Shown here piece by piece: positions 1 to 64,000 of a stretch of DNA of 64,000 nt. Position numbers and translations under genes: made by a program. Where the stretch lies: positions 10,472 through 74,471 of the forward strand of contig JAXJWX010000091.1 of NCBI GenBank assembly GCA_036307765.1. Reading direction: 5' to 3'. Numbering within the stretch: position 1 is the stretch's first letter; the number at the start of each line of letters is the position of its first letter. The DNA is from Paludibacteraceae bacterium (GTDB lineage Bacteria; Bacteroidota; Bacteroidia; Bacteroidales; Paludibacteraceae). The notes under the pieces are model-generated. The model was not told where the DNA came from. It searched no databases and saw nothing but the letters and a program-made list of their open reading frames with translations.

Positions 1-1027
1 TATGCACATGCAATGGATTTTGCTTATCAAGTTCTGGATCTAAAATCCACACACTATCTACATAAGGTGGTTCAATGGTTCTATCAATAGTATTATACAG
101 AAGATAAACCAACGAGGATTTTCTAGGGAATAATTGAATAGTTAAATTATAGTCTCTATATTCATAACATTCCTCAGACCATGCAATTCTCATGATTTGA
201 AAGTCCTTCCATATGTTTGTTTTTCTGTATAATTCAATAGATTCTACTGGTACATAAATAGTTGGCGATATACCTAAGAATGTATATCTGCTAATTGTAG
301 GTGGTTGAGTAGCATAACATACAACTTCTATGAGGTTGTTGCAATCATCGAAAGCCCATTCCCCTATTGCGGTAAGGTTCTCTGACAATGTAATAGCAGA
401 AAGCGCAGTGCACGCATTAAAAGCAGATATTCCAATTTTGGTGATACTATTTGGGATAGTAATTGTTTCTAATGATTGGCAATTGTAAAAAGCATTTTCC
501 CCTATTTCAACTACAGAATTAGGAATGGTAGTTGCCTTGCAACCAGCTATTAAAGTGTTAGGCGTAAAGTATCGATTTTGAGATGTTGTAATAATAGCAT
601 TGCAGCTTTCACGACTGTCATAATACGGATTTTCACTATCAACAATCACCGTTTTTAGATTTGGGCATCCTGCCAGTACGTTTTTATTGATAATTTTTAT
701 CGTTTTGGGGATAGTAATGGACTCTACAATAGAACTAGCTTCGTTGGTGAAAACTACAGAACCTATTCCAAATGTTTCTATACGAAATTCGCTATTTCCA
801 TTGGAAACAAATTCGGGAATAACAACATCTTTCGTACAGTCGGCTATTTCAACTAACGCTACTGCACCATATGGATACATGGTATTGGAAGGTAATATTT
901 TATACGCAAAGCCATCTATGTGGAAATCATTTACATATTCAAATTCATATGCGAAAGATGACACACTTGCCATGAGGACGAGGGTGAGAGCAAGGAGCTT
1001 GCTACGGAAGGAGTTGATTGTTTTCAT
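1..1027 (-). CDS. BspA-like leucine-rich-repeat surface protein, N-terminal part (gene runs off the window start)
   Basis: My own minus-strand translation from ATG 1025-1027 gives MKTINSFRSKLLALTLVLMASVSSFA (signal peptide). It continues with repeated ~23-aa units (IPxSVxxIGxxAFxxCxxL) typical of BspA/LRR_5 repeats. The frame is open to position 2. It is absent from the ORF track because there is no stop inside the window. Confidence 0.6.
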   Translation of the reverse strand, partial: MKTINSFRSKLLALTLVLMASVSSFAYEFEYVNDFHIDGFAYKILPSNTMYPYGAVALVEIADCTKDVVIPEFVSNGNSEFRIETFGIGSVVFTNEASSIVESITIPKTIKIINKNVLAGCPNLKTVIVDSENPYYDSRESCNAIITTSQNRYFTPNTLIAGCKATTIPNSVVEIGENAFYNCQSLETITIPNSITKIGISAFNACTALSAITLSENLTAIGEWAFDDCNNLIEVVCYATQPPTISRYTFLGISPTIYVPVESIELYRKTNIWKDFQIMRIAWSEECYEYRDYNLTIQLFPRKSSLVYLLYNTIDRTIEPPYVDSVWILDPELDKQNPLHVH

Positions 1028-1085
1028 ATCGCTATTATTTATAGGTTATACATTTGGGTTTCTTATGGTGTTTCTATGGTTATGT

Positions 1086-1135
1086 ATCGTGTATCTATCG
1101 TATATCTAACGTATATCTATCGTGTATCTAACGTA
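1086..1135. repeat. 11-bp tandem repeat, about 4.5 copies (a[ta]cgt[ga]tatct)
   Basis: Read directly: atcgtgtatct atcgtatatct aacgtatatct atcgtgtatct aacgta. It lies between the putative promoter box and the LRR gene start. Confidence 0.85.
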
Positions 1136-1166
1136 ATTGACAGCGGAGAGATATTGAATTTTGTTG

Positions 1167-1174
1167 CAAAGGTA
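1167..1174 (-). promoter_or_regulatory. Bacteroidetes -7 box (TACCTTTG on the minus strand) for the LRR gene
   Basis: caaaggta on the plus strand is the reverse complement of TAnnTTTG. It sits ~140 nt upstream of ATG 1027. Confidence 0.35.
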
Positions 1175-1305
1175 GTACAATTTGGCAATATATGCAATAG
1201 GCAAAGGCATTTGTACAGACGTCGAAAATGTATAGCGTTTATATTCTGCGAGTTATAATCGAAATGTACAGTTTTTTGATTGTAGAACAAATAATATTTA
1301 GAGCT

Positions 1306-2088
1306 TTATTTTTTCACCAAATAATACATTGCAGTTGTATAAAAGTCCGACAAATATGGAATTTGAAGGTATTGGGGTATTATACGAGGACGCAAACTGA
1401 ATTTTATCTCATAGTTGGGATTGATGAAATAATGTGTATGTTTTAATATTTGGTATTGCTCTTTGTGTAATATACTTTCGAAGCGGGAAAGACTAATACC
1501 TGTGGCTTTGATGTCTAAAAGGGCCTTGATTGTGGAAGCACTTTCTCCGCCCAATTGTAATGCCTTTTTATATAAACGATTAGGCAGCAAATGCAGCCAA
1601 GGGGTATGCGACAGCCACTTGTTGCGACATATCTGTTGGTGTCCACCGAAGGGATTGCACCATACGGGAAAGCCGAAGAAAACAACCGATTCGCTATGCA
1701 TAAAACATTTGAGCTGGTGCATAAATAGTTCTTGATTTGGTAAATGTTCTATCACATCTCTAAGTATAATCAAGTCAAAATTGCCTATTTCATTCGGTGA
1801 TACCTTATAAATATCGTTCGCTATAAGACGAAGATTTTTGTTTAGTGAGTGGTTGGCAAAAAATGCTTTGGCTTTTTCTAACTGTGCAGCATCTATATCA
1901 ATCCCGACGCAATAGCATCCTAAATCTAAGAATGGCTTTAGGTTGCCGCCTTCCCCACAACCAATCTCCAGAATGCGAAGATTGGGTTTGATACATAGCA
2001 CTTGTTCAATATACGGAATAACATACTTTTGGGTACATTCCGCTTGCTCTCGAAAGTAAATCTCTCTGTTCTTGTGTCGTATTTGCAT
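1306..2088 (-). CDS. Class I SAM-dependent methyltransferase
   Basis: The 260-aa ORF carries the motif I sequence ILEIGCGEGGN and the acidic loop GIDID. Confidence 0.7.
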   Translation of the reverse strand: MQIRHKNREIYFREQAECTQKYVIPYIEQVLCIKPNLRILEIGCGEGGNLKPFLDLGCYCVGIDIDAAQLEKAKAFFANHSLNKNLRLIANDIYKVSPNEIGNFDLIILRDVIEHLPNQELFMHQLKCFMHSESVVFFGFPVWCNPFGGHQQICRNKWLSHTPWLHLLPNRLYKKALQLGGESASTIKALLDIKATGISLSRFESILHKEQYQILKHTHYFINPNYEIKFSLRPRIIPQYLQIPYLSDFYTTAMYYLVKK

Positions 2089-2112
2089 TGTTGCAGTGTG
2101 TTAAATTCACTG

Positions 2113-2120
2113 CAAAATTA
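2113..2120 (-). promoter_or_regulatory. -7 box (TAATTTTG on the minus strand)
   Basis: caaaatta lies 25 nt upstream of ATG 2088. Confidence 0.45.
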
Positions 2121-2268
2121 TAGCAATTCTTCTACCCTCGCAATAGTAAAAGGGAATTGTACTGTTTCCTAAAATAAATGTTGTTCATTATCAGTTAACT
2201 ATCTATTAAAATGTACAGTTTCTATTTGTGCTCAATGAGCGAAATAATCGGATACAGCGAAATGAGTA

Positions 2269-3546
2269 TTACGGTTTTAAACATCCAATAGGTACCACAT
2301 ATACGCCATCTTCTCGGCGATAAGGGAAATCTCCTGTACCAGTGAGCACCATCATAAATGCAGGTGCTTTCATACGAGTAGTGTCTATTTCGCTTGCTAA
2401 ATGCAATAGCGAATCAGCTCCCTCATCAATCAATTTGTCTCCACCTAATTTGACCTCTATCAATCCGTATGACCCATTACGCAGATGTACAATGGCATCA
2501 CATTCCAATCCACTCTTGTCGCGATAATGATATACTTGCCCATCAATCGCATCTGCATATACTCTCAAATCTCGAATAACTAATGTCTCAAATAATAGTC
2601 CCATTGTCTCTAAATCATTTATTAGGTCATTGGGACTTGCGCCTAATGCCGCAGTGGCAATACTGGGGTCAATAAAATAGCGATTATCACTGGTGCGTAC
2701 AGCAGTTTTGCTGCGCAAGTTAGGATTCCACGCTGGCATATCTTCGATAACAAATATCTGCTTCAATGCTTTGATGTAGTCATACACCGTATTATCTGAA
2801 AGCGTGCTTGTTTCGTTAGTCTTTAGGTCTGCTAATATAGTGCCAACCGTTGCCATTGTACCTTGATGGCGTGCATAGGACCGCATTAGCAGTCGAACAC
2901 GTTGTGGATTGCGCGTTACATTGTCCACACGTGAGATGTCCGAATCGCAGACTACATCATAGTAGTCGAATGCTTGTGCCAATGCGTCCTGCTCATCCAT
3001 TTCTAATGCACTTGGCCATCCTCCGCGGCAAATCAAATATGCCAAACGGTCTATGTCTAACTTGTTATCTCCAGATAAAGGTGAAGGATCTTGGGTGAAT
3101 AACGAAGCTAGACTCACATCGCCAGTAGAGTCACCTGATTCGTAAAGCGACATGGTGCGCATTCGTAATTTAGCAAAGCGACCTGTACCCGAATGGAATA
3201 TTTCTTCAGTAGAGGGAGGAACACTACTTCCTGTAAGAATAAAATGCCCTAATCCCTCTCTGTGATCTACTTCATAACGGACACTATCCCAAAGAGATGG
3301 GGCTATTTGCCATTCATCAATCAGTCGTGGTGTTTCGCCAGCGAGTAAGTGCTGAACATTGATTTTTGCTGCTTGTAGGTTTTGCTGCTTACGCATAGGG
3401 TCAGCCATATAGAGAATACTATTGGCTTGTTGCTCTGCGGTAGTTGTTTTTCCGCACCATTTAGGACCTTCTATCAAAACAGCCCCTTTTCTACGTAATC
3501 TTGCCTCCAACATTTGGTCAGCGATTCTTGGTTTGTATGTACTCAT
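2269..3546 (-). CDS. Orphan AAA-type ATP-binding protein (AAA_14 + DUF4143-like architecture)
   Basis: Walker A GPKWCGKTT is present, and the C-terminal region resembles DUF4143 proteins. I moved the start to MSTYKP (ATG 3544-3546) because the track start overlaps the -7 box. Confidence 0.65.
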   Translation of the reverse strand: MSTYKPRIADQMLEARLRRKGAVLIEGPKWCGKTTTAEQQANSILYMADPMRKQQNLQAAKINVQHLLAGETPRLIDEWQIAPSLWDSVRYEVDHREGLGHFILTGSSVPPSTEEIFHSGTGRFAKLRMRTMSLYESGDSTGDVSLASLFTQDPSPLSGDNKLDIDRLAYLICRGGWPSALEMDEQDALAQAFDYYDVVCDSDISRVDNVTRNPQRVRLLMRSYARHQGTMATVGTILADLKTNETSTLSDNTVYDYIKALKQIFVIEDMPAWNPNLRSKTAVRTSDNRYFIDPSIATAALGASPNDLINDLETMGLLFETLVIRDLRVYADAIDGQVYHYRDKSGLECDAIVHLRNGSYGLIEVKLGGDKLIDEGADSLLHLASEIDTTRMKAPAFMMVLTGTGDFPYRREDGVYVVPIGCLKP

Positions 3547-3570
3547 AATACACGTTTTTGAAATTCGCTG

Positions 3571-3578
3571 CAAAGGTA
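3571..3578 (-). promoter_or_regulatory. -7 box (TACCTTTG on the minus strand)
   Basis: caaaggta lies 25 nt upstream of ATG 3546. A TTTG lies at about -33. Confidence 0.5.
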
Positions 3579-3617
3579 ATGAAAATTAATTAATTATGCA
3601 AATTTTATTTGTACTAT

Positions 3618-3708
3618 TTGGGAAGTTGGCACGATTTTACTTGGGAAGTTGGCACGATTTTATTTGGGAAGTTGGCACAATTTTACTTGGGAAGTTGGCG
3701 CAAATCAT
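3618..3708. repeat. 23-bp tandem repeat x4 (ttgggaagttggcacgatttta[ct])
   Basis: Read directly: three near-perfect copies plus a degenerate fourth. It lies just upstream of the ATPase promoter and overlaps the 3' end of the neighbouring gene. Confidence 0.9.
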
Positions 3709-5095
3709 ATAGGTGTTTCTGCAGTTCTCGGGTGGGAATGCCTATCTTCTGTGCGATGCGGCGTTTGAAAGTGCTGACGCCTGTAGCGGAGTAGTGCATC
3801 CAATCAGCCAGATCCTCCAGCGAGGCGTTGGGATAAAGGAGCATATAGGTGCAGAAGACATTTTCGCGGTTGGAGAGTTGGTAGGTCTCCAGTTGAGATA
3901 GCCAGTCGTGGAGTTGGAGTTCTAAGTCTTTTTTGAGTTCGTTGTAGTCGTTCCACTGTTTGCGAGGGCGTGGGTAGGTAGCACGGATATTGGAGAGCTG
4001 GGCGCTGATAGATAGGTCTTCTATCTGATGATGTGCCACTTGCAAGCGGCGAGCAGCATATCGGCGGTGCAGCACGATAGCAATGACCAATAGCAGGCAA
4101 GCCACAAGAAGGCATAGGAGCGTGATCCAAGCCCAGCGGTATGGATGGGGATTTGCCAGATGCTCTTTCAGCAGCGTGAGCGCACCGCGGTATTTGCCGA
4201 CTTGTGCGTTGAGCAGACGGTTGGCATCTTGGCGCGCATGGGCATAACGGCTCAGCTGTTCAATATCGTTGTTGGCTTTGGCATCCTGCATGAGGCAGTA
4301 GTAGGCATTGACCAGTTCGTTAGGCGTAGCGGAATGTTCCACAATAATCTGTGCGTAAGGCAATGCCGATGCTTGATCGCCCATGTCAAGATAGACTTGC
4401 ATGAGTTTCTTATAGGTATAGAGGCGGTCTTCTTCGTATTGCCAGAGGTGTAAAGCTTGATGGAAATAGTAGAGGGCAGAGTCGTATTGGAGTTGCTCGT
4501 AGAAATAGAGCCCTTGGGTCTCGTAGTAGCGCGCGAGGTAGTAGGCGTCTAAGTTGTAGGATTGTGCGATGCGGAGCACGCTATCTGCCTGAGCGAAGTG
4601 GTGGAGGTAGGTATGGAACTCGCTGACATCTAATAGGGTGTGCGCATAGTACCAGTCTTTGCCACTGGCTTTGAATGCCTCGTTGGCACGGAGGAAGAAG
4701 ATGAGGGCAAGACTGTCACTCTCGTTTTGTTTGGCTATATGCGCCAAGCAGGAATTGATACGCCCGCGATAAATAGGATCGCATATCTGCGCGCGGTCGG
4801 CAGCGATATAATGCACAGCTGCTTGGGTTATTTGGTCTGCAAGACTGAGATGGCGACCCATGTAGTAGTGGGCTTTGCCGAGTTGGTCGTGTGCAAAGAG
4901 ACGACCGAAGGGGTTATCGAGTGTGCGGATGACTTGCTGAAGCGCTGCGGTGTCGTCATAGAGGGTGTGCTCGTTTTGGTCTAAGCTATCTGCGATGGCG
5001 ATAGTGTGCATGGCTTCTTGGTAGCGTGTGGTATAGCTGCATGAAGCAAAGAGTAAGCAGAGGAGCAGATATGTGAGATGACGTGTTGGCGACAT
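3683..5095 (-). CDS. Lipoprotein/membrane protein with TPR-like helical repeats, one internal TM helix and a C-terminal LuxR-like HTH
   Basis: The start is taken at MSPTRHLTYLLLCLLFASCSY (lipobox). There is a hydrophobic helix WAWITLLCLLVACLLLVIAIVL. The C-terminus QLSNRE...GVSTFKRRIAQKIGI resembles a GerE/LuxR HTH. Confidence 0.4.
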   Translation of the reverse strand: MSPTRHLTYLLLCLLFASCSYTTRYQEAMHTIAIADSLDQNEHTLYDDTAALQQVIRTLDNPFGRLFAHDQLGKAHYYMGRHLSLADQITQAAVHYIAADRAQICDPIYRGRINSCLAHIAKQNESDSLALIFFLRANEAFKASGKDWYYAHTLLDVSEFHTYLHHFAQADSVLRIAQSYNLDAYYLARYYETQGLYFYEQLQYDSALYYFHQALHLWQYEEDRLYTYKKLMQVYLDMGDQASALPYAQIIVEHSATPNELVNAYYCLMQDAKANNDIEQLSRYAHARQDANRLLNAQVGKYRGALTLLKEHLANPHPYRWAWITLLCLLVACLLLVIAIVLHRRYAARRLQVAHHQIEDLSISAQLSNIRATYPRPRKQWNDYNELKKDLELQLHDWLSQLETYQLSNRENVFCTYMLLYPNASLEDLADWMHYSATGVSTFKRRIAQKIGIPTRELQKHLYDLRQLPK

Positions 5096-5117
5096 AAGGC
5101 ATTTAGTGATTTTGCAT

Positions 5118-5125
5118 GCAAAGGT
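5118..5125 (-). promoter_or_regulatory. -7 box (TACCTTTG on the minus strand)
   Basis: caaaggta lies 23 nt upstream of ATG 5095. Confidence 0.5.
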
Positions 5126-5269
5126 AGTAAAAATATTTGAAACTATCAAGTGAACGACAAGAATTATTTAAATCAACAACATAAACAACATTATTTTTTC
5201 AACAACTTTCGCGCCAATCAACTTCCTGGCGCGACAAGGACAATAACGCATGGTGTCAACTGATATATA

Positions 5270-5312
5270 AATAGCAAAAACAAAATCACCTGTACCGTGG
5301 GGCACAGGTGAT
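5270..5312 (-). terminator. Rho-independent terminator of the exbB-exbD operon
   Basis: The hairpin atcacctgt.../...acaggtgat (5285-5312) is followed on the minus strand by a U-rich run (TTTTGTTTTTG). Confidence 0.6.
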
Positions 5313-5335
5313 TGTTGTTGATATCAATCTATGGA

Positions 5336-5806
5336 TTAGTAGGATGTGCGTTGGGTAGCAGCATAGCTGATCTTCAGTGCATATGCACGGCGAAGCTCTT
5401 GCTTGATGTCTGCGATGATACCCATCTTTGTTTCCTTGTCTGCTTTGATAGACACGGTCATAAGACCTTGGTCAGACTCTTTCATAGAAGAACGCTCGTT
5501 GATGATATAATCACCAATTTCGCGTGCGTCAGCGAAAGCGTCGTCCAATTGGATACGTGTCTCAGCACCGTATTGCTTGCGGAACTCAGCAGTAGGAGTA
5601 CCTACATAGATGTAACGAACCAATGATTTTTTCTCCAATTTAGTCAACTCTGTTGCTTGTGGGTTCTGGATAGAAACCTTGTATGTAACCTCCTTCATAG
5701 AGGTAACAGACATGAAGAAGAAAAGCAACATGAAGATGATATCTGGCAATGAACTGGTGTTCAAAGCAGGCATCTCGCGTTTATCGCTTCTACGAATTTT
5801 TGCCAT
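5336..5806 (-). CDS. exbD: Biopolymer transport protein ExbD/TolR
   Basis: 156 aa with an N-terminal TM helix (LPDIIFMLLFFFM). It sits in an ExbB-ExbD operon context. Confidence 0.8.
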   Translation of the reverse strand: MAKIRRSDKREMPALNTSSLPDIIFMLLFFFMSVTSMKEVTYKVSIQNPQATELTKLEKKSLVRYIYVGTPTAEFRKQYGAETRIQLDDAFADAREIGDYIINERSSMKESDQGLMTVSIKADKETKMGIIADIKQELRRAYALKISYAATQRTSY

Positions 5807-5808
5807 AA

Positions 5809-6390
5809 TTACTTTCCTCCATAATTTTTAGGTTCAGCCTCAGAAATCTTTTGAGGATAAATCTTTTGGATTTTCTTTTGCCACTCTTCATCCAACTCTG
5901 TATAAGCAGTATGGAAGTATTTTTGAGCACATTCCTCACGCAACTCGTTGTATGCTGCCACCAATTCGTTCTGCACCTCCAAATATGCTTGGTATTGTGT
6001 CTCTGCATCATTTTGTACAGAAATCACGTGCTCCTTTGTATATTTGAGAGTACCAAATGGCTCACCAAAGTCCTCCTCGAAGAGTTTAGGCATGTTTGGA
6101 TCGTCATTGATATTTGCAACGAACTCCTTGGCTTTAGCGCGCAGTTGACGTACATCGAGTTCTTGACCTTGCACGAGGAGTTTGTTCTCCCAGTTGATCT
6201 TCACAACAAACAAGTTACGTTTGTTGATATCGGTGTCCTCGATCTTTTGGTCTGGTGGAATAGGTGCAGGCAAACGACGTGCGAGACCTTGATTCACATC
6301 CATAGAGGTGGTCACCAAGAAGAAGATGAGCAGCAAGAACGAGATGTCTGCCATGGAACTGGCGTTTATCTGCGGGATTTTCTTTGCCAT
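5809..6390 (-). CDS. exbD: Biopolymer transport protein ExbD/TolR (second copy)
   Basis: 193 aa. The MADISFLLLIFFLVTTS anchor is typical of ExbD. Confidence 0.8.
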   Translation of the reverse strand: MAKKIPQINASSMADISFLLLIFFLVTTSMDVNQGLARRLPAPIPPDQKIEDTDINKRNLFVVKINWENKLLVQGQELDVRQLRAKAKEFVANINDDPNMPKLFEEDFGEPFGTLKYTKEHVISVQNDAETQYQAYLEVQNELVAAYNELREECAQKYFHTAYTELDEEWQKKIQKIYPQKISEAEPKNYGGK

Positions 6391-6443
6391 AATCTTAATT
6401 TACAATTAGACAATTTACAATTTGTATATAGTAAATGTCTTAA

Positions 6444-6920
6444 TTACTTTTTAATTTTAGTATAAACAACACCCCAAATCAAAGCTGCTACAGTAGAAGC
6501 TGTAAGGATGTAAACAAGATACATAATAGCATCGCTCAGGCGTGCCATGTTACCTACGTTATCGGTACCTTCGTAACCAAGGATCTCAATCTTCTCAGGG
6601 CTACCCAAGAACCAGCAGAGAGCACAGAGAGCCACAGCAGCGAGCACAACTAAAACAGAGGTCAAACCACGCTTAGGATCCACCTTGAAAGTCTCAACAA
6701 GCTTAGCAATAACGAAGCCGAAAGTAGCAAGGATAACAAGAACTACGAGCGCATAAATCCAATAGAGGAGTACGTTGGTGAACTTAGGGATATCCAAGAA
6801 GTCACCAGCCACCTCCAACGAACCTTCAGAGCCTCCGAGGAAGAACATCGCAGTAGCGATGATACCTACCACCATGAGTACCCAGAGGGTTACTTTTGGG
6901 AATAATTTATAATTCTTCAT
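6444..6920 (-). CDS. Small integral membrane protein within the exbBD operon
   Basis: 158 aa with four predicted TM helices. There is no recognisable catalytic motif. Confidence 0.5.
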   Translation of the reverse strand: MKNYKLFPKVTLWVLMVVGIIATAMFFLGGSEGSLEVAGDFLDIPKFTNVLLYWIYALVVLVILATFGFVIAKLVETFKVDPKRGLTSVLVVLAAVALCALCWFLGSPEKIEILGYEGTDNVGNMARLSDAIMYLVYILTASTVAALIWGVVYTKIKK

Positions 6921-6976
6921 AATAATCTATAATTTTGCAAGTTTAACAATAAGAGTTCTGCACAATGCAAAATAGA

Positions 6977-7801
6977 TTATTTCTTTTGTGCTGCGTCGTA
7001 TTCAACCACGAGGTCGAGGAGGCTGATAGAGCTATCCTCCATCTCATTAACGAGACCCTCGATCAAGCTAAGGATGTAGTTGTAGAATACTTGAAGAATA
7101 ATAGCGATGATCAAACCGAGGAGGGTTGTCAACAGAGCGACCTTGATACCACCAGCCACAACGGTAGCAGAGATATCACCTACTTGTTGGATCTTATCGA
7201 ACGCTTGGATCATACCGATAATGGTACCCAAGAATCCCAAAGATGGAGCGATAGAGATGAAGAGAGAAATCCAAGAGAGGTTCTTCTCAAGAAGACCGAG
7301 TTGAACACCACCATAAGAAGCTACAGTTTTCTCAACTACATCAACGCCCTCGTTGTAGCGGCTCAAACCTTGATAGAAGATACTAGCTACAGGACCACGA
7401 GTGTTGCGGCAAACCTCCAAAGCAGCCTCGATACCACCGTTCTTCAAAGCAGCCTCAACCTCAGCCAAAAGAGCCTTGGTGTTAGTTTTGCTCAAGCTCA
7501 AATAGATGATACGCTCGATACAAAGTGCCAAACCAAATACCAAACAGATAAGGGTTGCAGCCATGAAGCCAGCACCACCTTCGATAAATTTGGTTTTGAG
7601 AGTCTTGTGGAGAGCTACGATACCGCCCTCAGCCTCTTCTACTACTTCTTCTGCCTCAACTACAGGAGCTTCTACAGCAGCAGAATCTACAGTTACTTCC
7701 TCAGCTACAGGAGCAGCCTCAGCTGCGTCTTGAGCCATTACTGCAACGCTTCCGAAAGAAAACATTGCCAACACCGTAAGGGTTGCAAAAATTTTTTTCA
7801 T
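6977..7801 (-). CDS. exbB: MotA/TolQ/ExbB proton-channel protein
   Basis: 274 aa with a signal peptide, an acidic A/E/V-rich linker, and a conserved C-terminal channel region (GFLGTIIGMIQAF). Confidence 0.85.
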   Translation of the reverse strand: MKKIFATLTVLAMFSFGSVAVMAQDAAEAAPVAEEVTVDSAAVEAPVVEAEEVVEEAEGGIVALHKTLKTKFIEGGAGFMAATLICLVFGLALCIERIIYLSLSKTNTKALLAEVEAALKNGGIEAALEVCRNTRGPVASIFYQGLSRYNEGVDVVEKTVASYGGVQLGLLEKNLSWISLFISIAPSLGFLGTIIGMIQAFDKIQQVGDISATVVAGGIKVALLTTLLGLIIAIILQVFYNYILSLIEGLVNEMEDSSISLLDLVVEYDAAQKK

Positions 7802-8039
7802 ACGATTTTGTTTTTAGTATTAAATTGTTTATAATTATTTAATTCGCTTTCGCTCATGTTGGTGGCTCGCGTTGCGAGCGTTGGACTTGTCGAAAAGAGG
7901 GGATTTCTTATCTCGGCGTTGCCTCGAACGATTTTTTCTTCGTAATCCCAACAAGCTGCCGCTGGAGGGGATTCGAGGGCACCGACCTCGCTTCGCTCGC
8001 CCACCTCGAATACCCACAGTCTGCCGACGGCATCCTGTG

Positions 8040-8101
8040 CAAAACTCTTTTCATCGTCTTCGCTCAAGCGAGCTTGGACTCAACCGTTGAAAAGAGTTTT
8101 G
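8040..8101 (-). terminator. 14-bp inverted repeat directly after the tRNA-Ser(GGA) 3' end (terminator or processing hairpin)
   Basis: caaaactcttttca (8040-8053) pairs with tgaaaagagttttg (8088-8101). No U-run follows. Confidence 0.3.
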
Positions 8102-8189
8102 CGGAGAGAGGGGGATTCGAACCCCCGAAACCCTTTTGGAGTTTACACGCTTTCCAGGCGTGCCTCTTCAACCACTCGAGCATCTCTCC
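8102..8189 (-). tRNA. tRNA-Ser (anticodon GGA)
   Basis: Folded by hand: acceptor GGAGAGA/TCTCTCC, anticodon stem CACGC/GCGTG with loop CTGGAAA, a long variable arm, and T arm GGGGG-TTCGAAT-CCCCC. CCA is not encoded. Confidence 0.9.
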
Positions 8190-8452
8190 TTCGTCGCAAC
8201 TGGCTTGCAAGAAGAAACTCGCCCTGCGAGTTTGGCTTGCCGCCGTTGCTCCTCTTAACTCGGGCTCGCGAAGCCCTCGTTATCTTTTCAAGATTAACGC
8301 CTTGCGCTTGTCGCTATAGGTTCAGCGACCAGTTATATAACCACGCTTTTAGACGCAATACACCTTTCGACCCGCAAAGGTACAAAAATATTTACAAATT
8401 ACAAAATTTACAATGTACAATTTGCGTTTTTTTTGTTATTTTCCTTAATTTT

Positions 8453-9259
8453 TCACAAATTTATAACAAAAAGCTCCTTTGCATTGGCAGTTGTCACCTC
8501 ATTTATGTACTCAGGAGAACAATTATACACCTGCGCCAAGCGTTCCGCCACATATCGCATCCAACGGCTCTCATTCCGCTTACCGCGATGAGGAACAGGT
8601 GCCATATAAGGTGCATCCGTCTCCAATACCAAACGCTCCAACGGAATCCCCACCAAATGTTCTGCCAATTTGCAATTCTTGAAAGTAATCACCCCACCAA
8701 TGCCCAAGTAATAACCCATTTTCACAACCTGCTCCGCCACCTCATGACTACCACTGAAGCAATGCATTACTCCCTTCACATTAGGGAACTCACGCAGTAT
8801 CTTCAGCGTATCCTCTACCGCATCGCGGCTGTGAATCATCACAGGCAAATGATACTGCTCCGCCCAACGCATCTGTTCGCGCAAAGCCTCTTGTTGCTGC
8901 TCTTTGAAGGTTGTATCCCAGTGATAATCAAGACCTATCTCGCCGATGGCGATGAGGCGACTGCGTCGCGGTGTAGGGTGTAGGGTGTAGGGTGTAGAGG
9001 CAAGACGTTCATCCACAGCAGCTTTGAGTGTTTGGAGTTGTTCTTGCCAGTCTTCTTTGACATTCTCGGGGTGGAGGCCTAAGGCAGGGAAGAGATAGTC
9101 AGGGTAGCGGTCGCAGACCTCCAAAACATCTTTGATGGAAGTCTTATCCACTCCAGGTACTAAGATACATTCTACGCCGTCTTGGCGTTGCTCCGCCAAG
9201 AAAGCGTCTAATCCTTCCGCATACTGCGGGTCGTCGATATGGCAGTGGGTATCGATCAT
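8453..9259 (-). CDS. TatD-family metal-dependent hydrolase
   Basis: 268 aa with N-terminal MIDTHCHID and the IGEIGLDY motif. Confidence 0.85.
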   Translation of the reverse strand: MIDTHCHIDDPQYAEGLDAFLAEQRQDGVECILVPGVDKTSIKDVLEVCDRYPDYLFPALGLHPENVKEDWQEQLQTLKAAVDERLASTPYTLHPTPRRSRLIAIGEIGLDYHWDTTFKEQQQEALREQMRWAEQYHLPVMIHSRDAVEDTLKILREFPNVKGVMHCFSGSHEVAEQVVKMGYYLGIGGVITFKNCKLAEHLVGIPLERLVLETDAPYMAPVPHRGKRNESRWMRYVAERLAQVYNCSPEYINEVTTANAKELFVINL

Positions 9260-9261
9260 TG

Positions 9262-9312
9262 TGTTTAGTGTTTAGTGAACGGCGCAGAGCGCCTACTGTT
9301 TAGGGTTTAAAG
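9262..9312. repeat. Intergenic modular repeat, family B (gtttagt arms around the GC hairpin ggcgcagagcgcc)
   Basis: A second copy lies at 56328-56372. The right arm supplies the last codons and the stop of queA. Confidence 0.7.
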
Positions 9313-10619
9313 ACTCGCGTTAATATACTACTGTCGCCATAGCTGAGGAAACGGAAATCGTGGGAGAGGGCGTAGTCGTAAATCGTATGCCAGTCACCTC
9401 CGACAAATGCACTCACCAACAACAACAATGTAGATTTAGGTTGATGGAAATTCGTAATTAACTGATCCACCACACGGAAAGTGTATCCAGGTTTGATCAT
9501 AATCTGCGTTTCTGCATGCAACACATCTTGCCCCGTAGCATCCAAATACGCCACTATTGCCTGCAAAGCCTCACGCGTGGAGAGCGTATGCTCCCTCTCG
9601 TAGGGGGCAAACTGGGCGACGGAGAGCGTGGACCCTCCCGACCTCCCTTCGAGGGAGGAGGTAGAAGGATGAGTGTGGTGCAGGGTGTAGAGTTGTGCGC
9701 CGAGGAAATAGAGACTCTCCAAGGTTCGCATGCTAGTGGTGCCGACAGCAACAATATGTCCGAGGTTAGCCATTATCTGTTCTATCGTTTCGCGTGGCAC
9801 AGCGATAATCTCGGTGTGCATAGTATGTTGGTTGGCATCAGCCACCTTCACGGGTTGGAAAGTACCCGCACCGACATGCAAGGTGACTTCGGCAGTCTGT
9901 ATGCCCTTTTGGCGCAAGCCGTTGAGGACATTATCCGTAAAGTGAAGACCCGCAGTAGGGGCTGCCACCGAGCCCTTGATGCGCGAATAGACGGTCTGAT
10001 AGGTTGTCTTGTCACTCTCCTCGGTCTTGCGATTGAGGTATGGCGGGATAGGCAGTTCGCCTACGGCGTCGAGGATCTCAGCAAAAGACCCCTCCCACTC
10101 CCCTTCAAGGGGAGAGCTCCACGAGAAATGTACAGCGAAGGTATTGCCTGTTTGTTCGCCTTTTTCGGCAAAGAGGGTGATATGTTCGCCAGAGGGGAGT
10201 TGTACGGGCAAAGACAATGCTCCAGATTTCCACTTTTTAGCATTGCCAATCATGCACTTCCACGTGCAACCATCGGTACTACCCAAACTGAGTTGATAAT
10301 CATGCGGCTCTAAGGGTTCGAGGCAAAAGATTTCAATGCGGGCTCCAGCAGCGTTGTGTAGCGGTTGTGTAGTGTCGTGTAGCGGTGGTGTAGCAGTGGT
10401 TTTGTGAAATACCAAGCGTGCTTGTATCACGCGCGTATTATTATATATAAGGAGTGAATTAGCAGGTAGGTATTCGCCCACATGGCAAAAACAGTCCTCA
10501 CTTACCTTGCCATCACGGTAAACGAGCAGTTTGCTCTGGTCACGCTGCGCCAAAGGGTATTTAGCAATGCGTTCGTCAGGTAAAGGGTAGTTGTATTCTT
10601 CTATAAGGATTTCTTCCAT
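9300..10619 (-). CDS. queA: S-adenosylmethionine:tRNA ribosyltransferase-isomerase
   Basis: 439 aa. The N-terminus YNYPLPDERIAKYPLAQRDQSKLLV and the C-terminus NFHQPKSTLLLLVSAF are characteristic of QueA. Confidence 0.85.
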   Translation of the reverse strand: MEEILIEEYNYPLPDERIAKYPLAQRDQSKLLVYRDGKVSEDCFCHVGEYLPANSLLIYNNTRVIQARLVFHKTTATPPLHDTTQPLHNAAGARIEIFCLEPLEPHDYQLSLGSTDGCTWKCMIGNAKKWKSGALSLPVQLPSGEHITLFAEKGEQTGNTFAVHFSWSSPLEGEWEGSFAEILDAVGELPIPPYLNRKTEESDKTTYQTVYSRIKGSVAAPTAGLHFTDNVLNGLRQKGIQTAEVTLHVGAGTFQPVKVADANQHTMHTEIIAVPRETIEQIMANLGHIVAVGTTSMRTLESLYFLGAQLYTLHHTHPSTSSLEGRSGGSTLSVAQFAPYEREHTLSTREALQAIVAYLDATGQDVLHAETQIMIKPGYTFRVVDQLITNFHQPKSTLLLLVSAFVGGDWHTIYDYALSHDFRFLSYGDSSILTRVFKP

Positions 10620-11770
10620 GATTTGCGGTCTCCACTAAATAGCACATACTGGTTAAACAAACAATCCAAATCGCCATTCACCAAACGAACACGCTTGGCA
10701 GGACGTAGTCCTACGCACTTGAGGGCCTCTTCGTTGCTGGAGATAATCCATGCTGTAGCTCCACTAAACTGATGTTTGAGGGCAGTACCCATATCTTGGT
10801 AGAGGCGCAATACATCTTTGTCTTGCGAGAGACGTTCGCCATATGGGGGATTCATCATGACAAGCGCATCTTCGGTATTTGTATCGGCAAGGCGTAGCTC
10901 TTGTACGCGAATCTGTTTAACCTCTATATCTCGTTGCAGATTAGCCGATTGCACATTCTTGGTAGCTGCTTGTACGGCATAGAAGCCCGCATCGGAACCA
11001 TAAATCTTGTGCGTGAACTCGCGTTCGCGACTATCATCGCTGTATATATCCTCAAAGAGGTCGGCATCGAAGTTTGCCCATTTCTCGAAGGCAAAACCTT
11101 TGCGATAGATACCTGGTGCGATATTGCGTGCAATGAGAGCCGCCTCAATGAGCAGTGTGCCTGAGCCGCACATGGGGTCGTAGAAGTCGCTTTGTCCTTT
11201 CCAACCTGCGAGCAGCAACATACCCGCAGCAAGAGCCTCATTGATAGGCGCTTGTGTGTTCGCCACACGATAACCGCGTTTGTGCAAACTCTCACCTGAA
11301 CTGTCAAGCGACAGGGTTACTAAGTCGCCTGCTATATGCACATTGAGATAGAGATCGGGGTTGGTGAGTTGTACGCTGGGGCGCACGCCACCATGCTCCA
11401 TCCACCAGTCCACAATGGCATCTTTCACGCGGTAGGTGATGAATTGCGAATGGCGAAAGAGATCAGAATATACGGTAGCGTCAATCTGGAACGTGGTTTT
11501 GGCTGTCATGTACTGTGCCCAATCCAATAGTTTGACCTGTTCGTATATATCATCGGTCTTCTTGGCTTTGAAGGTGGCTATTGGCACAAGGATACGCGAA
11601 GCAGTACGCAGACAGAAATTGGCAGCGTAAAGCATACGTTTGTCACCTGAAAAAGCTACCGCTCTACGTTGTATTTGTACATTGTTGGCACCTAATTCAA
11701 TGAGCTCCTTTGCCAAGATGCTCTCCAACCCCTTAAAGGTCTTTGCCAACATTCGAAAATCGTTATTCAT
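10601..11770 (-). CDS. THUMP-domain class I SAM-dependent RNA methyltransferase (RlmL/RlmK-like N-terminal module)
   Basis: 389 aa with DPMCGSGTLLIEAA (motif I) and NPPYGERL (motif IV). Confidence 0.75.
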   Translation of the reverse strand: MNNDFRMLAKTFKGLESILAKELIELGANNVQIQRRAVAFSGDKRMLYAANFCLRTASRILVPIATFKAKKTDDIYEQVKLLDWAQYMTAKTTFQIDATVYSDLFRHSQFITYRVKDAIVDWWMEHGGVRPSVQLTNPDLYLNVHIAGDLVTLSLDSSGESLHKRGYRVANTQAPINEALAAGMLLLAGWKGQSDFYDPMCGSGTLLIEAALIARNIAPGIYRKGFAFEKWANFDADLFEDIYSDDSREREFTHKIYGSDAGFYAVQAATKNVQSANLQRDIEVKQIRVQELRLADTNTEDALVMMNPPYGERLSQDKDVLRLYQDMGTALKHQFSGATAWIISSNEEALKCVGLRPAKRVRLVNGDLDCLFNQYVLFSGDRKSWKKSL

Positions 11771-11800
11771 ATTTATTAAGACTAGTAAAACAATGCGTTT

Positions 11801-12874
11801 TTATCTGCTCACACGCACATACAGGACGATACCGATAGCTAGGAAAATGAAATTCGGCAGCCAAACACTCATAAAAGGCGACATCACGCCATTCACAGAG
11901 AAAGTGGTAGATACTGTGGAAAAAAGAATATATAACGCACTCAAAGTTAAACCAAAACCAAGGTTCTTACCCATTCCTCCACGTACTTTCTTCGAACTCA
12001 TCGTAACTCCCAGCAGCGTCATAATAAATGCGCCTATTGGACTGGCCCAGCGTTTCCACCATTCCGTTTCAAAAGCTTGCACATTACCAGAACCACGCTT
12101 GCGTTGCGTTGCGATATATTCTTTCAGTTCGGGATTAGGCATCATTTGCGCATTCTCAGCCGTATAGAAGAGTTCCTTGGGTAGTACTGGAATAATCGTG
12201 TCTAAGCGGGTGCCCCGAGTAAGCGTCTCGCGCATTCCATCAAAATCACGACGTACATACTTATCAAAATGCCAGTTGAAAGCGGAGTCATAATGAATAC
12301 GGTCAGCAGTGATACGCATGGTCAGTTTCTTGCCATCAAAATGCTCCAAAGAAGCACGATAACCTAAATTAGTACGCTTCTGAAAACTCTCAATATACAA
12401 AATAGTACCAGGTTCGACCTCCATCTGCACATTACGCGCATTCTCGCGACTGAAATGTTCAATATATTTATCTTGAAAAGTAAGCATTTTCTCAGAAGCA
12501 GGCGGAATCACATAGCCTGTCATCCAAAATGAGAACACAAATAGCAATGATGCACTCACAAAATACGGCCACATCAATCGATTGTAACTCACGCCACTTG
12601 CCAATATGGCTATAATCTCACTATCGCCCGCCAACTTCGATGTGAAGAAAATCACCGAAATGAAGATGAACAGCGGACTGAACATATTCATGAAGTAAGG
12701 AACAAAATTGACATAATAATCCAAAATAATCTCTCTAGCCGTCACTTGATGTTCAAAAAAGTCATCTAACTTTTCTGTCAAATCGAAAATCACAGCAATA
12801 CTCATGATAAGCACAATCGAAAAGATGAATGTGCCGAGGAACTTGCCTATTATGTATTTGTCAAGACGCTTCAT
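11801..12874 (-). CDS. LptF/LptG-family LPS export permease
   Basis: 357 aa. The N-terminus MKRLDKYIIGKFLGTFIFS and the six-TM layout are typical of YjgP/YjgQ proteins. Confidence 0.75.
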   Translation of the reverse strand: MKRLDKYIIGKFLGTFIFSIVLIMSIAVIFDLTEKLDDFFEHQVTAREIILDYYVNFVPYFMNMFSPLFIFISVIFFTSKLAGDSEIIAILASGVSYNRLMWPYFVSASLLFVFSFWMTGYVIPPASEKMLTFQDKYIEHFSRENARNVQMEVEPGTILYIESFQKRTNLGYRASLEHFDGKKLTMRITADRIHYDSAFNWHFDKYVRRDFDGMRETLTRGTRLDTIIPVLPKELFYTAENAQMMPNPELKEYIATQRKRGSGNVQAFETEWWKRWASPIGAFIMTLLGVTMSSKKVRGGMGKNLGFGLTLSALYILFSTVSTTFSVNGVMSPFMSVWLPNFIFLAIGIVLYVRVSR

Positions 12875-12881
12875 TTTATTT

Positions 12882-12985
12882 TAGGTTAAAGGTTAGAGGT
12901 TAGAGGTTAAAGGTTAGAGGTTAAAGGCGGGTAATATGCGGCAAAGCCGCTATTTCTGGCCTCTCGCCTAATCGCCTCATTGCCT
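12882..12985. repeat. Intergenic modular repeat, family A, copy 1
   Basis: (aggtta[ag]agg)n arm, core gggtaatatgcggcaaagccgcta, then a gcctctcgcctaatcgcct arm. It fills the tgt / lptFG spacer up to the start codon. Confidence 0.85.
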
Positions 12986-12990
12986 ATAAA

Positions 12991-14130
12991 CTACATACGT
13001 TGCATGAGGCGGGGGGTGATGTCATCTTTCCACGCCTTGAAGTCGCCTGCAAGGATATGCTTGCGGGCTTCGCCAACGAGCCAGAGGTAGAACGCCAAGT
13101 TGTGGATACTGAGTATCTCCAAGCCGAGCATCTCCTGTGCATGGATGAGGTGACGCACATAGGCGCGGGTATAGTGATGGTCCACAAAACTGGTGCCGCA
13201 GGGATCCAATTCGGTGAAGTCATCCTCCCACTTCTTGTTGCGCAGGTTCATCACACCATTCTGCGTGAAGATCATGCCGTTGCGACCATTGCGGGTTGGC
13301 ATGACACAATCGAACATATCTACGCCACGTTCGATACCCTCTAGGATATTCCAAGGCGTACCCACGCCCATGAGGTAGCGCGGTTTGTTCTGAGGCAGGA
13401 TATCATTGACCACCTCAATCATGGCGTACATATCTTCGGTAGGTTCGCCCACAGCCAGTCCGCCGATGGCATAGCCATCGCGATCAAGGTCGCGCAGGCG
13501 CTTCGCTGCGTCTTGGCGCAGGTCGGGATATACGCAGCCCTGCACGATAGGGAAGAGGTGCTGGCGGTAGCCATAGAGGTCGGGGGTGTTATCAAAACGT
13601 TGGATACAACGGTCGAGCCAGCGATGGGTGCGCTCCATGGATTTCTGTGCGTACTGGCGGTCGGCGGTGCCTGGGCAGCACTCGTCGAATGCCATCATGA
13701 TGTCGGCACCAATCTCGCGTTGGATATCCATGACGTTCTCGGGGGTGAACATGAGTTTGCGTCCGTCGATATGGGAAGAGAACTGTACACCCTCTTCGGT
13801 CATCTTACGAATATCGGTTAGTGAGAATACTTGAAAACCACCCGAGTCGGTGAGTATAGGGCGTGTCCAACCCTCAAAACGGTGCAAGCCACCCGCCTTG
13901 TGCAGGATGTCGGTGCCAGGACGCAGGTAGAGATGGTAGGTGTTGCCAAGGATGATTTGCGCGTTGATATCCTCTTCAAGGAAGGTACGTTGTACACCTT
14001 TGACAGTACCCACGGTGCCCACAGGCATAAAAATAGGGGTTTGGATATCCCCATGGTCGGTATGCACTACGCCAGCGCGTGCGCACGTGTGCGCATCAGT
14101 ATGTATGAGGTCAAAAAAAACTTTCTCCAT
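12991..14130 (-). CDS. tgt: tRNA-guanine(34) transglycosylase
   Basis: 379 aa with the DSGGFQ motif and overall Tgt-like sequence. Confidence 0.9.
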   Translation of the reverse strand: MEKVFFDLIHTDAHTCARAGVVHTDHGDIQTPIFMPVGTVGTVKGVQRTFLEEDINAQIILGNTYHLYLRPGTDILHKAGGLHRFEGWTRPILTDSGGFQVFSLTDIRKMTEEGVQFSSHIDGRKLMFTPENVMDIQREIGADIMMAFDECCPGTADRQYAQKSMERTHRWLDRCIQRFDNTPDLYGYRQHLFPIVQGCVYPDLRQDAAKRLRDLDRDGYAIGGLAVGEPTEDMYAMIEVVNDILPQNKPRYLMGVGTPWNILEGIERGVDMFDCVMPTRNGRNGMIFTQNGVMNLRNKKWEDDFTELDPCGTSFVDHHYTRAYVRHLIHAQEMLGLEILSIHNLAFYLWLVGEARKHILAGDFKAWKDDITPRLMQRM

Positions 14131-14141
14131 TCTGTCGAAAT

Positions 14142-14245
14142 GAGGTTAGAGGTGAGAGGTTAGAGGTTAAAGGTTAGAGGCGGGTGATATGCGGCTTTGC
14201 CGCTATGTCTTGCCTTTTGCCTAATCACCTTTTGCCTCATCGCCC
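14142..14245. repeat. Intergenic modular repeat, family A, copy 2
   Basis: Same architecture as copy 1. The core hairpin loop is flipped (gcggctttgccgc). Confidence 0.85.
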
Positions 14246-14587
14246 TTATACTCTATTGTTATTAGGGAAAATGATAGCGGGTTTGAAGGTTTTTACTTCT
14301 TCTTCGGTCATCAGGGCGTATGCCATGATAATAACAGTGTCGCCCACATGTACGAGGTGCGCCGCAGCCCCATTGATGCAGATACAACCGCTACCTCGTT
14401 TGCCAGGAATAACGTAGGTCTCGATGCGTGCGCCGTTGGTGTTATCTACGATTTGCACTTTCTCGCCTGCGTAGATATTGGCGGCATTCATGAGGTCCTC
14501 ATCAATAGTGATACTACCGATATAGTCTAAGTTGGCTTCGGTCACCGTCACGCGGTGTATCTTGGATTTTAGTATTTGTAACAACAT
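14246..14587 (-). CDS. panD: Aspartate 1-decarboxylase
   Basis: 113 aa. [23 protein letters not shown] contains the G-S self-cleavage site. Confidence 0.9.
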
Positions 14588-14606
14588 TTTTGCACAATTT
14601 TGGGTG

Positions 14607-14614
14607 CAAAATTA
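14607..14614 (-). promoter_or_regulatory. -7 box (TAATTTTG on the minus strand) for panD
   Basis: caaaatta lies 20 nt upstream of ATG 14587. Confidence 0.45.
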
Positions 14615-14699
14615 CTATAAAAAATCGATATACGCAAAAAAAGTGCTTAAAAATTTGCACAATTCAAAAAAAAGCAGTACTTTTGCAGCCGATTTCGAA

Positions 14700-14784
14700 G
14701 GAGAGATGGCAGAGTGGTCGATTGCGGCGGTCTTGAAAACCGTTGAGCTGAGAGGCTCCGGGGGTTCGAATCCCTCTCTCTCCG
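14700..14784 (+). tRNA. tRNA-Ser (anticodon TGA)
   Basis: Folded by hand: acceptor GGAGAGA/TCTCTCC, anticodon loop CTTGAAA, a long variable arm, and T loop TTCGAAT. Confidence 0.9.
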
Positions 14785-14792
14785 CAAAAGAA

Positions 14793-14833
14793 AACCTACA
14801 AGGAATTATATTTCAACCTTGTAGGTTTTTTTT
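14793..14833 (+). terminator. Terminator hairpin after tRNA-Ser, supplied by the island
   Basis: aacctacaagg (14793-14803) pairs with ccttgtaggtt (14817-14827), followed by a T-run. Confidence 0.6.
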
Positions 14834-15160
14834 ATGCCCAAAAAGATGCACCAAAAATGCACCAATCCCAATTTCTACGCACATCTATACTATATATAAT
14901 TACTATACTATATATAATATATGCTATATATAATAAGGTGTAGGTGTTTTTCAAAATCCAACATATCCCATAATTCACACCCCATTCTCTTACTCTGCTT
15001 GGCGGCAGAATTGCACGGTGCTTTTTTTTCTGCCATTTCTATTAAAAAATGCACCAAAAACTCCCGTGTTTATTCTTGTCCAAATTACCGATAACCGATA
15101 TAATAATAATTATTATTATAATATTTTTATATTACACCGAAATATTTCTCAAAGAAATAA

Positions 15161-16351
15161 CTATTTGATATTGATAAACTCACTTAACGGACGAATTTTT
15201 GCCACATTGGTATATGCTCGCTGTTTTAGTTGAGGAGCCTGATCGTATGGTATTGTTTTGCTTGCGTCAAAACGCAACACTGCATAATATGGTGCATTCT
15301 CTGCACTAAATCCTATATCTTGTAGTGCCTTTGCAGTCCATATTTGGAACCCTTTCTTTGTTAGTTTGAACAGTTGTGCATTTTCTCCATTATTGTGTAA
15401 CAAGACATAACCCAATCGTTCAAATCCCTTTTGTACAAGTAACGAACCCTTACTATCCCCAGCCCGCAAGTAGCACATCCCTTTCTCCAACATCAATTCA
15501 TAATCCTTTGGACGGGAGTGATTGACTAACACAGTTGCCTCTTCGGGTGTTTCGCACATTTTTTTCAACAACTTTTGCGCTTCTTTTGGGTCTTCTAACA
15601 ACGCACGACGGCGTTTGCTTAATTCGGCAAAACTGCTATCTTGCTCTATACCAATAAACTTGCGTCCAAGTAGATTGGCAGCAATACCTGTGGTAGAACT
15701 TCCTGCAAATGGGTCAAGGATGGTATCACCCTCATCAGTTGAAGACAATACAATACGATAAAGCAAGCGAAGTGCTTTTTGTGTCGGGTGTTTGCCGCAA
15801 GTCTTTTCCCACATACCTACCGCAGGAATACGCCACACATCGGTCATTTGACTACCTCCATTGAGTTGCTTCATTGTTTCGTAGTTGAACTTGTGCGGTT
15901 TTTTCTCATACTTTCTTGCCCAAATTATCAACTCTGTTGAGAAATTGAAATAGCGACACGAAAGGTTTGGTGGAGGGTCTGACTTTTGCCAAGTGATCAC
16001 ATTCAGTATCTTGTATCCCAACTCTTGTAAGCAGCGTTGTACAACAAAGATATTATGGTGCGTACCCGAAATCCAAATAGTACCATTATCTTTGAGTTTG
16101 TTACGGCAAAGCGACAACCATTGTCGGTTAAATTGGTAAATATGTTCAGGCGTACCACCTTTATCCCAATCCCCTTTATCCACACAAACTTGTTTGCCAC
16201 TTTGCACGCTTATTCCGCCATTACTCAAAAAGTAAGGAGGGTCAGCAAAAATAGCATTTATGGAATTATCAGGCAACTGTCCGATTAACTCCATACAATC
16301 ACCCTGAAGGAGGGTGAAATCTTGGTAACTTGAAAAAAAGGTATGTGACAT
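15161..16351 (-). CDS. DNA methyltransferase, beta-class N6/N4 type (MboIB/DpnA-like second methylase) with an extra ~130-aa C-terminal region
   Basis: 396 aa with IFADPPYF (motif IV) upstream of DPFAGSSTTGIAA (motif I). It is the third gene of the M-R-M operon. Confidence 0.8.
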   Translation of the reverse strand: MSHTFFSSYQDFTLLQGDCMELIGQLPDNSINAIFADPPYFLSNGGISVQSGKQVCVDKGDWDKGGTPEHIYQFNRQWLSLCRNKLKDNGTIWISGTHHNIFVVQRCLQELGYKILNVITWQKSDPPPNLSCRYFNFSTELIIWARKYEKKPHKFNYETMKQLNGGSQMTDVWRIPAVGMWEKTCGKHPTQKALRLLYRIVLSSTDEGDTILDPFAGSSTTGIAANLLGRKFIGIEQDSSFAELSKRRRALLEDPKEAQKLLKKMCETPEEATVLVNHSRPKDYELMLEKGMCYLRAGDSKGSLLVQKGFERLGYVLLHNNGENAQLFKLTKKGFQIWTAKALQDIGFSAENAPYYAVLRFDASKTIPYDQAPQLKQRAYTNVAKIRPLSEFINIK

Positions 16352-16354
16352 TAA

Positions 16355-17185
16355 TTACAACTGCTCAATGAAGTTATGAATTGAAGTCAAATTGTAGATA
16401 CTTGGAATTATATTAAATGCCTCTTGCAGTTTATTCTTCGCAGAGTTCCAACCGATACCATCCGTAATCCAAACAAACTCAAATCCTTCTACCGCATTGA
16501 TTTTAGGTGCAATATCAGAATAAGCACGAGCCACTTCATTGAGTTTTGAACCTCCACCAGAATAGAAATTAACCTCTATTAAGTATATTTTTTGTGGAGT
16601 TTCAATAACAAAATCAAATCGTTTCTCGTCATCACCCAATGCTTGTGTCATTTCTGTCCATTCGCTTGAATATACCTCTTTACGATACTTTATGTTATTA
16701 TTATCAAAAATCTCTGCAACCACATCTTCCATAAGGTGACCACTACGATTTTTGCGTGCGTTGGTATCTAATCCTGTTTCTACACCAAATACATAATCTA
16801 CCAAATTGGTTATCTTTTGTGATTGCAGTACTTCTGCCAATCCTGTATCTTCAAGAAATTCTATTACGCCATCAACAGAATTAAACAAGGAGTTAAGAAT
16901 TACACATTTGCCTAACGAATTGAGTACCTTTTTCTTTCCTTCGCTACGAACGGCAATCAAGATATCCATTACATTGAATGCAGATTTATCACGTCTCCAA
17001 ATAGTTTCTACTGCACTACGCAAGTCTGCCGTTCCAATTAAACTATTGAGCATACAAAGGCTCAATTTGATATTCTCAACGTTATTATGAATTTTGTCAA
17101 AGTCACAAAAGAAATCTAATGTTTGATTAGTATCTTTTAGTTGCGACATAAAAGTTGAAAAATCAGTTGTTGTTTGTGCTGCCAT
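16355..17185 (-). CDS. Type II restriction endonuclease, DpnII/MboI family (GATC)
   Basis: 276 aa. The blocks LVDYVFGVETGLDTNARKNRSG, KRFDFVI, LIEVNFYSGGGSKLNEVARAY and FVWITDGIGW match my recollection of R.DpnII. Confidence 0.8.
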   Translation of the reverse strand: MAAQTTTDFSTFMSQLKDTNQTLDFFCDFDKIHNNVENIKLSLCMLNSLIGTADLRSAVETIWRRDKSAFNVMDILIAVRSEGKKKVLNSLGKCVILNSLFNSVDGVIEFLEDTGLAEVLQSQKITNLVDYVFGVETGLDTNARKNRSGHLMEDVVAEIFDNNNIKYRKEVYSSEWTEMTQALGDDEKRFDFVIETPQKIYLIEVNFYSGGGSKLNEVARAYSDIAPKINAVEGFEFVWITDGIGWNSAKNKLQEAFNIIPSIYNLTSIHNFIEQL

Positions 17186-17187
17186 AA

Positions 17188-18060
17188 TTAGTTATAGTTA
17201 CGAATTAATAATTCAGTTAGTTTGCCTCGCTTTCTTGGATCCGCATTTATACTTCTTGATGCCCAAACTCGCTCAATTTGGTATTGCATATAGAGGTCGT
17301 CAAAGAACCCATCTTGACAGTCGGAGTTACTCAACATAAAATAATGACCTGCACCTTGAACTTGATCACAAAAGTCTTTTAATCGTTTTTGTGCTAAATC
17401 ATTGAATGCTTCTTTGGTGTAATCATTGAAACTACTTGTTGCATTAAGAGGACGATATGGTGGATCGAAATAGAAAAATGAATTACTCTTCGCATAATTG
17501 ATAGTTTGAGCGTAGTCGCCTGTCAATATTTCAACCTTTTGAAGTAATTCGCTATCGGCAAAAATAGTGTTTGCATCGCATATTGTTGGAGTTTCATAGC
17601 GTCCAAAGGGCACATTAAACAAGCCTGACTTATTTACTCGGTATAATCCATTAAAACAAGTGCGATTAAGAAAGAAAAATAGCGTTGTATTGCGAATAGG
17701 ATCAAGTGATTTAGTATTAAACTCTGCACGCATTAGCATAAAGAATTGTTTTTTGCTATCTTCTGCACGCAAAGAGTAATACTCCTTTTGGATCTCACTG
17801 AGAGAATTAACTAAAAGTTGTGGAGACTGCTTGACTACTTTGTAACAAGTAGTCAAATCTTCGTTGATGTCATTAATGACGGCTGATTGAATGTTGGAGT
17901 GTGTCTGCAACATATAGAAGAGCATTGCTCCTCCGCCCACGAAAGGCTCAATGTAAGTGACATTCTCCCATCTATCAAAGTCAGCAGGAAGCATTGCTTC
18001 AAGTTGGTCAATGAGTTGCGTTTTTCCGCCAACCCATTTGACAAATGGTTTCGCTTTCAT
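17188..18060 (-). CDS. Dam-family N6-adenine DNA methyltransferase (M.MboIA/DpnM-like)
   Basis: 290 aa with KPFVKWVGGK, EPFVGGGA (FxGxG) and FYFDPPY. Confidence 0.85.
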   Translation of the reverse strand: MKAKPFVKWVGGKTQLIDQLEAMLPADFDRWENVTYIEPFVGGGAMLFYMLQTHSNIQSAVINDINEDLTTCYKVVKQSPQLLVNSLSEIQKEYYSLRAEDSKKQFFMLMRAEFNTKSLDPIRNTTLFFFLNRTCFNGLYRVNKSGLFNVPFGRYETPTICDANTIFADSELLQKVEILTGDYAQTINYAKSNSFFYFDPPYRPLNATSSFNDYTKEAFNDLAQKRLKDFCDQVQGAGHYFMLSNSDCQDGFFDDLYMQYQIERVWASRSINADPRKRGKLTELLIRNYN

Positions 18061-18081
18061 TGTATTTTTTTATTTGGTCCG

Positions 18082-18089
18082 CAAAGATA
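18082..18089 (-). promoter_or_regulatory. -7 box (TATCTTTG on the minus strand) for the R-M operon
   Basis: caaagata lies 22 nt upstream of ATG 18060. Confidence 0.5.
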
Positions 18090-18209
18090 GTGATTTTTTT
18101 TGAGTTGAGCAAATAATAATAATTTTTTTTTATTTTTCACACAAATAAACCACCCTTCAAAATAGGGTGGTCTATTTTTACGAAGATAGTTATATTGTAT
18201 TGATGGTGG

Positions 18210-18992
18210 TTATTCTTCTTCTGGTTCGTGGTCTGGTTCGTGTTCATTGATGAAGGAGTGGATATAATCCTCGCTGATCTGCATAAAGTCCTTCACCGAC
18301 TTGACCTTATTGATATGTTTCTTACCGTCATTCGTGTTCTCATTCATAAAGTCTTCAAACCTTAATATGTTATCCAGTTTCTTGTTCTCACCAAGACCCA
18401 GAGCGTCAGCATAGTCTTTTGGCACCGTGAGCATACTCTTTCTACTCGTAGGTTCCCCTCTATATGGTAATCCCTCCGCTCCGCCTTTCATCTTTTTTCC
18501 ATCATATCTCATCTCAACGATGTGTTCTTCGCCAGTAATGGGGCAACTGATAGTGATTATCTCAAATAGCGATGCATCAAATAGTTCGCGATCGCCAATC
18601 TCTATGGTATATTCAAATATAGAATTATCATCATAATACATATCAGCGTTCAGGAGGGTCATACCATCGCCGTTATTAACATCCCTAATAGTCATCAATA
18701 TAGGATGATTTATAGCAGATAGAACATTATCCCTTGCTACTACACCCTTAATGTTGCCTAATTCATAGTCAATCTCTCTTATAGGATGGATAGCAACTCC
18801 CGCGATAGTAGTGTCAAATGTTTCATAATCTCGTAGAATATCCAATTTGTTATCCGTAAAATAAAGGGAGTTCCCCTTATTGACCCACTTGCATCCCTTC
18901 GCTTTTTGCAAGTCGCTTTCTTCAAATGTTATTTTCATCACTTCGTATTTGATACGCTGTGCTCTTATTTTCACCTTCAATACATTACTCAT
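18210..18992 (-). CDS. Hypothetical protein with an acidic C-terminus
   Basis: A 260-aa ORF with no motif I recognise. Confidence 0.5.
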   Translation of the reverse strand: MSNVLKVKIRAQRIKYEVMKITFEESDLQKAKGCKWVNKGNSLYFTDNKLDILRDYETFDTTIAGVAIHPIREIDYELGNIKGVVARDNVLSAINHPILMTIRDVNNGDGMTLLNADMYYDDNSIFEYTIEIGDRELFDASLFEIITISCPITGEEHIVEMRYDGKKMKGGAEGLPYRGEPTSRKSMLTVPKDYADALGLGENKKLDNILRFEDFMNENTNDGKKHINKVKSVKDFMQISEDYIHSFINEHEPDHEPEEE

Positions 18993-19294
18993 CTCAAAAT
19001 AATAATTTTTATTATATAATGTATTTATGGAGATTGTTGGCGGATCTCCCCATTATTTTTTTTCTTTTTTGTTATATTTATATTAGACTTGCATTTCTTG
19101 CCAGTTATACATAAATAAAATAGAAGATGAATTATAATATGGTAATAATATAAAGAATGGTAATACGGTTTTCTGTTGGTTGTTCTCCACAATGGGCTGA
19201 TAGAAAATAAATATATGAGAGATAGAAAAGCACTTGAAATCTGAAAGCGGAGTGGAGACCGCAAGTAGGATTTCAAGTGTTATTTTTATTTTAT

Positions 19295-22141
19295 ATGGAG
19301 AAGAACAATTATATTAATAGTACGAATGAAGAAGCGTTATTCACACCTGATTACTTCATCAACGCAGACGATAAGTTTTATTTGTCTGACATCATCACAG
19401 ATAAGTTGTATAATAAGTGGTTCGCACGAACGAAACCAGCAAAGATATTCGTGCTGAACAAAGGACGATGTGGCAACGGAGGAACGATGGGATTTATCAA
19501 TTACGCGAGAGAGCAGTGTAAAGGATTGATTGTAAGTGTCCCTAACAGAAGTATCGTTATATCAAAGGAGAAATATGACGAGTGTTGTTGTGTGTATGGT
19601 GGTGCAGAGAATATTGATAGAAACAAGAATATTCGTATATGCACTTGGGATAAGACTGATGAAGTTGAAGGATATAACCAGTTCGGATTTGAGAATATAG
19701 ATGTAACTGATTGGGATGTCGATCCGCGTATCTGGTCGGGTTCATTGTTGGTGGTTGATGAATATCACAAGTTGATAGACGACAGCAACTACCGTGAAAT
19801 ATGTTATAAAATAACTGAAAGAATACTTACTACTGACAGCAATGTTGTGCTTATGAGTGCAACACCTAACTATGAGTTCATTGAGTTCTTGCGTCTATAT
19901 AGTGGTAAGGATGTTGAGACATATAGTGTGCAGTATGACGATGAGGACAAGGATAAGGTCTTTGCTCCTATACAGTGGATGGACAGACCGAAGGGTGTGA
20001 GGTTGTATGATATTGTCAGTGAGGTTATAGAGGCTTCACGAAGAAGGAAGAATGAGTATGAGCAATGCCCATCAAAGGTTGGATTGGCTGATAGTCAAGT
20101 TTGTATCTTTTTTAGTTCTGTGCGAGAAATATCCAATCTTGTTAATGATATGCCAGACACATCTGATGTTGAGGTGTTGTGTGCAAAAACTGAACTGAAT
20201 GAATTGAGGGTTCCTTGTTATAGTAAGAAGTTTAACCCAGAGAAGCAGATACATTTTTTGACGAGTGCTTATTTCGTCGGTATGGATATATACTTACCGA
20301 AAGATGAAAGGGGTAATAAGCGTCGCGTTGATAAGTTTATATTCATTGGTGGTAACAGTCAATACCAATTGTCATACTCCAATAAGGAGATAAAGCAAGG
20401 GTTAGGTCGTGGTCGTGATGGATATAATGGTTCGTTCATCATACCAAATGGTCGTATTATCAATGGAGATATGTATGAGGATTTCGCTGCTAAAAGAGTA
20501 ACGAGTAAAGGTGATGTCAATACACACAAGGATTTCGCTGGTGATGAGGAGTATGTTCAGCGTCATCTTGAAGCAATTATCAAGTGCAATCTTGATAATC
20601 TATACTATACTAAAATCATTGAAAGTATGGAAGGATGGAATGATGGAGCGTCGTTCAAGAATATGATGAGTGTATATCCAGAATATACTGTGAATATAAA
20701 ACAGATGCCCAAACCAAAGATATACAAGAGAAAGAGAGATATTAGTTTCAATGAGTATAAGAAGAAGCGTCTTGCTGGTGAGCAGGTCGTTTATAAGTAT
20801 AGTGGTATATGTGAGAAGTATATTGAGAAGTATGGATTAGATAAGTTTGAAACTGCAACTCGTAGTGAAATTGAGCGAAAGGTCAAGTTGGATTTTGTTG
20901 TCGGAGATGTAGATATAGAGACTATGACAAGCGAACAGAAGTTTGAGTTCTTGCTGGGTGATGGCTATTATAGTGGTAGTTATCTGATGGGCGTGTTGGA
21001 TTATCTTGGTGAGAAATGTGAATATGAAGAATTGGAGGAGAAAATGAATGGTGTGTTTGGTTGTTATTGTATATATCAGAAGGGTAATAGAAGGAAGGGA
21101 AGTTGTGTGTTTCTTTGTCTCTTGACGGGTAGTTTGTGGCAAGAGCAGAAAAACTGGGACACGCCTTATATATATAAGAACGCGTCCCAGAAAAACGGCT
21201 ACCACCACATAAATGCATTAAAAATATCAAGGAGAACATCAAAGTTCGGTTACAAGACCGAAGCAATAACAGAGTATCTTGACAGCAGCAAGTTCTACTC
21301 TATAATTAACGGAGGAGACTATAATTTTCAAGCGGAGTTATACACCAAGATATTCAAGGATGTATCAGTGATACCTTCCTTAAAGCGAGATGAACAATAT
21401 AAGAAGATATTAGATAAATGTAAGAATAACCAGACCCTGATCTGCGAGTTCTATAAAGACACCTCATCATCTACTCGTTACCCTCACAAGGCAGAGGAGA
21501 TGGAGAAGATAGATTGCTTAATTGTTGATATTGATGACAGCATTTCGTTTAATGAGTTCAATGAGAAATATTCACATCTTACTTGGACAGCATACCCAAC
21601 AATATCTAACTATGACGCTGACAATTGGCGTAAGTTCAGAGTTGTGTTTCCATTAGCACAAACACTACTTATCCCTAATGATAATCTTAATGTGCTTAAA
21701 CTATTGAGAAGGATGGTATGTAAGTATGAGGATAGATGTCATAATTTAGGCAGTAGCATCAATGCAGAGCAGTGGGAGATGAGGCGTTCTAACGAAGGTA
21801 AGTTGGTTGATATTAGTCAAGGAACGGTAACTTATCTTCATTCTCTATTGCAAAATATGGTAACTGTTTCTGGTAAGTTTAGGAAATCTAAGAAGGATAA
21901 TGTTGTTGTGGATATACCAGAGATAATAAACGCAGCGATTGAAAGAGCAGTGCAACTTATTCAGGCGGCGAAAGAAGGTAGCAGACACTCTACTATATTT
22001 GGACAGATGTGGAAGTTGATGTCCATATACCATATCAGTGATGAGCAGATTAATTATATCCGTGAGCGGATCACCGACTATGAAAAGGTCAAAGAGTTCA
22101 ATGAACAGGTGAAGTATATATATAAAAGATATATGCGATAG
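19295..22141 (+). CDS. SF2 helicase fused to a primase/replicase-like C-terminal region
   Basis: Helicase-like motifs are GRCGNGGT (I-like), VVDEYH (II), MSATPN (III) and QGLGRGRD (VI). The C-terminal DCLIVDIDD is a DxD motif resembling archaeo-eukaryotic primase-type domains. The start is taken at the first ATG (19295) rather than the GTG of the track. Confidence 0.55.
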   Translation: MEKNNYINSTNEEALFTPDYFINADDKFYLSDIITDKLYNKWFARTKPAKIFVLNKGRCGNGGTMGFINYAREQCKGLIVSVPNRSIVISKEKYDECCCVYGGAENIDRNKNIRICTWDKTDEVEGYNQFGFENIDVTDWDVDPRIWSGSLLVVDEYHKLIDDSNYREICYKITERILTTDSNVVLMSATPNYEFIEFLRLYSGKDVETYSVQYDDEDKDKVFAPIQWMDRPKGVRLYDIVSEVIEASRRRKNEYEQCPSKVGLADSQVCIFFSSVREISNLVNDMPDTSDVEVLCAKTELNELRVPCYSKKFNPEKQIHFLTSAYFVGMDIYLPKDERGNKRRVDKFIFIGGNSQYQLSYSNKEIKQGLGRGRDGYNGSFIIPNGRIINGDMYEDFAAKRVTSKGDVNTHKDFAGDEEYVQRHLEAIIKCNLDNLYYTKIIESMEGWNDGASFKNMMSVYPEYTVNIKQMPKPKIYKRKRDISFNEYKKKRLAGEQVVYKYSGICEKYIEKYGLDKFETATRSEIERKVKLDFVVGDVDIETMTSEQKFEFLLGDGYYSGSYLMGVLDYLGEKCEYEELEEKMNGVFGCYCIYQKGNRRKGSCVFLCLLTGSLWQEQKNWDTPYIYKNASQKNGYHHINALKISRRTSKFGYKTEAITEYLDSSKFYSIINGGDYNFQAELYTKIFKDVSVIPSLKRDEQYKKILDKCKNNQTLICEFYKDTSSSTRYPHKAEEMEKIDCLIVDIDDSISFNEFNEKYSHLTWTAYPTISNYDADNWRKFRVVFPLAQTLLIPNDNLNVLKLLRRMVCKYEDRCHNLGSSINAEQWEMRRSNEGKLVDISQGTVTYLHSLLQNMVTVSGKFRKSKKDNVVVDIPEIINAAIERAVQLIQAAKEGSRHSTIFGQMWKLMSIYHISDEQINYIRERITDYEKVKEFNEQVKYIYKRYMR

Positions 22142-22238
22142 CACGGCATTGCGAAAAAAATAATTTTTTTTGAAATCAAACTCTTTTTGCTGAAATCGTT
22201 ATCACCCCATAAATACTTTATACAAAAGATTTATTATT

Positions 22239-22820
22239 ATGAAGAAATGTTTTCAAGTATTGTTTAATCGTCCATTAGATTTTGAGGATGAGGTTATTTA
22301 TGGTTTTCGTGTTCCCTGTGATGGTAGAGCAAAGTTAATTATTGAGTATGCAGTAGAAGAGTTGATTGGCAAGTGGTGCTTTTTGCAAAAGCACGGAGGC
22401 AATTTAGAAACTAAATCAATCTGGATGGATAAGAATGGTCGCCTCTACCGTTCAGGTAAATCAACATTGTTGTATTCATACACCGCTGCACTTGCCACCT
22501 ATACATATTTTCGGATTGACGAGTATTGGGTTGATGACGACTATGATTTGGACGATGCCAAAATAACCGAACCAACGGATTATTTCAATCTTCGCTGCGA
22601 GATGGAGGACGAAGACTATAAAACGGGGTATAATGGGTGGCTGCAAGTGTATCAAAAATTGCTTAAAAAGTTCCACAGACTACTTGATGTTGATGATAAG
22701 GGTCAGGACAAACTTGACTATGACGAGCAAGAAAGGACTAATAGGATGTCCAAAATCAGCAGAAATGAGGTGTTTGGTGTAGAAAAAGAGGGTTATTTGA
22801 ACGAGGGTATTTGTAAATAA
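22239..22820 (+). CDS. Hypothetical protein
   Basis: A 193-aa ORF downstream of the helicase gene, with no recognisable motif. Confidence 0.45.
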   Translation: MKKCFQVLFNRPLDFEDEVIYGFRVPCDGRAKLIIEYAVEELIGKWCFLQKHGGNLETKSIWMDKNGRLYRSGKSTLLYSYTAALATYTYFRIDEYWVDDDYDLDDAKITEPTDYFNLRCEMEDEDYKTGYNGWLQVYQKLLKKFHRLLDVDDKGQDKLDYDEQERTNRMSKISRNEVFGVEKEGYLNEGICK

Positions 22821-23234
22821 CTGATAATCAGTAGTATAATTTTGCAACTCGGTAAAATGAGACTTTTAGGGTCAGGAGGTATGTTTTATAACATCCTCCT
22901 ATTTTTCTTCTCTATATAACCTAACTATTTGAGGACCAATCAATTAAGGACCAATTTTTTGTTGATTTTCCTTGGTCGGTTCATTTTTTTTTTGTAATTT
23001 TGCAAAAAATAATTATTTTTTGCAACAACGATGCATAATACCCTTTTATTTACATATTGCATAACTGATGGTGAAATAGATAATATGAGTGAAAAACAAA
23101 AGTCAATAATATTAAGGATACTATCGGAGAGAGACCACATCAAAAATTAGACCAAATAACTCTTTGTTTGAACTGAACGCAAAAAACACTTGGTTCAAAT
23201 GACCTTATGAGACTTAAATGAACCCAACATTAAA

Positions 23235-23912
23235 ATGAACCCATATATGACTATGACAACAGACATCAGAGCGGCAATATATGCTCGCGTATCCTCAACA
23301 GGGGAAAGACAATCAACAGAAAGACAAGTGATAGACCTAACAGATTACGCCAACAAGAACACGATGACGATATGTAGAACTTTTGAAGAGCATATATCGG
23401 GAGCGAAGAAGAACCACGAGCGACCAGTTCTCCAAGAGTGTTTGACATATTGTATAGAGGAGAAGGTTGATGTGTTATTGCTCTCGGAGTTGAGCCGCCT
23501 TGGTAGAAATGTAGATGAAGTCCTTGCTAATATCCGCTTCGCAAAGGAGAACCGCTTGAATGTCTATTTTCAAAAAGAAGGTATATCCATCTACGGAACT
23601 GATGGAAAAGAAAATCCTTACCTTACCATTATGATTGCAGTCCTCGGAACCTGCGCCCAAATGGAGCGTGAGAACATACACTATCGCTTGCAGTCAGGCA
23701 GAAAGGTTTATGTTGATAAGAACCTTGCTGCTACTGGTAAGTCAGGTCTTGGGAGAAAGGAAGGTTATCGCAAGCCAGTTGAAACAAAGAAAGAAGAATA
23801 TAAGGAGGCATTAAAACTTTTGCGCGCTGGATATCCAATACGAAAGGTTGCTAAACTAACATCTGTTTCTGAAAGCACCATTAAACGATTAAAGAAGGAG
23901 TTCGCAATATGA
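23235..23912 (+). CDS. Serine recombinase (resolvase/invertase family)
   Basis: 225 aa. AAIYARVSSTGERQSTERQ holds the catalytic Ser region, and there is a C-terminal HTH (IRKVAKLTSVSESTIKRL). Confidence 0.8.
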   Translation: MNPYMTMTTDIRAAIYARVSSTGERQSTERQVIDLTDYANKNTMTICRTFEEHISGAKKNHERPVLQECLTYCIEEKVDVLLLSELSRLGRNVDEVLANIRFAKENRLNVYFQKEGISIYGTDGKENPYLTIMIAVLGTCAQMERENIHYRLQSGRKVYVDKNLAATGKSGLGRKEGYRKPVETKKEEYKEALKLLRAGYPIRKVAKLTSVSESTIKRLKKEFAI

Positions 23913-24239
23913 TAAACATAGAACAAATCAAATGGATATATCAGCACTTCGGTGTTGTGATGGCGCTAAGGTCCGCAGGGTATGATCTACTCGCGGACCT
24001 TGCTTTTATATGTTATTGCATAACGCTGCCTATTCAGTTCTTGTGGATACTTTTGAAAAAGATATTTGGGATATAACGAGTGAAAAACGACATTTTTTTT
24101 GAAAAAAAGTGCATTTTTTCGTCATTTTTTTCGGAGGTTTGTTATTTTTATTGTGTAGGGTTAAGGAATTGGTGGTTGAGATGATAAGCCCAATTCTCAA
24201 AGCCTGCTCATTGTTTTAGAAATTAAAATTATTTTAAAT

Positions 24240-24530
24240 ATGTTTAGTAAAGTAAATCTTGATGAATGCAATCTGTCCATCACGGTGAAGATGGAAGATT
24301 TGAAAGCCCTATTTTTCAAATGGGAAGATGAATGGGCGAAGAAAGTGGCGGAAGCCAATAAATTAAAGGAACAGCAGGAATGGTATAACAGCCGCGAGAC
24401 TGCTAATATTTTTAGGAAGAGTATTTCAACTATCAACAGATGGAAACACTCTGGATTTTTAACAGCCAAAACGATTGGTGGGATGGATTATTATAATAAG
24501 AAGGAAATTGAATTAAAAATGAAAGCGTAG
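24240..24530 (+). CDS. Excisionase-like/MerR-type helix-turn-helix DNA-binding protein
   Basis: 96 aa. YNSRETANIFRKSISTINRWKHSG resembles Bacteroidales excisionase-family HTH proteins. Its stop abuts the integrase start. Confidence 0.55.
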   Translation: MFSKVNLDECNLSITVKMEDLKALFFKWEDEWAKKVAEANKLKEQQEWYNSRETANIFRKSISTINRWKHSGFLTAKTIGGMDYYNKKEIELKMKA

Positions 24531-24531
24531 A

Positions 24532-25866
24532 ATGACTATTAATTTTGAATTATCAAAAAAAGAGGACGCGAACAAGATGCGTCAAATACTGGTAAGAATA
24601 TCGGTATCAAGAACCTTCCGAGTAGGGAGCAAGACTGGATTGTATGTGTCAATGAAAGATTGGGACGAAAAAAACAATTCTGTGAGAAAGATTAGTAAGA
24701 TTGAGCGTGTGGAAAAGCAGCAAGAACTCGCTACACTTCGTGATGAACTTGCAAAACTTGAAAGTCATATTGAACAAGCGATTATTAGCGAACGAGAATT
24801 GGAGAAGATGACGGATAAAAAGGATAGGCAGGAGTGGATAGATTTAGTGATTGAGAGTTTTTACGACCCCAGTGTAAAACTCACAAGAATGAAAAACCTG
24901 ACATTTGACGAGTTTGCAAAGATTTATGTGGAGGTTAGAAGTAAGGAAGAACATTGGAAGCCTGCAAAGAACAACCACATCAACAGAAAGAAACTCTGGG
25001 AACATCCGTCATTTGACAAATTAAGTGCAGTGCAGAGCCAAGTGCATAAGATGAACCCGAAATTACTGATGGACACGATTACAGGGGTGACATTGGACGA
25101 GTATCAACACTTCCTCGTAAGTCAAGGATATAACAACAAAACGATTGAGAACCATATTTCATATTTCAAACAGATTTTGCGATGGGCGTATGAGAAGGGA
25201 TATTTGAAATATGGCAGAGATGTGATGGAACACAAGGTTAAGGACTTAAAGATAGCAAAGCCCACACCATTCAATTATCTAACTTGGGATGAGTTTCTCC
25301 AATTTTACAATTGTGAGTTTGATGAATTGGAAAAAGACTTGGAGTTGGCAAGGGATAGATTTTGTTTCTGCTGCGCGACCTCGTTGCGACATAGTGATTT
25401 GGCGTTGTTAAAGAAATGCCATTTTGATAATCCCGATAACCCAACATCATTTAGTATCGTTAGTAAGAAGACGGATGATGCTCTCACCATCCCCCTAAAT
25501 GAATACAGCAGAAGTCTCTATAAAAAGTATAAGGATAAGGATAGTGATAATGGACTGCTTTTTCCAAAGAAGTCAAATCAGAAGATGAATAAGTGCTTGA
25601 AGAAAATTGCATTGAGGTTGGGGATAACGAGGGAGGTTAGCAAAACAGAGTATTCAGGAGCGGTCAGAAGCGACACCACAACAAGGATATGTGATATTAT
25701 TGCTACACACGCAGCCCGTAGAACTTTTGTAGTGCATTGTGCAGAAGAAGGTTGGTCGGAAGAACTGATTAGAACATACACTGGACACGAGGATTTTAGG
25801 GCAATGAGACCATATTTTGCAATCGGAGATAAGAAAAGGCAAATGTATATGGAAAAACATTTTTAG
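24532..25866 (+). CDS. Tyrosine-type site-specific integrase
   Basis: 444 aa with an N-terminal arm-binding-like region, a HAARRTF (HxxR) motif and TGHEDFRAMRPY containing the catalytic Tyr. Confidence 0.85.
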   Translation: MTINFELSKKEDANKMRQILVRISVSRTFRVGSKTGLYVSMKDWDEKNNSVRKISKIERVEKQQELATLRDELAKLESHIEQAIISERELEKMTDKKDRQEWIDLVIESFYDPSVKLTRMKNLTFDEFAKIYVEVRSKEEHWKPAKNNHINRKKLWEHPSFDKLSAVQSQVHKMNPKLLMDTITGVTLDEYQHFLVSQGYNNKTIENHISYFKQILRWAYEKGYLKYGRDVMEHKVKDLKIAKPTPFNYLTWDEFLQFYNCEFDELEKDLELARDRFCFCCATSLRHSDLALLKKCHFDNPDNPTSFSIVSKKTDDALTIPLNEYSRSLYKKYKDKDSDNGLLFPKKSNQKMNKCLKKIALRLGITREVSKTEYSGAVRSDTTTRICDIIATHAARRTFVVHCAEEGWSEELIRTYTGHEDFRAMRPYFAIGDKKRQMYMEKHF

Positions 25867-25869
25867 ATT

Positions 25870-25901
25870 AAAGGGAACTACAAAGGTGGTTCCCTTTTTT
25901 T
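25870..25901 (+). terminator. Rho-independent terminator after the integrase gene
   Basis: gggaac (25873-25878) pairs with gttccc (25889-25894), followed by a T-run. Confidence 0.6.
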
Positions 25902-26071
25902 GGTGCATTTTTGCCATAAAAAAGTTGCACCGATATGGGTCCGATAGCATAATGCGAGTAGATTGATAAGGTAAATAGCAGGTAATTTTCCTAATATCTC
26001 ATAGCGTATCTGTATGGTTCTCAGTTAGAAACATATAAAATCAGGTTAAGAATATTGGAAAATTATGTGTT

Positions 26072-26415
26072 AATCCCTCTCTCTCCGCCAAAAAGAAAGG
26101 AGTTCCAATAAGGAGCTCCTTTTCTTTTTTGTGAGAAGAACAGGGCCTTCTCACACCCTCGGACGGGGGCTCTTATCTCGACCGAACTGGTCTCGAACGA
26201 TACGCGCAAAAAATTGCGCTAGCGAATCCCTCTCTCTCCGCCAAAAAGAAAGGAGTTCCAAAAGGAGCTCCTTTTCTTTTTTGTGAGAAGAACAGGGCCT
26301 TCTCACACCCACGGACGGGGGCTCTTATCTCGACCGAATTGGTCTCGAACGATACGCGCAAAAAATTGCGCTAACGAATCCCTCTCTCTTCGCTAAAAAG
26401 AAAGGAGTTCCAATT
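26072..26415. repeat. ~152-bp tandem repeat (2 full copies plus 1 partial), each starting with a copy of the tRNA-Ser 3' end
   Basis: tRNA-end copies lie at 26072-26088, 26223-26241 and 26375-26393 (1 mismatch). Each is followed by the hairpin aaaggagttcc...ggagctccttt. Confidence 0.9.
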
Positions 26416-26848
26416 AGCAAAGAAAGACGATTCTTATAATTGCGTTCGTTTTCGTGTAATATATCATCATTCGCCTGATCAATAATGGATTGTATACAAA
26501 CACCATCATTCTCCGTCATCGAAAATGCTACATTCAGTACTTTTTGCATACAATAGGTATATTTCTTTGAATTATGCAAATAAAATTATTCTATTAGCAT
26601 AATTTTAGTAGAATAATAAATGCGAGAATAGAATGAGTGGTGGAAAAAAGACAAAAAAGCAGTTCCGATTTCTAAGCATTTATATCCGATTTTTAAGGCA
26701 GAAGTACAACAAGTAATCCGCTGGGCAATTGACGCTTGCGAAGTTTTATGTCCCATAATATATGCAACATTTGGTGGAAAAGCAATTTGTGTAGTAATTT
26801 TGCAGTCGCAAACGCAATTAAAAACCTCCTGCTCCCGCTGGTCGCGAA

Positions 26849-27200
26849 ATCTAAACTATCTAAACTAACAAATAGGGATATATTACTAACCACGGACGAG
26901 CACGGATTTACACGGAAACGAGGGGTATGATTAACAACAACATAAACAACATAAACAACATAAATCAACAACATATTGCGCCCAAAACAACACATTGGGC
27001 GCTACGCGGGAGATATTACCAACCACCGATGAGCACGGACAGGCACGGAAACGCTGAGCTATAACCGCCTACGCCTGCGGCGAGAGATCTAAACTATCTA
27101 AACTAATAAATAGGGAAACAATGAAGATTAACAAGCTGAACCAAAAATTGAGCGTACCTATTGAGAGGTACACCTTAATATAATAAATAATCTAAACTAA
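26849..27200. repeat. Iteron-like repeat field upstream of the DUF3987-like gene
   Basis: There are two triplets of CACGGA at exact 10-bp spacing (26891/26901/26911 and 27024/27034/27044). atctaaactatctaaactaa occurs at 26849-26868 and 27087-27106, with a half copy at 27190-27200. The 9-bp unit aacataaac is repeated three times. Confidence 0.8.
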
Positions 27201-27211
27201 AACACATTTTT

Positions 27212-28540
27212 ATGATGAATCAATCTAATTTGATTACCGAGAAGCAAGACCTTCTCATCACCCCAAACCTCCAACCTAACCAACTACCAAACCTACTTGA
27301 GCAAGCTGTTGCTGTCGCACCCGTTGGTGAGACACGCGACATGCTGCTGCTCTCCTTACTCACCAATTGCGGCTATGCTCTGCCTGCCATGCGTATGCTC
27401 CACGGTCGCCCTCATCACACCTACAGTCCCGAGCTGCTGACCATGATTGTCGCCCCTGCTGCCTCGGGCAAAGGTATCATGAACTACGGACGCCTGCTCT
27501 TGCAAGCCATTGAGGGAAGCACCCCACGAGATCACGCATCTCGTCGGGGACCCCGCTGCAACCACGGCAAGCAGGTGTATATCCCTGCCAACTCGTCCGC
27601 CTCAGCCCTCATTAAGGTCATGGACGAGTATGACGGACGCGGTATTGTCTTTGCCACGGAGATGGACACCCTCACTCAGACACTCCGTGCCGCCTATGGT
27701 CATTTTGGCGACCTTGTTCGTTGTATCTTCGAGCACGAGACCGTTAGCCAACTCCGCCGCCAAAACAACGAGTTCATCGAGATTCGCAACCCGCGTATTG
27801 CTATGCTCCTCTCTGGTACGCCCAACCAAGTAGCACCATTGCTCCGCAATCGCGAGAATGGACTGATGTCCCGCTTTAGCTGCTATGTAGTCAATAGCCG
27901 TATGGACTTTGATGATCATGTGTGGGACGTAGAGGAAGAGGGCAATACGCCGAGCGAAGCCGTTCTCTATGACCGCCTTGCGACGGAATTGGGCGACCGC
28001 TACTTGTGGATGGAGACGGCAGGACACGAGTGTTATTTCTACCTCACAGACGCGCAACTCAAGACCATCAAACGTATGTTCCGCAGCGAGTATGACACTT
28101 ATAGCCAGGAGTTTGGCGACTTGTTCGATGCTTCACTCAAGCGTATGCCTGTCATTATGAAGCGTATTGGTATGATCTTGACGGGCTTGCGATTGGATAT
28201 GAAGAAGCCATTGCCTGAGCGCGTGGTTTGCTCGGAGGAGGATTTTCAGACAATGCTACTCATTGGTCACAAACTGCTGATGCACGCGGCGATGGTGTTC
28301 CAAATGATGCCCGAGCTGAAAGCCACTCCTGTGGGTGAGATAGGGGGCAATATGTTGCAAAAGCAGTTCTTCCAAATGCTTCCCACGGACTTCACTAAAC
28401 AAGATGCAGTGAAGCAAGCGGAAGTCCTTGGAGTGAGCGTGAAGACAATTGAAGTTTGGTTGCAGAAATATATACAATCATCAAATATAGAACGAGTTAT
28501 GCACGGCAGTTACCGCAAGGCAATATGTAAAACAGCGTAA
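27212..28540 (+). CDS. DUF3987-like P-loop protein (a family typical of Bacteroidales mobile elements)
   Basis: 442 aa with APAASGKG as a Walker-A-like motif. The assignment is from memory of the family, not from a search. Confidence 0.45.
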   Translation: MMNQSNLITEKQDLLITPNLQPNQLPNLLEQAVAVAPVGETRDMLLLSLLTNCGYALPAMRMLHGRPHHTYSPELLTMIVAPAASGKGIMNYGRLLLQAIEGSTPRDHASRRGPRCNHGKQVYIPANSSASALIKVMDEYDGRGIVFATEMDTLTQTLRAAYGHFGDLVRCIFEHETVSQLRRQNNEFIEIRNPRIAMLLSGTPNQVAPLLRNRENGLMSRFSCYVVNSRMDFDDHVWDVEEEGNTPSEAVLYDRLATELGDRYLWMETAGHECYFYLTDAQLKTIKRMFRSEYDTYSQEFGDLFDASLKRMPVIMKRIGMILTGLRLDMKKPLPERVVCSEEDFQTMLLIGHKLLMHAAMVFQMMPELKATPVGEIGGNMLQKQFFQMLPTDFTKQDAVKQAEVLGVSVKTIEVWLQKYIQSSNIERVMHGSYRKAICKTA

Positions 28541-28794
28541 ATAGGATTTATAGGTTTTTCAGGATTTGCAAAACCTATAAAACCTGAAAAACCTAAAAAA
28601 CCTAACTCATAGTTTGTTCCTCTCTCGGTATCCTCTTTGCCTTCTCCTCCCCTTTCAGGGGGAGGCCGGGAGGGGGGCTTTCTCCTTATCTATACTATGA
28701 CATTACTATGTGATTACTATGATATTACTATGTTCTTCAAAGCACTTCATAGTAGAATCATGCCTTTAACCTTTAAACTCTAACCTTTCAAATT

Positions 28795-29205
28795 ATGGCA
28801 GAATACAAAACCATTGCGCCCGTCGATTATGTAACGGGCAAACTCAACAAAAAAGACAAAACAGTCTTTCGTCAAAAATTCGCACGCGACTCCAATGGCG
28901 CGGTCATCCGTCCCATGAAGAAGGAGGTGTTTGTCGTTCAGAACCCACGCGACTGGAAGAAAAAGCCAGCCAAGGGCGCGGAAAAGGTGAAGCAAGACCG
29001 CTGGGCAGAAGCTTGTGCGAAGACCAAAGCTATTTTGGACGACCCTGAACAACGCGCTCTGTGGCAGCAGCGTTGGCAAGCGCAACTCAAAAAGGCAGAA
29101 CCTGATGCGCCGATGGATCCACACATAGGCAAGCGCAAGATTTACATCAAGTTTGACTGCTATGTCCGTTCGAAAATATGGCGTGAGCTGTGCTCCACCC
29201 CGTAA
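28795..29205 (+). CDS. Hypothetical basic protein
   Basis: A 136-aa Lys/Arg-rich ORF followed by a clean terminator. Confidence 0.45.
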   Translation: MAEYKTIAPVDYVTGKLNKKDKTVFRQKFARDSNGAVIRPMKKEVFVVQNPRDWKKKPAKGAEKVKQDRWAEACAKTKAILDDPEQRALWQQRWQAQLKKAEPDAPMDPHIGKRKIYIKFDCYVRSKIWRELCSTP

Positions 29206-29225
29206 GACGACTGCTACTCAGTATG

Positions 29226-29261
29226 AAGAGGATGTGTCTAACCCGACACATCCTCTTTTTA
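29226..29261 (+). terminator. Rho-independent terminator
   Basis: aagaggatgtgtc (29226-29238) pairs with gacacatcctctt (29245-29257), followed by a T-run. Confidence 0.7.
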
Positions 29262-29461
29262 TTGCGAAAATCTATGCAAATGACTTTAATATCTCCGTTA
29301 GCATGTGTACATAATAAAATGGTATGCTTAATAGACGATTTTATTTTCCGCACAAGGTACTCAAAATCTTTGAATTACGCAAATATTTTATTAAATAATT
29401 GTTTCAAAACACAAGTAAAATTTGCTTATTCTTGTTTCAAAACACAGGTATAGCCATTGTA

Positions 29462-30226
29462 TTAGACAAGTTCTTGCAACTCCATAATATCTAATAACGT
29501 GTAGTTGACTCCATCTATATGTGACTGCCAACATTGATGAAAATGACCATAGTACCAATGCCTCAACGGATGATTACCACGCAGCAAATGTGCATAAATA
29601 TCATCCAGCGTTTGGCGTTCTTGGGTAGTATCATTCCATAGTGCCGAATCTTTCAAGCACCATGTAGATAAACCTCGCTTGGTCTGCAATTCGCAGAAGG
29701 AAGGTGCCGTATGCGATACAACTGTATCTATTTTTATACCCTGCTCTACAAGAAAATCCAAAGCCATCGGATTATATATTGGTGCTTCATCCGTCCAATA
29801 TGCTTCGCGTTCGGGACATGCCTCCATCCATTGCAAACGCACACTACGATCAATAGAGATCGCCCCACCTACACAGAGGATATTATGATTGCATGCTTGC
29901 AAAAGGGTATAGTCAGGAACCGTTTGCCAACGCTCGTGTGTAATGCGTTTGTTGTCATTGAAATATGCAGGATTATCGTGGTTGCCTCGCAACATAACAA
30001 TCCAAAGATTATCGGCACAAAGGTAGTGTCCGATTTTCTGGTAGATGTTTTCGTAGTATTCAGGAACTTCAAAACCAAAGCCACAGTCGCCAGCTACAAT
30101 TATCAATGCATCGTGAATACCATACGTAACACGAAGTTTTTCAACAAGTGCAACAAATTCACCATGTATGTCACCACACACAACAATGGATTGTGCATCT
30201 GGGAAGGATAAAATAGGCGCAATCAT
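29462..30226 (-). CDS. PPP-family/calcineurin-like metallophosphoesterase (Ser/Thr phosphatase-like)
   Basis: 254 aa with VVCGDIHGEF (GDxHG), VAGDCGFG (a degenerate GDxxDRG) and RGNHD (GNHE-like). Confidence 0.7.
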   Translation of the reverse strand: MIAPILSFPDAQSIVVCGDIHGEFVALVEKLRVTYGIHDALIIVAGDCGFGFEVPEYYENIYQKIGHYLCADNLWIVMLRGNHDNPAYFNDNKRITHERWQTVPDYTLLQACNHNILCVGGAISIDRSVRLQWMEACPEREAYWTDEAPIYNPMALDFLVEQGIKIDTVVSHTAPSFCELQTKRGLSTWCLKDSALWNDTTQERQTLDDIYAHLLRGNHPLRHWYYGHFHQCWQSHIDGVNYTLLDIMELQELV

Positions 30227-30238
30227 TCTTCAACTTAT

Positions 30239-30799
30239 TTAATGCATATCATCATCACCCACAAAATCTTCATAGGACAATTTTACAAAATCTTTGAATA
30301 GTGTTTTCAGTGATCGATAACGATACTTTCTTTGAAGGTGCAATCCCTTCTTTAAAAGTCCATGCAAAGCGGGAGGAATGGAAGTTAAGTCTAAATGTCC
30401 TTCTTGACGTTTTTTCGACATATATTCTGCCCATTGCCCAGGTTCAAGCATATCCTCTGGCATCGCCCCAATATATGGTAATTCATCCGTAAGTATCTCA
30501 TACAAAATGGCACACAAGGCAAAAACAGAACAAGGAGCATCCCAGGCATGTCCATTGATATATTCTGGAGGATAATAAGGCTCAGCGGTATGAGGAGGAG
30601 GAAAGGATAATACTGATAACTGCTTTAGTTCGATATCCCAATCATCATTCATTTCAATGTATTCAGGACATACCCCTTCAAGAATAGTATCAGCTTCTGG
30701 GCATTTAGATAAATCTTCGGTCAATGCTCCGAAAATCACATAACCAATATACGGTGGCAGTGGTGCCTGTGTTTCAAAAAGAATTTGTAAATTTGTCAT
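30239..30799 (-). CDS. Stand-alone protein-kinase C-lobe-like protein (no N-lobe or catalytic loop)
   Basis: 186 aa. PYYPPEYINGHAWDAPCSVFALCAILYEILTDELPY aligns to the APE-to-alphaF region of Hanks kinases. No GxGxxG, VAIK, HRD or DFG motifs are present. Confidence 0.4.
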   Translation of the reverse strand: MTNLQILFETQAPLPPYIGYVIFGALTEDLSKCPEADTILEGVCPEYIEMNDDWDIELKQLSVLSFPPPHTAEPYYPPEYINGHAWDAPCSVFALCAILYEILTDELPYIGAMPEDMLEPGQWAEYMSKKRQEGHLDLTSIPPALHGLLKKGLHLQRKYRYRSLKTLFKDFVKLSYEDFVGDDDMH

Positions 30800-30832
30800 G
30801 GGGTGGATATGTTTTAAAATGTCAACAATTGA

Positions 30833-31240
30833 TTAAGTATTTTTCTCTAAATAACCTGCAAGTAGGAGAATCGTTAAACCACTCTCAACACCCTCTTTAG
30901 TACTAATTCCATATAATACACAAGCATTAGGGATTAGGTCATTCATCAAGTGCATCATCATATTCGTGCCCTGTGATACGATATCTTCAGAATAGTTACC
31001 ATTGCAGGTGATGTGTAAAATAATTTCTTCGATACCCTCTGTTCCCATCTCGTTTATCAGTTGTGATAGTTTATCGAAGCTTTCTATTGTTAGTGAGGGA
31101 GTCTCTAACTTCGCTGCCTTGATGTAATCCGAAGCGCTTTTAAGATTGGCATAGTCCGCCAAATCCACCGAAAAAATTGGATTGTTTGCATACGCCTCCT
31201 CTGCGAGACGCTCAATAGTAGTAAGATCTGTAATAATCAT
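30833..31240 (-). CDS. Small protein resembling the FtsZ/tubulin C-terminal domain
   Basis: 135 aa. GIEEIILHITCNGNYSEDIV...NACVLYGISTKEGVESGLTILLLAGY follows the pattern of FtsZ GARGVLVNITAG...VVIGTS...LRVTVVATG. This is a by-eye similarity only. Confidence 0.3.
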   Translation of the reverse strand: MIITDLTTIERLAEEAYANNPIFSVDLADYANLKSASDYIKAAKLETPSLTIESFDKLSQLINEMGTEGIEEIILHITCNGNYSEDIVSQGTNMMMHLMNDLIPNACVLYGISTKEGVESGLTILLLAGYLEKNT

Positions 31241-31270
31241 AGTTGTACGATAGGAGTTTATTAAGCTCTG

Positions 31271-31858
31271 TTATTCTGATGCATATGGCAAATCAGCTAT
31301 CCCCTTTATATATTTTGCGGGTATGTAATCTGTTTGCCAAACATCGTTGGTGATTTTGTAGAAAACATATCCATCTGCTGCCATTGCTGCACTGTTGATT
31401 TCGAGTACTTCTGGCATATTCTGGTATCCTCCTAAGAAGTAAGCCTTTCCATAGATTGGAGATAAATGAAGTCTTGTGTGGTTCATCGGTTTTATACCTT
31501 CTTTAAAAATGAGGGGCAAACTGTTCTCTACTATTCCATAATATAGCACATTAGGAGGGGGCATTGGAATTGCGTCACTCTCTATTTTGATAGAGTGTCC
31601 ATATAAGGCGCGCACCTTCGTCTTGTCATCCGAGAAAATAAATCGCCCGTCGTCATCAAACAAGACAAGTGCGCTGATGACACATTCTTTATAGCCAGAT
31701 TCTTTACATAGTACATCAACTGACACCCAACCATATTTATCTGGTAAATTGGAATGTTGAAGCAGATAGGCAAGGCGTTTAGATTGAGCAGGAAATTCTG
31801 GAGTGAAAGCATTAGGTGGTAATTCAGACTCAGGTGAAACAATATTTGGAGGTAACAT
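31271..31858 (-). CDS. KptA/Tpt1-family RNA 2'-phosphotransferase-like protein
   Basis: 195 aa. It aligns with E. coli KptA in four blocks: SKRLAYLLQH, GRFIFS..VRALYGHS, PPNVLYYG and TRLHLS. The first catalytic Arg (LRH) is Gln here. Confidence 0.7.
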   Translation of the reverse strand: MLPPNIVSPESELPPNAFTPEFPAQSKRLAYLLQHSNLPDKYGWVSVDVLCKESGYKECVISALVLFDDDGRFIFSDDKTKVRALYGHSIKIESDAIPMPPPNVLYYGIVENSLPLIFKEGIKPMNHTRLHLSPIYGKAYFLGGYQNMPEVLEINSAAMAADGYVFYKITNDVWQTDYIPAKYIKGIADLPYASE

Positions 31859-31930
31859 AATTAATAAGTATTTGTTTTTTATTTCATCTCGTTTTTAATC
31901 AATTAAGATGTTAAATAGCATAGATAATAG

Positions 31931-32896
31931 CTATAAATTAATTATGAGTATAATTATTCCAACTATAATTGCTAAAATTACTAATACCCCAAAACATCCA
32001 ATATCATTATCGTTGTCATTATTCTGAGTAGGTGGAGGTGAAGGAGGAAGTGGAGTCGATGTGGGATGGCTTTTGACTGGGATTGGAGTATCCCTTTTTT
32101 GAATCATTGACTTTACTTTAGGTGTTAAATTAGGATTTCTCTTCAAAGCCATATAGACAGATATCGCAGAGTCATGAAAACATCTTAACATTACCTCTTC
32201 ACGATATGTTTCTGCAGCTACTTTTACACGAACTTTACATGCAACTTTCTTTTTTTGCAACATATCATCTTCAAAGGGCTTTAACAAATCTTCTATTTTT
32301 TGACGTTCTTCTGCAATTTTCCTCTGTCTTTCTCTTTCTGCTGCTATTCTCTTCTGTGCGGTTTCTTGCGCTGCACGAATTCGTTCCTCTTCGGCTTTTC
32401 TTTTGGCTTCTTGTTCTGCGGGTATGGTTACTGTTTCAAAATAGTGTGATTGAGATTTTGAAATAAATTGCGCATTTCGATAGTACGCGGTATTATCTGA
32501 GAATGGAGGCGTAGATGGGAATTTGAACCATTGGTTCTGTATTAACTGACGCTTTAGATCCAAGTGTTGACGCTTTAGAAGTTCAACATCCTCGTAATTA
32601 TATGGTTTGTCATATAAGTTGCTATCATCTTCATAATCAGACCATGCACGCTGACATTTGCCTTTTTCTAATTTTATGGCATGTTCTAATTGTTCTAACT
32701 TAACTTGATCTGCTTTTCTTTTTTGGTCAAAGGCATCCTTATCACGTAAAACTTGTGCCCGTTGTTGGTGCCCTTGTACAGCTTTCATTTCCGCCAAGTT
32801 CAATTCATCTCTCCAGCAGTCTTTACACAATATTCTCCCATCTGACATTCGATAATACTCATCGAATCTTTGGTGGCATCTTTGACATTGAAGCAT
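31931..32896 (-). CDS. Tail-anchored coiled-coil protein with an N-terminal zinc ribbon
   Basis: 321 aa with CQRC...CKDC at the N-terminus, a long K/E/R/Q-rich helix, a Pro-rich linker, and the C-terminal TM helix GCFGVLVILAIIVGIIILII. Confidence 0.6.
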   Translation of the reverse strand: MLQCQRCHQRFDEYYRMSDGRILCKDCWRDELNLAEMKAVQGHQQRAQVLRDKDAFDQKRKADQVKLEQLEHAIKLEKGKCQRAWSDYEDDSNLYDKPYNYEDVELLKRQHLDLKRQLIQNQWFKFPSTPPFSDNTAYYRNAQFISKSQSHYFETVTIPAEQEAKRKAEEERIRAAQETAQKRIAAERERQRKIAEERQKIEDLLKPFEDDMLQKKKVACKVRVKVAAETYREEVMLRCFHDSAISVYMALKRNPNLTPKVKSMIQKRDTPIPVKSHPTSTPLPPSPPPTQNNDNDNDIGCFGVLVILAIIVGIIILIINL

Positions 32897-32956
32897 AATG
32901 TATAAGTGTTTATTATTGTTCTATTAAAATCGTTATAATTATTACAACTTATAAAA

Positions 32957-33661
32957 TTAAAGCAAGAAAAATTGAATATACATTAAAATAGCCATTATAA
33001 TTCCTAAAACAATTAAAAACCTTATTTCTTTTTTTGATTGTTTTTCTATCTCTTCCATGTCCTTTTGCACTTGCTTTAAGTATTCCACATGTTCTCTATC
33101 TTTTCTTTCTTGTTCTTCTTTCTCTCTAGATTCTTCTGCCTTTTTTCTTTGTCTTTCATGTTCTGCAATTTTTCTCTGTCTTTCTAGCTCTTCCGCTATT
33201 CTCTTCTGCTCGGCTTCTTGCGCTGCACGACGGCGTTCTTCTTCAGCTTTTCTTTGTGCTTCTTGTTTTTTTTGTTTCCATTTTAAAAATTCTGGATCTG
33301 TTGCTTTTTTGAATTCTAGCCATTCTTGATATTCTGGATCAAGAACTTGTCTTGTAGGCTGTGGAAATGGAGGACGAAAAGGTTGTTATTTATCTCTTCT
33401 ATTTTTTTCTTCAGTAGCTTTCCTTAGTGCTTCAAGTTCGTCGGCAGCTCGTTTCTGTTCATCAGCAGCACGTTTTTGCTCACGAAAGGTATTCGCTTGA
33501 TCATCTAGTGATTGTAGGTGGTTATAATATGCGTCCGCCAAATCCTCTTCTTCTCTCCACTTGAATTTCTTTCGACATGAATAGTCATCTCTACAAATTT
33601 CAACATATTCATATTGACGACTCCATGTTCCCTCTATAAATTCTTTTCTAGCCATATTCAA
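32957..33661 (-). pseudogene. Paralog of the coiled-coil tail-anchored gene, interrupted by one in-frame TAA (33386-33388)
   Basis: The 91-aa ORF (33386-33661) continues in the same frame for another 142 codons with no ATG. That extension ends in a K/E-rich helix and the TM tail FLIVLGIIMAILMYIQFFLL. The DNA is similar to 32330-32410. Confidence 0.6.
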
Positions 33662-33783
33662 GTTAATCTTAAAATTATCTTAAATTATTAGGATATCCCA
33701 TCCCTGAGTATCCATTATTTCAAAAAACACTACCTATCATAAATGGAATCGTACTGATTGTCAATAACAGATGTGCTTTTTGA

Positions 33784-34524
33784 TTACTCATTTATACTAA
33801 AAAATGTATTTATTAATATTTTTCTTTTGTCAATATCGTCATTATATATCCATTCGTAGTTTTTAATCGCATCAGAGATACAAAATATAAAAGCAACATC
33901 AACTCCACGATAATTTGCTATTGAGGATAAAGCCGAGGACTCCATATCAATGCACTCGATTCCTTGACATTCTAAATGATGTATTAACATTGGAGTTTCC
34001 ATAAACAACGCCTCTGTAGTATAGCAATTTACCATATCTATTTTATAATTTCTTAATTTATTTTTTACATAATAATTCAAAGTCATTGATGTGGCTACAT
34101 TCAGTATACATTTTCCTATGTAAAACTGAGAAACACCTTCTCCAATAAAAGTATTTTTAAGCAATACAATGTCCCCTATGGCATAGCGACCAAGACTACA
34201 TGCATAACCATAAAATACAAACTCCGTAAATCCCAAATAAATCAAACAATCAAAATCTATCGCTGCTAATGCTGCTCCATTTCTTATAATAGCCAAAAAT
34301 ACTGGATTATTCTTATTATCTAATAAAAGAGAGAATATTTTAAACGATTTAACATCAACGACCAATGTTATATCATAGTCATTAAAATACTTTAAATAAC
34401 TACTATTAAAAAACACATGACATAAACCTGAAAATTGTTTGATGTTCTTTTCAAAACCACGACCTCTAAGATAATTTGTGGGGCATATGATGGGATTGTT
34501 ATTGCTTATTTGTTTTGAATACAT
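33784..34524 (-). CDS. Nucleoside phosphorylase superfamily protein, MTA/SAH (5'-dAdo) nucleosidase-like
   Basis: 246 aa. The DMESSAL and CISDA motifs correspond to the MtnN EMEAAA and ISDxAD blocks. It overlaps the upstream rSAM gene by 19 nt. Confidence 0.6.
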   Translation of the reverse strand: MYSKQISNNNPIICPTNYLRGRGFEKNIKQFSGLCHVFFNSSYLKYFNDYDITLVVDVKSFKIFSLLLDNKNNPVFLAIIRNGAALAAIDFDCLIYLGFTEFVFYGYACSLGRYAIGDIVLLKNTFIGEGVSQFYIGKCILNVATSMTLNYYVKNKLRNYKIDMVNCYTTEALFMETPMLIHHLECQGIECIDMESSALSSIANYRGVDVAFIFCISDAIKNYEWIYNDDIDKRKILINTFFSINE

Positions 34525-35708
34525 AATGGAGATATTTTATCTTTTGTTTGATCAACAATGGCGGCACACCAAAATTGGCACTTATCACACCGAGAACAAT
34601 TTGATTTTATTGCTTTTAAAGATTGTACAATCTTTGTATAAGTTAGACTATCTAGCAGTTCTCGTATGGAGTGATTGGTTAGATTTCCTATGTGCCACTT
34701 CTCTTGATACAATAGGGGACAAGGGGTAACCATTAATTCACTATTGATATATAATTGTCCAATTGCTGCATTACAATTAACTCCTCTAATATTAGCACGT
34801 GTGGTAATGTTCCTTTTCAATATGCTTTCATTAATTTTCTTTTGCACCAATCTTAGTTTATCATGAGTGAATTGTATATGCGAATAAGGTACAACAGGTG
34901 ATACTTCGAATTTAAAGTGCAAATCTTCACATACTATTTTATGTACTTTATCAATATCCTTGTAATTGATATCGTCAATTGTCATTGATACTTGCACATC
35001 AGCCCCTTTTAGCAATTCCAAAGCTTTTAAAGTTCGTCTAAAAGTTCCACAACCTCTTCTATAATCATGAGACTCTTCAATGCCATCTAAACTAATTCTA
35101 TAACAATCTACATATCTTTTTATTTCGGTAATATTAGTTATGTTTATTAATGTAGCATTAGTAAATAATTTCACATAAAACCCATATAATTTGGCTAATT
35201 TTATAATCTCAATAAAATTATTATGTACTATGGGCTCTCCCCCACTTATTTCTAATGATAAGATTCCTATATTGGCTAAATCTTTCAATATTACGTCATA
35301 TTTTTCGAACGGCACAAATTTCGGCTTAATATTATTGAGGTAACAATGCTGGCAATGTAAATTACAAGATGATGTAATAGCGAAATGAACAGATAATAAT
35401 CTAGTGTCTGTATTGTTAATTGAAGGAACAAATGAATGATCTTGGTTGATTATTGACATATTTTTCATAGTTGCAATAATATCAATAACATCTTGTTCTA
35501 TTTCTCTAGGATCAGTTTCATAAAATGTCTCTTGGAATTCTTTTATTATGTCAATAACTTTTGTCTTTCCATCAAGTTTTGACCAAACCTCAAAAAATGT
35601 ATAATTTCCCTCATACACTTCGCCATTATAATCAAGGACAATCAAAGTTCCGTTCGAATTATAATTGCTAATACGGCTCCTTGAATAATATTCGTTTAAC
35701 ATTAGCAC
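34506..35708 (-). CDS. Radical SAM peptide maturase with an N-terminal PqqD-like RRE and a C-terminal SPASM-like domain
   Basis: 400 aa. The N-terminus FFEVWSKLDGKTKVIDIIKEFQETF...VIDIIATMKNMSII is PqqD-like. CNLHCQHC is a CX3CX2C motif and SGGEP is present. C-terminal Cys clusters are CNAAIG..TPCP..CSRCDKCQFWC. Confidence 0.8.
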   Translation of the reverse strand: MLMLNEYYSRSRISNYNSNGTLIVLDYNGEVYEGNYTFFEVWSKLDGKTKVIDIIKEFQETFYETDPREIEQDVIDIIATMKNMSIINQDHSFVPSINNTDTRLLSVHFAITSSCNLHCQHCYLNNIKPKFVPFEKYDVILKDLANIGILSLEISGGEPIVHNNFIEIIKLAKLYGFYVKLFTNATLINITNITEIKRYVDCYRISLDGIEESHDYRRGCGTFRRTLKALELLKGADVQVSMTIDDINYKDIDKVHKIVCEDLHFKFEVSPVVPYSHIQFTHDKLRLVQKKINESILKRNITTRANIRGVNCNAAIGQLYINSELMVTPCPLLYQEKWHIGNLTNHSIRELLDSLTYTKIVQSLKAIKSNCSRCDKCQFWCAAIVDQTKDKISPLCIQNK

Positions 35709-35764
35709 TTTTAATATTGGTTACAAAATCAAATTCTCAAAAACTTTATAGAGTGTAATCATTG

Positions 35765-36586
35765 CTATATCTTAACCCATTCGTTTATTTCTTTTGTTGA
35801 AATATGCCAATCTATGATTTCGCTATCTTGTGGATTACAATATTTGCAAAAGGGGTGTGGTCTATTTAGTTTCTTTAATATATTTCCCATATCCTCTTCT
35901 TGATATATGTCATTATAATCTTTGTCTGTATATTCTAGTGGTAAATTGAAATGTTTGGCCAAATGTATACTATGTGCCGTAATATCACAAGTATATAATT
36001 TTCCTTCAAATAAATTTACACTTGCATTTGCATGAGTACAATGATACCAACTTCTAATACACATTTGCTTTCCACTTATATCCATTTTAAAATTTCGAAA
36101 TTTTTTTATACCAGTATCTATATCTATTTTAACAGTGACATTATTTTTTGTTGCTAATTTATAAATTAAAGTATAATCAAGATTTATCGGATAGTAACTT
36201 ACGATTATATCAATATGAAATTTGGCACATACTTCCCAAAATTTTTCATTCATGTCTGGCAACAATAAGCCATTAGTATGAATTGCGATTTCGTATTGAG
36301 GGAAGTTTAATCTTGCGATTTCCATAAATTCAATAATCTGAGGATGTAACAAAGGCTCGCCCCCCATTAATCTTATACGTCTAATATTCCCTTTGCTTAA
36401 AAAAGCTAATCTCTTAATGTCATTTTGAAAAATTTCTTTAGACATAAAATATTTTTCTGCCAATGGCGCAAAATGACAACAACATGCACAATTTAAATTA
36501 CAATGATTCGTTAGATGTATCTCCAAATAATCTAACGCTACTTTATTTCTATTCTTTTCCAATAAAATATCTAAGATCATGCGCAA
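35765..36586 (-). CDS. Radical SAM protein (small, MoaA/NifB/PqqE-like core)
   Basis: 273 aa with HLTNHCNLNCACC (CX3CX2C), MGGEPLLHP, and the C-terminal pair CKYC. Confidence 0.75.
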   Translation of the reverse strand: MRMILDILLEKNRNKVALDYLEIHLTNHCNLNCACCCHFAPLAEKYFMSKEIFQNDIKRLAFLSKGNIRRIRLMGGEPLLHPQIIEFMEIARLNFPQYEIAIHTNGLLLPDMNEKFWEVCAKFHIDIIVSYYPINLDYTLIYKLATKNNVTVKIDIDTGIKKFRNFKMDISGKQMCIRSWYHCTHANASVNLFEGKLYTCDITAHSIHLAKHFNLPLEYTDKDYNDIYQEEDMGNILKKLNRPHPFCKYCNPQDSEIIDWHISTKEINEWVKI

Positions 36587-36604
36587 AATTATTTTAAAAT
36601 CAAA

Positions 36605-37804
36605 TCAACAGTTCGAGTTTTGTCGGGTATAGTTAAATATTACATGCTGCCATTGATTAGTCTCTGATTTACTAGCTTCAATCATAGTATACCCATTCTC
36701 ACAAAGTTTGTTTATAACATAATTTATTTTTTTCTGAACACTATCAATTGACTTATATAATTGACCTATTGGGCTGTGCGGATGTAATGTACAGGGGAAT
36801 AAATTAATTTGTTGGAAACGAAGTGAGATTAAGTGTTTTAAAGTTTCATCTATATCGTTCTGTTTTTCTGTTGGATACCCAATTATTATATGTGTCGTTA
36901 AATACAAATTATTGTTATACTCTTTTATTTTTTTTATAAATTCAATAAACTCCACAACATTTAAATTTCGATTCATATCTCGAAGAATGTTGCTGCTAAA
37001 TGATTGTATTGGAATTGTTATTTTAAATAGTAAATTTGAATGATTTTTTATAAAATTATAAAATTCATTTCTATAACCTAATATCCACTTTGGATTAATT
37101 TCGAAATCAACACCCTTAATTTGAGTGTACGAACATATTTGTTCTAACAACTTAACAATGGTTAATTGACAGTCTATTCCATAGCCACCTCCGTCATCAG
37201 CGACTAATCTTATGTATGAAAAGTTTTGTTTTAAGGCTTTCTTTAGTTCTTCTATTATTGTACTAATAGCTTTGCTTTTATGGTGACCTATAACTTTTTT
37301 TATGGCACAATATGAACAATTACCATAACAACCCTTTGATATTCTTATTAAAAAGATATCACTCTTAAATATAGTATCATAATAAATATCATTTCCATCT
37401 TGTATATATTTAAGTTGCAGTTTGCAGGGGGGAAAATACATTTCTATGTCTTGCAATGCCTCATTGTTAATCACAACTACATTTTTGCTTAAGTTCAAGT
37501 TGTGCATTCCTATAATAGGAAAACAACCAAACACGAAAACATAATTGTAGTTTTCTTGAAAAAAATATAATTTTCGACAAGAGTCCCAGGACATTTCTTC
37601 AGAAAAAGAACAAGTAAAAAAGAATATTATATTGGCATCATGGGGGTTGTCAACAATTGTATATCCATTTTTTTGTAAATATTTTTTCACCCAAAAAGAA
37701 TCTAGCTCCCTTCTTTTACATGCATTACAACATATATAAATTCGTGCAGGATCCATAAGAAAATAATAGTTAGATTCTTTTTTATTAATAGGAATTATAT
37801 CCAT
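36605..37804 (-). CDS. Radical SAM enzyme with a MiaB/RimO-type (UPF0004) N-terminal methylthiotransferase domain
   Basis: 399 aa. The N-terminal three-Cys pattern IYICCNAC...ANIIFFFTCSF...VFGCFP aligns with MiaB GCQMN...NTC...GC. The core motif is GCYGNCSYC. Confidence 0.7.
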   Translation of the reverse strand: MDIIPINKKESNYYFLMDPARIYICCNACKRRELDSFWVKKYLQKNGYTIVDNPHDANIIFFFTCSFSEEMSWDSCRKLYFFQENYNYVFVFGCFPIIGMHNLNLSKNVVVINNEALQDIEMYFPPCKLQLKYIQDGNDIYYDTIFKSDIFLIRISKGCYGNCSYCAIKKVIGHHKSKAISTIIEELKKALKQNFSYIRLVADDGGGYGIDCQLTIVKLLEQICSYTQIKGVDFEINPKWILGYRNEFYNFIKNHSNLLFKITIPIQSFSSNILRDMNRNLNVVEFIEFIKKIKEYNNNLYLTTHIIIGYPTEKQNDIDETLKHLISLRFQQINLFPCTLHPHSPIGQLYKSIDSVQKKINYVINKLCENGYTMIEASKSETNQWQHVIFNYTRQNSNC

Positions 37805-37853
37805 GAAAAGTAAACAATGATTTGCTATATTCTTATCTCATTTTATGGTAAAC

Positions 37854-37915
37854 TAACATGAGTTCGATATAAAGACCACCTATTTCAGCTGCTGTTTATA
37901 TTCGAACTCATGTTA
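37854..37915 (-). promoter_or_regulatory. 20-bp inverted repeat between the peptide gene and the first rSAM gene (attenuator or processing hairpin)
   Basis: taacatgagttcgatataaa (37854-37873) pairs with tttatattcgaactcatgtta (37895-37915), with one bulge. Confidence 0.5.
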
Positions 37916-37939
37916 ATTAAGTATTACGCATAGACTCAC

Positions 37940-38014
37940 TTATTGACAACACATCATAGATTCTAAAGTTTGTTGTGCAGATTTTTTAATTTCTGGTTTT
38001 TTCCATGTTTTCAT
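37940..38014 (-). CDS. 24-aa candidate precursor peptide MKTWKKPEIKKSAQQTLESMMCCQ
   Basis: My own translation of ATG 38012-38014 to TAA 37940-37942, preceded by aaaggaaatttgt. It is below the ORF-track size cutoff. It has a WKKP leader like PqqA and lies 135 nt upstream of the rSAM genes on the same strand. Confidence 0.55.
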   Translation of the reverse strand: MKTWKKPEIKKSAQQTLESMMCCQ

Positions 38015-38100
38015 ACAAATTTCCTTTCGTTGAAAATAATACAGTTACTAATTTAGATTGCGCCAGTATATTGAAAAGAGCAACTTATAAAAATAGAATG

Positions 38101-38235
38101 TTATCTATTTTTCTCCGCTTGCTCGGCTTCATATTGACATTTAGGAGAACAATAGGTTCTTCGACTTCCTAACCAAATTCTACCTTGTCCTTTTCCAATT
38201 ACAGGATCTCCACACCATGCGCATGTGGCAACCAT
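38101..38235 (-). CDS. 44-aa zinc-ribbon mini-protein (CAWC...CSPKC)
   Basis: My own translation: MVATCAWCGDPVIGKGQGRIWLGSRRTYCSPKCQYEAEQAEKNR. It is below the ORF-track cutoff. Confidence 0.35.
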   Translation of the reverse strand: MVATCAWCGDPVIGKGQGRIWLGSRRTYCSPKCQYEAEQAEKNR

Positions 38236-38386
38236 TCCAGCGTCATTTAATGGCTCTTTTACAAAAAACTCATAATCAAAATTTTAAATATTACGTCGGT
38301 TCTTATACTTTTATTTTATGTTGGCATGTAATCTGAACCGATTTAAGATCACATGCTGTTATACTTACATTTTACTCACCAAAATA

Positions 38387-38647
38387 CTATTCTTTATCAG
38401 GCCAATAGGTTTGCTGAACAATATCAGTTTTTCCACTTGAATCTGATTTAACGGTTCTTCCGTCATCTTCATTAATGATGTAATGTATGTGACTTCCCCC
38501 ATCTCTTTTATCTTCATCTTGTCTCGTAGAGCAATAATCGTTACCACTTTTGAAAGATTGATAACTGGAATCTTCCCACTCTCTTCTATCTTTTGAAGCT
38601 TCGGTTGGAGTAGCGTAATCTTGAATATGATTATGTTTATTACTCAT
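38387..38647 (-). CDS. Hypothetical small hydrophilic protein
   Basis: An 86-aa ORF rich in D/E/K/S, with no recognisable motif. Confidence 0.35.
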   Translation of the reverse strand: MSNKHNHIQDYATPTEASKDRREWEDSSYQSFKSGNDYCSTRQDEDKRDGGSHIHYIINEDDGRTVKSDSSGKTDIVQQTYWPDKE

Positions 38648-38748
38648 AACTAATACTGCCAGTTATATACCGTCGGCTCGTCGGTTTTTAAGATAAACAT
38701 CAATAAAAGTGTACTACTCACACATTGCAGTGTGACATTATTCAGAAA

Positions 38749-38859
38749 TTATCTTTGACGTTCACGCACATTCTGACAGATAGGACAAAGTCCCATTCCA
38801 TTTTGAAGGATTTCGAGTGGCCAAGATTTGCCACAACCTTTGCATGTTCCCATTTCCAT
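38749..38859 (-). CDS. 36-aa zinc-ribbon mini-protein (CKGC...CPIC)
   Basis: My own translation: MEMGTCKGCGKSWPLEILQNGMGLCPICQNVRERQR. Confidence 0.35.
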   Translation of the reverse strand: MEMGTCKGCGKSWPLEILQNGMGLCPICQNVRERQR

Positions 38860-39099
38860 AATTATTAGATTTTATTTCCTACTCTTACAGCTTCGTAGGT
38901 CCTGCTTGGATACAACACAAAAAAGCGGGACTGCACTATTACTGCTCCGCCATCCGAGGTTCTAGCATGACCTTCTATTCCAAAGAAAATTTATGCTAGA
39001 TTAAACGGATGACCAAAAGTAAAGAGCGTTTAAACGCCTTTTATGTCTGTGTCCCTCACCTAAAAATGTTCAAACATCCCCAGCGTGAGATTCACCGTG

Positions 39100-39107
39100 C
39101 AAAGGTA
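39100..39107 (-). promoter_or_regulatory. -7 box (TACCTTTG on the minus strand) at the head of the AT-rich gene train
   Basis: caaaggta lies ~240 nt upstream of the first small ORF. A structured leader lies between them. Confidence 0.4.
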
Positions 39108-39165
39108 CAACAAAATTTTGAATAATCCAAATATTCGCTATATTATTGCAAAAAATATTTTTATC

Positions 39166-39182
39166 GGAGTTTTTGCAACTCC
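39166..39182 (-). terminator. Terminator hairpin after the AAA+ ATPase gene
   Basis: ggagtt/aactcc form a 6-bp stem, followed on the minus strand by an A/U-rich run ending in UUUUUU. Confidence 0.4.
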
Positions 39183-39218
39183 TAAGTGTACATTTAAAAA
39201 TGTTTGACTTCAACCTAT

Positions 39219-40640
39219 TTAATACTCAAATAAATCATCCATAGTTATTACTTTTTGGATAGAACTTGAATATGTATTTGGGGTTAAGCCATACGGACTA
39301 ATATATGTGGCTTGAATACCGAATCTAATTCCCGTTTGATTAACAAAAGCCGCTTGGCGAGTACGGAACTTCAAGTCAGCATCTTTAGTAATCGTATATG
39401 GCAAATTGCTATATTTGATTTCACATAGATTGATTATTCTATCGGCACGCTCTATGAGCAGGTCTATTTGTGCTTTTTGTTCTTTGTCAGTACTGCGCCA
39501 TGAATAATATTCAGTTCCTATTTGATCGATACCAATGGCTTTTTTAATTTGAAGGATATGCGACATACAAACACGCTCAAATGCCAATCCAAAGAAAGTA
39601 TTTGTTTTCGGTGAAAGCAAATTATGACTCCAATAGTGTTCATCATTGGATGGCGTATCTAAATAGGTATGATAGAATTGCACAAACGAATCAGACAATA
39701 CATAATATCCACCTGTCTTGTTGATTTTTTTCAAACGTACCCTATGGTAACAAATGAAATCACATTTTTCGAGATTATCCAACAACTTGGTCAATCCGCC
39801 TCCGTCCGATTTCCCCAAATGTTCCGCCAATTCATCACGCGTTAATCCGTAGCGATGATTCGCTAAAGCTCCAACAATCGTCATATATGGTTCTGGATTG
39901 GTAAAAAGCGAAGAAAATAATCGATAGTATTCTTCACAAAGTTCACCTTGAGCAGTAAAGAGCAGTCTATCAATAGCTTCCGCCACACTTTCGGATGACT
40001 TAATAAGGCTCAAATAGTATGGTACACCTCCGAAGACCATATATGCTTGCATGATGGACTGTCTATCCCATACCATACCACGCGCTTGAAAATACTCTTC
40101 GCATTGTGCTAAGTTGAATGGGTGAAGATGCATAGTATGGGTGATTCGATTATGCAATCCACCATGGTTATTGACTATATTATCTACCATCCATGAAGTT
40201 GCAGAACCACAGACGATGAGTATTAGATTATTATGTTTTGATACCCAACTATTCCAAAAATGACCTAATGCAACCACAAAACGAGTACTACGCACGTCTA
40301 AGCATGGCAACTCATCAATAAAAATCACTTGACGCTGATCTTCCTTTATTTTGGGGGTAAGCGTTTGCTCCAAAGCAAAGAAAGCATCCATCCATGTGTT
40401 AGCATACAAACCAGTATAACCAATCTTGCGAAGCGAATGATTGAATGCGGCAAATTGATCTTCCGAACTACCATGAATAATACCAGAAGTCTCAAAGACA
40501 ATCATATCAGCAAAAATATTGCTGATTAAAAATGTTTTTCCAACACGGCGACGACCATACATGGCTATAAATTCCGCTTGCTGCGAGTCCACATAACTTT
40601 GTAAAAGAGCCTTCTCATTCGTTCTTCCTATCAGTTGCAT
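39219..40640 (-). CDS. Orphan AAA+ ATP-binding protein (Arch_ATPase-like N-terminus, DUF234-like C-terminus)
   Basis: 473 aa with Walker A GRRRVGKTF and Walker B VIFIDELP. Confidence 0.6.
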   Translation of the reverse strand: MQLIGRTNEKALLQSYVDSQQAEFIAMYGRRRVGKTFLISNIFADMIVFETSGIIHGSSEDQFAAFNHSLRKIGYTGLYANTWMDAFFALEQTLTPKIKEDQRQVIFIDELPCLDVRSTRFVVALGHFWNSWVSKHNNLILIVCGSATSWMVDNIVNNHGGLHNRITHTMHLHPFNLAQCEEYFQARGMVWDRQSIMQAYMVFGGVPYYLSLIKSSESVAEAIDRLLFTAQGELCEEYYRLFSSLFTNPEPYMTIVGALANHRYGLTRDELAEHLGKSDGGGLTKLLDNLEKCDFICYHRVRLKKINKTGGYYVLSDSFVQFYHTYLDTPSNDEHYWSHNLLSPKTNTFFGLAFERVCMSHILQIKKAIGIDQIGTEYYSWRSTDKEQKAQIDLLIERADRIINLCEIKYSNLPYTITKDADLKFRTRQAAFVNQTGIRFGIQATYISPYGLTPNTYSSSIQKVITMDDLFEY

Positions 40641-40666
40641 AACGATATATTGTTTAAAATTCGCTG

Positions 40667-40674
40667 CAAAGGTA
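40667..40674 (-). promoter_or_regulatory. -7 box (TACCTTTG on the minus strand)
   Basis: caaaggta lies 27 nt upstream of ATG 40640. Confidence 0.5.
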
Positions 40675-40698
40675 CAATAATTCTATGAGATTTGCAAG

Positions 40699-40794
40699 AG
40701 TTCGGTCGCGAAATTGATATTTTTTTGCTTAATTTCGCCACTAAAGTAGATAGTTCGGTGGCGAAATTGGTGAATTTTTGTTCAATTTCGCTAC
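40699..40794. repeat. Two 43-bp direct repeats, each holding the inverted repeat gcgaaatt...aatttcgc
   Basis: Units lie at 40699-40741 and 40752-40794, just upstream of the ATPase promoter. Confidence 0.85.
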
Positions 40795-41903
40795 GGGTTC
40801 CTAAAATACTTGGAGAAAGTGTCGTGTTTGATATGGGTATTGAAGGTCTTGTTGATTACGGCAATGAAATGCGTATGCGGACGGATGTCGGCAAGCAGTT
40901 CTTTTCGGCTTTGCATTTTCCTTACCACCCTTGCCAGCTCTGCTGCTGGGGTGGTGGGGTGCGTGGCTGCCTCGCGTAACTGGCGCGTGATGAGATGGCG
41001 TGAGTTACCAACCACTTGCGGATTATAGAACTGGCTCAACTCAGTGGAACGAGGTCTGCTTTTGGTTTTGGTTTGGTCGATGATATACTGCTGAAACTCC
41101 GACAGATAGCGCGCATAATCGCGGTATTGCTTGTCAGTGAGATACGGTTTCAGACCTTGCAGAGCTATAGCCGCCTCTTCTTGCGTTTGCTGAAGCAGAC
41201 GCGTCATGAAGTAGCGCTTTTGCGGTTGGTGGGATTGATAGAACCTTCGGTTATCCGCATCCCATTCAGCTTTCGCGTTTGCGACAAAAGCGGCATAGAG
41301 GGTATATACATCGGGAATATCCATTTGCACATGCTTGAGCATGATAGCCGATGGCGATTGCAGCCAGCCAATCATGCTATCCACCCAAGTCATAGGATGG
41401 GTGATGGTATCCTGACGGATATAACTGTCCATCGTGGTACAAGCAGCATAGGTCAGCAGTTGGGCAGGAAAACCATAGAGCAACACTTCGGGTTCTGGAT
41501 TAGCAGAATCTAACAGCCCCAACGCCTCGTTAAGCTTATAGATATAGCGCTGTTCATCTATATGGATTTCCATATCCGTAGTCAGCTTGTCGCTGTCGGA
41601 TAGTGGCGCTATCTGCTCTTTTACTCGCCATTGCAAGTAGCATAGTCCTGCGTCTGCCAAATCATCGTATGAGGGAGATTCGCAAAGAAAGTCGTCTTCG
41701 ACAAAGTCGCACCACCATTGTAGTTCCTGTTGCAAGGCGATTATTGGGTTCATGCGGGCATATTGCTGCGCGTGGTAGTCATGCATATCCGCCTCTAAGC
41801 AACGAATATCCCAAGCATCGCCTAACTGTAATAAGTAGGCGATGAAACCTGTAACGGGAATATCCGCTGTGGGCAAATGGTAGAGATAGGTGATGTCGAG
41901 CAT
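40791..41903 (-). CDS. Hypothetical protein, translationally coupled to the alkaline phosphatase gene
   Basis: I chose ATG 41901-41903 (MLDITYLY...) as the start because it forms a TAATG overlap with the upstream stop. The longer track ORF would overlap phoA by 52 nt. Confidence 0.5.
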   Translation of the reverse strand: MLDITYLYHLPTADIPVTGFIAYLLQLGDAWDIRCLEADMHDYHAQQYARMNPIIALQQELQWWCDFVEDDFLCESPSYDDLADAGLCYLQWRVKEQIAPLSDSDKLTTDMEIHIDEQRYIYKLNEALGLLDSANPEPEVLLYGFPAQLLTYAACTTMDSYIRQDTITHPMTWVDSMIGWLQSPSAIMLKHVQMDIPDVYTLYAAFVANAKAEWDADNRRFYQSHQPQKRYFMTRLLQQTQEEAAIALQGLKPYLTDKQYRDYARYLSEFQQYIIDQTKTKSRPRSTELSQFYNPQVVGNSRHLITRQLREAATHPTTPAAELARVVRKMQSRKELLADIRPHTHFIAVINKTFNTHIKHDTFSKYFRNP

Positions 41904-43288
41904 TAGCGTGTAGCCTGGTAGATACGTGGAGCTATCTCGCTGTTGTCCATCCAACCTGTGAAGCGTTCAGCTCCTACGCCTACAGCGAAGACAGGCACTG
42001 CTGTGGCTGAATGGCTATGCGTGGTCCAACCCAAGCCCGCTTTGTGGTTCACCAGTTCTTTGGCTTTCGCCGCCAAAGCGTTGATGTCAGCATAGAGCGT
42101 CTTGAGCGACTCTTGCTGGCGCATCATATTACTAAAAGCCTCCTGCAAAACTGCCTCTTCTTCAGCTGTCACCGACAAGTCGCCAAACAAACCTGTGTTC
42201 GCTGCCAAGAACGCCTTCACCTGCTCCCATGTGAGTTGCTCTGCATATTGCTGACACAAAGCCGTGAGGCGAGCAGAAAGGGTGTCCGATGAACACTTCT
42301 GGTGCGCCAAGCGCTCCAAACGCAATGGTTGGTTATTGCCGAGTGCCATACCACCCGTCTCGTGGTCGGCAGTCACTACGATAAGTGTCTCGTCGGGGTG
42401 TTGCTCATAGAAACGGTATGCCACCTGTATCGCGCGGTCGAAATCCAAGACCTCTTGGATATTCGTTGCCCCATCGTTGCCGTGACCTGCATAATCAATC
42501 TTGCCGCCCTCAGCCATCATGAAGAAACGGTCGTGCATGGAGAGATGCTGGATAGCGATATCCACAATCTGCGCCAAGTTGAGGTCGCCCTCTTGCTGGT
42601 CAATGGCATATGGCAATGCCTCTGCGCCCTTGTTTGGATTATCCAGATTAACTTGTGGCACGAGTAGCATTTTCTTTTTCTTCAGGTTCTTTTGCGCATC
42701 GGCATAGCTGCCCACGAGGGTATAACCATGCTGCTTGCAGAGGTCATAGAGGTTAGGCGCCGCAGCATCGTCTTTATTCACAGGGCGTTGGAAACCGCCA
42801 CCACCAAAGAAATCGAAGTTCGACTCCGCGAGGTGGGTGCCAATGAGGTAGTAGTTACTACGCTTCTCAGCATGCGCGTAATGCGAAGCAGGGGTAGCAT
42901 GATCCACAGGCACGGTGGACATGATACCAATACCCCACCCCTCTTTCTTCAGGTTGGATGCCACGCTATAGGCGGGTGCACCGTCAGGCGTTTGGCCGAT
43001 CATACCGTTGTTGGTCTTCTTGCCCGAAGCGAGGCAAGTGCCTGCCGCAGCGGAGTCGGTGATACCATCCGAAGCGGAGAAAGTGGCAGCTTGACCCGAA
43101 TAAGGGAACTGGGTCATGAGCAGCTGTACACGACCGTTCTCGCCCTGGAGGGCTGCCTGGTACATCTCGGCGGTGAGCACTTGGTTAGGTCCCATGCCAT
43201 CGCCAATGAAGAAGAATACATACTTGGCCTGAGCCATTATCGCTACTGCCAAACACAGTAGCCATGCGGAAAGAAGAAGACGTTTCAT
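41903..43288 (-). CDS. Alkaline phosphatase (PhoA family), secreted
   Basis: 461 aa with a signal peptide, FFIGDGMG, the active-site sequence ITDSAAAGT, and ADHETGG. Confidence 0.85.
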   Translation of the reverse strand: MKRLLLSAWLLCLAVAIMAQAKYVFFFIGDGMGPNQVLTAEMYQAALQGENGRVQLLMTQFPYSGQAATFSASDGITDSAAAGTCLASGKKTNNGMIGQTPDGAPAYSVASNLKKEGWGIGIMSTVPVDHATPASHYAHAEKRSNYYLIGTHLAESNFDFFGGGGFQRPVNKDDAAAPNLYDLCKQHGYTLVGSYADAQKNLKKKKMLLVPQVNLDNPNKGAEALPYAIDQQEGDLNLAQIVDIAIQHLSMHDRFFMMAEGGKIDYAGHGNDGATNIQEVLDFDRAIQVAYRFYEQHPDETLIVVTADHETGGMALGNNQPLRLERLAHQKCSSDTLSARLTALCQQYAEQLTWEQVKAFLAANTGLFGDLSVTAEEEAVLQEAFSNMMRQQESLKTLYADINALAAKAKELVNHKAGLGWTTHSHSATAVPVFAVGVGAERFTGWMDNSEIAPRIYQATR

Positions 43289-43301
43289 ATTTTCTGTTTT
43301 A

Positions 43302-43392
43302 AAGGTTAAAGGCTAAAGGCTAGAGGTTAAAGGCTGGTATTATGCAGCAAAGCCGCTATTTTTTGGCCTTTCGCCTAATCGCCTCTCGCCTT
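43302..43392. repeat. Intergenic modular repeat, family A, copy 3
   Basis: aggttaaaggctaaaggctagaggttaaaggc, then the core tatgcagcaaagccgcta, then gcctttcgcctaatcgcctctcgcc. Confidence 0.85.
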
Positions 43393-43397
43393 TTTTC

Positions 43398-45122
43398 CTA
43401 ATTACCTGATTTGACTATTTCCTCGGCACGAGCGAGGGCACCATTGATATGGTTGCGCACGTTCTCGCGACCGATCTTGTTGACTAATCCAGCTTTGTCC
43501 AGGGTGTTGAACACTTTCTCATTGACACCAGAGAGCACCAGTTGTATGCCATCGCGCTGCAAACGCATATGCAATTGCTCCAGGTTGTGAATACCTGTGG
43601 AGTCGATAAACGACACCTTACGCATACGGATGATACGCACTTTTTGGTCGCCACTATGCGTGCGGCGGCTGATGTCGTCGAACTTGTTGGCGATACCGAA
43701 GAAGTATGGGCCATCAATCTCATATACCTCGGTGTATGGCGGAATCTTGAGGGTCTCAAGGTCTTGACCGTGCAAGCGCAGGTCGTTGTTGTGCGTTGGG
43801 TCGAGTTCGTTGGTAAAGGACTGCACCGTGGTGGACTCGTTGGTACGCTTGATGAAAAGGATAACCGCCAACAACAGTCCCACCTCGATAGCGATCGTGA
43901 GGTCGAAGAGCACGGTCAAAATGAACGTCACAATCATCACCAAGAAATCCGACTTAGGGTTCTTGGCAAGCCATACGATGGAGCGCCACTCCGACATATT
44001 GTAACTCACCATGATCAATATACCCGCCAGACACGCCATAGGTATCAGTCCGACCAGCGGACCAAAAAACAGCAGTACCGCCATGAGCACAATAGCGTGC
44101 ACGATACCTGCCACTGGTGTCTTACCGCCGTTGTTGATATTGGTCATGGTACGCGCGATAGCGCCCGTAGCAGGGATACCGCCAAAGAATGGCACCACCA
44201 CGTTCGCCACACCTTGAGCTATCAACTCGGTGTTGGAGTTATGTCGATCGCCTATCACACCATCTGCCACCATAGCAGAGAGCAAAGACTCAATAGCGCC
44301 CAACATGGCAATGGTGAACGCCGCAGGGAAAAGACTCTGCACCAAGCTCCAGAAGGTCTGACCCTCTGCCAATTCGAAAGAGGGTAAATGTGGCGCAGGA
44401 ATACCGTTAGGGATAGTATAGAGGTCGCCGATGGTCTTGATACTCTCCACGCCCGCATAGCGGCGCAACAGCCATGTAACGAGTGTCATCAGGATGATAA
44501 CTACCAAGGAACCAGGGATTTTCTTGCTGATGCGAGGCATAAAAATCAATATCGCCAACGAGGTGATACCTATACCGAACGCCCACCAGTTGATATCCTT
44601 CCAGTGCTCGGCGTAGCATACCCATTTATGGATAAAATCCGCAGGCACACCCTGGATGTTCATACCAAAGAGGTCGTTCATCTGCGTAGAGAAAATGGTC
44701 AGCGCAATACCTGCCGTGAAGCCCACGATCACAGGATAAGGGACAAACTTAATGATACTGCCCAGCTTGAACACGCCCATGAGGATAAGCATGATACCCG
44801 CCATGATTGTGGCGATGAGCAAGCCCGCGAGTCCGTGCTGCTGAATCACACCATAGATAATCACAATGAACGCGCCCGTAGGACCGCCAATCTGCACTTT
44901 GCTACCACCGAAAGCGGAAATGATAAATCCTGCTATGATAGCCGTAATAAGACCTTCTGCAGGTCCTACGCCAGAGGCGATACCAAAAGCAATAGCCAAT
45001 GGAATAGCCACTACGCCGACGATAATTCCTGCCACAGAGTCTTGCAGCAGTTTTTGCTTGGTGTAGCTCTTCAGCGTGTGGAAGAGCTTAGGTTGAAAAA
45101 CATCGTTGAATGATAGTTTCAT
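43398..45122 (-). CDS. SulP-family inorganic anion transporter with a C-terminal STAS domain
   Basis: 574 aa and polytopic. The STAS-like tail is VRIIRMRKVSFIDSTGIHNLEQL. Confidence 0.85.
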   Translation of the reverse strand: MKLSFNDVFQPKLFHTLKSYTKQKLLQDSVAGIIVGVVAIPLAIAFGIASGVGPAEGLITAIIAGFIISAFGGSKVQIGGPTGAFIVIIYGVIQQHGLAGLLIATIMAGIMLILMGVFKLGSIIKFVPYPVIVGFTAGIALTIFSTQMNDLFGMNIQGVPADFIHKWVCYAEHWKDINWWAFGIGITSLAILIFMPRISKKIPGSLVVIILMTLVTWLLRRYAGVESIKTIGDLYTIPNGIPAPHLPSFELAEGQTFWSLVQSLFPAAFTIAMLGAIESLLSAMVADGVIGDRHNSNTELIAQGVANVVVPFFGGIPATGAIARTMTNINNGGKTPVAGIVHAIVLMAVLLFFGPLVGLIPMACLAGILIMVSYNMSEWRSIVWLAKNPKSDFLVMIVTFILTVLFDLTIAIEVGLLLAVILFIKRTNESTTVQSFTNELDPTHNNDLRLHGQDLETLKIPPYTEVYEIDGPYFFGIANKFDDISRRTHSGDQKVRIIRMRKVSFIDSTGIHNLEQLHMRLQRDGIQLVLSGVNEKVFNTLDKAGLVNKIGRENVRNHINGALARAEEIVKSGN

Positions 45123-45137
45123 ATTATTCTCATTTTT

Positions 45138-45235
45138 AGGTTAGAGGTTAGAGGTTAAAGGCTAAAGGCGGGTAATATGCGGCTGCGCCGCTGCTTCTTG
45201 CCTCTCGCCTTATAGCCTAATAGCCTTTAGCCTAA
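45138..45235. repeat. Intergenic modular repeat, family A, copy 4
   Basis: aggttagaggttagaggttaaaggctaaaggcgggtaatatgcggctgcgccgc, then gcctctcgccttatagcctaatagcc. Confidence 0.85.
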
Positions 45236-45242
45236 TTCTTAC

Positions 45243-46160
45243 TTACTCATTAAATGGGCGCAGCATTTCCTTGGGCGCAGCAGCCTCAAAGCGCACTTTT
45301 TTCTCGGTCATGGGGTGGATAAACTCCAGCACTTTGGCGTGCAGACAGAGGCGGTCAACGGGCGAATACTCGTTGCCGTGTCCATACTTGCGGTCGCCAA
45401 TCACGGGATGCCCCACGCTCTGCATGTGCACACGAATCTGATTGGTGCGACCCGTCTCGAGGTTCAGTTCTACCAAACTCACTGGCAACTGCTGATCGCC
45501 CTCGCCCATAACGGTCGATTTGAGCACCTTGTAGTGCGTCACGGCTTTTTGTCCGCCGTCGTCTTTAGGAGACGAATAGACCATGCCTGTGTGTGGGTCT
45601 TCGGTCAGCCAAGTGGTGATGGTGCCCTCTTTCTGCTCAAACTGTCCCTCTACGAGGGCCACGTAGGTGCGTTTGGTGACCAGTTGTCGCCAATAGGTGC
45701 GCATATACTCTTGCAGTTCAGGGGATTTGGCAAAAACCAGTACACCACTGGTCTCGCGGTCGAGGCGGTGCACCACATGCACGGTGTTGCGTTTGGACTC
45801 TTTCTTGACATACTCTTTGAGGATAGAGTATGCGGTCATCTCGCTGCTCTTGGAGTTGTATGGCACAGTGAGGAGTCCGTTCTTCTTCTCCACAATGATG
45901 AGCGCATCATCTTCGTAGATGATACGCAGTTTGGGGTGACGGAGCTCAATATTGCCACGACCTTGCAGGACTTGTACCACATCGCCCGCCTTGAGCGGAG
46001 TGTCGTGACGAGTTTGAATACCTGCATTGACGGTCACGCGACGTTGACTGAGCAATTGTTTGACACTGGTGCGGGTCATACCGCCCAGTTTAGAGAGCAG
46101 AAAGGGCATCAACTCTGCTGATGCCTCCACTCGAAAAGATGTATCTTGTTTGCGTTTCAT
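45243..46160 (-). CDS. RluA-family pseudouridine synthase with an N-terminal S4 domain
   Basis: 305 aa with the HRLDRETSGVLVFAK catalytic motif. Confidence 0.85.
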   Translation of the reverse strand: MKRKQDTSFRVEASAELMPFLLSKLGGMTRTSVKQLLSQRRVTVNAGIQTRHDTPLKAGDVVQVLQGRGNIELRHPKLRIIYEDDALIIVEKKNGLLTVPYNSKSSEMTAYSILKEYVKKESKRNTVHVVHRLDRETSGVLVFAKSPELQEYMRTYWRQLVTKRTYVALVEGQFEQKEGTITTWLTEDPHTGMVYSSPKDDGGQKAVTHYKVLKSTVMGEGDQQLPVSLVELNLETGRTNQIRVHMQSVGHPVIGDRKYGHGNEYSPVDRLCLHAKVLEFIHPMTEKKVRFEAAAPKEMLRPFNE

Positions 46161-46900
46161 TGTTTGCTAATTTTAATCCATTCTATCGCGGCTTTCACAT
46201 TGATTACCAGCGTGATAAGGAACAGAACAAAGGTGAAAATATTATGCGTTAGCACATATATCACCATACCCGCCAAGGTGTAAATAATCCAGCATATCCA
46301 TGTATCAATCTTCTTGTGAATCATCCAGAAGTTTGCCAAAATGGATGCTGCAATCATGAGGCCACCCATGATTTTGCTGAGTATCTCGTCTCCCAAACGG
46401 TTGCCATCCAACCATGTCACAAACAGGATATCCAGCAGTACGATAACCATCGTAAATATGACATTGAATATTACTCCCTTCACATTGAGCCACGAGGGCA
46501 GAACGTCTTGGTTCTTGGTTCCTGGCTCCTTGCTCCCCAGTGCTTGTTTTCTCCAGCGCAGTAGGGAAGTAGTCTGAAAGGGGATAAACAAGGCTATATG
46601 CAACACCACCAAATCCCAGTTGCCCCACAACGCGAACTGCCATGCCAGCAGTATCGCCATGGTGATAGCCCCCACAAAACCCGTGTAGTTTTTCGGATTT
46701 TGTATCGTCAATACATATGCTGTGCCTGCTACGCTGGCGGGAATACCCACAACGAAAGCCCAATCATGCCACTGCAACAATGTGCCACACAACGCGGGTA
46801 CGCGCCACTCTATTATATATAATATAAGGAATAAGGCGGCATAAATACCCATCGAAATCAGTATTTGCTTGACGAATTCTTTCCACAAAGTCTGTTTCAT
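46157..46900 (-). CDS. pnuC: Nicotinamide riboside transporter PnuC-like membrane protein
   Basis: The start is taken at MKQTLWKEF (ATG 46898-46900). The longer track ORF would read through a repeat, a terminator and the end of rpmE2. The protein is polytopic and has a W-rich PnuC-like central motif. Confidence 0.55.
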   Translation of the reverse strand: MKQTLWKEFVKQILISMGIYAALFLILYIIEWRVPALCGTLLQWHDWAFVVGIPASVAGTAYVLTIQNPKNYTGFVGAITMAILLAWQFALWGNWDLVVLHIALFIPFQTTSLLRWRKQALGSKEPGTKNQDVLPSWLNVKGVIFNVIFTMVIVLLDILFVTWLDGNRLGDEILSKIMGGLMIAASILANFWMIHKKIDTWICWIIYTLAGMVIYVLTHNIFTFVLFLITLVINVKAAIEWIKISKQ

Positions 46901-46954
46901 GATGTGAAGGCGACTGCGTCGCGGTGTAGGGTGTAAAGTGTAAAGGCGGGGGAT

Positions 46955-46988
46955 TAAAAAAGGCGAGCAATATCGCTCGCCTTTTTTG
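46955..46988. terminator. Bidirectional terminator hairpin after the ribosomal protein operon
   Basis: aggcgagc (46961-46968) pairs with gctcgcct (46975-46982), flanked by an A-run and a T-run. Confidence 0.7.
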
Positions 46989-46997
46989 TTTACCGTA

Positions 46998-47252
46998 TTA
47001 GTTACGCTTGCGGTTACCGTAGCGAGACATGAACTTGTCAACGCGACCTGCGGTATCCACGAGTTTAGACTTACCAGTGTAGAATGGGTGACTGGTGTTG
47101 GAGATCTCCAACTTGATCAATGGATAAGTGGTGCCATCGATCTCGATGGTGTCCTTCGTGTTAGCTGTAGAGCGAGAGAAGAACTGTGTGCCATCGGACA
47201 TATCTTTGAAAACTACAATGCGGTAGCTCTCTGGATGAATTCCTTTTTTCAT
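46998..47252 (-). CDS. rpmE2: 50S ribosomal protein L31, type B
   Basis: 84 aa. [10 protein letters not shown]...HPFYTGK is present and the CxxC zinc motif is absent. Confidence 0.9.
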
Positions 47253-47276
47253 AATTCGTTTTCCTTTCTTTAGCGC

Positions 47277-47720
47277 TTATTCAGCAACAACGTTCAACTT
47301 AATTTCAGCCTTAACCTCGCGGTGAAGTTTAGCAGTAGCAGTAGCCTCGCCAAGAGTCTTCACAGCCTCGTCGATAGTGATCACCTTCTTGTCGATCTCG
47401 ATGCCTTGAGCAGCCAAAGCCTCAGATACTTGAGCGGTAGTGATAGTACCGAAGATCTTGCCATCCTCGTTTGCCTTAGCAGAGAGGGTGATAACGGTGT
47501 TAGCCAATTTCTCAGCCAATGCTTGAGCGTCAGCGAGAAGTTTAGCCATCTTGTGCGCTTGTTGCTTGAGGTTCTCAGCCAATTGTTTGCGGTTGCTATC
47601 GTTAGCAATCACAGCCAAACGGTTAGGGATGAGGTAGTTACGACCGTAACCATCTTTTACCTTGATGATATCGTTCTTGTAGCCCAAGTTAGCTACGTCT
47701 TGAATCAAAATTACTTCCAT
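47277..47720 (-). CDS. rplI: 50S ribosomal protein L9
   Basis: 147 aa. MEVILIQDVANLGYKNDIIKVKDGYGRNYLIP. Confidence 0.9.
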   Translation of the reverse strand: MEVILIQDVANLGYKNDIIKVKDGYGRNYLIPNRLAVIANDSNRKQLAENLKQQAHKMAKLLADAQALAEKLANTVITLSAKANEDGKIFGTITTAQVSEALAAQGIEIDKKVITIDEAVKTLGEATATAKLHREVKAEIKLNVVAE

Positions 47721-47757
47721 GATGTTTCCTTTCTGATTAAATAGTTAATGACTCAAA

Positions 47758-48024
47758 TTATTTCATCATATCGGTTACGTATGGGAGCAAAGCCAAGTGA
47801 CGTGCTTTCTTCACGGCTTGAGCCACCTTGCGTTGATACTTCAAGCTTGTACCTGTGATACGGCGAGGCAGGATCTTACCTTGCTCGTTGAGGAACTTCT
47901 TGAGGAACTCAGGATCTTTGTAGTCGATGTACTTGATGCCAGACTTTTTGAAGCGGCAGTACTTTTTCTTCTTTGCCTCGTTGGTCTTTGGGGTCAAATA
48001 GCGGATTTCGTCATTTTGTGCCAT
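47758..48024 (-). CDS. rpsR: 30S ribosomal protein S18
   Basis: 88 aa. [30 protein letters not shown]. Confidence 0.9.
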
Positions 48025-48026
48025 GA

Positions 48027-48383
48027 TTAAGCCTCCTCTTGTTCTACTGGTTTAACATTTGCGTTACGACGCTTTTGAGCGTACTCAAATGCGTACTTGT
48101 CAAGACGGGTAGTGAGGAAACGCAACACGCGCTCATCACGACGGAAAGATGTCTCGAGCTTCGCAATCATCTCAGGTTCTACATCAAATTGCAGCAAGGC
48201 GTAGAATCCCGTTGTTTTGCCTTGGATAGGGTAAGCCAATTTCTTCAAACCCCACTCCTCACGGTTAAGAATGGTACCGCCATTCTCCACGAGAAGTTTC
48301 TCGAATTTGTCAACCGCTTCCTTCATCTGTGGTTCAGACAAAACGGGAGTCAACACGAAAGCGGCTTCGTAATGATTTAACAT
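48027..48383 (-). CDS. rpsF: 30S ribosomal protein S6
   Basis: 118 aa. [19 protein letters not shown], with the rpsF-rpsR-rplI gene order. Confidence 0.9.
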
Positions 48384-48441
48384 AATGTTTGATTAGTTAA
48401 TTAAATTGTTAATAATTAGTTATTTATCACTTTATTCACAA

Positions 48442-48471
48442 CGCCCGCACACAGCAAGCTGTACGCAAACG
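48442..48471 (-). promoter_or_regulatory. Strand-specific 13-bp hairpin in the rpsF 5' leader (candidate r-protein autoregulatory element)
   Basis: The minus-strand RNA CGUUUGCGUACAG-CUUG-CUGUGUGCGGGCG pairs using 5 G-U wobbles, so the stem forms only in the mRNA sense. Confidence 0.35.
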
Positions 48472-48485
48472 CGCGAAAAAGCGTG

Positions 48486-48493
48486 CAAAGGTA
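48486..48493 (-). promoter_or_regulatory. -7 box (TACCTTTG on the minus strand) for the rpsF operon
   Basis: caaaggta lies ~100 nt upstream of ATG 48383. Confidence 0.5.
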
Positions 48494-48541
48494 CTGCTTT
48501 TTTTTGGATTGACCAAATATTTTTTGATTTTTCTGCATTTT

Positions 48542-49228
48542 TTACAAATTTTCCAGCAAAATCGCCTCCATAATCCGATATGCCTCTAGGTTAGGATGCA
48601 CACCATCCGCTGCGTATTTCTTAGGCAAACCGCCATGCTCATCCACCAATGCCGAATAGTAGTCTATATACTTGATTTTGTTGGCTTTGGCATACGCCTC
48701 AATCATCTGGTTGAGGCGCTTAATATCCTCCGCAGGGGTCAAGTTCGGACGCCATTTGAAGGCTGCCGCTGGTAACACCGAGCAGAGCACAGGTTTGATC
48801 TTATTGTATTTCGCCAATTCGCACATCGACTGAATATTCTGCAATATCTGTTCGTGCGCAATATAACCGTTATTCATCGCTATATCGTTCGTGCCCGCCA
48901 TGATGATGACCATTTTGGGATTCAGTGCTACCACATCAGCCTGAAAACGGCTCAGCATTTGCGCCGTCACTTGTCCGCTGATACCACGCCCAACAAAGTT
49001 GTTTTCTGCAAAAAACTCAGGATGTTTACTTGCCCAACCATCGGTAATGGAATTGCCCATCAGCACCGCTGTCGGACGTTTCTTTTTCTTGCGATTTTCT
49101 CCGATTTCATCGGCATTTATCGAATCATTTTGGGCAGCATAGCGCTCGTGTTGCGCCCATGTTTTTTGTGCCACAGCGCCGCAACAGCAAGCAGCAAATA
49201 GCACCATCAAAAAAAGTACTCGTTTCAT
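48542..49228 (-). CDS. SGNH/GDSL-family hydrolase, secreted
   Basis: The start is taken at MKRVLFLMVLFAACCC (ATG 49226-49228). The protein has the LMGNSITDGW block I and AGTND. Confidence 0.75.
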   Translation of the reverse strand: MKRVLFLMVLFAACCCGAVAQKTWAQHERYAAQNDSINADEIGENRKKKKRPTAVLMGNSITDGWASKHPEFFAENNFVGRGISGQVTAQMLSRFQADVVALNPKMVIIMAGTNDIAMNNGYIAHEQILQNIQSMCELAKYNKIKPVLCSVLPAAAFKWRPNLTPAEDIKRLNQMIEAYAKANKIKYIDYYSALVDEHGGLPKKYAADGVHPNLEAYRIMEAILLENL

Positions 49229-49250
49229 AGGTCTAATTGTATTTTTGCTG

Positions 49251-49258
49251 CAAAGGTA
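49251..49258 (-). promoter_or_regulatory. -7 box (TACCTTTG on the minus strand) for the SGNH hydrolase gene
   Basis: caaaggta lies 23 nt upstream of ATG 49228. Confidence 0.5.
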
Positions 49259-49396
49259 CTGCTTTTTTTCGACATACGCAAATTTACGCCAAGCAAGATA
49301 AAAAACTTGCGCGGCAATCAACACCCTACTGTACTCAGAGAAAACTGTTTTTCGAAAAAAATCCCCGTTTTGCTTGCGTATATTCGTTTTTTTTTG

Positions 49397-49404
49397 TACC
49401 TTTG
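49397..49404 (+). promoter_or_regulatory. -7 box (TACCTTTG) for ileS
   Basis: tacctttg on the plus strand lies ~95 nt upstream of ATG 49499. Confidence 0.45.
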
Positions 49405-49498
49405 CAGCGGATTTCGTGCGCATATGCGTAGGTAGAGCGTGCGAACATATTTAGAACGCGAAATATAAACAACTGACAAATAAAACGTTAATAACAAA

Positions 49499-52400
49499 AT
49501 GAAACACTTCAACGAGTACAAACAACTGAACTTGGCAGAGTTGAGCAAGCAGATCCTTGAGCAATGGGAGAAAGAAGACTTGTTCCACAAGAGTATCGAA
49601 ACACGCGAAGGCAACCCTTCGTTCCTCTTCTTTGAAGGTCCTCCTTCAGCAAACGGTATGCCAGGTATTCACCACGTGATGGCTCGTACTATCAAAGATA
49701 CTTTCTGCCGCTTCAAGACCATGCAGGGCTACCAAGTGAAGCGCAAAGCAGGTTGGGATACCCACGGTTTGCCTGTAGAGTTGGGCGTGGAGAAACTGCT
49801 TGGTATCACCAAAGAGGATATCGGCAAGAAAATTAGCGTGGACGAGTACAACGCTGCGTGCCGCCGCGAAGTGATGAAATACACCCAAGAATGGACAAAC
49901 TTGACCAAACAAATGGGCTATTGGGTGGATTTGGAGAATCCGTATATCACTTATGATAATAAGTTTATTGAAACCTTATGGTGGTTGCTGAAGGAGTTGT
50001 ACAAAAAGGGATATTTGTACAAAGGCTACACCATTCAGCCTTACTCGCCTGCGGCGGGTACGGGTTTGTCATCACACGAGTTGAACCAACCAGGTTGCTA
50101 TCGCGATGTGAAGGACACCACGTGTACGGCGCAGTTTAAGGTGAAAGGTGTAGGATTGTGTAGCAGTAGTGTAGAGTTGTGTAGCATTGTTGACAGCGGA
50201 AAATTGTACGCTCTCGCGTGGACGACTACGCCTTGGACATTGCCAAGTAATACGGCGTTGTGCGTAGGTCCAAAGATTGACTATGTGATCGTGAAGGGCG
50301 AGAACCCATATAGTAAGGCGAAAGGCGAAGAGGCGAAAGGCGAAGAAGCATATTACTTGCTCGCAGAGGCTCGTTTGGCTGCGTACGCCAAAGAACTGGG
50401 CGAGGCACCAGAGGTGCTTTGGCGCGGTAAAGGTACTGACCTTGAAGGCGTGCAATACGAGCAGTTGATCCCATGGGCAAATCCAATATCACCCCAAAAA
50501 TCAGCAGATTTTTCGGGGACCCCGAACGAAGGCGCTTTTAAGATTATCTTGGGCGACTATGTGACTACCGAAGATGGTACAGGTATCGTGCATATCGCGC
50601 CTACTTTTGGTGCGGATGACGCTTTCGTAGCGAAGAAGGCGGGTGTACCTGGTATGGTCTTCATTACTAAGAAAGGTGAGCAACGCCCAATGGTGGATAT
50701 GACGGGTAAGTTCTTCAATATCGCCGATTTAGACGAGGATTTTGTGAAGAATCAAGTGGATGTAGCGGCATACGAGCCATGGGCTGGCCGTTATGTGAAG
50801 AATGCCTATGACGCGAACTTGACGGACAAAGACGAGACTTTGGATGTGAGTATATGTATCTGGCTGAAAGGCGAGAACAAAGCGTTCCGCATTGAGAAGC
50901 ATGTGCACAATTACCCACACTGCTGGCGTACCGACAAGCCTGTGTTGTACTATCCACTCGACTCATGGTTTATTCGCTCGACTCAAGCACGCGAAGAGAT
51001 GATGGCACTCAATGAGACCATTAATTGGCAACCAGAGAGCACAGGTACTGGTCGCTTTGGCAAGTGGCTCGAGAACCTCAACGATTGGAACCTCTCTCGC
51101 TCGCGCTACTGGGGCACACCGCTCCCAATCTGGCGCACCGAAGATGGTCAAGAGGAGATTTGCATTGGTAGCATCGCCGAGTTGATGGAGGAGATTGAGA
51201 AGTCTATTAAGGCGGGCTTTATGACTGAGAACCCTTGGCCAAAGCACGAGGTAGGCAACTATAGCAAAGAGAACTACGACCCAAGTGTGATTGATTTGCA
51301 CCGTCCATATGTGGATAATATCATTCTCTGCTCTCCAAGCGGCAAGCCAATGAAGCGCGAGTTGGACCTCATTGACGTATGGTTTGACTCAGGCGCTATG
51401 CCTTACGCACAAAACCACTACCCATTTGAGAATCAAGACGCACCACGCACAGCGGACTTTATCTCTGAGGGTGTGGACCAAACACGCGGATGGTTCTTTA
51501 CCTTGCACGCTATCCATACGATGATTGAGGGCAGCGTGGCATACAAGAATGTGATTAGCAACGGACTTGTACTCGATAAGAACGGCAACAAGATGTCCAA
51601 ACGCTTGGGCAATGCAGTGGATCCATTCGGTGCGTTGGATAAGTACGGCGCAGACGCTGTACGTTGGTATATGTTGACCAACTCCAGCCCATGGGAGAAC
51701 CTGAAGTTCGACCCAGAAGGTGTGGACGAGATTCGCCGTAAGTTCTTCGGCACTCTGTATAATACATACGGATTCTTCGCGCTCTACGCCAATGTGGATG
51801 GTTGGAGAGGCGATGAGGCGAAAGGCAGGGAGGCAAGCCTCACCGAGATTGATAAATGGGTGTTGAGCAAGTTGAATTCGCTCGTGAAAGAAGTGACCGC
51901 AGCTTACGAGGCGTACGAGCCAACGAAGGCAGGTCGCGCTATCTCGGACTTCGTGCAAGACGACCTGAGCAACTGGTATGTTCGATTGAACCGCAAGCGT
52001 TTCTGGGGTGGTGAGATGGATGCAGACAAGCAAGCGGCATACTATACCCTCTACACCTGCCTCAAGACCGTTGCCCAACTCATGGCGCCTAACGCACCAT
52101 TCTATGGCGACCGCCTCTACCGTGACTTGACAGGTGAGACAGTGCATTTGAGCACATGGCCTGTAGCTGACGAAGCGATGATTAACTTAGAGTTGGAGCG
52201 CAGTATGTCGCTCGCACAGCAAGCGACATCGATGATTTTGAGCTTGCGCAAGCGTGCCGAGAAGAACGTGCGCCAACCACTACAGAAAGCCGTTATTCCT
52301 GCGCCAGACCAAGAGACATTGGAGGCGTTGCTTCGCGTAGAAGACCTCATTAAGAGCGAGGTGAATGTCAAGGAACTAGTTATCGTGCGTGCCGAGGATT

Positions 52401-52924
52401 CCGAGATTAAACTCGTGAAAAAGATCAAACCAAACTTCAAGGTGTTGGGTAAGAAAGTCGGCGGTATGATGAAGCAACTGGCTGCTGCCATCGCGCAAAT
52501 GAGCCAAGACGATATTGCCACCTTTGAAACCTCTGGAACTTTTGAACTTTGCGACTACGCGCTTGTCGCAGAGGATGTGGATATTATTACCGAAGATATG
52601 CCAGGTTGGCTCGTAGCCAACAATGGCACTATCACCATTGCCCTTGACATTGAGCTCACCCCTGCATTGATTGAGGAAGGTATCGCACGCGAACTCATCA
52701 ACCGTATCCAGAACCTGCGCAAGTCCTCTGGCCTGGAGATCACCGACCGCATCGCCGTGCAACTGGAGAACCGCGAGGAGATTGCCGCTGCGGTGACGAA
52801 CTGCAACGACTATATCGCTTCGCAAGTCCTTGCGACCTCACTCGTTTTGGTGGATGGCTTGACCGATGGCACCGCCCTTGAAATGGATGGATACAATGTG
52901 CAATGTATCATTAACAAAGCATAA
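49499..52924 (+). CDS. ileS: Isoleucine--tRNA ligase (type 2)
   Basis: 1141 aa with PSANGMPGIHH (HIGH) and KMSKRL (KMSKS). Confidence 0.95.
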   Translation: MKHFNEYKQLNLAELSKQILEQWEKEDLFHKSIETREGNPSFLFFEGPPSANGMPGIHHVMARTIKDTFCRFKTMQGYQVKRKAGWDTHGLPVELGVEKLLGITKEDIGKKISVDEYNAACRREVMKYTQEWTNLTKQMGYWVDLENPYITYDNKFIETLWWLLKELYKKGYLYKGYTIQPYSPAAGTGLSSHELNQPGCYRDVKDTTCTAQFKVKGVGLCSSSVELCSIVDSGKLYALAWTTTPWTLPSNTALCVGPKIDYVIVKGENPYSKAKGEEAKGEEAYYLLAEARLAAYAKELGEAPEVLWRGKGTDLEGVQYEQLIPWANPISPQKSADFSGTPNEGAFKIILGDYVTTEDGTGIVHIAPTFGADDAFVAKKAGVPGMVFITKKGEQRPMVDMTGKFFNIADLDEDFVKNQVDVAAYEPWAGRYVKNAYDANLTDKDETLDVSICIWLKGENKAFRIEKHVHNYPHCWRTDKPVLYYPLDSWFIRSTQAREEMMALNETINWQPESTGTGRFGKWLENLNDWNLSRSRYWGTPLPIWRTEDGQEEICIGSIAELMEEIEKSIKAGFMTENPWPKHEVGNYSKENYDPSVIDLHRPYVDNIILCSPSGKPMKRELDLIDVWFDSGAMPYAQNHYPFENQDAPRTADFISEGVDQTRGWFFTLHAIHTMIEGSVAYKNVISNGLVLDKNGNKMSKRLGNAVDPFGALDKYGADAVRWYMLTNSSPWENLKFDPEGVDEIRRKFFGTLYNTYGFFALYANVDGWRGDEAKGREASLTEIDKWVLSKLNSLVKEVTAAYEAYEPTKAGRAISDFVQDDLSNWYVRLNRKRFWGGEMDADKQAAYYTLYTCLKTVAQLMAPNAPFYGDRLYRDLTGETVHLSTWPVADEAMINLELERSMSLAQQATSMILSLRKRAEKNVRQPLQKAVIPAPDQETLEALLRVEDLIKSEVNVKELVIVRAEDSEIKLVKKIKPNFKVLGKKVGGMMKQLAAAIAQMSQDDIATFETSGTFELCDYALVAEDVDIITEDMPGWLVANNGTITIALDIELTPALIEEGIARELINRIQNLRKSSGLEITDRIAVQLENREEIAAAVTNCNDYIASQVLATSLVLVDGLTDGTALEMDGYNVQCIINKA

Positions 52925-52928
52925 CAAT

Positions 52929-53348
52929 ATGAAAACAAGCACTAAACTATTTGGCATTTTAGCCATTATCGCTATAGCCATGACCTCTTGCTTTGGTCCA
53001 AGCGAGGAACCTACTTTTGCGGAGAACGACCTACTCGGTTTGTGGCAAGAGAAAGGCACGGAAGCATATGTGCGTTTCACTAGCGAGAAAGACGACACGG
53101 GCAAATACAAATACGGTCGCGAGTGGGACAGCGAAGATAGGTCTGAGTCTGAGCTCCTACCTTACGGCAATGGTTGGTTCAAATACAAACTCAAGAAAAG
53201 CGACCTCACTGAAATTCACCTCATGGACAACGGTGGCGCTTTAGTACTTAAAGTATATGTTGTCACCAAACTCACCGCTGGCGACTTGGAGTACAAAGAC
53301 AATGTCGGCACAACGCACGTGTTTGAGAAAGTATTAGAAGTAAAATAA
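52929..53348 (+). CDS. Small lipoprotein
   Basis: The start is taken at MKTSTKLFGILAIIAIAMTSCFG (lipobox). 139 aa. Confidence 0.5.
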   Translation: MKTSTKLFGILAIIAIAMTSCFGPSEEPTFAENDLLGLWQEKGTEAYVRFTSEKDDTGKYKYGREWDSEDRSESELLPYGNGWFKYKLKKSDLTEIHLMDNGGALVLKVYVVTKLTAGDLEYKDNVGTTHVFEKVLEVK

Positions 53349-53366
53349 CCCACAATCAAAACTGGT

Positions 53367-56330
53367 ATGAAGAAAGCACTGAAAATATTCGGCATCGTAC
53401 TAATCAGTATCATCCTATTAGTGACACTGGTGATCAGCACGGCTCTTTGGGTAGTGTTTACCCCTGAACGTTTGACCCCTATCGTGCGTAATGTGGCCAA
53501 GGAATATGTGACGTGCGAACATCATATCGGCAAGGTGGAGCTGACCTTTTTCTCCACCTTCCCACATGTGGGATTAGCCATTGACAGTCTGACCATCGTG
53601 AATCATGTAGAGGGCGCTCCATGCGATACGGTCGTAGATATTCCACACGCTGTTGTGAGTGTGGATGTATTGGCTTTCCTCAATGAAAAAACCTTATCCA
53701 TCCCTACTCTCTGCATGCCCGACATACAGGCAAACATCTACGTGGCAGCCGACGGCACCGCCAACTACGACATACTGGCACTGCCTACCGACACCACTAC
53801 TATAGACACGACTGCCTCGGGATTGCCTTTTGAAAAGATTATGGTAGGCGAATTGGCAGTATCAGCCCAGTCGCTGCAATATATTAGCCTACCAGACTCC
53901 ATACAGGCAAGATTGCACAATATGCTTCTTCAAGCAGAAGTAAACAATTGGGAAGATATGCTTCTCACGCTGAACATCGGCAGCATAGATGCTACTTTAG
54001 GCACAACCACCTACGCACAAGGATTGCGCCTACAGACAACGCTGCCTATGGGCATCGATTTGACAACAATGCGTATTGCCCTGCACAATGCACAGTTAGC
54101 AGTGAACACATTGGACTTTGCGCTCAACGGATGGGCAGAAATAGGCGATACACTCCAAACCGACATGCGCCTGACGCTCAACGACTGGCAAGTGGATTCC
54201 GTCATGCCTCTATTGCCCATCTCACTCCCCAAAGATATTGCACAACTTATCCGAGGCGGTTCGGCATCGCTGGACGCCACTGCCACTATCAATATGGCCA
54301 ACGGAAACGCATCCAGCGTAACCATTCATAACCTGGCTGCCCATACCAAGCAGACGAGTTTGCAAGCACAAGGCAAGGTCAAAGACCCACTGGGCAAACT
54401 ATGGATGGATTTATCTGCCAGCATGGATGTGCGCATAGCAGACATTAAGGCGTTCTTGCCTACAGACATGCACGTGAGTGGACGGGTAAAAGGTACGGCT
54501 AGCGCACGCATGTATCTGAATGACCTGATGGCAATGAACCTGCACAAGGGTAATATCAGTGGCGATATGCAGTTGTTGGGTATCACCTATAACACACAAG
54601 ACATAGCGGCTACACTGCCTAACAACCGTCTGACATTCCAACTACCTAACCGCCAGCCATCACGCCAAGAAGTGGATTGGTTGCAAGCTACACTCTACAC
54701 CGCTGGTGGAGACATTAGCATGGCACCACAACTACAGGCCCAATTAGGTAATACCAGCATTGCTGTTGAGGTCAATAATATCCTAAGCGACACTCCTTAT
54801 TGGCATGCCACCCTATCCCTGCAATCAACCGAGCAACTGCAAGCCAGCATGGATAGTATGGGTGTCACTATTGTGAAGCCCAATATAGGTGCTTACATAG
54901 CGTACCATACCACAGACAAGAGCGTCATGCCTGTGCTGGATGCGTGCGTAGCATTTGACCGATTGACGGGTCATTATACCAATATGCAAGCCGACATACA
55001 CGCTTCCACTCTCACTGCCCAACTGCAAGCACCACGCCTCAAGGCTACCCTGCAATCCAACCAAGTGGCAGCACAAATGGCAAACGTAGTGGACTTCAAT
55101 ACCCAACAAATCAGCATAGAAGCTGCTGCGCGTTACAACGCAGAGGGTGGCGATAATCTGTTGCTGAAGTGGAATCCACGTCTGTCAGTAAATATGCAAC
55201 AGGCCCTCGTGGACTTGGCAGACTGGGAACAAAACATACAGATACCTCAGATAGATTTCGCCTATACTAATCGCGAGTGTAAGATTGAGCAATCAAAAGT
55301 TATCATCGGTAACTCTGACTTCGCACTCACAGGCGAACTGCGCAATATCGGTCGCTGGTTGCGTGAGAAGGGCGTGTTAGAGGGCGAGATGAACTTTGTC
55401 AGCGAACAAACCGATGCCAACGAACTACTGGCACTCCTCTCTGCCGACCAAGGGTCCGAAGAAAAAGCACCAACAGATGAGGCAATAAAGCGAGAAGGCG
55501 AGGAGGCGAAAGGAGAAGAGACAGAACCATTCCTTGTGCCGACCAACGTGGACTTGATACTCAACACCCAAATCAAGAAAGCCAATCTCTTCAATCAAGC
55601 AGCCACCAACTTAGGCGGAAAAATCTATGTCAAGGACGGCACACTCGTATTGGAAGAGATGGGCTTTATCTGCAATGCAGCTAAGCTCCAACTTACAGCT
55701 ATGTACCGCACACCACGACGCAATCACATCTATGTGGGCTTTGACTACCATATGCTGGATGTGAATATCCAAGAACTGGTGAACATGATTCCACAAATAG
55801 ACTCCATGATGCCTATGCTTCGCTCCTTTAAGGGCGAAGCCGAGTTCCATCTTGCGGCAGAGACATACACCAATGCCCAATACCAAATCAAACCTTCCAC
55901 CATTCGCGGTGCCGCCAGCATATTCGGCAAAGACCTCGTAGTAATGGATAACGAGACTTTCAACACCATATCCAAAATGCTGATGTTTAGCAAGAAGACA
56001 GAAAACAAAGTGGACAGCATCTCGGCAGAAATGACCATCTACAAGAAAGAGATTGATGTCTATCCATTCTGCGTATCGTTGGACAATTATATGGTAGCAT
56101 TAGGAGGACGACATAACTTGGATATGACCTTCAACTACGATGTGAATGTCCTTTCGCCTATATATTTGGGCGTGAACGTATCGGGTAATTTCGATGATTT
56201 GAAAATCAAACTTGCTCCTTGCCGATTCGCCAAAGACTTCAAACCACTCTTCCACCGTAAAGTGGATACCCAATCTGCCCAACTGCGCAGTATAATACGC
56301 GAGTCCATGCGGAAGAACGTGAAGTTGTAG
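53367..56330 (+). CDS. AsmA/TamB-like large envelope protein
   Basis: 987 aa with an N-terminal TM anchor and a long beta-rich body. The C-terminal region is reminiscent of the AsmA family. This is a by-eye assignment. Confidence 0.45.
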   Translation: MKKALKIFGIVLISIILLVTLVISTALWVVFTPERLTPIVRNVAKEYVTCEHHIGKVELTFFSTFPHVGLAIDSLTIVNHVEGAPCDTVVDIPHAVVSVDVLAFLNEKTLSIPTLCMPDIQANIYVAADGTANYDILALPTDTTTIDTTASGLPFEKIMVGELAVSAQSLQYISLPDSIQARLHNMLLQAEVNNWEDMLLTLNIGSIDATLGTTTYAQGLRLQTTLPMGIDLTTMRIALHNAQLAVNTLDFALNGWAEIGDTLQTDMRLTLNDWQVDSVMPLLPISLPKDIAQLIRGGSASLDATATINMANGNASSVTIHNLAAHTKQTSLQAQGKVKDPLGKLWMDLSASMDVRIADIKAFLPTDMHVSGRVKGTASARMYLNDLMAMNLHKGNISGDMQLLGITYNTQDIAATLPNNRLTFQLPNRQPSRQEVDWLQATLYTAGGDISMAPQLQAQLGNTSIAVEVNNILSDTPYWHATLSLQSTEQLQASMDSMGVTIVKPNIGAYIAYHTTDKSVMPVLDACVAFDRLTGHYTNMQADIHASTLTAQLQAPRLKATLQSNQVAAQMANVVDFNTQQISIEAAARYNAEGGDNLLLKWNPRLSVNMQQALVDLADWEQNIQIPQIDFAYTNRECKIEQSKVIIGNSDFALTGELRNIGRWLREKGVLEGEMNFVSEQTDANELLALLSADQGSEEKAPTDEAIKREGEEAKGEETEPFLVPTNVDLILNTQIKKANLFNQAATNLGGKIYVKDGTLVLEEMGFICNAAKLQLTAMYRTPRRNHIYVGFDYHMLDVNIQELVNMIPQIDSMMPMLRSFKGEAEFHLAAETYTNAQYQIKPSTIRGAASIFGKDLVVMDNETFNTISKMLMFSKKTENKVDSISAEMTIYKKEIDVYPFCVSLDNYMVALGGRHNLDMTFNYDVNVLSPIYLGVNVSGNFDDLKIKLAPCRFAKDFKPLFHRKVDTQSAQLRSIIRESMRKNVKL

Positions 56331-56372
56331 TTTAGTGAACGCCGCAAAGCGGCTACTGTTTAGTGTTTAGAG
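56328..56372. repeat. Intergenic modular repeat, family B, copy 2
   Basis: tagtttagtgaacgccgcaaagcggctactgtttagtgtttagag. Compare 9262-9312. Confidence 0.7.
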
Positions 56373-56405
56373 AAGATATACAAGTTAAACCAATTATTAA
56401 ACAAT

Positions 56406-58496
56406 ATGAAAAAAATCTTATTTTTGAGCATGATGCTCGTAACACTTATGGCATGTACTAAAAACGAGAACCCATTGCTCGTAGAGCAGAACACCCCTTA
56501 TGGTGTGCCTGCTTTCGACAAAGTGAAAATCGAACACTATCTGCCTGCTTTTGAGAAAGCTATCGCAGAGAACGAAGCAGAGATTGCTGCTATCGCTAAT
56601 AACACAGAGGCACCTACCTTCGCCAACACCATCGAGGCACTCGACCGTAGCGGCGAACTGCTCAATAAGGTAGTGGGTGTATTCTTCAACGTCATCGAGG
56701 CTGACGGCAACGACGAGATGAACGCTATCGCTGAGGAGGTATCACCAAAATTATCTGCATTGAGCGACGGTATTATCTTGAACGATGCTTTGTTCCAACG
56801 CGTGAAAGCTGTATATGAACAACGCGAAAGTTTGGGTCTCAATGACGAGCAAATGCGTCTGCTGACCGAGACCTTCAAGTCCTTTGCCAACAACGGTGCT
56901 AACCTCCCAGAGGACAAGAAAGCACGATTGAAAGAGATCAACCAAGAGCTCGGTTTGCTCTCTCTGCAATTCGGCAATAACGTCGTAGCAGAGACTAATG
57001 CTTATCAACTCTTTATTACTGACGAGGCAGAACTCAAAGGTCTTCCTGAGAGCGCCAAAGCCGCTGCCAAAGAAGAGGCAACAGCTGCTGGTCGTCCTGA
57101 TGCATGGCTCTTTACCCCAAAACGCACCAGCTTCACCCCAGTACTCCAATACTGCGAGAACCGCGAGTTGCGCAAAGAACTGCTGATGGCTTACACCACC
57201 CGTGGCAACCACGACAACGAGAACGACAACAAGGAGATTATCATCAAGACCATGCAACTGCGTGTGGAAAAAGCACAACTCTTTGGCTACACCAACCCTG
57301 CGGATTATATCTTGGCTGACTGTATGGCACACGATGCCAAGACTGTGGACGCATTCCTCGAGTCTGTATGGGGACCAAGTTTGGCTGCTGCTAAGCGCGA
57401 AGCTGCTGAACTGCAAAAGATGATGGACAAAGACCTCCCTGGTGAGAAACTCCAACCATGGGACTGGTGGTATTACGCAGAGAAGCTCCGTGTAGAGAAA
57501 TATGCTCTCAACGAGGAGGAATTGAAGCCATACTTCGAGCTTAACAATGTGCGCAGGGGTGCGTTTGGTTTGGCAAACAAATTGTTTGGTCTGAACTTCG
57601 AGAAACTGGAGGGTATGCCAGTATATAACCCAGAGGTAGAGGTATTCAAAGTCACTTATGCTGACGGCAGCCTCGTAGGTATCCTATATACCGACTACTT
57701 CCCACGCGCTGGCAAACGCCCAGGTGCATGGATGAATAATATCTGCAACCAATACATCGATGCAGAGGGTGTAGATCACCGTCCTGTAATCATTAACGTG
57801 GGTAACTTCAACAAACCTACCGCAGGCAACCCATCGTTGCTCTCTATGGACGATGTAGAGACATTGTTCCACGAGTTCGGTCACGCATTGCACGGCCTCA
57901 TGTCCAAAGCTACCTACCAATCATTGGCGGGCACCAACACCCCACGCGACTTTGTGGAGTTGCCAAGCCAATTCATGGAAAACTACTGCTACCACCCAGA
58001 GGTGCTGAAGACCTACGCGTTCCACTACCAAACAGGCGAACTCATCCCAGAGGAGTTGGTGGCTAAGATCAACAAAGCAGGTACTTTCAACCAAGGCTTC
58101 GTACAAACCGAGTTGCTCAGCTCTTCGATCCTCGATATGGACTACCACAAGATGACCACCACCGAGGCGTTTGATGTGAATGCGTTTGAGGAGGCTTCTA
58201 TGAAGAATATGAAGATGATTCCTGAGATTATCACTCGCTATCGCTCTACCTTCTACAACCACATCTTCACCACAGGTTATGCGGCTGGCTACTACAGCTA
58301 CACATGGGCAGCCGTATTGGATGCCGATGCGTTTGCAGCCTTCGAGGAGACAGGTGACATCTTCAACCCAGAGATGGCGAAGAAGTTCGCTCGCCTCTTG
58401 GAGCAAGGTGGTACACGCGACGCGGCATTGCTCTACCAAGAGTTCCGCGGCAAGGACGCCGATCCTAAGCACCACATGAAGCGCTGCGGATTTTAA
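56406..58496 (+). CDS. M3-family zinc metallopeptidase (peptidyl-dipeptidase Dcp-like), lipoprotein
   Basis: 696 aa with the HEFGHALH zinc motif and the lipobox LMACT. Confidence 0.85.
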   Translation: MKKILFLSMMLVTLMACTKNENPLLVEQNTPYGVPAFDKVKIEHYLPAFEKAIAENEAEIAAIANNTEAPTFANTIEALDRSGELLNKVVGVFFNVIEADGNDEMNAIAEEVSPKLSALSDGIILNDALFQRVKAVYEQRESLGLNDEQMRLLTETFKSFANNGANLPEDKKARLKEINQELGLLSLQFGNNVVAETNAYQLFITDEAELKGLPESAKAAAKEEATAAGRPDAWLFTPKRTSFTPVLQYCENRELRKELLMAYTTRGNHDNENDNKEIIIKTMQLRVEKAQLFGYTNPADYILADCMAHDAKTVDAFLESVWGPSLAAAKREAAELQKMMDKDLPGEKLQPWDWWYYAEKLRVEKYALNEEELKPYFELNNVRRGAFGLANKLFGLNFEKLEGMPVYNPEVEVFKVTYADGSLVGILYTDYFPRAGKRPGAWMNNICNQYIDAEGVDHRPVIINVGNFNKPTAGNPSLLSMDDVETLFHEFGHALHGLMSKATYQSLAGTNTPRDFVELPSQFMENYCYHPEVLKTYAFHYQTGELIPEELVAKINKAGTFNQGFVQTELLSSSILDMDYHKMTTTEAFDVNAFEEASMKNMKMIPEIITRYRSTFYNHIFTTGYAAGYYSYTWAAVLDADAFAAFEETGDIFNPEMAKKFARLLEQGGTRDAALLYQEFRGKDADPKHHMKRCGF

Positions 58497-58608
58497 CGCG
58501 TTCGGCAAGCCGGTCGCAAAGAATGACGCCCACGTCATTAGGCGACGGCTGCCTCCGCTTTCCCCACTCAGCCACGAGCTTCGTGGGGACCCCATTTTAA
58601 TTAAAACC

Positions 58609-59373
58609 ATGAGATACTTCCTCAAGAACATAGCCCAAGATAGCATGCTGAGAACGGTTATTCTGATCGTTCTTGGCGTGGCTATGTGGGTGCCATCATT
58701 CTTGAGGCAAGAGAATAGTGCATTGGTCATTGTAACATTGGTGTTGACGATTGTTAACACACTGCTCACAACCCACTATTTCTACCGAGCTGGTATCACC
58801 AGTTTGCCATCGCCCTTTGTGGCTGCCACGACATGGTTCGGGTTCTCAGCGATACCTGCGCTACATACCTGCTGGCAAGCACAGTTTGTAATCATGGGTA
58901 TATTTTTGGCATTGCTGGTATTACTGAATATGGACTATCAACACGAAGCAACAGAAGAAGCTTTTTTGGCTACACTGATATGCTGCATAGTGGCAGTGGT
59001 TCCCTCCATCCTCTTCACAGGTGTTATGATGCTATGGGGTTATCTCATCGCCAAACGACAAATGACATGGCGCGTATGGGCAGCATCACTCATTGCTATT
59101 GCCGTACGTATCGTATTGATGGCCATGTTGCATTATATGGGATGGTTAGAGATGATATGGATGGAGAACATACCTCATCTATCAGGACTGCAATGGTTGC
59201 TCTGCGATGTAGTATTTCTCCTTGGCTTCCTATCCGCGTACCTACCTCTGCAACGCTCCTCAGTAGGTAGTGGCATATTCTATCTGATAACCATTGTTGT
59301 TCTCGCTATGGCTAACCTACTATGGCATGGCTGTATATTATATCATTATCCTATTGAATCTATATTCCTATGA
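58609..59373 (+). CDS. Polytopic membrane protein of unknown function
   Basis: 254 aa with about 8 hydrophobic helices. It overlaps the next gene by 4 nt. Confidence 0.5.
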   Translation: MRYFLKNIAQDSMLRTVILIVLGVAMWVPSFLRQENSALVIVTLVLTIVNTLLTTHYFYRAGITSLPSPFVAATTWFGFSAIPALHTCWQAQFVIMGIFLALLVLLNMDYQHEATEEAFLATLICCIVAVVPSILFTGVMMLWGYLIAKRQMTWRVWAASLIAIAVRIVLMAMLHYMGWLEMIWMENIPHLSGLQWLLCDVVFLLGFLSAYLPLQRSSVGSGIFYLITIVVLAMANLLWHGCILYHYPIESIFL

Positions 59374-61709
59374 AAAAACTTAGACTTTTTTCTACTCTTA
59401 TCCTACTGGCAATCGCCCTCACGCTATTCGCCAACGAGCCCAAGCACGAGTTTCGTGCTACATGGCTGGCAACAGTGACCAGCATTGACTGGCCAAAGAC
59501 GAAAGCCAAAGACGAAGCTTCGCGTCTGCAACAACAACAAGAACTCACTACCATACTCGATAAACTACAAGCAGGCAATATGAATGCTTGTTACCTGCAA
59601 GTGCGTTCGCTCTGCGACGCTATGCACAAGTCTTCCTACGAGCCATGGTCGGCTGCGCTAACAGGTACGCGTGGTAAAGACCCAGGATACGACCCATTGG
59701 CATTCGCCATAGAGGAAGCACACAAGCGCGGTATCGAACTCCATATCTGGGTCAACCCCTTCCGTGCGACCAGCAGTGGTACACTATCCAGCAATGATCA
59801 GCTATTGCAACACGCAGGCGAGTGGATTATCAAATACGACAATGGTTCGTTTAGCGGACAAATCATCGACCCTGGATACCCGCAGGCGCGCGCGTATGTA
59901 ATTAAGGTGTTGATGGAGATTGTCAATAACTACGATGTGGACGGTATTGTGATGGATGACTATTTCTACCCATATGGTAGCACCACCACCGAAGATGCCG
60001 CTTCTAAAGCACTATACAAACCTACCAATGTAGTAGATGTGAACCAAGACGGCAAAACGGATGATGATTGGCGCCGCAACAATGTGGACGATTGTATCAA
60101 AGTACTATACGATAGCCTACAAGCCACTAAACCATGGGTACGCTTTGGTATGGGTACTTTTGGTATCTGGACCACACAGAAAAAAGCGGCTCAGGCGTAT
60201 GGACTTACCCTGCCAAGTGGTATCACGGGTCTCGACGACTACGATGTACAAGCCTGCAACCCCGTGGAATGGGTAAAAGACGGCTATGTGGACTATATCA
60301 ACCCACAACTCTATTGGTCTCGCGACTATGCGGGACAAGACTACGATGTACTCTGCAAATGGTGGGCAAAAGATGTGTGCGAACACTTCTCTAACCTATT
60401 GCCTAATGGCAAGAAGGTGCATTTCTGCGTGTCGCAAGCCGCTTACCACGCCTACGATGGCTACAAGGGATATGATGATGGCGTTGGTGAGATACAAGAC
60501 CAAATCGATGTGAACCGCGCCAACCTATCTTCGGGCTATAATGGCTCTGTGTTCTACAACACCACCGCCTACTGCAAGATGTACCAAGAGCTCCAAGCAT
60601 CGCACTTCAACCACAAGGCACTAATGCCTGCTATGGATTGGAAAGTAACCGAGCAACTCTCTGCACCCGAGAACTTGCACGTAGAGGGCAACACACTGAA
60701 ATGGGAACACCCTACCGCTGAACGCTTTACTGTATATGCTTACCCTATGGGACTCGATTGGGCTACCGCACAACAGACAGGCACCTACCTACAAGACATC
60801 GTGTATGGCAAGGAGTACACACTCAGCCAGATACCCAATTGGCAAGCGATGACTCTCGCCGTATGCAGCTATGACCGCTATGGCGTGGAGCATCAGGCAG
60901 CTATCATCAACGAAGGCAAGTTTCCCGAATCCGACCCAAATGCTACCGAAATCACATGGGTGCTGAATGGCGGCGAGATAAAAGAGGAAGTCTTTACCAC
61001 CAACGAGCAATTGTGGGAAGAATGGAAACCCGACTATGTGACTTTCTATAAGAATATGTACGGCGATCGCTTCATTCCTGCCGAGGACCGACCTATTGAA
61101 GACGTCTTAGGCTTCACCTGGATCAACTCGCTGGGCACAGGTATAGCAGCCGACTTTATGACCCAATCTGCTGACTGGCAATGGCTACGAGATTATATGC
61201 TCCAAGAAGCCGCAGCACAAGAGGAGACTATCAGTGGTGACAACGATTGGCGATATAATCTCTACTCCTTCTTCAACTGCGCCGACGCTGCCTATCGTGT
61301 GGACGGCTATCGCGCTGGCTACACCGTGGACTTCAGAGAGGCAGGCAAACCAGAGGCATGGGGTGCGTATTACGGCAGTATTGGCGAGACCGATGTGCAA
61401 CTGCCTTCGCAGGTGACAGAGACCTATATCCTGCCTACGCCTACCCACCCTATGGGGCATGCGTTCTTGGGCTGGTACACCACTGCTAACTTTGAGGGCG
61501 AAGCAGTATTGGCTATTCCTGCTGGCTGGGTGGGAACGCTATATGCCAAATGGGACGGCATAAGCACCTCTATAGAAAATATCCCAACCGACAACACCAT
61601 GCGTATCTATGATATTATGGGTCGTATGGTCGGAACGGATATACATACTGTAGGAAAGGGTGTGTTTATTATAGAGCAAAATGGACAACGAATAAAAACT
61701 ATTCGATAA
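59370..61709 (+). CDS. Glycosyl hydrolase-like 10 (GHL10/DUF187) protein with a T9SS C-terminal sorting domain
   Basis: 779 aa with the N-terminal block EFRATWLATVTSIDWPK, a Listeria-Bacteroides-type repeat (FLGWYTTANFEG), and a C-terminal tail GKGVFIIEQNGQRIKTIR. Confidence 0.6.
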   Translation: MKKLRLFSTLILLAIALTLFANEPKHEFRATWLATVTSIDWPKTKAKDEASRLQQQQELTTILDKLQAGNMNACYLQVRSLCDAMHKSSYEPWSAALTGTRGKDPGYDPLAFAIEEAHKRGIELHIWVNPFRATSSGTLSSNDQLLQHAGEWIIKYDNGSFSGQIIDPGYPQARAYVIKVLMEIVNNYDVDGIVMDDYFYPYGSTTTEDAASKALYKPTNVVDVNQDGKTDDDWRRNNVDDCIKVLYDSLQATKPWVRFGMGTFGIWTTQKKAAQAYGLTLPSGITGLDDYDVQACNPVEWVKDGYVDYINPQLYWSRDYAGQDYDVLCKWWAKDVCEHFSNLLPNGKKVHFCVSQAAYHAYDGYKGYDDGVGEIQDQIDVNRANLSSGYNGSVFYNTTAYCKMYQELQASHFNHKALMPAMDWKVTEQLSAPENLHVEGNTLKWEHPTAERFTVYAYPMGLDWATAQQTGTYLQDIVYGKEYTLSQIPNWQAMTLAVCSYDRYGVEHQAAIINEGKFPESDPNATEITWVLNGGEIKEEVFTTNEQLWEEWKPDYVTFYKNMYGDRFIPAEDRPIEDVLGFTWINSLGTGIAADFMTQSADWQWLRDYMLQEAAAQEETISGDNDWRYNLYSFFNCADAAYRVDGYRAGYTVDFREAGKPEAWGAYYGSIGETDVQLPSQVTETYILPTPTHPMGHAFLGWYTTANFEGEAVLAIPAGWVGTLYAKWDGISTSIENIPTDNTMRIYDIMGRMVGTDIHTVGKGVFIIEQNGQRIKTIR

Positions 61710-61758
61710 CAACAAACCAATTAATCAATCTTTATTATTAACTTTTAAATCAAAACGC

Positions 61759-62595
61759 ATGAAAAAAACAATGCTTTTTGTGGCAGCTTGCTTGATGAGT
61801 TTAGCTGCCAGCGCACAGGTACTGGAAGTAGTATCTATGCAACAACTGCCTATCGCTGCTCAAGCAGACATGAAGGTAGCAGGTGTGAGTCCTGACGGAA
61901 GCTACTTGTTGCTTACATCAGGCACCAACAAAGGTCTGCAACGCTATGACCTTGAGAGTCAAACACTCACCACAATCACCGACGCTGCTGGTGCTGGTTA
62001 CAATGTGCAAGTGAGCAACAATGGTCAAGAGGTAGTGTATCGCGAGACAACTATCGACCGCAACAACTTGCGCCAAAACAAAGTTGTACGCCTCAACATG
62101 TACAACCAACGTCAAAACGTAGTGGCTCGTGGTCAACGCGACATGAAGTTGATGGCTACATCTGACAACCTTACTACCGTAGCTATCGCAGACCGCAAGA
62201 TTGTGATCAAGCACAATGGTCTTAGCACCACATTGGCTCCAAACGGTATGAACGAGAGTTATCTCTGGCCTTCTGTATCTCCAGACGGCAAGAAAATTTG
62301 CTACTATGTAGCTGGCAAAGGTTGCTTCGTTGCTAACACCGATGGTTCTAACCCACAATTTATCGCTCGCGACTGCCGCGCAGCTAAGTGGTATAACAAC
62401 AACACCATCGTGGCTATGGCTGACGAGGATGATGGTCACTTCACCACCGCTTCTGCTATTGTAGCATATAGCCTGAATGGTCAAAAACAAGTGCTGACCA
62501 GCAACAAGATGATTGCTATGTATCCTTACGCAGCAGAGAATATGATTGTATTCTCTACCTTGAAGGGCGAAACTTATATGTTGAACATTAAATAA
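61759..62595 (+). CDS. Secreted beta-propeller-like protein (TolB/PD40-like repeats)
   Basis: 278 aa with a signal peptide and SPDGSYLL / SPDGKKICY repeats. Confidence 0.5.
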   Translation: MKKTMLFVAACLMSLAASAQVLEVVSMQQLPIAAQADMKVAGVSPDGSYLLLTSGTNKGLQRYDLESQTLTTITDAAGAGYNVQVSNNGQEVVYRETTIDRNNLRQNKVVRLNMYNQRQNVVARGQRDMKLMATSDNLTTVAIADRKIVIKHNGLSTTLAPNGMNESYLWPSVSPDGKKICYYVAGKGCFVANTDGSNPQFIARDCRAAKWYNNNTIVAMADEDDGHFTTASAIVAYSLNGQKQVLTSNKMIAMYPYAAENMIVFSTLKGETYMLNIK

Positions 62596-62606
62596 GCTAA
62601 CGCGTT

Positions 62607-64000
62607 ATGAAAAAGATATTTATGGTTCTTGCAGCAGTGCTGCTTACCGTTTCGATGTCAGCTGCTGATTTGACTGGCAAACGTATTTATGTGAACCCAG
62701 GTCACGGTAGTTGGGGACCAAACGACCGCCCTATGGCTACTATCCCTTATCCAGAATTACCAAAAACTGGTATGCCAGATACACTCGGTTTCTACGAGTC
62801 TAACACCAACCTCTGGAAATGTATGTACCTTGGCGAGAAACTTGAGGCTGCAGGTGCAACCGTATTGTACTCTCGTACACAATCTGGTCCTTGGCCATAT
62901 ACTATGGTAGATGGCGACTATCCAGATTACACATGGGAAGAATACAAGAATTTGCCAGATTACGAAAAGTACAACCGCGCACTCTCTGAGATTTGCGAGG
63001 AGGTTGAGGCTAACAATATTGACTACTTCATCTCTGTGCACTCAAATGCAGCTACCGAGGGTACTACAACCAACTACCCATTGTTCTTGTACAAGGGTGA
63101 TGATGCTCGTAGTTCTGCCAACTATATCGAGGGCAACTGGGAGAAATGTAATGCTTGCTGGAACTACCGCAACGAGATTATGACCAGCGGTATCGACCCA
63201 TCTTCTTCATACAAGGATAAGACCAACCTCCGTGGTTGCGACAACTTCTATGGTTATACCCTTGGTGTATTGAAACATAGTGTTTCTGGTTATTTGGTAG
63301 AAGGTTACTTCCACACCTACCAACCAGCTCGTCACCGTGCATTGAACCCAGACTATTGCCATATGGAAGGTTTGGCATACTACCGCGGTATCGTAGATTA
63401 CTATGGTGCAGACAAAGAGAATGTTGGTTATATCTTGGGTACCGTAAAGGACCTCAACAACAAGATGAGCAACAAGCTCTTCACCTACACTCCTAAGACC
63501 AACGACCAATGGGTACCATGTAACGGTGCTGAGGTTATCCTCAAGAAAGGTGGTGTAGAGGTAGCTCGCTACAATGTAGATACCTTGTACAACGGTATCT
63601 TCGTATTTAAAGGTTTGGAGCCAGGCGACGACTACTCTCTTGATGCAAGTTGCGATGGTTACTTCCCACTCGCTGACCAATACAAGGTTCCATTCGAGGT
63701 TAAGGCCAACGCTACTACCTATCCTATGATTTACTTGGCAGACACTGCATGGACTCCTCCTGTAGTCGTTTATGAGGATTATCCAAATCCTGCTCAACCT
63801 GCATACCTTGGCATTCCTAGTGTATTCGAGATGAAGCAAGAAGAAGTTCGCGACTTCGCAGAAGTCATCAAGGGTACTGTTAAGCGCACCCTCCAAAGCG
63901 GTGACTCTACTATCCTTCTCTCTCACGAGGAAGATGGCACACCTCATATCTACCTCATTAAGAGCAGCTTGAAAACTATTGAGACTATCTCTACCGATAG
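62607..64000 (+). CDS. N-acetylmuramoyl-L-alanine amidase family protein (runs off the window end)
   Basis: My own translation from ATG 62607: MKKIFMVLAAVLLTVSMSA, then YVNPGHGSWG and DYFISVHSNA (Amidase_3 motifs). The frame is open to 64000. Confidence 0.6.
   Translation, partial: MKKIFMVLAAVLLTVSMSAADLTGKRIYVNPGHGSWGPNDRPMATIPYPELPKTGMPDTLGFYESNTNLWKCMYLGEKLEAAGATVLYSRTQSGPWPYTMVDGDYPDYTWEEYKNLPDYEKYNRALSEICEEVEANNIDYFISVHSNAATEGTTTNYPLFLYKGDDARSSANYIEGNWEKCNACWNYRNEIMTSGIDPSSSYKDKTNLRGCDNFYGYTLGVLKHSVSGYLVEGYFHTYQPARHRALNPDYCHMEGLAYYRGIVDYYGADKENVGYILGTVKDLNNKMSNKLFTYTPKTNDQWVPCNGAEVILKKGGVEVARYNVDTLYNGIFVFKGLEPGDDYSLDASCDGYFPLADQYKVPFEVKANATTYPMIYLADTAWTPPVVVYEDYPNPAQPAYLGIPSVFEMKQEEVRDFAEVIKGTVKRTLQSGDSTILLSHEEDGTPHIYLIKSSLKTIETISTD

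Follow-up and report, generated by a model that had tools for sequence, protein, structure and literature searches.

The six genes analysed here lie within a 64,000-nucleotide stretch of DNA (the window) from a gut Paludibacteraceae bacterium, where they form a train of small minus-strand open reading frames on a horizontally acquired island. The features of the locus are as follows.

29462..30226, minus strand: calcineurin-like metallophosphoesterase (MPE), 254 aa (Pfam Metallophos, motifs)
30239..30799, minus strand: pseudokinase without N-lobe, 186 aa (Pfam Pkinase, profile A5)
30833..31240, minus strand: ZCD, a stand-alone FtsZ C-terminal (GTPase-activating) domain, 135 aa (AF2, Foldseek, profiles)
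31271..31858, minus strand: KptA/Tpt1-family protein, "degenerate" paralogue line, 195 aa (PF01885, alignments)
31931..32896, minus strand: tail-anchored protein with N-terminal zinc ribbon, 321 aa (sequence, weak Zn-ribbon matches)
32957..33661, minus strand: K/E-rich tail-anchored paralogue broken by an in-frame TAA (translation, L008 orthologue)
26419..41791, no strand: 15.4-kb insert that the closest relative lacks; besides the train and a radical-SAM cassette, it holds genes for a DUF3987 protein and a PDC-S27-type ATPase
39100..39131, minus strand: candidate Bacteroidetes-type promoter, TTTG...TAnnTTTG (pattern scan, consensus match only)

The coordinates agreed with a sequence-only reading that had described six same-strand genes with 12-72 nt spacers, the spacers being, in coordinate order, 12, 33, 30, 72, and 60 nt. 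Pfam, AF2/Foldseek and profile searches upheld nearly all of its domain calls, the class of the phosphatase being the correction. Every intact gene of the train, the degenerate KptA line included, showed dN/dS of 0.09-0.33. The GC content was 35-42% in the train, 45-52% in the flanks and 28-30% in the radical-SAM cassette, and the train adjoins an R-M-carrying tRNA-Ser element, as expected of the AT-rich tract beside an R-M-carrying island noted before. In the closest relative, G576 (locus L065), the counterparts of window positions 12000-14793, 26072-26418, and 41792-43421 (93-96% identity) directly follow one another and the insert is missing, which confirms the accessory status proposed for the train.

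In islands of this type, candidate defence genes, radical-SAM cassettes and a UG26 reverse transcriptase are found in changing combinations. The defence-associated company predicted for the train was indeed found, as the PADLOC candidate PDC-S27 within the window and, in related islands, as SMEK/CTD10/MC6 genes and a UG26 reverse transcriptase. PADLOC called no system in the region and the train matches no named defence system, in line with the earlier failure to recognise one. Pattern scans revealed that 39100..39131 is the only full minus-strand promoter consensus upstream of the train, and that the spacers between the six genes have no -7 box; since there is no consensus promoter inside the train, its transcription may simply continue from the radical-SAM cassette.

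The 135-aa protein had been called FtsZ-C-terminal-like, and structure and profile searches agreed. Its AF2 model, built on a shallow alignment with one of five models confident, reached a pLDDT of 84.9, and its best 50 Foldseek matches in the PDB were all FtsZ (TM 0.6-0.71). The ZCD profile matched residues 223-337 of Methanocaldococcus jannaschii FtsZ (E 5e-5) as well as residues 204-312 of the host FtsZ, the only protein with a Tubulin/FtsZ GTPase domain in the genome, and it retrieved true FtsZ proteins from 233 of the 401 Bacteroidales genomes. The fold and the order of elements (end of H7, T7 loop, H8, S7-S10) are those of the FtsZ C-terminal domain, and a T7-loop-like motif (S24-V-D26-L-A-D29-Y30) is present, in which SVDLAD corresponds to the NVDFAD of FtsZ; in the alignment of 33 family sequences, conservation of both D26 and D29 is 90% or higher. 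Unlike FtsZ, ZCD has neither a GTP-binding domain nor a C-terminal tail peptide, and a Pfam FtsZ_C search did not detect it. Because its identity to FtsZ is only about 16%, binding to the host FtsZ is predicted from fold and T7 motif. Family members are about 20-37% identical to the window ZCD, dN/dS was 0.09-0.33, and carriers amount to 1 of 151 genomes of the bacterial family. The fold class occurs also in RusA/YjgF-like proteins. We know of no described protein of this kind; for function, the FtsZ end-binders MciZ, SulA, and MipZ offer a comparison. ZCD would bind the nucleotide face of FtsZ, and SulA and MciZ use the face opposite to it.

The call of a KptA/Tpt1-like protein was confirmed by Pfam PTS_2-RNA (PF01885; 71 bits, cut-off 26), with a score under every NCBIfam equivalog cut-off. 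The protein, the single KptA homologue in the genome, matches Tpt1/KptA enzymes (CthTpt1 6EDE, PhoTpt1 7KW8) over the full length, RNA lobe and NAD+ lobe included. Unlike these enzymes, it has a Q34-H35-R83-H128 tetrad in alignments to CthTpt1 and close relatives, in place of the canonical R-H-R-R and thus without Arg1 and Arg4, YYGI instead of YHGT, and Y146-Q147 instead of the R-R/H arch, and a half-FtsZ gene invariably accompanies its line. By the roles assigned to Tpt1 residues (PMC6333775), most catalytic and NAD+ contact residues are replaced in this paralogue line, and the earlier label "NAD-utilising" is therefore doubtful for the window copy. The degenerate type is nevertheless kept in at least four genomes under purifying selection (dN/dS 0.22-0.26), while relatives in L002, L004, L007, L012, L014, and L060 have both the HGT motif and an unaltered Arg-His-Arg-Arg tetrad.

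In each of the 11 distinct related loci whose flanks were long enough, genomic context analyses placed KptA within 3.5 kb upstream of ZCD and in the same orientation. The gap is 13-34 nt in most of them; in L002, radical-SAM/SPASM cassettes and small Cys-rich ORFs separate the two genes. A description of this pairing was found nowhere in the literature. F4, a 244-aa protein that is the usual upstream partner of KptA, is absent from the window genome, and the local module may for this reason be incomplete. In a small sample of seven distinct loci with distant ZCD genes, SIR2 takes the place of KptA next to ZCD (L019 and L027, the latter with a PTP), PP2C stands beside it in L021-23, and an ADP-ribosylglycohydrolase gene lies directly upstream in L013 and about 3 kb off in L024. 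The theme of an NAD-utilising enzyme with a phosphatase, raised by the first reading, thus recurs at these distant relatives. A long Rel enzyme was also among the neighbours, some of which may be housekeeping genes. A precedent linking ADP-ribosylation enzymes with FtsZ, to which the L013 arrangement may be compared, is Tre1, an interbacterial ADP-ribosyltransferase that modifies FtsZ and is countered by the ADP-ribosylhydrolase immunity protein Tri1; unlike that system, the train has no secretion apparatus and its transferase is of the KptA type, which puts ADP-ribose on phosphate groups.

The 186-aa protein fits its description as a kinase C-lobe. Residues 73-163 align, under the Pfam cut-off, with positions 161-254 of the 263-position Pkinase model, helices aE to aI are kept, and HRD and DFG read EGV and LSV. 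The family profile A5 matched 230 PDB kinase chains (best E 5.5e-5), among them MSK1 with residues 107-212, while the AF2 model reached a pLDDT of only 36. As in the KIND domain and other pseudokinases without an N-lobe, the C-lobe alone is kept, and the protein is hence expected to dock partners and not to phosphorylate. Its best PADLOC matches were PD-T4-6 models, also in the C-lobe only; since it covers positions 178-271 of the 292-position model of this defence kinase and has no HRD or DFG, it is not a PD-T4-6 member. It differs from both in being a bacterial protein of 186 aa that stands alone or, in L004, forms a fusion with a CDC48-type AAA domain. The 186-aa form recurs, conserved to 77-97% identity, in three further contexts, and no match at E <= 1e-5 was found in 400 other sampled Bacteroidales species genomes (carriers, 1 of 401 genomes of the order).

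The partner gene had been read as a PPP-type phosphatase, which was ruled out because the arginine of the PPP-diagnostic GDxVDRG is missing (GDCGFG); it encodes instead a generic calcineurin-like metallophosphoesterase (Pfam Metallophos 49 bits, cut-off 21.5), with the generic phage family phrog_1649 as best match (1e-19). Matches to an RNA-ligase-fused MPE (PHROG) and, with the profile against the PDB, to SbcD (0.008) and PP2A (0.09) were weak. As in lambda phosphatase/NinI, SbcD, and the Pnkp phosphatase domain, the elements DxH, GD, GNHD, H, and GHxH are present (here GDIHG, GD, GNHD, and GHFH), and with all metal-binding motifs in place the enzyme is probably active. Homologues in L060, L004, L015, and L061 are 79-90% identical (dN/dS 0.09-0.15). 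Unlike known calcineurin-like enzymes, it has the pseudokinase as a conserved pair partner. The pair adjoins ZCD in the window and L060 only; in L004 and L015 it is 7-9 kb distant from ZCD, and in L061/L062 it occurs by itself next to gyrB, with no radical-SAM neighbour.

The two remaining genes had been taken as K/E-rich, tail-anchored paralogues, which was confirmed by a 107-nt DNA repeat of 85% identity common to both (one copy at 32309-32415); a hydrophobic tail closes both proteins. The 321-aa protein combines an N-terminal CxxC...CxxC, in agreement with the proposed zinc ribbon although profile matches are weak, with a K/E-rich coiled coil, a Pro/Ser/Thr linker and a C-terminal TM helix (dN/dS 0.23); homologues occur in L060 (72% identical), L015 (35%), and L007 (C-terminal part). 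The in-frame stop reported in the other paralogue is real: TAA occupies 33386-33388, where the intact 345-aa orthologue of L008 has GAA, and the frame runs on beyond it to the TM tail. Such tail-anchored genes are variably present across related loci.

All six families occur together in the window only. Five co-occur in L060, where four keep the same order and are collinear at the DNA level, and the full order recurs, partially, in a single metagenome contig. The proposal of one sensor/effector block was thus not sustained: co-conservation of the six genes failed in that KptA+ZCD and pseudokinase+MPE form separable pairs, yet it held for KptA and ZCD themselves (11/11). The train is better read, tentatively and at slightly less than an even chance, as mosaic conflict-type cargo of independently mobile pieces, in which ZCD would act on FtsZ and a KptA-type partner would regulate it.

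Among other explanations, the train could be a decaying remnant, the functionless leftovers of formerly larger systems. The nonsense codon, the lost KptA catalytic residues, the lack in the window pseudokinase of the AAA domain seen in L004, and the missing F4 partner and UG26 reverse transcriptase would fit, but the selection on every intact gene, the persistence of the degenerate KptA type and the conserved 186-aa pseudokinase form make this unlikely. Equally unlikely is that the genes are accessories (regulation, immunity or export) of the radical-SAM peptide cassette, co-transcribed from the promoter at 39.1 kb. Strand and promoter position agree with this, and such cassettes with small Cys-rich ORFs flank KptA-ZCD in nearly every related island, even intervening between the two genes in L002; the cassettes, however, vary by locus and differ from the train in GC content, the gyrB-side pair has none, and neither do most distant ZCD loci.

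A slightly weaker case can be made for a phage-like cassette for RNA end-healing and repair, with KptA stripping 2'-phosphates using NAD+ and the MPE opening 2',3'-cyclic phosphates. In phages, KptA or sirtuin is combined with 2H, calcineurin-like or Nudix enzymes (PMC9503650), and the train resembles these neighbourhoods in its interchangeable KptA/SIR2, its nearby calcineurin-like enzyme and its PHROG matches (phrog_5470 for KptA, besides those of the MPE). No RNA ligase, 2H, RtcB or Macro gene was found in the train or related islands, however, nor any copy in the phage collections searched; KptA and MPE are not co-conserved, the window KptA has lost Arg1, Arg4 and its NAD+ contacts, and ZCD and the pseudokinase fall outside the scheme. 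Least probable is a single conflict system in which kinase/phosphatase signalling controls an NAD+-consuming KptA effector, because, despite the tight spacing, the partial L060 order and the defence-like surroundings, the pairs part in most loci, one pair occurs solo, the kinase has no catalytic motifs, the window KptA has lost most of its own, and one gene is a pseudogene.

In the mosaic reading, the first piece would be the KptA-family protein with ZCD. Docked on the exposed nucleotide face of the host FtsZ, ZCD would leave the next subunit without a new face to join, and would therefore terminate the chain or serve as a trans-GAP, and so be a brake on division. Its KptA-type partner would regulate it or sense for it, as a catalytically intact NAD+-dependent enzyme in most relatives and, in the window, as a pseudoenzyme kept by selection, presumably as a binding partner. 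In the second piece, the pseudokinase would be a non-catalytic docking scaffold that targets or gates the phosphoesterase, and the third would comprise both tail-anchored coiled-coil proteins, of which one has recently been disrupted by the nonsense codon. The neighbouring genes point, by association, to a role in conflict (defence, abortive infection or addiction) and not in metabolism, and the pairing of KptA with a half-FtsZ may act on cell division.

Six minus-strand genes, here called the train, lie head to tail at 29462-33661 of the window:

29462-30226, minus strand: calcineurin-like metallophosphoesterase (MPE), 254 aa
30239-30799, minus strand: kinase C-lobe protein lacking the N-lobe (pseudokinase), 186 aa
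30833-31240, minus strand: stand-alone FtsZ C-terminal domain (ZCD), 135 aa
31271-31858, minus strand: KptA homologue, 195 aa
31931-32896, minus strand: K/E-rich tail-anchored protein with zinc ribbon
32957-33661, minus strand: K/E-rich tail-anchored paralogue with an in-frame stop

The spacers measured 12, 33, 30, 72 and 60 nt, in agreement with the coordinates and with the sequence-only reading of six same-strand genes separated by 12-72 nt. The GC content was 35-42% in the train genes, 45-52% in the flanking core genome and 28-30% in the radical-SAM cassette immediately upstream. Pattern scans found no Bacteroidetes -7 box in any train spacer and placed the full Bacteroidetes promoter consensus, on the strand of the train, only at 39131-39100, while sigma-70 promoter and terminator scans gave no improvement over shuffled sequence. 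Purifying selection acts on all intact train genes (dN/dS 0.09-0.33). Directly past the last gene, at window 29399-29450, TTGTTTCAAAACACA(A/G)GTA occurs twice, 33 nt apart; this repeat is unique to this genome and was absent from every related locus.

The 135-aa protein had no Pfam match, including FtsZ_C, and a genome-wide search with PF12327 (FtsZ_C) at E <= 1 recovered the host FtsZ only. Structure and profile comparisons nevertheless upheld its description as FtsZ-C-terminal-like. The best AF2 model reached a pLDDT of 84.9 and a pTM of 0.79, the remaining four models being weaker, and in a Foldseek search of this model against the PDB each of the 50 best matches was an FtsZ (TM 0.6-0.71, E from 4e-6). 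In agreement, the profile of the 33-member ZCD family matched residues 223-337 of M. jannaschii FtsZ (E 5e-5) and residues 204-312 of the host FtsZ (hhalign probability 83%), and picked up true FtsZ in 233 of the 401 Bacteroidales genomes. The family motif S-V-D-x-x-D-Y (SVDLAD in the window) aligns onto the FtsZ T7 loop N-V-D-F-A-D and, with respect to the NxDxxD pattern of that loop, D26 and D29 are at least 90% conserved in the family alignment. The protein begins at the end of helix H7 and lacks the N-terminal GTP-binding domain (Pfam Tubulin, PF00091), for which no protein in the genome other than the host FtsZ scored above cut-off. ZCD corresponds to the half of FtsZ whose T7 loop, in the filament, enters the GTP pocket of the adjacent subunit; both aspartates are retained, and the half onto which a further subunit would dock is lacking. 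Two neighboring protein families of the related islands were considered as a degenerate FtsZ front half and rejected, namely F4 (244 aa; hhalign probability 1.8%) and F9 (173-181 aa; 0.2%).

The distribution of ZCD is narrow. Close relatives formed 36 clusters among 5.8 billion proteins, nearly all metagenomic, and were present in five GTDB species, four labeled Paludibacteraceae and one Bacteroidales only; among sampled genomes of the family, 1 of 151 was a carrier. Searches of IMG/VR, INPHARED phages and PLSDB plasmids yielded no ZCD, and comparison with a viral fold library gave weak RusA/YjgF-type matches only, the best TM score being that of a phage FtsZ. The literature search found FtsZ end-binders such as MipZ and no stand-alone FtsZ C-domain protein. 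An exhaustive profile search extended the family to 41 representative clusters, nearly all stand-alone proteins of 126-139 aa, with the following gene contexts in distant loci:

L019: SIR2 gene adjoining ZCD
L027: SIR2, PTP phosphatase and DUF1232-like genes around ZCD
L020-L023: long Rel enzyme immediately upstream of ZCD; PP2C, vWA and WG-repeat genes downstream
L013:1126-2007: ADP-ribosylglycohydrolase (PF03747, 8.7e-35) directly upstream of ZCD
L024: ADP-ribosylglycohydrolase about 3 kb from ZCD
L059: AAA ATPase and DUF1232-like genes around ZCD

In this small sample, therefore, various NAD+/ADP-ribose enzymes and phosphatase classes neighbor ZCD.

The gene adjacent to ZCD encodes the sole KptA homologue of this genome. 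Its KptA/Tpt1-like nature was corroborated by a match of residues 26-177 to Pfam PTS_2-RNA (PF01885; 71.3 bits, cut-off 26) and by matches to solved Tpt1 structures in the PDB down to 2e-21, while it fell below every cut-off for NCBIfam equivalog membership (best 108.9 bits vs 239). Alignment with C. thermocellum Tpt1 and with relatives 77-80% identical to the window protein revealed that the catalytic tetrad reads Q34, H35, R83 and H128, with Gln at the first Arg and His at the fourth position, whereas these relatives keep R-H-R-R. The residues contacting NAD+ are altered as well: the His/Thr of the HGT motif are lost (YYGI vs YHGT in the relatives) and the Arg-Arg/His arch has become Tyr-Gln (GGYQN vs GGRHG). 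With both the tetrad and the NAD+ contacts substituted, the NAD-utilising role proposed for this copy is doubtful. The same degenerate type recurs in three other loci (L011, L013 and L015, the last retaining the first Arg), and dN/dS inside the degenerate line is 0.22-0.26, similar to the canonical line, which argues against random decay.

The two genes at the upstream end of the train were correctly read as a paralogous K/E-rich, tail-anchored pair, one with a zinc ribbon and one with an in-frame stop. They have in common a 107-nt repeat of 85% identity, and the second is interrupted by a TAA at 33386-33388, where an intact orthologue of 345 aa in L008 has GAA.

At the other end of the train, the 186-aa protein matched kinase profiles solely across helices aE to aI, as expected from its description as a kinase C-lobe-only protein. 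Since the matches begin at aE, the N-lobe and hence the Gly-rich loop and the beta3 Lys are lacking; the family profile, which matched 230 kinase chains, shows EGV at HRD and LSV at DFG. The protein thereby differs from PD-T4-6 and other Hanks-type kinases, in which N-lobe, HRD and DFG are all present. The AF2 model reached a pLDDT of only 36, and the assignment is therefore based on profiles. One of 401 genomes of the order carried this protein. The 254-aa protein had been called a PPP-type phosphatase. It is a metallophosphoesterase with every metal ligand present, and the evidence on the PPP type is mixed: GDIHG and GNHD correspond to the PPP motifs GDxHG and GNHE, but GDxVDRG reads GDCGFG, without the Arg, and the match to PP2A was weak (E 0.09-0.2). 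Its nearest family is a phage metallophosphoesterase family (phrog_1649, 1e-19), followed by SbcD (0.008). A three-gene form of this pair was observed in L004, where the genes for the phosphoesterase and for an LRR_5 protein come after that for a 518-aa fusion of an N-lobe-less pseudokinase with a CDC48/FtsH-type AAA domain (L004:587-2143). Membership of this fusion in IetAS was rejected (104 bits vs a cut-off of 510, protease partner absent).

Mapping of the six proteins onto 11 distinct related loci only partly supported the reading of the train as one system. KptA lies on the same strand and upstream of ZCD in 11 of 11 loci, mostly at a distance of 13-34 nt, and F4, KptA and ZCD form the conserved core of the related islands, F4 itself being absent from the genome of the window. 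As regards a possible toxin-antitoxin pair, the feature observed for KptA and ZCD is this close linkage of two genes. The pseudokinase and the phosphoesterase adjoin ZCD in the window and L060 only; they lie 7-9 kb from it in L004 and L015, are missing from the other related loci, and stand alone beside gyrB in L061 and L062 (77-79% identity), where neither KptA nor ZCD lies within 10 kb. The zinc-ribbon protein was present in four of the related loci and the paralogue family of the stop-carrying gene in two. The nearest arrangement, in L060, consists of the zinc-ribbon protein, F4, F26 (another neighboring family), a UG26 reverse transcriptase, canonical KptA, ZCD, pseudokinase and phosphoesterase, and its final 2.3 kb matches the window collinearly (85% DNA identity). 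This distribution indicates that the train is a patchwork of two stable pairs, KptA/ZCD and pseudokinase/phosphoesterase, which occur separately and are joined by variable membrane proteins.

Comparison with the closest relative (G576, 93-96% identity), in which window segments 12000-14793, 26072-26418 and 41792-43421 are contiguous, revealed that the window carries two inserts:

14794-26071: tRNA-Ser element with a DpnII-type R-M system
26419-41791: 15.4-kb insert with a DUF3987 gene, the train, the radical-SAM cassette and an ATPase

The train is thus located, as had been proposed, in an accessory, AT-rich tract (GC 35-42%) beside an R-M island. No tRNA-Ser att core was found at the right end of the 15.4-kb insert. 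The tRNA-Ser 3' end occurs in three tandem copies at window 26072-26418 and also in the relative without either insert, so that these copies predate both insertions. A 387-codon ORF (40791-41954) straddles the insert junction; the closest relative has its first 55 codons only, which makes a chimeric or truncated frame probable. Related islands contain many different radical-SAM/SPASM cassettes, UG26 reverse transcriptase, RhuM and SMEK/CTD10/MC6 conflict-system domains. Several loci carry a UG26-class reverse transcriptase (PADLOC RT_UG26, 9.6e-160) 34 nt upstream of canonical KptA-ZCD; the window lacks this reverse transcriptase:

L007:8221-9417, UG26 reverse transcriptase
L008:6285-7514, UG26 reverse transcriptase
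L060:8221-9429, UG26 reverse transcriptase

Given this class, assignment to a diversity-generating retroelement was rejected; a survey of UG/Abi reverse transcriptases reported no KptA partner for UG26 and an inconclusive defence prediction (PMC9226505). A non-coding element, whole or in pieces and at most about 470 nt long, is repeated between the cassettes of related islands; it might serve as a common leader or be the substrate on which cassette shuffling acts:

L011:10381-10900, reference copy
L011:7234-7702, copy or piece
L014:8114-8581, copy or piece
L015:6861-7162, copy or piece
L004:4060-4179 and 9273-9397, copies or pieces
window 38828-38907, copy or piece upstream of the radical-SAM cassette

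Rfam had no match in the shared intergenic element or in the train. Two small Cys-rich ORFs, L004:10842-11048 (F8, 68 aa) and L004:7498-7698 (F16, 66 aa), share islands with 'C-rich' peptide-type radical-SAM/SPASM maturases, F8 lying about 2 kb upstream of one, and may encode precursor peptides.

In accordance with the sequence-only reading, no named defence system was recognised: PADLOC-DB 2.0 models gave no full-length component match to the six proteins, with partial C-lobe matches for the pseudokinase only and none at E <= 0.001 for the other five. Elsewhere in the insert, an ATPase_2/DUF234 protein (39219-40640, minus strand) matched the PADLOC candidate PDC-S27 over its full length (1.1e-178). 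In combining KptA with a phosphoesterase, the train resembles phage neighborhoods for NAD+-dependent RNA repair (PMC9503650). However, no RNA ligase, cyclic phosphodiesterase/2H or Macro gene was found among Pfam/NCBIfam matches of the window genes or related loci.

As to function, ZCD may bind the nucleotide face of FtsZ and thereby end or destabilise filaments, while its KptA-type partner may control it or sense for it; a binding role of this partner fits a crippled KptA that is kept under selection. The pseudokinase may similarly provide a docking scaffold for a probably active phosphoesterase. Neighborhood and mobility, the basis in this case, would be consistent with a conflict role in defence, abortive infection or addiction. 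A bolder proposal, which we consider unlikely, is that a KptA-family protein and ZCD form a new two-gene module, in which the nucleotide face of FtsZ, or of an invader's tubulin homologue, is the target in trans of a free-standing GTPase-activating half of FtsZ that is itself switched by an NAD+/ADP-ribose enzyme (KptA here; SIR2 or ADP-ribosylglycohydrolase in distant relatives), giving an ADP-ribosylation-controlled division brake for defence or addiction.

What is observed is the strict linkage of KptA with a half-FtsZ and the maintenance by selection, inside mobile islands, of pseudoenzymes (a dead KptA and a kinase C-lobe). For annotation, the locus is a warning that a tight same-strand train in an island of this kind can be a patchwork of two-gene modules that are independent of one another. 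If FtsZ is indeed its target, ZCD would represent a naturally occurring 'half-subunit' inhibitor exploiting FtsZ's own assembly interface, with a mechanism different from those of SulA, MciZ, MinC and MipZ, and a simple probe for filament polarity and GTPase activation. If the module reading were true, ZCD and the kinase C-lobe would exemplify a general route by which essential machinery, cut down to half-domain proteins, yields trans-acting poisons or decoys. The purpose of bacterial Tpt1/KptA enzymes is a long-standing conundrum (PMC6333775), to which the strict KptA linkage of ZCD offers a testable clue.

Follow-up and report, generated by a model that had tools for sequence, protein, structure and literature searches.

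A 64,000-nucleotide stretch of Paludibacteraceae DNA (the window) carries five genes on its minus strand between positions 33784 and 38014, three of which encode different radical SAM enzymes. The question raised by the locus is whether these genes constitute one pathway and, if so, what the pathway modifies. The sequence-only reading of the window had proposed a candidate undescribed RiPP-type or cofactor pathway. The open reading frame list and Pfam bear out the five genes and their domains, including the RRE, SPASM, UPF0004, and PNP_UDP_1 assignments, the Pfam scores of which lie above the gathering cut-offs. The proposal of a new RiPP-type pathway gains support from our analysis, and none of the curated models and literature found describes the cassette. 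Two in silico outcomes named beforehand as counting against the proposal, three-enzyme clusters lacking a conserved small open reading frame and a 400-aa enzyme with an N-terminus not of PqqD/RRE type, were looked for and did not arise. The evidence points to a candidate undescribed radical-SAM RiPP-type pathway with an undescribed modified-peptide product. It includes an enzyme of the MiaB/RimO type, which has so far been known only from the modification of tRNA and ribosomal protein.

A conserved cassette with a precursor-peptide gene

The features of the locus are as follows.
37940-38014, minus strand: precursor-peptide gene of 24 codons, MKTWKKPEIKKSAQQTLESMMCCQ (open reading frame list and conservation)
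Within 37940-38014, minus strand: putative leader W4-x-K6-P7 and conserved core E18-S-M-M-C22-x-Q24 of the peptide
37851-37918, minus strand: stem-loop between the peptide gene and the first enzyme gene, with 17-nt arms that are 94% complementary and a 34-nt loop (inverted repeat)
36605-37804, minus strand: 399-aa TRAM-less MiaB/RimO-type radical SAM methylthiotransferase paralog (Pfam UPF0004 and Radical_SAM)
35765-36586, minus strand: 273-aa (probably 271-aa) twitch-domain radical SAM enzyme, with an auxiliary cluster site of four cysteines (Pfam Radical_SAM and Fer4_12)
34506-35708, minus strand: 400-aa RRE(PqqD)-radical SAM-SPASM peptide maturase (Pfam PqqD, Radical_SAM, and SPASM)
33784-34524, minus strand: 246-aa cassette-specific NP-I (PNP_UDP_1) nucleosidase-like protein (Pfam PNP_UDP_1, 45 bits)
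33140-38906, minus strand: 5.77-kb block that recurs with 98.2% identity in island L001/L002, which otherwise differs (blastn against the window)
38101-38235 and 38387-38647: small open reading frames in the upstream part of the shared block

The five genes are one conserved co-oriented unit. The junctions between them, counted from the peptide gene, are 135, 18, 56, and -19 nt, the last being an overlap of the start of the NP-I gene with the SPASM gene. The order of peptide, methylthiotransferase, twitch, RRE-SPASM, and NP-I genes is the same in all close loci, as far as each contig reaches. Across 12 distinct related loci the enzymes are 35–62% identical. Compared with the window copy, the four enzymes show similar identities from locus to locus, and L007 is the most divergent locus, or nearly so, for each of them, which fits co-inheritance of the cassette as a unit.

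An open reading frame of exactly 24 codons lies upstream of the enzyme genes in all 12 distinct homologous loci, even beside the 36%-identical methylthiotransferase of locus L176. Residues M1, W4, K6, P7, E18, M20, C22, and Q24 are invariant, and the evolution of the peptide gene is that of a coding sequence: synonymous codons vary at the invariant positions P7 (four codons), E18, C22, and Q24, and the median dN/dS is approximately 0.2. Its recurrence, with coding-type evolution, is far more than chance would produce, and the small open reading frame can be regarded as a real gene, as had been claimed. Across the loci the core reads E-[S/A]-M-[M/V]-C-x-Q. The previous suggestion that the product is built from a C-terminal Cys-Cys-Gln has to be abandoned, since invariance there is limited to Cys22 and Gln24, and the second cysteine, at the variable position 23, is replaced by S, N, M, T, or I in relatives. 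The peptides matched none of the Pfam and NCBIfam precursor models, PqqA included, even at E ≤ 10.

A strong hairpin is positioned 3' of the stop codon of the peptide gene in 11 of the 12 loci; the hairpin sequences are unrelated, and a T-run often follows. The intergenic MFE at the stem-loop of the window is -34.2 kcal/mol (z = -3.8). The stem-loop is probably a leaky terminator or an RNA-stability element. The Bacteroidetes -7 motif TAnnTTTG occurs within 300 nt upstream in eight of the 12 loci, compared with an expectation of about 0.2 per 300 nt.

Enzymes of the cassette

All four enzymes score far below every family-specific NCBIfam cut-off, and their catalytic assignments are made by remote homology. 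The ligands of the iron-sulfur clusters are all conserved. The 399-residue-long methylthiotransferase paralog shares with RimO, MiaB, and MtaB the N-terminal UPF0004 domain with three invariant cysteines and the radical SAM core CX3CX2C, and both of its triads (C29/C65/C94 and C159/C163/C166) are invariant. Its nearest solved structure is RimO (126 bits), followed by MiaB (105 bits). RimO methylthiolates the β-carbon of an aspartate in a protein, Asp89 of S12. By contrast to these enzymes, the cassette protein has no TRAM domain recognizable by Pfam at E ≤ 0.1, its match to the RimO structure stops short of the RimO TRAM domain, and a conserved tail of about 45 residues with invariant Y372 and W385 is present instead. 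The score of the paralog against TIGR00089 is 173 bits, below the cut-off of 251. Its gene belongs to a mobile peptide-maturation operon rather than to the housekeeping genes, and its clade is tiny, with only about 14 relatives at ≥35% identity among 5.8 billion proteins.

The twitch enzyme (NCBI accession MEE0922504.1) is 273 residues long from a TTG start, or 271 residues from the NCBI start at an ATG two codons downstream. Cysteines C29/C33/C36 and C183/C200/C247/C250 are invariant, and the latter four are also retained in the wider family. Its AF2 model, with a pLDDT of 94, was compared with known structures by Foldseek; the best match was SpeY, with a TM-score of 0.76–0.78 over the full-length fold, followed by BtrN, anSME, and EpeE. 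The confident model indicates a twitch-domain radical SAM enzyme with a fold closest to that of the dehydrogenase SpeY. Like SpeY, BtrN, and anSME, the enzyme is compact, at about 270 residues, and has a single auxiliary cluster site of four cysteines; however, its sequence identity to them is only about 20%, and they oxidize sugar or cyclitol alcohols or sulfatase Cys/Ser, whereas the partner genes of the cassette enzyme point to a peptide or peptide-linked substrate. More than 580 relatives with 37–47% identity occur outside the cassette, and this wider family adjoins glycosyltransferase and carrier-protein genes. Because of these neighbors and of the sugar-acting best structural match, the substrate may be something other than an amino-acid side chain. 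In L176 the RRE-radical SAM gene directly follows the methylthiotransferase gene, and the twitch gene is absent before the contig ends there; therefore, the twitch step may be dispensable.

The SPASM enzyme is 400 residues long from a GTG start, and gene callers on L001 select an ATG two codons downstream (398 residues). A PqqD-type RRE had been proposed at its N-terminus, and a PqqD domain was indeed detected there by Pfam (31.0 bits; gathering cut-off 23.4) and found again in homologs. Cysteines C115/C119/C122 are invariant, and C312, C330, C371, C374, C377, C381, and C396 are present in each of the nine sequences extending to the C-terminus. The nearest solved structures are SkfB (85 bits), anSME (68 bits), and CteB (59 bits), with the match to CteB spanning the full length, RRE included; the score of PqqE is 34 bits. 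These similarities place the enzyme nearest to SkfB and CteB, which are thioether synthases. A short Cys-containing precursor adjoining a maturase with an N-terminal PqqD-type RRE is shared with the CteB/SCIFF, PapB/freyrasin, SkfB, AlbA, and QhpD systems. Unlike the ranthipeptide and sactipeptide pathways and QhpD, the cassette has a core with a single invariant cysteine and a precursor of only 24 residues that lies outside the known precursor families; it adds two further radical SAM enzymes and a nucleosidase as apparently obligatory partners, and it has neither a protease nor an ABC exporter. In comparison with the ranthipeptide and sactipeptide pathways, the maturase also scores far below the family cut-offs (102 bits for StsB, cut-off 625; 80 bits for AlbA, cut-off 850). 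Side-chain thioethers of the Cys-Glu and Cys-Asp types, and tolerance of variable spacing in their formation, have been documented for the rSAM-SPASM enzymes QhpD and PapB (PMC8326336; PMC10739248). A thioether is, however, only the most likely outcome for the cassette enzyme, because SPASM enzymes of similar sequence form C-C, C-S, and C-O bonds or catalyze epimerization and oxidation.

The 246-residue-long protein (MEE0922502.1, named 'hypothetical protein') had been described as MtnN-like. Its membership of the NP-I superfamily holds, whereas the MtnN identity is rejected: all its NCBIfam matches are far under cut-off, with 15 bits for MtnN against the required 169. It shares the NP-I fold and the Met-Glu and Ser-Asp motifs with S. 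solfataricus MTAP, uridine phosphorylase, DeoD, AMP nucleosidase, MtnN, MqnB, and HpnG. D193-M194-E195 and S217-D218 are invariant, and the conserved Met-Glu and Ser-Asp align with residues of NP-I enzymes regarded as ribose-binding and catalytic, respectively. The AF2 model (pLDDT 85) matches uridine phosphorylase, archaeal MTAP, and DeoD with TM-scores of 0.70–0.78, so that the predicted fold most resembles the hexameric phosphorylases of uridine, MTA, and purine nucleosides. By sequence, an MTA phosphorylase matches best (56 bits); the phosphate-clamping arginine of the nearest solved relative aligns with a hydrophobic residue, and the cassette protein appears to lack a phosphate-binding arginine. 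Only ten relatives were found in a k-mer search, several of them on contigs with the lengths of known cassette contigs, and an exhaustive search identified one full-length representative at 296 bits, the next being at ≤123 bits. By these scores the protein, unlike the known NP-I enzymes, is an isolated clade specific to the cassette and lies under all curated family cut-offs. Such specificity and the apparent lack of the arginine are unexpected for a generic salvage enzyme and hint at a role in the pathway. For the same reasons the proposed clearance of radical SAM by-products is plausible rather than established.

Mobility and neighborhood

The cassette has a GC content of 28.9% compared with 48% in the core genome, which agrees with the AT-richness noticed earlier. 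Along the window, the GC content is 28–32% over 33.5–38 kb, 44% in the remainder, and 48% in the core (42–64 kb). Because the GC content is low in every host compared, integrase and tra genes form the context, and the 98.2%-identical block recurs in a different island, the idea that the cassette was horizontally acquired is supported. The block consists of the cassette with about 0.6 kb downstream and 0.9 kb upstream, and neither direct nor inverted terminal repeats mark its ends. The carriers of the cassette are integrative and conjugative islands of the Bacteroidales. The host of the window is a gut-type member of the Bacteroidales, with a Paludibacteraceae genome. The distribution of the cassette is rare and sporadic, and no copy occurs among the GTDB species representatives or in the viral and plasmid collections.

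None of the gene families flanking the cassette in 11 loci is common to more than three of them. By this comparison the unit includes neither a protease nor an exporter or immunity gene, as had been stated before. The neighborhood of L007 includes Hachiman HamA and a helicase, the composite island of the window also holds a DpnII restriction-modification system, and Tpt1/KptA, Metallophos, PP2C, kinase, and AAA ATPase genes are further neighbors on cassette islands.

Proposed pathway and alternative explanations

It is likely that the locus is a self-contained mobile RiPP-type cassette, in which three radical SAM enzymes mature a 24-residue ribosomal peptide by what would be thioether and methylthiolation chemistry. 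A promoter upstream of the peptide gene would drive the operon, and the hairpin, as a leaky terminator or stabilizer, would provide more precursor mRNA than enzyme mRNA. The RRE of the SPASM enzyme may dock the invariant N-terminal W-x-K-P leader. The enzyme would then abstract a side-chain hydrogen and couple the carbon to the thiolate of C22, the sole invariant cysteine. The partner is most likely the invariant Glu18, four residues upstream, which is a guess from its invariance; the result would be a small ranthipeptide-like thioether ring, E-S-M-M-C, with a mass change of -2 Da. The TRAM-less RimO/MiaB-type enzyme may add a methylthio group (+46 Da) to a core carbon that is unactivated, in the manner of RimO acting on Asp89 of S12; its intact cysteine triads, its lack of TRAM, and its proximity to the protein-acting RimO favor this step. 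The SpeY/BtrN-like twitch enzyme may contribute the third radical reaction, for which a two-electron oxidation or an epimerization is most likely. The NP-I protein, as a dedicated nucleosidase presumably coupled in translation to the SPASM gene, would remove adenine nucleoside by-products, at least three molecules of 5'-deoxyadenosine and one of SAH per peptide, which inhibit radical SAM enzymes. Since the unit contains no protease or exporter, the product presumably acts intracellularly or depends on functions of the host. The location of the cassette on mobile islands rich in conflict and defense genes suggests a competitive or protective function.

The properties of the NP-I protein can also be explained if a radical SAM enzyme adds a 5'-deoxyadenosyl group to the peptide, the NP-I protein strips off the adenine to leave a 5-deoxyribosyl, C-glycoside-like appendage, and the SpeY-like dehydrogenase oxidizes the sugar. 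Such a route would follow the logic by which MqnE/MqnB work in the futalosine pathway and HpnH/HpnG in hopanoid side-chain synthesis. It would account for an NP-I protein that has no close relatives beyond the cassette, shows a divergence similar to that of its partner enzymes, and keeps base- and ribose-handling residues while the phosphate-clamping position is hydrophobic, and for a twitch enzyme that resembles a sugar dehydrogenase and has a wider family adjoining glycosyltransferases. There is precedent for rSAM-SPASM enzymes forming 5'-deoxyadenosyl-peptide adducts on unsaturated side chains (PMC10739248). However, the cassette has no enzyme to make the unsaturated acceptor normally needed, neither HpnH nor MqnE is among the NCBIfam matches listed for the three radical SAM proteins (the best 25 for two of them), and for the NP-I protein NCBIfam gives no match to HpnG or MqnB at E ≤ 0.1. 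By-product clearance is the simpler account of the gene, and adenosylation is unlikely. A PQQ- or mycofactocin-like cofactor, in which Glu18, Cys22, and Gln24 are cross-linked, tailored, and excised by host proteases, is quite improbable. The analogy to PQQ stands at the level of motifs: the cassette combines a PqqD-type RRE with an rSAM-SPASM enzyme, and its 24-residue peptide, with W-x-x-P near the N-terminus and E-x3-C near the C-terminus, resembles PqqA (about 24 residues, W-x-x-P ... E-x3-Y, with Glu four residues before the reactive residue), the distance from W to E being one residue longer. The invariant C-terminal residue, as in MftA, and the missing exporter, protease, and immunity genes would also suit a cofactor. 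Beyond the motifs the analogy fails: the peptide has Cys where PqqA has Tyr, and PqqA and other precursor models miss it; the RRE and the enzyme form one fused protein; and the SPASM enzyme lies nearer to SkfB and CteB than to PqqE, reaching 48 bits for the PqqE model (cut-off 381) and 70.6 bits for the MftC model (cut-off 265). No PqqB, PqqC, PqqF, MftD, or MftE-type gene was found in the examined neighborhoods. The context gives the cofactor idea no support, because there is no conserved client oxidoreductase and the distribution is sporadic and mobile, which is unexpected for a cofactor of core enzymes.

The variable islands, with their Hachiman, DpnII, and Tpt1/KptA-to-ATPase neighbors, and a gene content indicating intracellular action of an element-borne cassette are compatible with anti-phage defense or abortive infection. 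The modified peptide would be an antiviral or a sensor or activator, and the NP-I protein a nucleotide-depleting effector similar to the PNP-domain ATP nucleosidases of CBASS (Cap17) and Detocs. Such a role is very improbable: no PADLOC model matches the methylthiotransferase or the NP-I protein, and the twitch and SPASM proteins have only generic core similarity to pVip. A precursor peptide with an RRE and a leaky terminator is the design of a biosynthetic operon, not of a sensor-effector pair, and an island neighborhood is weak evidence. It is barely credible that the enzymes act on RNA or ribosomal protein and that the small open reading frame is a mere regulatory leader or chance occurrence. 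To our knowledge, tRNA and protein S12 are the substrates of every characterized MiaB/RimO enzyme, and the methylthiotransferase scores highest against the family-level model. This explanation is already disfavored by the lack of the substrate-binding TRAM domain, the peptide-recognition RRE, the conservation of the encoded amino acids to the last residue in 12 of 12 loci despite synonymous changes, and the accessory, mobile nature of a family missing from the GTDB species representatives.

Conserved operon with a coding mini-gene

The cassette forms a conserved operon in which a coding mini-gene is joined by the genes of four enzymes. The five co-oriented minus-strand genes proposed in the sequence-only reading are all present in the ORF list.

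Cassette genes and adjoining stem-loop in the window
37940-38014, minus strand: peptide ORF, 24 amino acids, MKTWKKPEIKKSAQQTLESMMCCQ (ORF list)
37902-37918 and 37851-37867: arms of the stem-loop
36605-37804, minus strand: methylthiotransferase (MTTase)-like gene, 399 amino acids
35765-36586, minus strand: small radical SAM gene, 273 amino acids
34506-35708, minus strand: RRE-SPASM gene (RRE, RiPP recognition element), 400 amino acids
33784-34524, minus strand: NP-I gene, 246 amino acids

The junctions between the genes are, in this order, 135, 18, 56, and -19 nucleotides long. The domains that had been proposed for the enzymes were recovered in an HMM scan, with all Pfam matches above the gathering thresholds: UPF0004 and Radical_SAM; Radical_SAM and Fer4_12; PqqD, Radical_SAM, and SPASM; and PNP_UDP_1. 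Every close locus of sufficient length shows the same gene order of peptide, MTTase-like, small radical SAM, RRE-SPASM, and NP-I. The four enzymes have diverged to a similar degree, and the contig L007 has the most divergent copy, or almost the most divergent one, of each. None of the flanking gene families is common to more than three of 11 loci, and the unit is devoid of protease, transporter, and immunity genes, as had been noted before. In the contig L176, the RRE-radical SAM gene directly follows the MTTase gene, without the small radical SAM gene between them, and the contig ends there. Therefore, the small radical SAM gene may be a later addition, or it may be encoded elsewhere. No cassette protein reaches a family-specific NCBIfam cut-off (June 2026 release), and the names given by NCBI to two of them are 'radical SAM protein' and 'hypothetical protein'.

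The decisive test of the sequence-only reading, which had itself listed a negative outcome as a refutation, was whether the small ORF is a real gene that is kept across homologous clusters. Each of the 12 distinct loci has, 66–207 nucleotides upstream of its first enzyme gene, an ORF of 24 codons that evolves in the manner of a coding sequence. The ORF is also present in L176, although the MTTase encoded there is only 36% identical. The conservation of the peptide is far above that of the enzymes, which are 35–62% identical. Residues M1, W4, K6, P7, E18, M20, C22, and Q24 are invariant in the 12 loci; positions I9, K11, S12, Q15, S/A19, and M21 are nearly so, and position 23 is occupied by C, S, N, M, T, or I. 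The codons used for invariant residues differ between the loci (four codons for Pro; two each for Glu18, Cys22, and Gln24), and the median dN/dS of the peptide gene is ~0.2. Therefore, the peptide ORF is a coding gene under purifying selection. Its interpretation as a regulatory leader or a chance ORF was rejected because the conservation at the amino-acid level extends right up to the stop codon. The previously suggested Cys-Cys-Gln core has to be corrected, because only C22 and Q24 of this triplet are invariant; the conserved core of the peptide is E-[S/A]-M-[M/V]-C-x-Q. C22 is the only invariant cysteine, and hence the sole invariant candidate for a thioether donor.

A strong stem-loop of 9–17 base pairs is positioned straight after the stop codon of the peptide gene in 11 of the 12 loci, often with a T-run next to it, and the sequences forming it are unrelated. 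A leaky terminator or stabilizer between precursor and maturase genes is the layout of many RiPP operons. Because the structure is conserved at this position without conservation of the sequence, the stem-loop is a putative leaky terminator or stabilizer. Eight of the 12 loci have the Bacteroidetes -7 promoter motif upstream; the window lacks an exact match. A scan for sigma-70 promoter and intrinsic-terminator consensus sequences, which are unsuited to Bacteroidetes, did not rise above the shuffled expectation.

Four enzymes of the cassette

The 399-residue protein matches PF00919 (UPF0004) with 35.4 bits against a cut-off of 27. Cysteines C29, C65, and C94, which form the triad of the auxiliary [4Fe-4S] cluster, are invariant among 13 sequences, and the radical SAM triad C159/C163/C166 is also kept. 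The best score was obtained with TIGR00089, the general MiaB/RimO model (173.3 bits, cut-off 251); the equivalog models for RimO, MtaB, and MiaB gave 130.6 (cut-off 357), 119.4 (357), and 113.5 bits (355), respectively. The nearest solved structure is that of RimO (126 bits), with MiaB at 105 bits. In the alignment, RimO is covered only to residue 350 of 438, short of its TRAM domain, and no match to TRAM or TRAM_2 was found in the 399-residue protein using Pfam at E ≤ 0.1. The UPF0004 domain with its three cluster cysteines is thus shared with the MiaB/RimO family, whereas the TRAM domain and an above-cut-off score are not. Approximately 14 relatives with at least 35% identity were found among 5.8 billion clustered proteins, and the exact sequence of the MTTase from the window is not on record. 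The protein represents a distinct and very small clade of methylthiotransferase-type enzymes that lack TRAM.

The 400-residue protein contains the N-terminal PqqD-type RRE that had been attributed to it: residues 24–83 match PF05402 (31.0 bits, cut-off 23.4), the domain recurs in homologs, and the alignment to CteB spans the RRE of CteB. The radical SAM motif C115/C119/C122 is invariant, seven SPASM cysteines are present in all full-length sequences, and PF13186 (SPASM) is matched with 33 bits. The nearest solved structures are SkfB (85 bits) and CteB (59 bits, full length); PqqE reaches only 34 bits. The best matches are thioether synthases, namely StsB (101.7 bits), AlbA (79.9 bits), and those of YhhB/PapB type, all of which are far below the family cut-offs.

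The 273-residue radical SAM protein keeps the CX3CX2C motif together with four further cysteines, C183, C200, C247, and C250, which are invariant in 35 sequences. Its structure model (pLDDT 94) is closest in fold to SpeY, a twitch radical SAM dehydrogenase, over the full length (TM 0.76–0.78, 267–277 columns), and the next structural matches are BtrN, anSME, and the epimerase EpeE. The protein has the radical SAM core and single-cluster twitch domain with conserved cysteine ligands that characterize enzymes of the SpeY/BtrN type. Unlike the other parts of the cassette, it has more than 580 relatives with 37–47% identity in different gene neighborhoods, one of which includes a glycosyltransferase and a carrier protein. 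At 100% identity, the 273-residue protein corresponds to MEE0922504.1, which is encoded in a MAG of the Paludibacteraceae (order Bacteroidales).

The 246-residue protein matches PF01048 (PNP_UDP_1) with 45 bits, and its model (pLDDT 85) resembles uridine phosphorylase, Sulfolobus MTA phosphorylase, and DeoD with TM of 0.70–0.78. The best sequence match is MTA phosphorylase 1jds (56 bits). Residues D193-M194-E195 and S217-D218 are invariant and align with the ribose-binding Met-Glu and the catalytic Asp of NP-I enzymes. The fold, the Met-Glu, and the catalytic Asp place the protein in the NP-I superfamily. In the HMM alignment, the phosphate-site arginine of the 1jds motif 'FIRYG' is aligned to a hydrophobic position, F104 of the window protein. 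The identification of this protein as MtnN-like could not be upheld: PRK05584 gave 15.0 bits against a cut-off of 169 and PRK07164 15.2 bits against 161, and there are no MtnN structures among the top 50 Foldseek matches. A k-mer search returned ten relatives, several apparently on known cassette contigs. When 1.84 billion representatives were searched exhaustively with an HMM, one full-length member was obtained at 296 bits, after which the scores fell to 123 bits or less, and the nearest outgroups are likewise uncharacterized. Judging from these searches, the NP-I protein is specific to the cassette.

Proposed peptide maturation and relation to known pathways

The short precursor gene adjoins the maturase genes, is co-oriented with them, and is conserved across clusters, as is characteristic of RRE-dependent radical SAM RiPP pathways. 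The testable defining features of such pathways are present, and the cassette, as far as its sequences can tell, is best classed as working like one. The central inference of the sequence-only reading, that of a candidate undescribed RiPP-type pathway, holds; its cofactor idea needs revising.

None of ten peptides matched Pfam or NCBIfam at E ≤ 10, and membership in PqqA was therefore rejected. The PQQ pathway was also rejected because position 22 of the peptide is Cys and never Tyr, and because the 400-residue protein scores 48 bits with the PqqE model, the cut-off of which is 381; no domains of PqqB/PqqC type were found among the neighbors of the cassette. The peptide resembles PqqA only at the level of the motif, in its length of ~24 residues and the pattern W-x-x-P ... 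E-x3-aromatic/Cys. The W-to-E distance is 14 in the peptide and 13 in PqqA. Mycofactocin was rejected because the score with the MftC model TIGR03962 is 70.6 bits against a cut-off of 265, and the peptide ends with C-x-Q, not Val-Tyr. Membership in any named sactipeptide or ranthipeptide family appears unlikely, with scores far below the family cut-offs. In PADLOC-DB 2.0, the MTTase and the NP-I protein had no match, and the two other radical SAM proteins resemble pVip only in the generic radical SAM core; assignment to a known defense system was therefore rejected. The literature and curated models that were searched contained no description of an MTTase-type enzyme in a peptide-maturation operon, nor of this cassette. 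Radical SAM methylthiotransferases are known only to act on tRNA (MiaB, MtaB) and one ribosomal protein (RimO). Genome mining regularly yields new radical SAM RiPP families; the cassette stands out by its combination of enzymes, dedicated nucleosidase, minimal substrate, and mobility.

The cassette enzymes have retained all cluster ligands, and the residues aligned with the catalytic residues of NP-I enzymes are likewise preserved. The proposed steps of the maturation are listed here in decreasing order of confidence. The RRE would bind the invariant W-x-K-P leader. The SPASM enzyme would then couple the invariant C22 to a side-chain carbon, for which the best candidate is the invariant Glu18, four residues upstream. 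Cys-Glu and Cys-Asp thioethers are formed with flexible spacing by the SPASM enzymes QhpD and PapB (PMC8326336; PMC10739248). The RimO-like enzyme would put a methylthio group on a carbon of the core, and the twitch enzyme would perform a two-electron oxidation or an epimerization. Finally, the nucleosidase would clear SAH and 5'-deoxyadenosine, the latter of which inhibits radical SAM enzymes.

In the main alternative for the last step, which is considered unlikely, the substrate of the NP-I protein would be an adenosylated intermediate of the pathway itself, in analogy to MqnE/MqnB and HpnH/HpnG, the precedents for adenosylation combined with a nucleosidase. This role is favored by the cassette-specificity of the nucleosidase, by the sugar-dehydrogenase-like fold of the twitch enzyme, and by the formation of 5'-deoxyadenosyl-peptide adducts by SPASM enzymes (PMC10739248). 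Clearance of by-products is the preferred last step. For the cassette as a whole, it is tentatively proposed, with slightly less than even confidence, that a RimO/MiaB-type MTTase was recruited to a ribosomal peptide, giving rise to a new RiPP class or chemistry marked by C-H methylthiolation. This step would be accompanied by one Cys thioether and by another radical modification, the third, and the nucleosidase may have an adenosylated intermediate as its substrate instead of serving by-product clearance alone.

If the MTTase is dedicated to the peptide, C-methylthiolation would be a new tailoring reaction in RiPP chemistry, and the peptide would provide a minimal, easily synthesized substrate for a mechanistically debated enzyme class. 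Because three radical SAM architectures (MTTase, twitch, and SPASM) would act on a seven-residue core, the product probably has an unusual structure. The presence of a cassette-specific nucleosidase would imply either that mobile radical SAM pathways bring their own 5'-deoxyadenosine detoxification or that adenosyl chemistry takes place within the pathway. Spanning only 4.2 kb and having a substrate of 24 residues, the whole system is ideally suited to reconstitution in a heterologous host.

TRAM-less MTTase paralogs positioned beside (RRE-)radical SAM-SPASM genes in two remote archaeal-type loci, L096 and L011, suggest that the proposed recruitment is broader than one family, and the pairing of MTTase with radical SAM-SPASM enzymes may be a broader, unrecognized theme. 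No peptides resembling that of the cassette are recognizable upstream of the remote paralogs.

In L096 (7733-10742), the TRAM-less MTTase paralog, which is 30% identical, is followed by a PqqD-like/radical SAM/SPASM gene, and a GTG-start 31-codon ORF (MKKNEIHETLVSETGYKTWIYDVWSSKCVPV) is located ~150 nucleotides upstream; the locus may encode an analogous peptide pathway. L011 (8933-14763), from a Nanoarchaeota MAG, has five radical SAM genes in a row (SPASM, MTTase-like, B12-binding, plain, and SPASM), for which no precursor peptide was identified.

Genomic setting and distribution

The GC content of the cassette segment is 28.9%, compared with 43.9% in the rest of the window and 48.4% in the core genes at 42–64 kb, and the GC content of the cassette is below that of its flanks in every locus. 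The cassette is located inside a composite low-GC island that extends from tRNA-Ser (14700-14785) to the resumption of core genes near 41.9 kb.

Mobile element next to the cassette segment in the window
14700-26420: integrative element at tRNA-Ser
23235-23912: resolvase, just before the tRNA 3'-end repeats
24532-25866: integrase, just before the tRNA 3'-end repeats

The last 17 nucleotides of tRNA-Ser (14769-14785) recur at 26072, 26225, and 26377, within 152-nucleotide tandem repeats. The repeated 3' end of the tRNA marks the bounds of one element, and the presence of three att copies points to integration that was repeated or in tandem. The element also contains a complete DpnII-type restriction-modification module (15161-18060) composed of an N6_N4 DNA methylase, DpnII endonuclease, and D12-class adenine methylase. 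The cassette is in the segment adjoining the element, together with DUF3987, Metallophos, a kinase-like ORF, Tpt1/KptA, and a DUF234 ATPase. In L007, the cassette is beside Bacteroidetes-type integrases and Hachiman, and in the contig L174 beside tra genes of a conjugative transposon. The neighbors of other cassettes include kinase, PP2C, AAA, NUDIX, and ADP-ribosyl-glycohydrolase genes.

The window and the contig L001 share one 5.77-kb block (33140-38906) that is 98.2% identical and lies within islands that otherwise differ; there are no terminal repeats at the edges of the block. The cassette family was not found among the GTDB species representatives, in which the MTTase has, among the matches listed, only relatives with 23–32% identity, and it is probably absent from them. 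No cassette was found in viral contigs or in PLSDB plasmids, where the matches are true RimO and other distant MTTase relatives with 22–26% identity. The horizontal acquisition suspected from the AT-richness of the segment is corroborated by the low GC content, the integrase and tra context, and the block common to different islands. Because of the low GC content, the shared block, and the sporadic occurrence, the cassette is regarded as a rare accessory module that has been recently exchanged. Since integrative and conjugative elements carry it from one member of the Bacteroidales to another, in islands rich in conflict and defense genes, its product may have a bearing on competition or on resistance to phages in communities of the gut or rumen.

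Tpt1/KptA RNA 2'-phosphotransferase genes are located near the cassette in three lineages (window 31271-31858; L090 6977-7534, directly upstream of the peptide gene; L008 1755-2981), often with Metallophos phosphoesterases and PP2C or kinase genes beside them. The proximity may reflect a shared type of island or a functional link.

Within the 5.77-kb block, upstream of the peptide gene, there are a 44-residue ORF (38101-38235) with a zinc-ribbon-like CxxC...CxxxC pattern and an 86-residue ORF (38387-38647); both are present in L001 and L002, with no homolog detected upstream of the cassette in other lineages. Downstream of the cassette are two Lys/Glu-rich, coiled-coil-like ORFs of 321 (31931-32896) and 91 residues (33386-33661), without a Pfam match, that have in common a 107-nucleotide repeat (32309-32415 and 33161-33267, 85% identical) and resemble a 345-residue ORF downstream of the cassette in L175 (5726-6763). 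In L170 (16699-17998), a second, unrelated radical SAM-SPASM protein of 367 residues, followed by a 51-residue ORF, is encoded ~2.7 kb downstream of the cassette beside an M42 peptidase, and may represent another RiPP locus of that island, distinct from the cassette. An unusually large radical SAM protein of 811 residues, related to ORFs downstream of the L170 cassette, is encoded downstream of the cassette in L003 (17517-19952).

Follow-up and report, generated by a model that had tools for sequence, protein, structure and literature searches.

A conserved 24-codon gene upstream of a rare radical SAM enzyme cassette in Bacteroidales most likely encodes the peptide substrate of the cassette

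We analyzed a 64,000-nucleotide stretch of DNA from a Paludibacteraceae metagenome-assembled genome (MAG), hereinafter the window. In a low-GC mobile and defence island, the window carries a cassette with the gene order peptide, stem-loop, methylthiotransferase (MTTase)-like enzyme, twitch radical SAM (rSAM) enzyme, RRE-rSAM-SPASM enzyme and nucleoside phosphorylase (PNP)-like protein. The cassette and one adjoining gene comprise the following features:

38020..38027, minus strand: purine-rich AAAGGAAA, Shine-Dalgarno-like, 5 nt 5' of the ATG
37940..38014, minus strand: predicted precursor or scaffold peptide gene of 24 codons (ATG 38014..38012, TAA 37942..37940), product MKTWKKPEIKKSAQQTLESMMCCQ followed by the stop
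37854..37916, minus strand: stem-loop of ~20 bp, beginning 24 nt past the peptide stop, before the first enzyme gene
36605..37804, minus strand: 399-aa MiaB/RimO-type radical SAM methylthiotransferase-like enzyme (UPF0004 domain and rSAM core)
35765..36586, minus strand: 271-273-aa twitch-type radical SAM enzyme with a SpeY/BtrN-like (dehydrogenase) fold
34506..35708, minus strand: 398-400-aa peptide maturase with RRE (PqqD-like), radical SAM and SPASM domains
33784..34524, minus strand: 246-aa PNP_UDP_1 (nucleoside phosphorylase/nucleosidase-like) protein; its gene overlaps that of the RRE enzyme at the stop codon
31271..31858, minus strand: 195-aa Tpt1/KptA-family (PTS_2-RNA) protein (PF01885, 1.4e-19)

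The preliminary description of this DNA had pointed to a short unannotated ORF, with a PqqA-like start and a C-terminal Cys-Cys-Gln, as a missed precursor peptide for the RRE and rSAM genes downstream. The frame from ATG to TAA is present at 38014..37940 of the minus strand and encodes MKTWKKPEIKKSAQQTLESMMCCQ exactly as claimed; it is the first ORF upstream of the three rSAM genes, in the same orientation, and the purine-rich stretch reported ahead of its start codon was found as AAAGGAAA at 38027..38020, 5 nt before the ATG. The ORF is indeed unannotated: the exact peptide is missing from a collection of 15 billion proteins that contains the neighbouring proteins of the same MAG, such that annotation overlooks what appears to be the key gene of the cassette. 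Motifs resembling AAGGA or AGGAGG precede the peptide ORF in approximately half of the homologous loci and are absent in the others; Shine-Dalgarno pairing matters little in Bacteroidota, so these motifs are weak evidence of translation. The Bacteroidota -7 promoter motif TAnnTTTG is found within 200 nt upstream in 6 of the 12 loci, where the background rate is 0.13 per 200 nt; a scan for sigma-70 promoters and terminators, uninformative for a Bacteroidota genome, called no terminator. Because 18 kb of the window contain 246 ORFs of at least 20 aa, a 24-aa ORF by itself is meaningless here, and its significance rests solely on conservation.

An ORF in the same frame is located upstream of every homologous cassette with enough upstream DNA, in 12 distinct variants, 11 of which are 24 codons long. 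The preliminary description had held that a frame not conserved in syntenic loci would speak against a gene; we found the frame kept in all informative loci, under purifying selection. Across the peptide ORFs, the mean pS is 0.92 and the mean pN is 0.14, with pS exceeding pN in 44 of the 45 pairs, and nucleotide identity is 76% in the ORF compared to 31% in the flanks. Synonymous sites are saturated, with all four Pro codons occurring, and in most loci none of the other five frames is open. Judging from these substitution patterns, the peptide ORF is a real gene under selection. A chance ORF in AT-rich intergenic DNA, which the abundance of short ORFs and the lack of database annotation might suggest, is refuted by the conservation of frame, length and residues over the 12 variants, by the vast excess of pS over pN and by flanks at background identity, so that its probability is negligible.

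The residues W4, K6, P7, E18, M20, C22 and Q24, the last followed directly by the stop, are invariant. All 12 variants share the N-terminal motif W-[KQE]-K-P-[EK]-[IVL], and the C-terminal consensus is E-[SA]-M-[MVI]-C-x-Q-stop, where x (residue 23) is C, N, S, T, M or I. Thus, the Cys-Cys-Gln ending that first drew attention occurs in some variants but, because residue 23 varies, is not the conserved feature, which is Cys-x-Gln with only one Cys kept. The nearest outgroup, with an MTTase that is 36% identical, retains W-x-K-P-E-L...E-S-M-V-C-x-Q-stop with the W-to-C spacing unchanged. Ser12 was considered as an additional invariant position but is replaced by Ala in locus L099 and by Asp in L102; Gln15 likewise is replaced by Glu in L102. 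A correspondence between Met21 and the presence of the MTTase, to which Val21 in L013/L014 (no MTTase at the usual position) seemed to point, was rejected because L102 has both Val21 and an MTTase.

The association of the peptide with the enzymes was also approached from the opposite direction, with a degenerate DNA pattern derived from the invariant peptide residues alone. This pattern has one match each in the window and in all 12 informative family loci, and none in 80 unrelated RRE/rSAM loci (~0.8 Mb) that served as the negative control; the latter come from a scan of genome contigs with a profile of the RRE-enzyme alignment and are, among the matches listed, unrelated enzymes with at most 38% identity. 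In the metagenome collection, the pattern occurs in five stretches only, four of which carry or belong to the cassette, the fifth being the orphan peptide array L099. The peptide gene is linked to the cassette in all informative syntenic loci. The L099 array consists of tandem copies of the peptide, and the 1.1 kb of sequence that follow them show no cassette. L011 lacks the start region as well as the stop codon with the hairpin, which reflects either decay or an assembly artefact at the contig end.

The core enzyme of the cassette is the RRE-rSAM-SPASM protein. In the 400-aa sequence, the PqqD domain scores 31.0 bits against the Pfam cut-off of 23.4, the Radical_SAM and SPASM domains are detected as well, and seven SPASM cysteines are invariant; PGAP names this protein 'PqqD family peptide modification chaperone'. 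The AF2 model (pLDDT 84) includes a confident N-terminal RRE composed of beta-strands followed by three helices, and a Foldseek search with this model ranks SuiB first (1.4e-16), with CteB and SkfB almost as good and PqqE in the 43rd place. The best NCBIfam scores are those for StsB (101.7 bits vs a cut-off of 625) and AlbA (79.9 vs 850), followed by WgkB (75 vs 650), MftC (70.6 vs 265), SkfB-type (56 vs 300) and PqqE (48 vs 381) models; PapB is not among the 25 NCBIfam matches listed for this enzyme.

The 399-aa enzyme combines a UPF0004 domain (PF00919, 1.1e-8), with its auxiliary-cluster Cys triad, and an rSAM core with the CxxxCxxC motif; C26/C29, C65, C94 and C159x3C163x2C166 are invariant in nine family members. 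The protein scores 173.3 bits with TIGR00089, under the cut-off of 251 bits, in a match that stops at position 349 of the 429 of the profile, and its closest PDB entry is RimO (4jc0, 4.8e-20). It is thus akin to RimO, MiaB and MtaB, with RimO the best solved relative, and differs from the RimO and MiaB enzymes in that it has no match to the TRAM domain and in that its gene belongs to a peptide-modification cassette instead of standing by itself. TRAM is also absent in 13 close homologs, for which the precomputed Pfam list contains only PF04055 and PF00919. RimO is the beta-methylthiotransferase that acts on an Asp of ribosomal protein S12, so this type of enzyme can act on a polypeptide.

The small rSAM enzyme, for which the true start is probably the ATG at 36580, contains C27x3C31x2C34 along with C118, C181, C198, C245 and C248, all invariant. 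The AF2 model of this protein (pLDDT 95) superposes full-length on SpeY (7wzx, E 3.7e-16, TM 0.76, rmsd ~3 A), with BtrN next, and the extra cysteines fit a twitch auxiliary cluster; however, the sequence identity to these enzymes is 21%, and the known members oxidise hydroxyls of aminoglycoside sugars or cyclitols, with no such substrate evident here. The PNP-like protein (PF01048, 1.2e-11) has as its closest PDB entry the 5'-methylthioadenosine phosphorylase of S. solfataricus (1jds, 5e-6), and its D193-M-E195 and S217-D218 are invariant. Across the rSAM enzymes of the cassette, the Fe-S and cofactor motifs are intact and invariant. The PNP-like gene is present in all 11 locus groups that reach far enough and is translationally coupled to the gene for the RRE enzyme. 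The MTTase-like gene is away from its usual position in L013/L014, and the interval between the MTTase and RRE enzyme genes of L102 does not contain the gene for the small rSAM enzyme; this leaves the peptide and the RRE-SPASM enzyme as the only universal components. No gene for a protease or an exporter is conserved with the cassette across the loci compared; hence the pathway does not obviously end in a secreted RiPP with its leader cleaved off.

Co-variation of charge points to a direct contact between the peptide and the RRE. In 10 loci, residues 17-34 of the RRE carry a net charge of -1 to -5 and residues 8-17 of the peptide carry 0 to +3; in L102, the most distant locus, the charge of the RRE segment is +5 and that of the middle of the peptide is -6. 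This swap, a single evolutionary event, supports a direct contact of the putative leader with the RRE. SuiB, the top structural match of the enzyme, holds its substrate via the SPASM domain rather than the RRE (PMC10906245), so binding by the RRE is not guaranteed. The proposal that the peptide is a missed precursor for the downstream RRE and rSAM genes is strongly supported by the conservation of the frame, purifying selection, the reverse search and this co-variation.

Together, the comparative data argue with good confidence that the ORF is a translated gene for the peptide, precursor or scaffold, that serves as substrate to a four-enzyme rSAM cassette. Most likely, this is a rare, undescribed three-radical-SAM modification cassette of Bacteroidales, with the peptide as its substrate. 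The chemistry and the biological role of the cassette can be outlined from the relatives of the enzymes as follows. The peptide gene would be translated from its own start, and the stem-loop would probably let only some of the transcripts reach the enzyme genes. The putative leader spans approximately residues 1-12, including W4-x-K6-P7-E-[IVL]; this motif, together with residues 8-17, may be bound by the PqqD-like RRE of the 400-aa enzyme along the beta-hairpin 17-34, as the co-varying charges suggest. The putative core would be E18-[SA]-M20-[MVI]-C22-x-Q24, with a free carboxyl terminus. The SPASM enzyme most likely forms a bond between Cys22, the single invariant Cys, and a carbon atom in another invariant residue close by, candidates being E18 (E-x3-C) and Q24, and by analogy with the relatives of the enzyme the product would contain a thioether of the sacti- or ranthipeptide type. 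The TRAM-less RimO/MiaB-like enzyme could methylthiolate the peptide at an unactivated carbon, in the way that RimO modifies a protein Asp, the fold of the SpeY/BtrN-like twitch enzyme suggests an oxidation or dehydrogenation step, and the PNP-like protein might clear 5'-deoxyadenosine, MTA and SAH, the inhibitory SAM by-products of the three SAM-consuming enzymes. The closest structural relatives of the small rSAM enzyme act on sugars and cyclitols, not on peptides, and its family, with more than 570 matches, is far bigger than the cassette; because of this, the small rSAM enzyme and the PNP-like protein may have a non-peptide substrate.

If this scheme is correct, the cassette would be the first RiPP-type system in which a methylthiotransferase of the MiaB/RimO family acts on a ribosomal peptide, and would take this enzyme class past tRNA and ribosomal protein S12. 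Searches of the literature that was accessible turned up no RiPP methylthiotransferase. Neither Pfam, NCBIfam and PADLOC nor the searchable literature describes this system or a counterpart to it, in which a sactisynthase-like maturase is combined with a twitch enzyme resembling SpeY and with one of nucleoside-cleaving type. With so short a peptide and its invariant positions defined, the pathway is directly testable.

Among the known systems, the sactipeptides and ranthipeptides (SkfA/SkfB, CteA/CteB-SCIFF, subtilosin AlbA, PapA/PapB) similarly combine a short precursor, Cys in a C-terminal core and an adjoining RRE-rSAM-SPASM maturase. The best sequence matches of the maturase (StsB, AlbA, SkfB), a fold like those of CteB and SkfB and a hairpin after the precursor gene add to the likeness. 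The cassette differs in that only one Cys (C22) is conserved, whereas the known members usually have several, in that every maturase family score falls far short of its cut-off, in the lack of a conserved protease or ABC exporter, and in the presence of two extra rSAM enzymes of types not known from those systems.

The comparison with PQQ biosynthesis is more complex. The start of Klebsiella PqqA is MWKKPAF, as the preliminary description had it (tblastn, 100% identity to annotated pqqA), and among the precursors compared, W-x-K-P is shared with PqqA only. Beyond this motif, the designation 'PqqA-like' did not stand: there is no model match, no Tyr in any variant and no pqqB or pqqC, and the fold of the maturase is nearer to those of SuiB, CteB and SkfB. 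None of the 10 peptide variants matches the PqqA models PF08042 (Pfam) and TIGR02107 (NCBIfam), even at E<=10, and no curated precursor model matches the peptide. Homology to PqqA beyond xWxKP was sought by hhalign against eight real PqqA sequences, which have W-x-[KTQ]-P-[AS]-[FYW]; the alignment covers five columns with 12.7% probability, a score equalled by 10 of 300 column shuffles, and was rejected. The likeness consists in length (24 aa here, 23-24 aa in PqqA), the position of the gene at the head of the operon, the N-terminal W-x-K-P with a hydrophobic residue after it, the placement of an invariant Glu four positions ahead of the reactive residue, and the combination of a PqqD-type RRE with an rSAM-SPASM enzyme, as in PqqD/PqqE. 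By contrast, E-x3-Y of PqqA corresponds to E18-x3-C22 here, the spacing from W to E is 14 rather than 13, the RRE is fused to the enzyme, and the cassette adds MTTase-like, twitch rSAM and PNP-like genes. The Glu and Tyr that are modified in PqqA lie toward its C-terminal end, and its N-terminal portion is regarded as the leader to which PqqD binds (PMC10906245).

These parallels invite the alternative that the peptide is a scaffold in the style of PQQ or mycofactocin, consumed to yield either a small sulfur-containing molecule or cofactor, through an E18...C22 cross-link, or a peptide-(deoxy)ribosyl conjugate processed by the sugar-type rSAM enzyme and the nucleosidase-like enzyme. We regard this as unlikely, even though the length, the W-x-K-P start and the Glu four residues before the reactive one parallel real PqqA, residues 19, 21 and 23 vary in the manner of those excised from PqqA, the cassette has no conserved exporter or protease of its own, the small rSAM enzyme has the fold of the SpeY/BtrN sugar dehydrogenases, and every locus shows translational coupling between the PNP-like and RRE enzymes. 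Against this, homology to PqqA is not demonstrable, PqqB- and PqqC-like genes are absent, the enzyme is nearer to sactisynthase- and streptide-type maturases than to PqqE by both sequence and fold, and an island-borne distribution over a handful of strains is unlike that of a housekeeping cofactor. Mycofactocin (MftA/B/C) and pearlin/3-thiaglutamate offer comparable precedents, with a small peptide, chemistry at its extreme C-terminus, RRE-dependent recognition and no exporter; however, no sequence relationship was detected, and the ending is C-x-Q here vs G-V-Y. In a specific form of this explanation, to which we assign a similarly low probability, a PqqA-like scaffold serves a peptide-templated pathway where a small molecule with sulfur, or else a peptide-(deoxy)ribosyl conjugate, is assembled by the RimO-type MTTase, the sugar-type twitch rSAM enzyme and the nucleosidase-like enzyme, and the product would be intracellular, a part of the mobile defence island beside the KptA-family and 241-aa partners rather than a secreted antibiotic. 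A possible route to the conjugate is adenosylation followed by removal of the base, by analogy with the futalosine pathway.

Streptide (SuiA/SuiB) and the WGK-type RaS-RiPPs suggest another location for the chemistry, given that the best structural match, SuiB, forms Lys-Trp cross-links and that W4 and K6, two residues apart, are invariant. Under this explanation, W4-x-K6 would be the modification site for a Trp-Lys cross-link formed by the SuiB-like enzyme, and the C-terminus would be a recognition or second modification site. The presence of WgkB among the weak NCBIfam matches fits such an assignment, yet its 75 bits are far from the 650-bit cut-off, the sequence identity to SuiB is 17%, and the thioether formers CteB and SkfB match nearly as well as SuiB. 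Furthermore, W-x-K-P is N-terminal also in PqqA, the modified residues of which are near the C-terminus (PMC10906245), and a core three residues from the N-terminus, as W-x-K at the extreme N-terminus would imply, leaves no leader. We accordingly hold a Trp-Lys cross-link to be improbable and retain Cys22 as the preferred site of modification.

The stem-loop in the window has a minimum free energy of -35.8 kcal/mol (z = -5.1) and no T-run, and no Rfam family matched in a scan of 33000-39500. Hairpins are located 3' of the peptide gene in nearly all loci, with strong non-homologous stem-loops at the same position in L002, L004, L005, L010, L012 and L095, several of them followed by T-runs. We propose that the stem-loop in the window is an attenuator or a processing hairpin. 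Conceivably, the ORF itself might be a regulatory leader only, in which case the Met/Cys-rich ORF and the hairpin would form a translation-coupled attenuator that senses the supply of Met, Cys or SAM, and the peptide would be functionless. The Met-Met-Cys(-Cys) codons at the 3' end of the ORF, directly followed by a strong stem-loop, are what such a device would have. An attenuator, however, does not need residues kept along the whole peptide, including W-x-K-P-E-I, in the face of saturated synonymous change; moreover, position 21 tolerates V or I and position 23 is unconstrained, the RRE domain encoded in the operon needs a peptide ligand and co-varies in charge with the peptide, the hairpin in the window lacks a T-run, and the tandem copies in L099 are typical of precursor genes. 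We therefore consider a purely regulatory role highly improbable, and a peptide substrate remains the preferred explanation for the ORF.

The cassette is rare: among 1.84 billion clusters, there are only two full-length representatives, and the distribution is patchy, island-borne and limited to a handful of strains. A scan of viral contigs gave no matches, and neither did a tblastn search against plasmids. In a search of PADLOC-DB v2, no defence-system model matched the cassette; the only matches were generic ones of rSAM cores to pVip models, and the MTTase-like and PNP-like proteins had no match at all. A neighbouring ATPase was identified as PDC-S27 (1.1e-178, PADLOC-DB v2), which speaks to the context of the island only. 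A 241-aa protein with no Pfam or PADLOC match is a recurrent neighbour of the cassette. The KptA-family gene adjoins the cassette in three independent locus groups, namely, the window, L001/L098 and L009/L010, and is thus a recurrent, not a universal, neighbour.

The peptide MKTWKKPEIKKSAQQTLESMMCCQ is the translation of a 24-codon ORF that runs from an ATG at 38014 to a TAA at 37940 on the minus strand of the window, with AAAGGAAA at 38027..38020, 5 nt 5' of the ATG. It is the first ORF upstream of the cassette enzyme genes, in the same orientation:

37804..36605, minus strand, UPF0004 and radical SAM (rSAM) protein, 399 aa
36586..35765, minus strand, radical SAM protein, 273 aa
35708..34506, minus strand, PqqD/RRE, radical SAM and SPASM protein, 400 aa
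34524..33784, minus strand, PNP_UDP_1 protein, 246 aa

Taken alone, a 24-aa ORF is unremarkable given that the surrounding 18 kb of the window contain 246 ORFs of at least 20 aa, so the case rests entirely on comparative evidence. Close homologs of the 400-aa enzyme (46-99% identity) number only 14 in a set of 5.8 billion clustered proteins, and their contigs were inspected for an upstream peptide ORF; a 24-codon ORF is present at the equivalent place in every locus with sufficient upstream DNA. In the reverse search, a 66-nt degenerate DNA pattern made from the invariant peptide residues alone gave exactly one match in the window and in each of 12 family loci, and no match in 80 unrelated RRE/rSAM loci (~0.8 Mb). 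Five stretches of a metagenome collection match this pattern: four, including two NCBI contigs not among the loci inspected before, carry or belong to the cassette, and the fifth is an orphan peptide array, L099. Homologs of the 399-aa methylthiotransferase (MTTase)-like enzyme yielded two further loci, one with a new peptide variant and the other, L102, an outgroup in which the MTTase is only 36% identical and the upstream ORF ends in MWEKPELDDDEEEIRESMVCIQ and a stop.

Altogether, 12 distinct peptide sequences were obtained, in all of which W4, K6, P7, E18, M20, C22 and Q24 with the stop directly after it are invariant and the W-to-C spacing is identical. For the 10 variants included in the codon analysis, the mean pS is 0.92 versus a pN of 0.14, with pS>pN in 44 of the 45 pairs; all four Pro codons are in use; and nucleotide identity is 76% in the ORF versus 31% in the 75-nt flanks. 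The remaining five frames contain stops in most loci. Judging from these sequence comparisons, the peptide ORF codes for protein and is under purifying selection; the preliminary description had named a frame not conserved in syntenic loci as evidence against the gene, and the frame is kept.

One locus, L011 (1-170), is an exception: relative to L002, the stop codon and the hairpin (41 nt) are precisely deleted, which adds FYK before a stop, and the ATG region is replaced. These changes are all at most 110 nt from the end of a Logan contig, and the locus could be a decaying pseudogene or a hairpin-collapse assembly artefact. The orphan array (L099 1..1400, minus strand; contig QMCD01001023.1) consists of three tandem peptide gene copies with repeated intergenic hairpins, one full (MKKWQKPEIKKAEQQMVEAMMCNQ), one a 3' fragment (ending in AEQQMVEAIMCNQ and a stop) and one with a 1-nt deletion; it is flanked by mutS and an Mrr-like ORF, and the 1.1 kb available downstream contain no cassette.

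A C-terminal Cys-Cys, initially highlighted in the window, is not a feature of the family: C, N, S, T, M and I all occur at position 23, and what is conserved at the C-terminus is E-[SA]-M-[MVI]-C-x-Q-stop. The proposed likeness to PqqA holds for the W-x-K-P motif and the overall layout, whereas family membership does not hold. The start of Klebsiella PqqA (23 residues) had been cited correctly. Eight real PqqA sequences have W-x-[KTQ]-P-[AS]-aromatic near the start and are similar to the peptide in length and in the placing of a Glu four positions ahead of the reactive residue. However, even at E<=10 the peptide variants have no match to the PqqA models of Pfam and NCBIfam or to another curated precursor model; hhalign aligned only five columns of the peptide and PqqA profiles (12.7% probability), and 10 of 300 column-shuffled controls scored as well. 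Unlike in the PqqA system, the peptide contains no Tyr and the cassette no pqqB or pqqC, and PqqE is only 43rd among the structural matches of the 400-aa enzyme. Given these observations, assignment of the peptide to the PqqA family was rejected, the resemblance being one motif and the overall layout.

The AF2 model of the 400-aa protein is confident (pLDDT 84, pTM 0.86) and begins with a domain in which beta-strands precede three helices; its top Foldseek matches are full-length RRE-rSAM-SPASM maturases, SuiB (1.4e-16), CteB and SkfB, followed by anSME. Its sequence is nearest to StsB, AlbA and SkfB, far below all family cut-offs; all family members keep the rSAM motif and seven SPASM cysteines. 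The 399-aa protein, closest to RimO (4jc0, 4.8e-20) and MiaB, retains CxxxCxxC and the Cys triad of UPF0004; it lacks a TRAM domain, and its score is under the MiaB/RimO subfamily cut-off. For the model of the 273-aa protein (pLDDT 95), the best superposition is on SpeY, a twitch dehydrogenase (TM 0.76, rmsd about 3 A), and the second on BtrN; the protein contains five or six additional invariant Cys. The 246-aa protein is nearest to an archaeal 5'-methylthioadenosine phosphorylase and retains the D-M-E and S-D motifs, which we take to be the ribose-binding and catalytic residues of this superfamily.

In known RRE complexes, leaders lie on the RRE beta-hairpin. In ten main-family loci, this segment (residues 17-34 of the 400-aa enzyme) has a net charge of -1 to -5 and peptide residues 8-17 one of 0 to +3; in the outgroup L102, the charges are reversed, to -6 in the peptide (LDDDEEEIR) and +5 in the RRE (KIELYGRNGKIKKGNR). 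This swap, a single evolutionary event, is what one would expect of a peptide whose middle part lies on the hairpin. For PQQ biosynthesis, PqqD is likewise considered to bind a leader, the N-terminal part of PqqA (PMC10906245); SuiB instead anchors its substrate via the SPASM domain, a caveat to the RRE contact (PMC10906245).

Most likely, the peptide is RRE-guided and modified by radical SAM enzymes, and we are fairly confident that the ORF encodes the substrate of the cassette. Residues 1 to about 12 would form the leader and E18..Q24 the putative core; the SPASM enzyme would introduce a thioether at Cys22, the RimO-like enzyme would perform methylthiolation, the twitch enzyme an oxidation, and the PNP-like protein would remove by-products. 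This specific chemistry is proposed with much lower confidence, as a tentative and rather doubtful scheme. Among the alternatives, a scaffold or small-molecule role of the peptide is unlikely but the best sustained: it would fit the sugar-type fold of the small rSAM protein, the obligatory nucleoside-cleaving enzyme, the PqqA-like layout, and the finding of no recurring protease or exporter near the cassette among the neighbours across loci. An N-terminal Trp-Lys cross-link is disfavoured as improbable, and a pure attenuator leader still more so; a chance ORF can practically be dismissed. The substrate-peptide system belongs with the known rSAM-RiPP kind, where the use of a MiaB/RimO-type enzyme and of a nucleoside phosphorylase-like protein is unusual; neither the peptide nor the enzyme combination is described by any curated family (Pfam, NCBIfam June 2026, PADLOC) or in the literature searched.

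The peptide stop in the window is followed by a strong stem-loop (37916..37854, about 20 bp, z = -5.1), in a region that matches no Rfam family. Strong stem-loops of unrelated sequence, several followed by T-runs, also come after the peptide stop in L002, L004, L005, L010, L012 and L095. Such stem-loops are common behind the precursor genes of RiPPs, in which partial termination determines the precursor:enzyme transcript ratio. In 6 of 12 loci, the Bacteroidota -7 motif TAnnTTTG lies at most 200 nt upstream, versus a background of 0.13 per 200 nt; it was not found within this distance in the window itself. No member of the cassette is universal except the peptide and the RRE-SPASM enzyme. In L102, the small rSAM gene is not between those of the MTTase and the RRE enzyme. 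In L013 and L014 (contigs k141_3379704 and Ga0209628_10045463), it lies directly 3' of the peptide gene, and the MTTase-like gene is missing from its usual place; it could lie elsewhere, only about 140-160 nt of upstream DNA being available.

The cassette is rare. Clusters of cassette proteins have 4-6 members versus 315-640 for adjacent housekeeping genes. Among 1.84 billion cluster representatives searched exhaustively with a profile, two are full-length members of the family (630 and 391 bits); after these the score drops to 225 bits, and most top matches below that have no N-terminal RRE domain. In the source Paludibacteraceae MAG, PGAP names the 400-aa protein "PqqD family peptide modification chaperone"; the exact peptide sequence is absent from the protein collection. 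The small rSAM protein (window 35765-36586, minus strand) belongs to a much larger, uncharacterised family with a SpeY-like fold (>570 matches at E<=1e-8; 37-47% full-length identity among the matches listed, P0138-P0244), some members of which are fused to PF22674 or PF17836 domains and for which no NCBIfam equivalog exists.

The GC content of the cassette is 28-29% versus about 50% for the host, and the cassette lies within a low-GC island of about 26 kb (window 14700-41000) that starts at tRNA-Ser(tga) (14700-14785) and additionally carries genes for Tpt1/KptA and a PDC-S27 ATPase:

17188-18060, D12 DNA methyltransferase
19277-22141, helicase
23235-23912, resolvase
24532-25866, tyrosine integrase
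27212-28540, DUF3987 protein
29462-30226, metallophosphatase
30239-30799, truncated kinase-like ORF resembling PD-T4-6

Neighbours in other cassette loci include BrxL, PP2C, ADP-ribosylglycohydrolase, ArdC and RteC genes. The cassette itself has no match among the PADLOC systems. Immediately upstream of it in the window (39219-40640, minus strand) is a gene for a 473-aa ATPase_2/DUF234 protein with a full-length match to the PADLOC candidate defence model PDC-S27 (E 1.1e-178). A Tpt1/KptA-family RNA 2'-phosphotransferase homolog (PF01885, 1.4e-19; no PADLOC match) adjoins the cassette, at differing positions, in three independent locus groups (window 31271-31858, minus strand; L001 1022-1531; L009 2078-2611; L010 5196-5627). 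An unannotated protein of ~241 aa, without a match in Pfam or PADLOC, is encoded beside the cassette in three independent loci (L001 310-1035; L004 8907-9638; L007 9941-10663), its gene overlapping KptA in L001 and the stop of the PNP-like gene in L004. Possible additional peptide-modification pairs, each an rSAM gene with a tiny called ORF after it, lie a few kb downstream of the cassette in L005 (11628-12927) and L004 (12423-14989); in one pair the rSAM-SPASM protein has 367 aa and the ORF 51 aa, and in the other the rSAM protein has 811 aa and the ORF 42 aa. Finally, just upstream of the peptide gene in the window (38101-38235, minus strand) is a small Cys-rich ORF (CAWCG...CSPKC) with weak TRASH/zinc-ribbon similarity (E 0.003), seen in no other loci except the near-identical L007 and L008, where it is called as a 57-aa gene.
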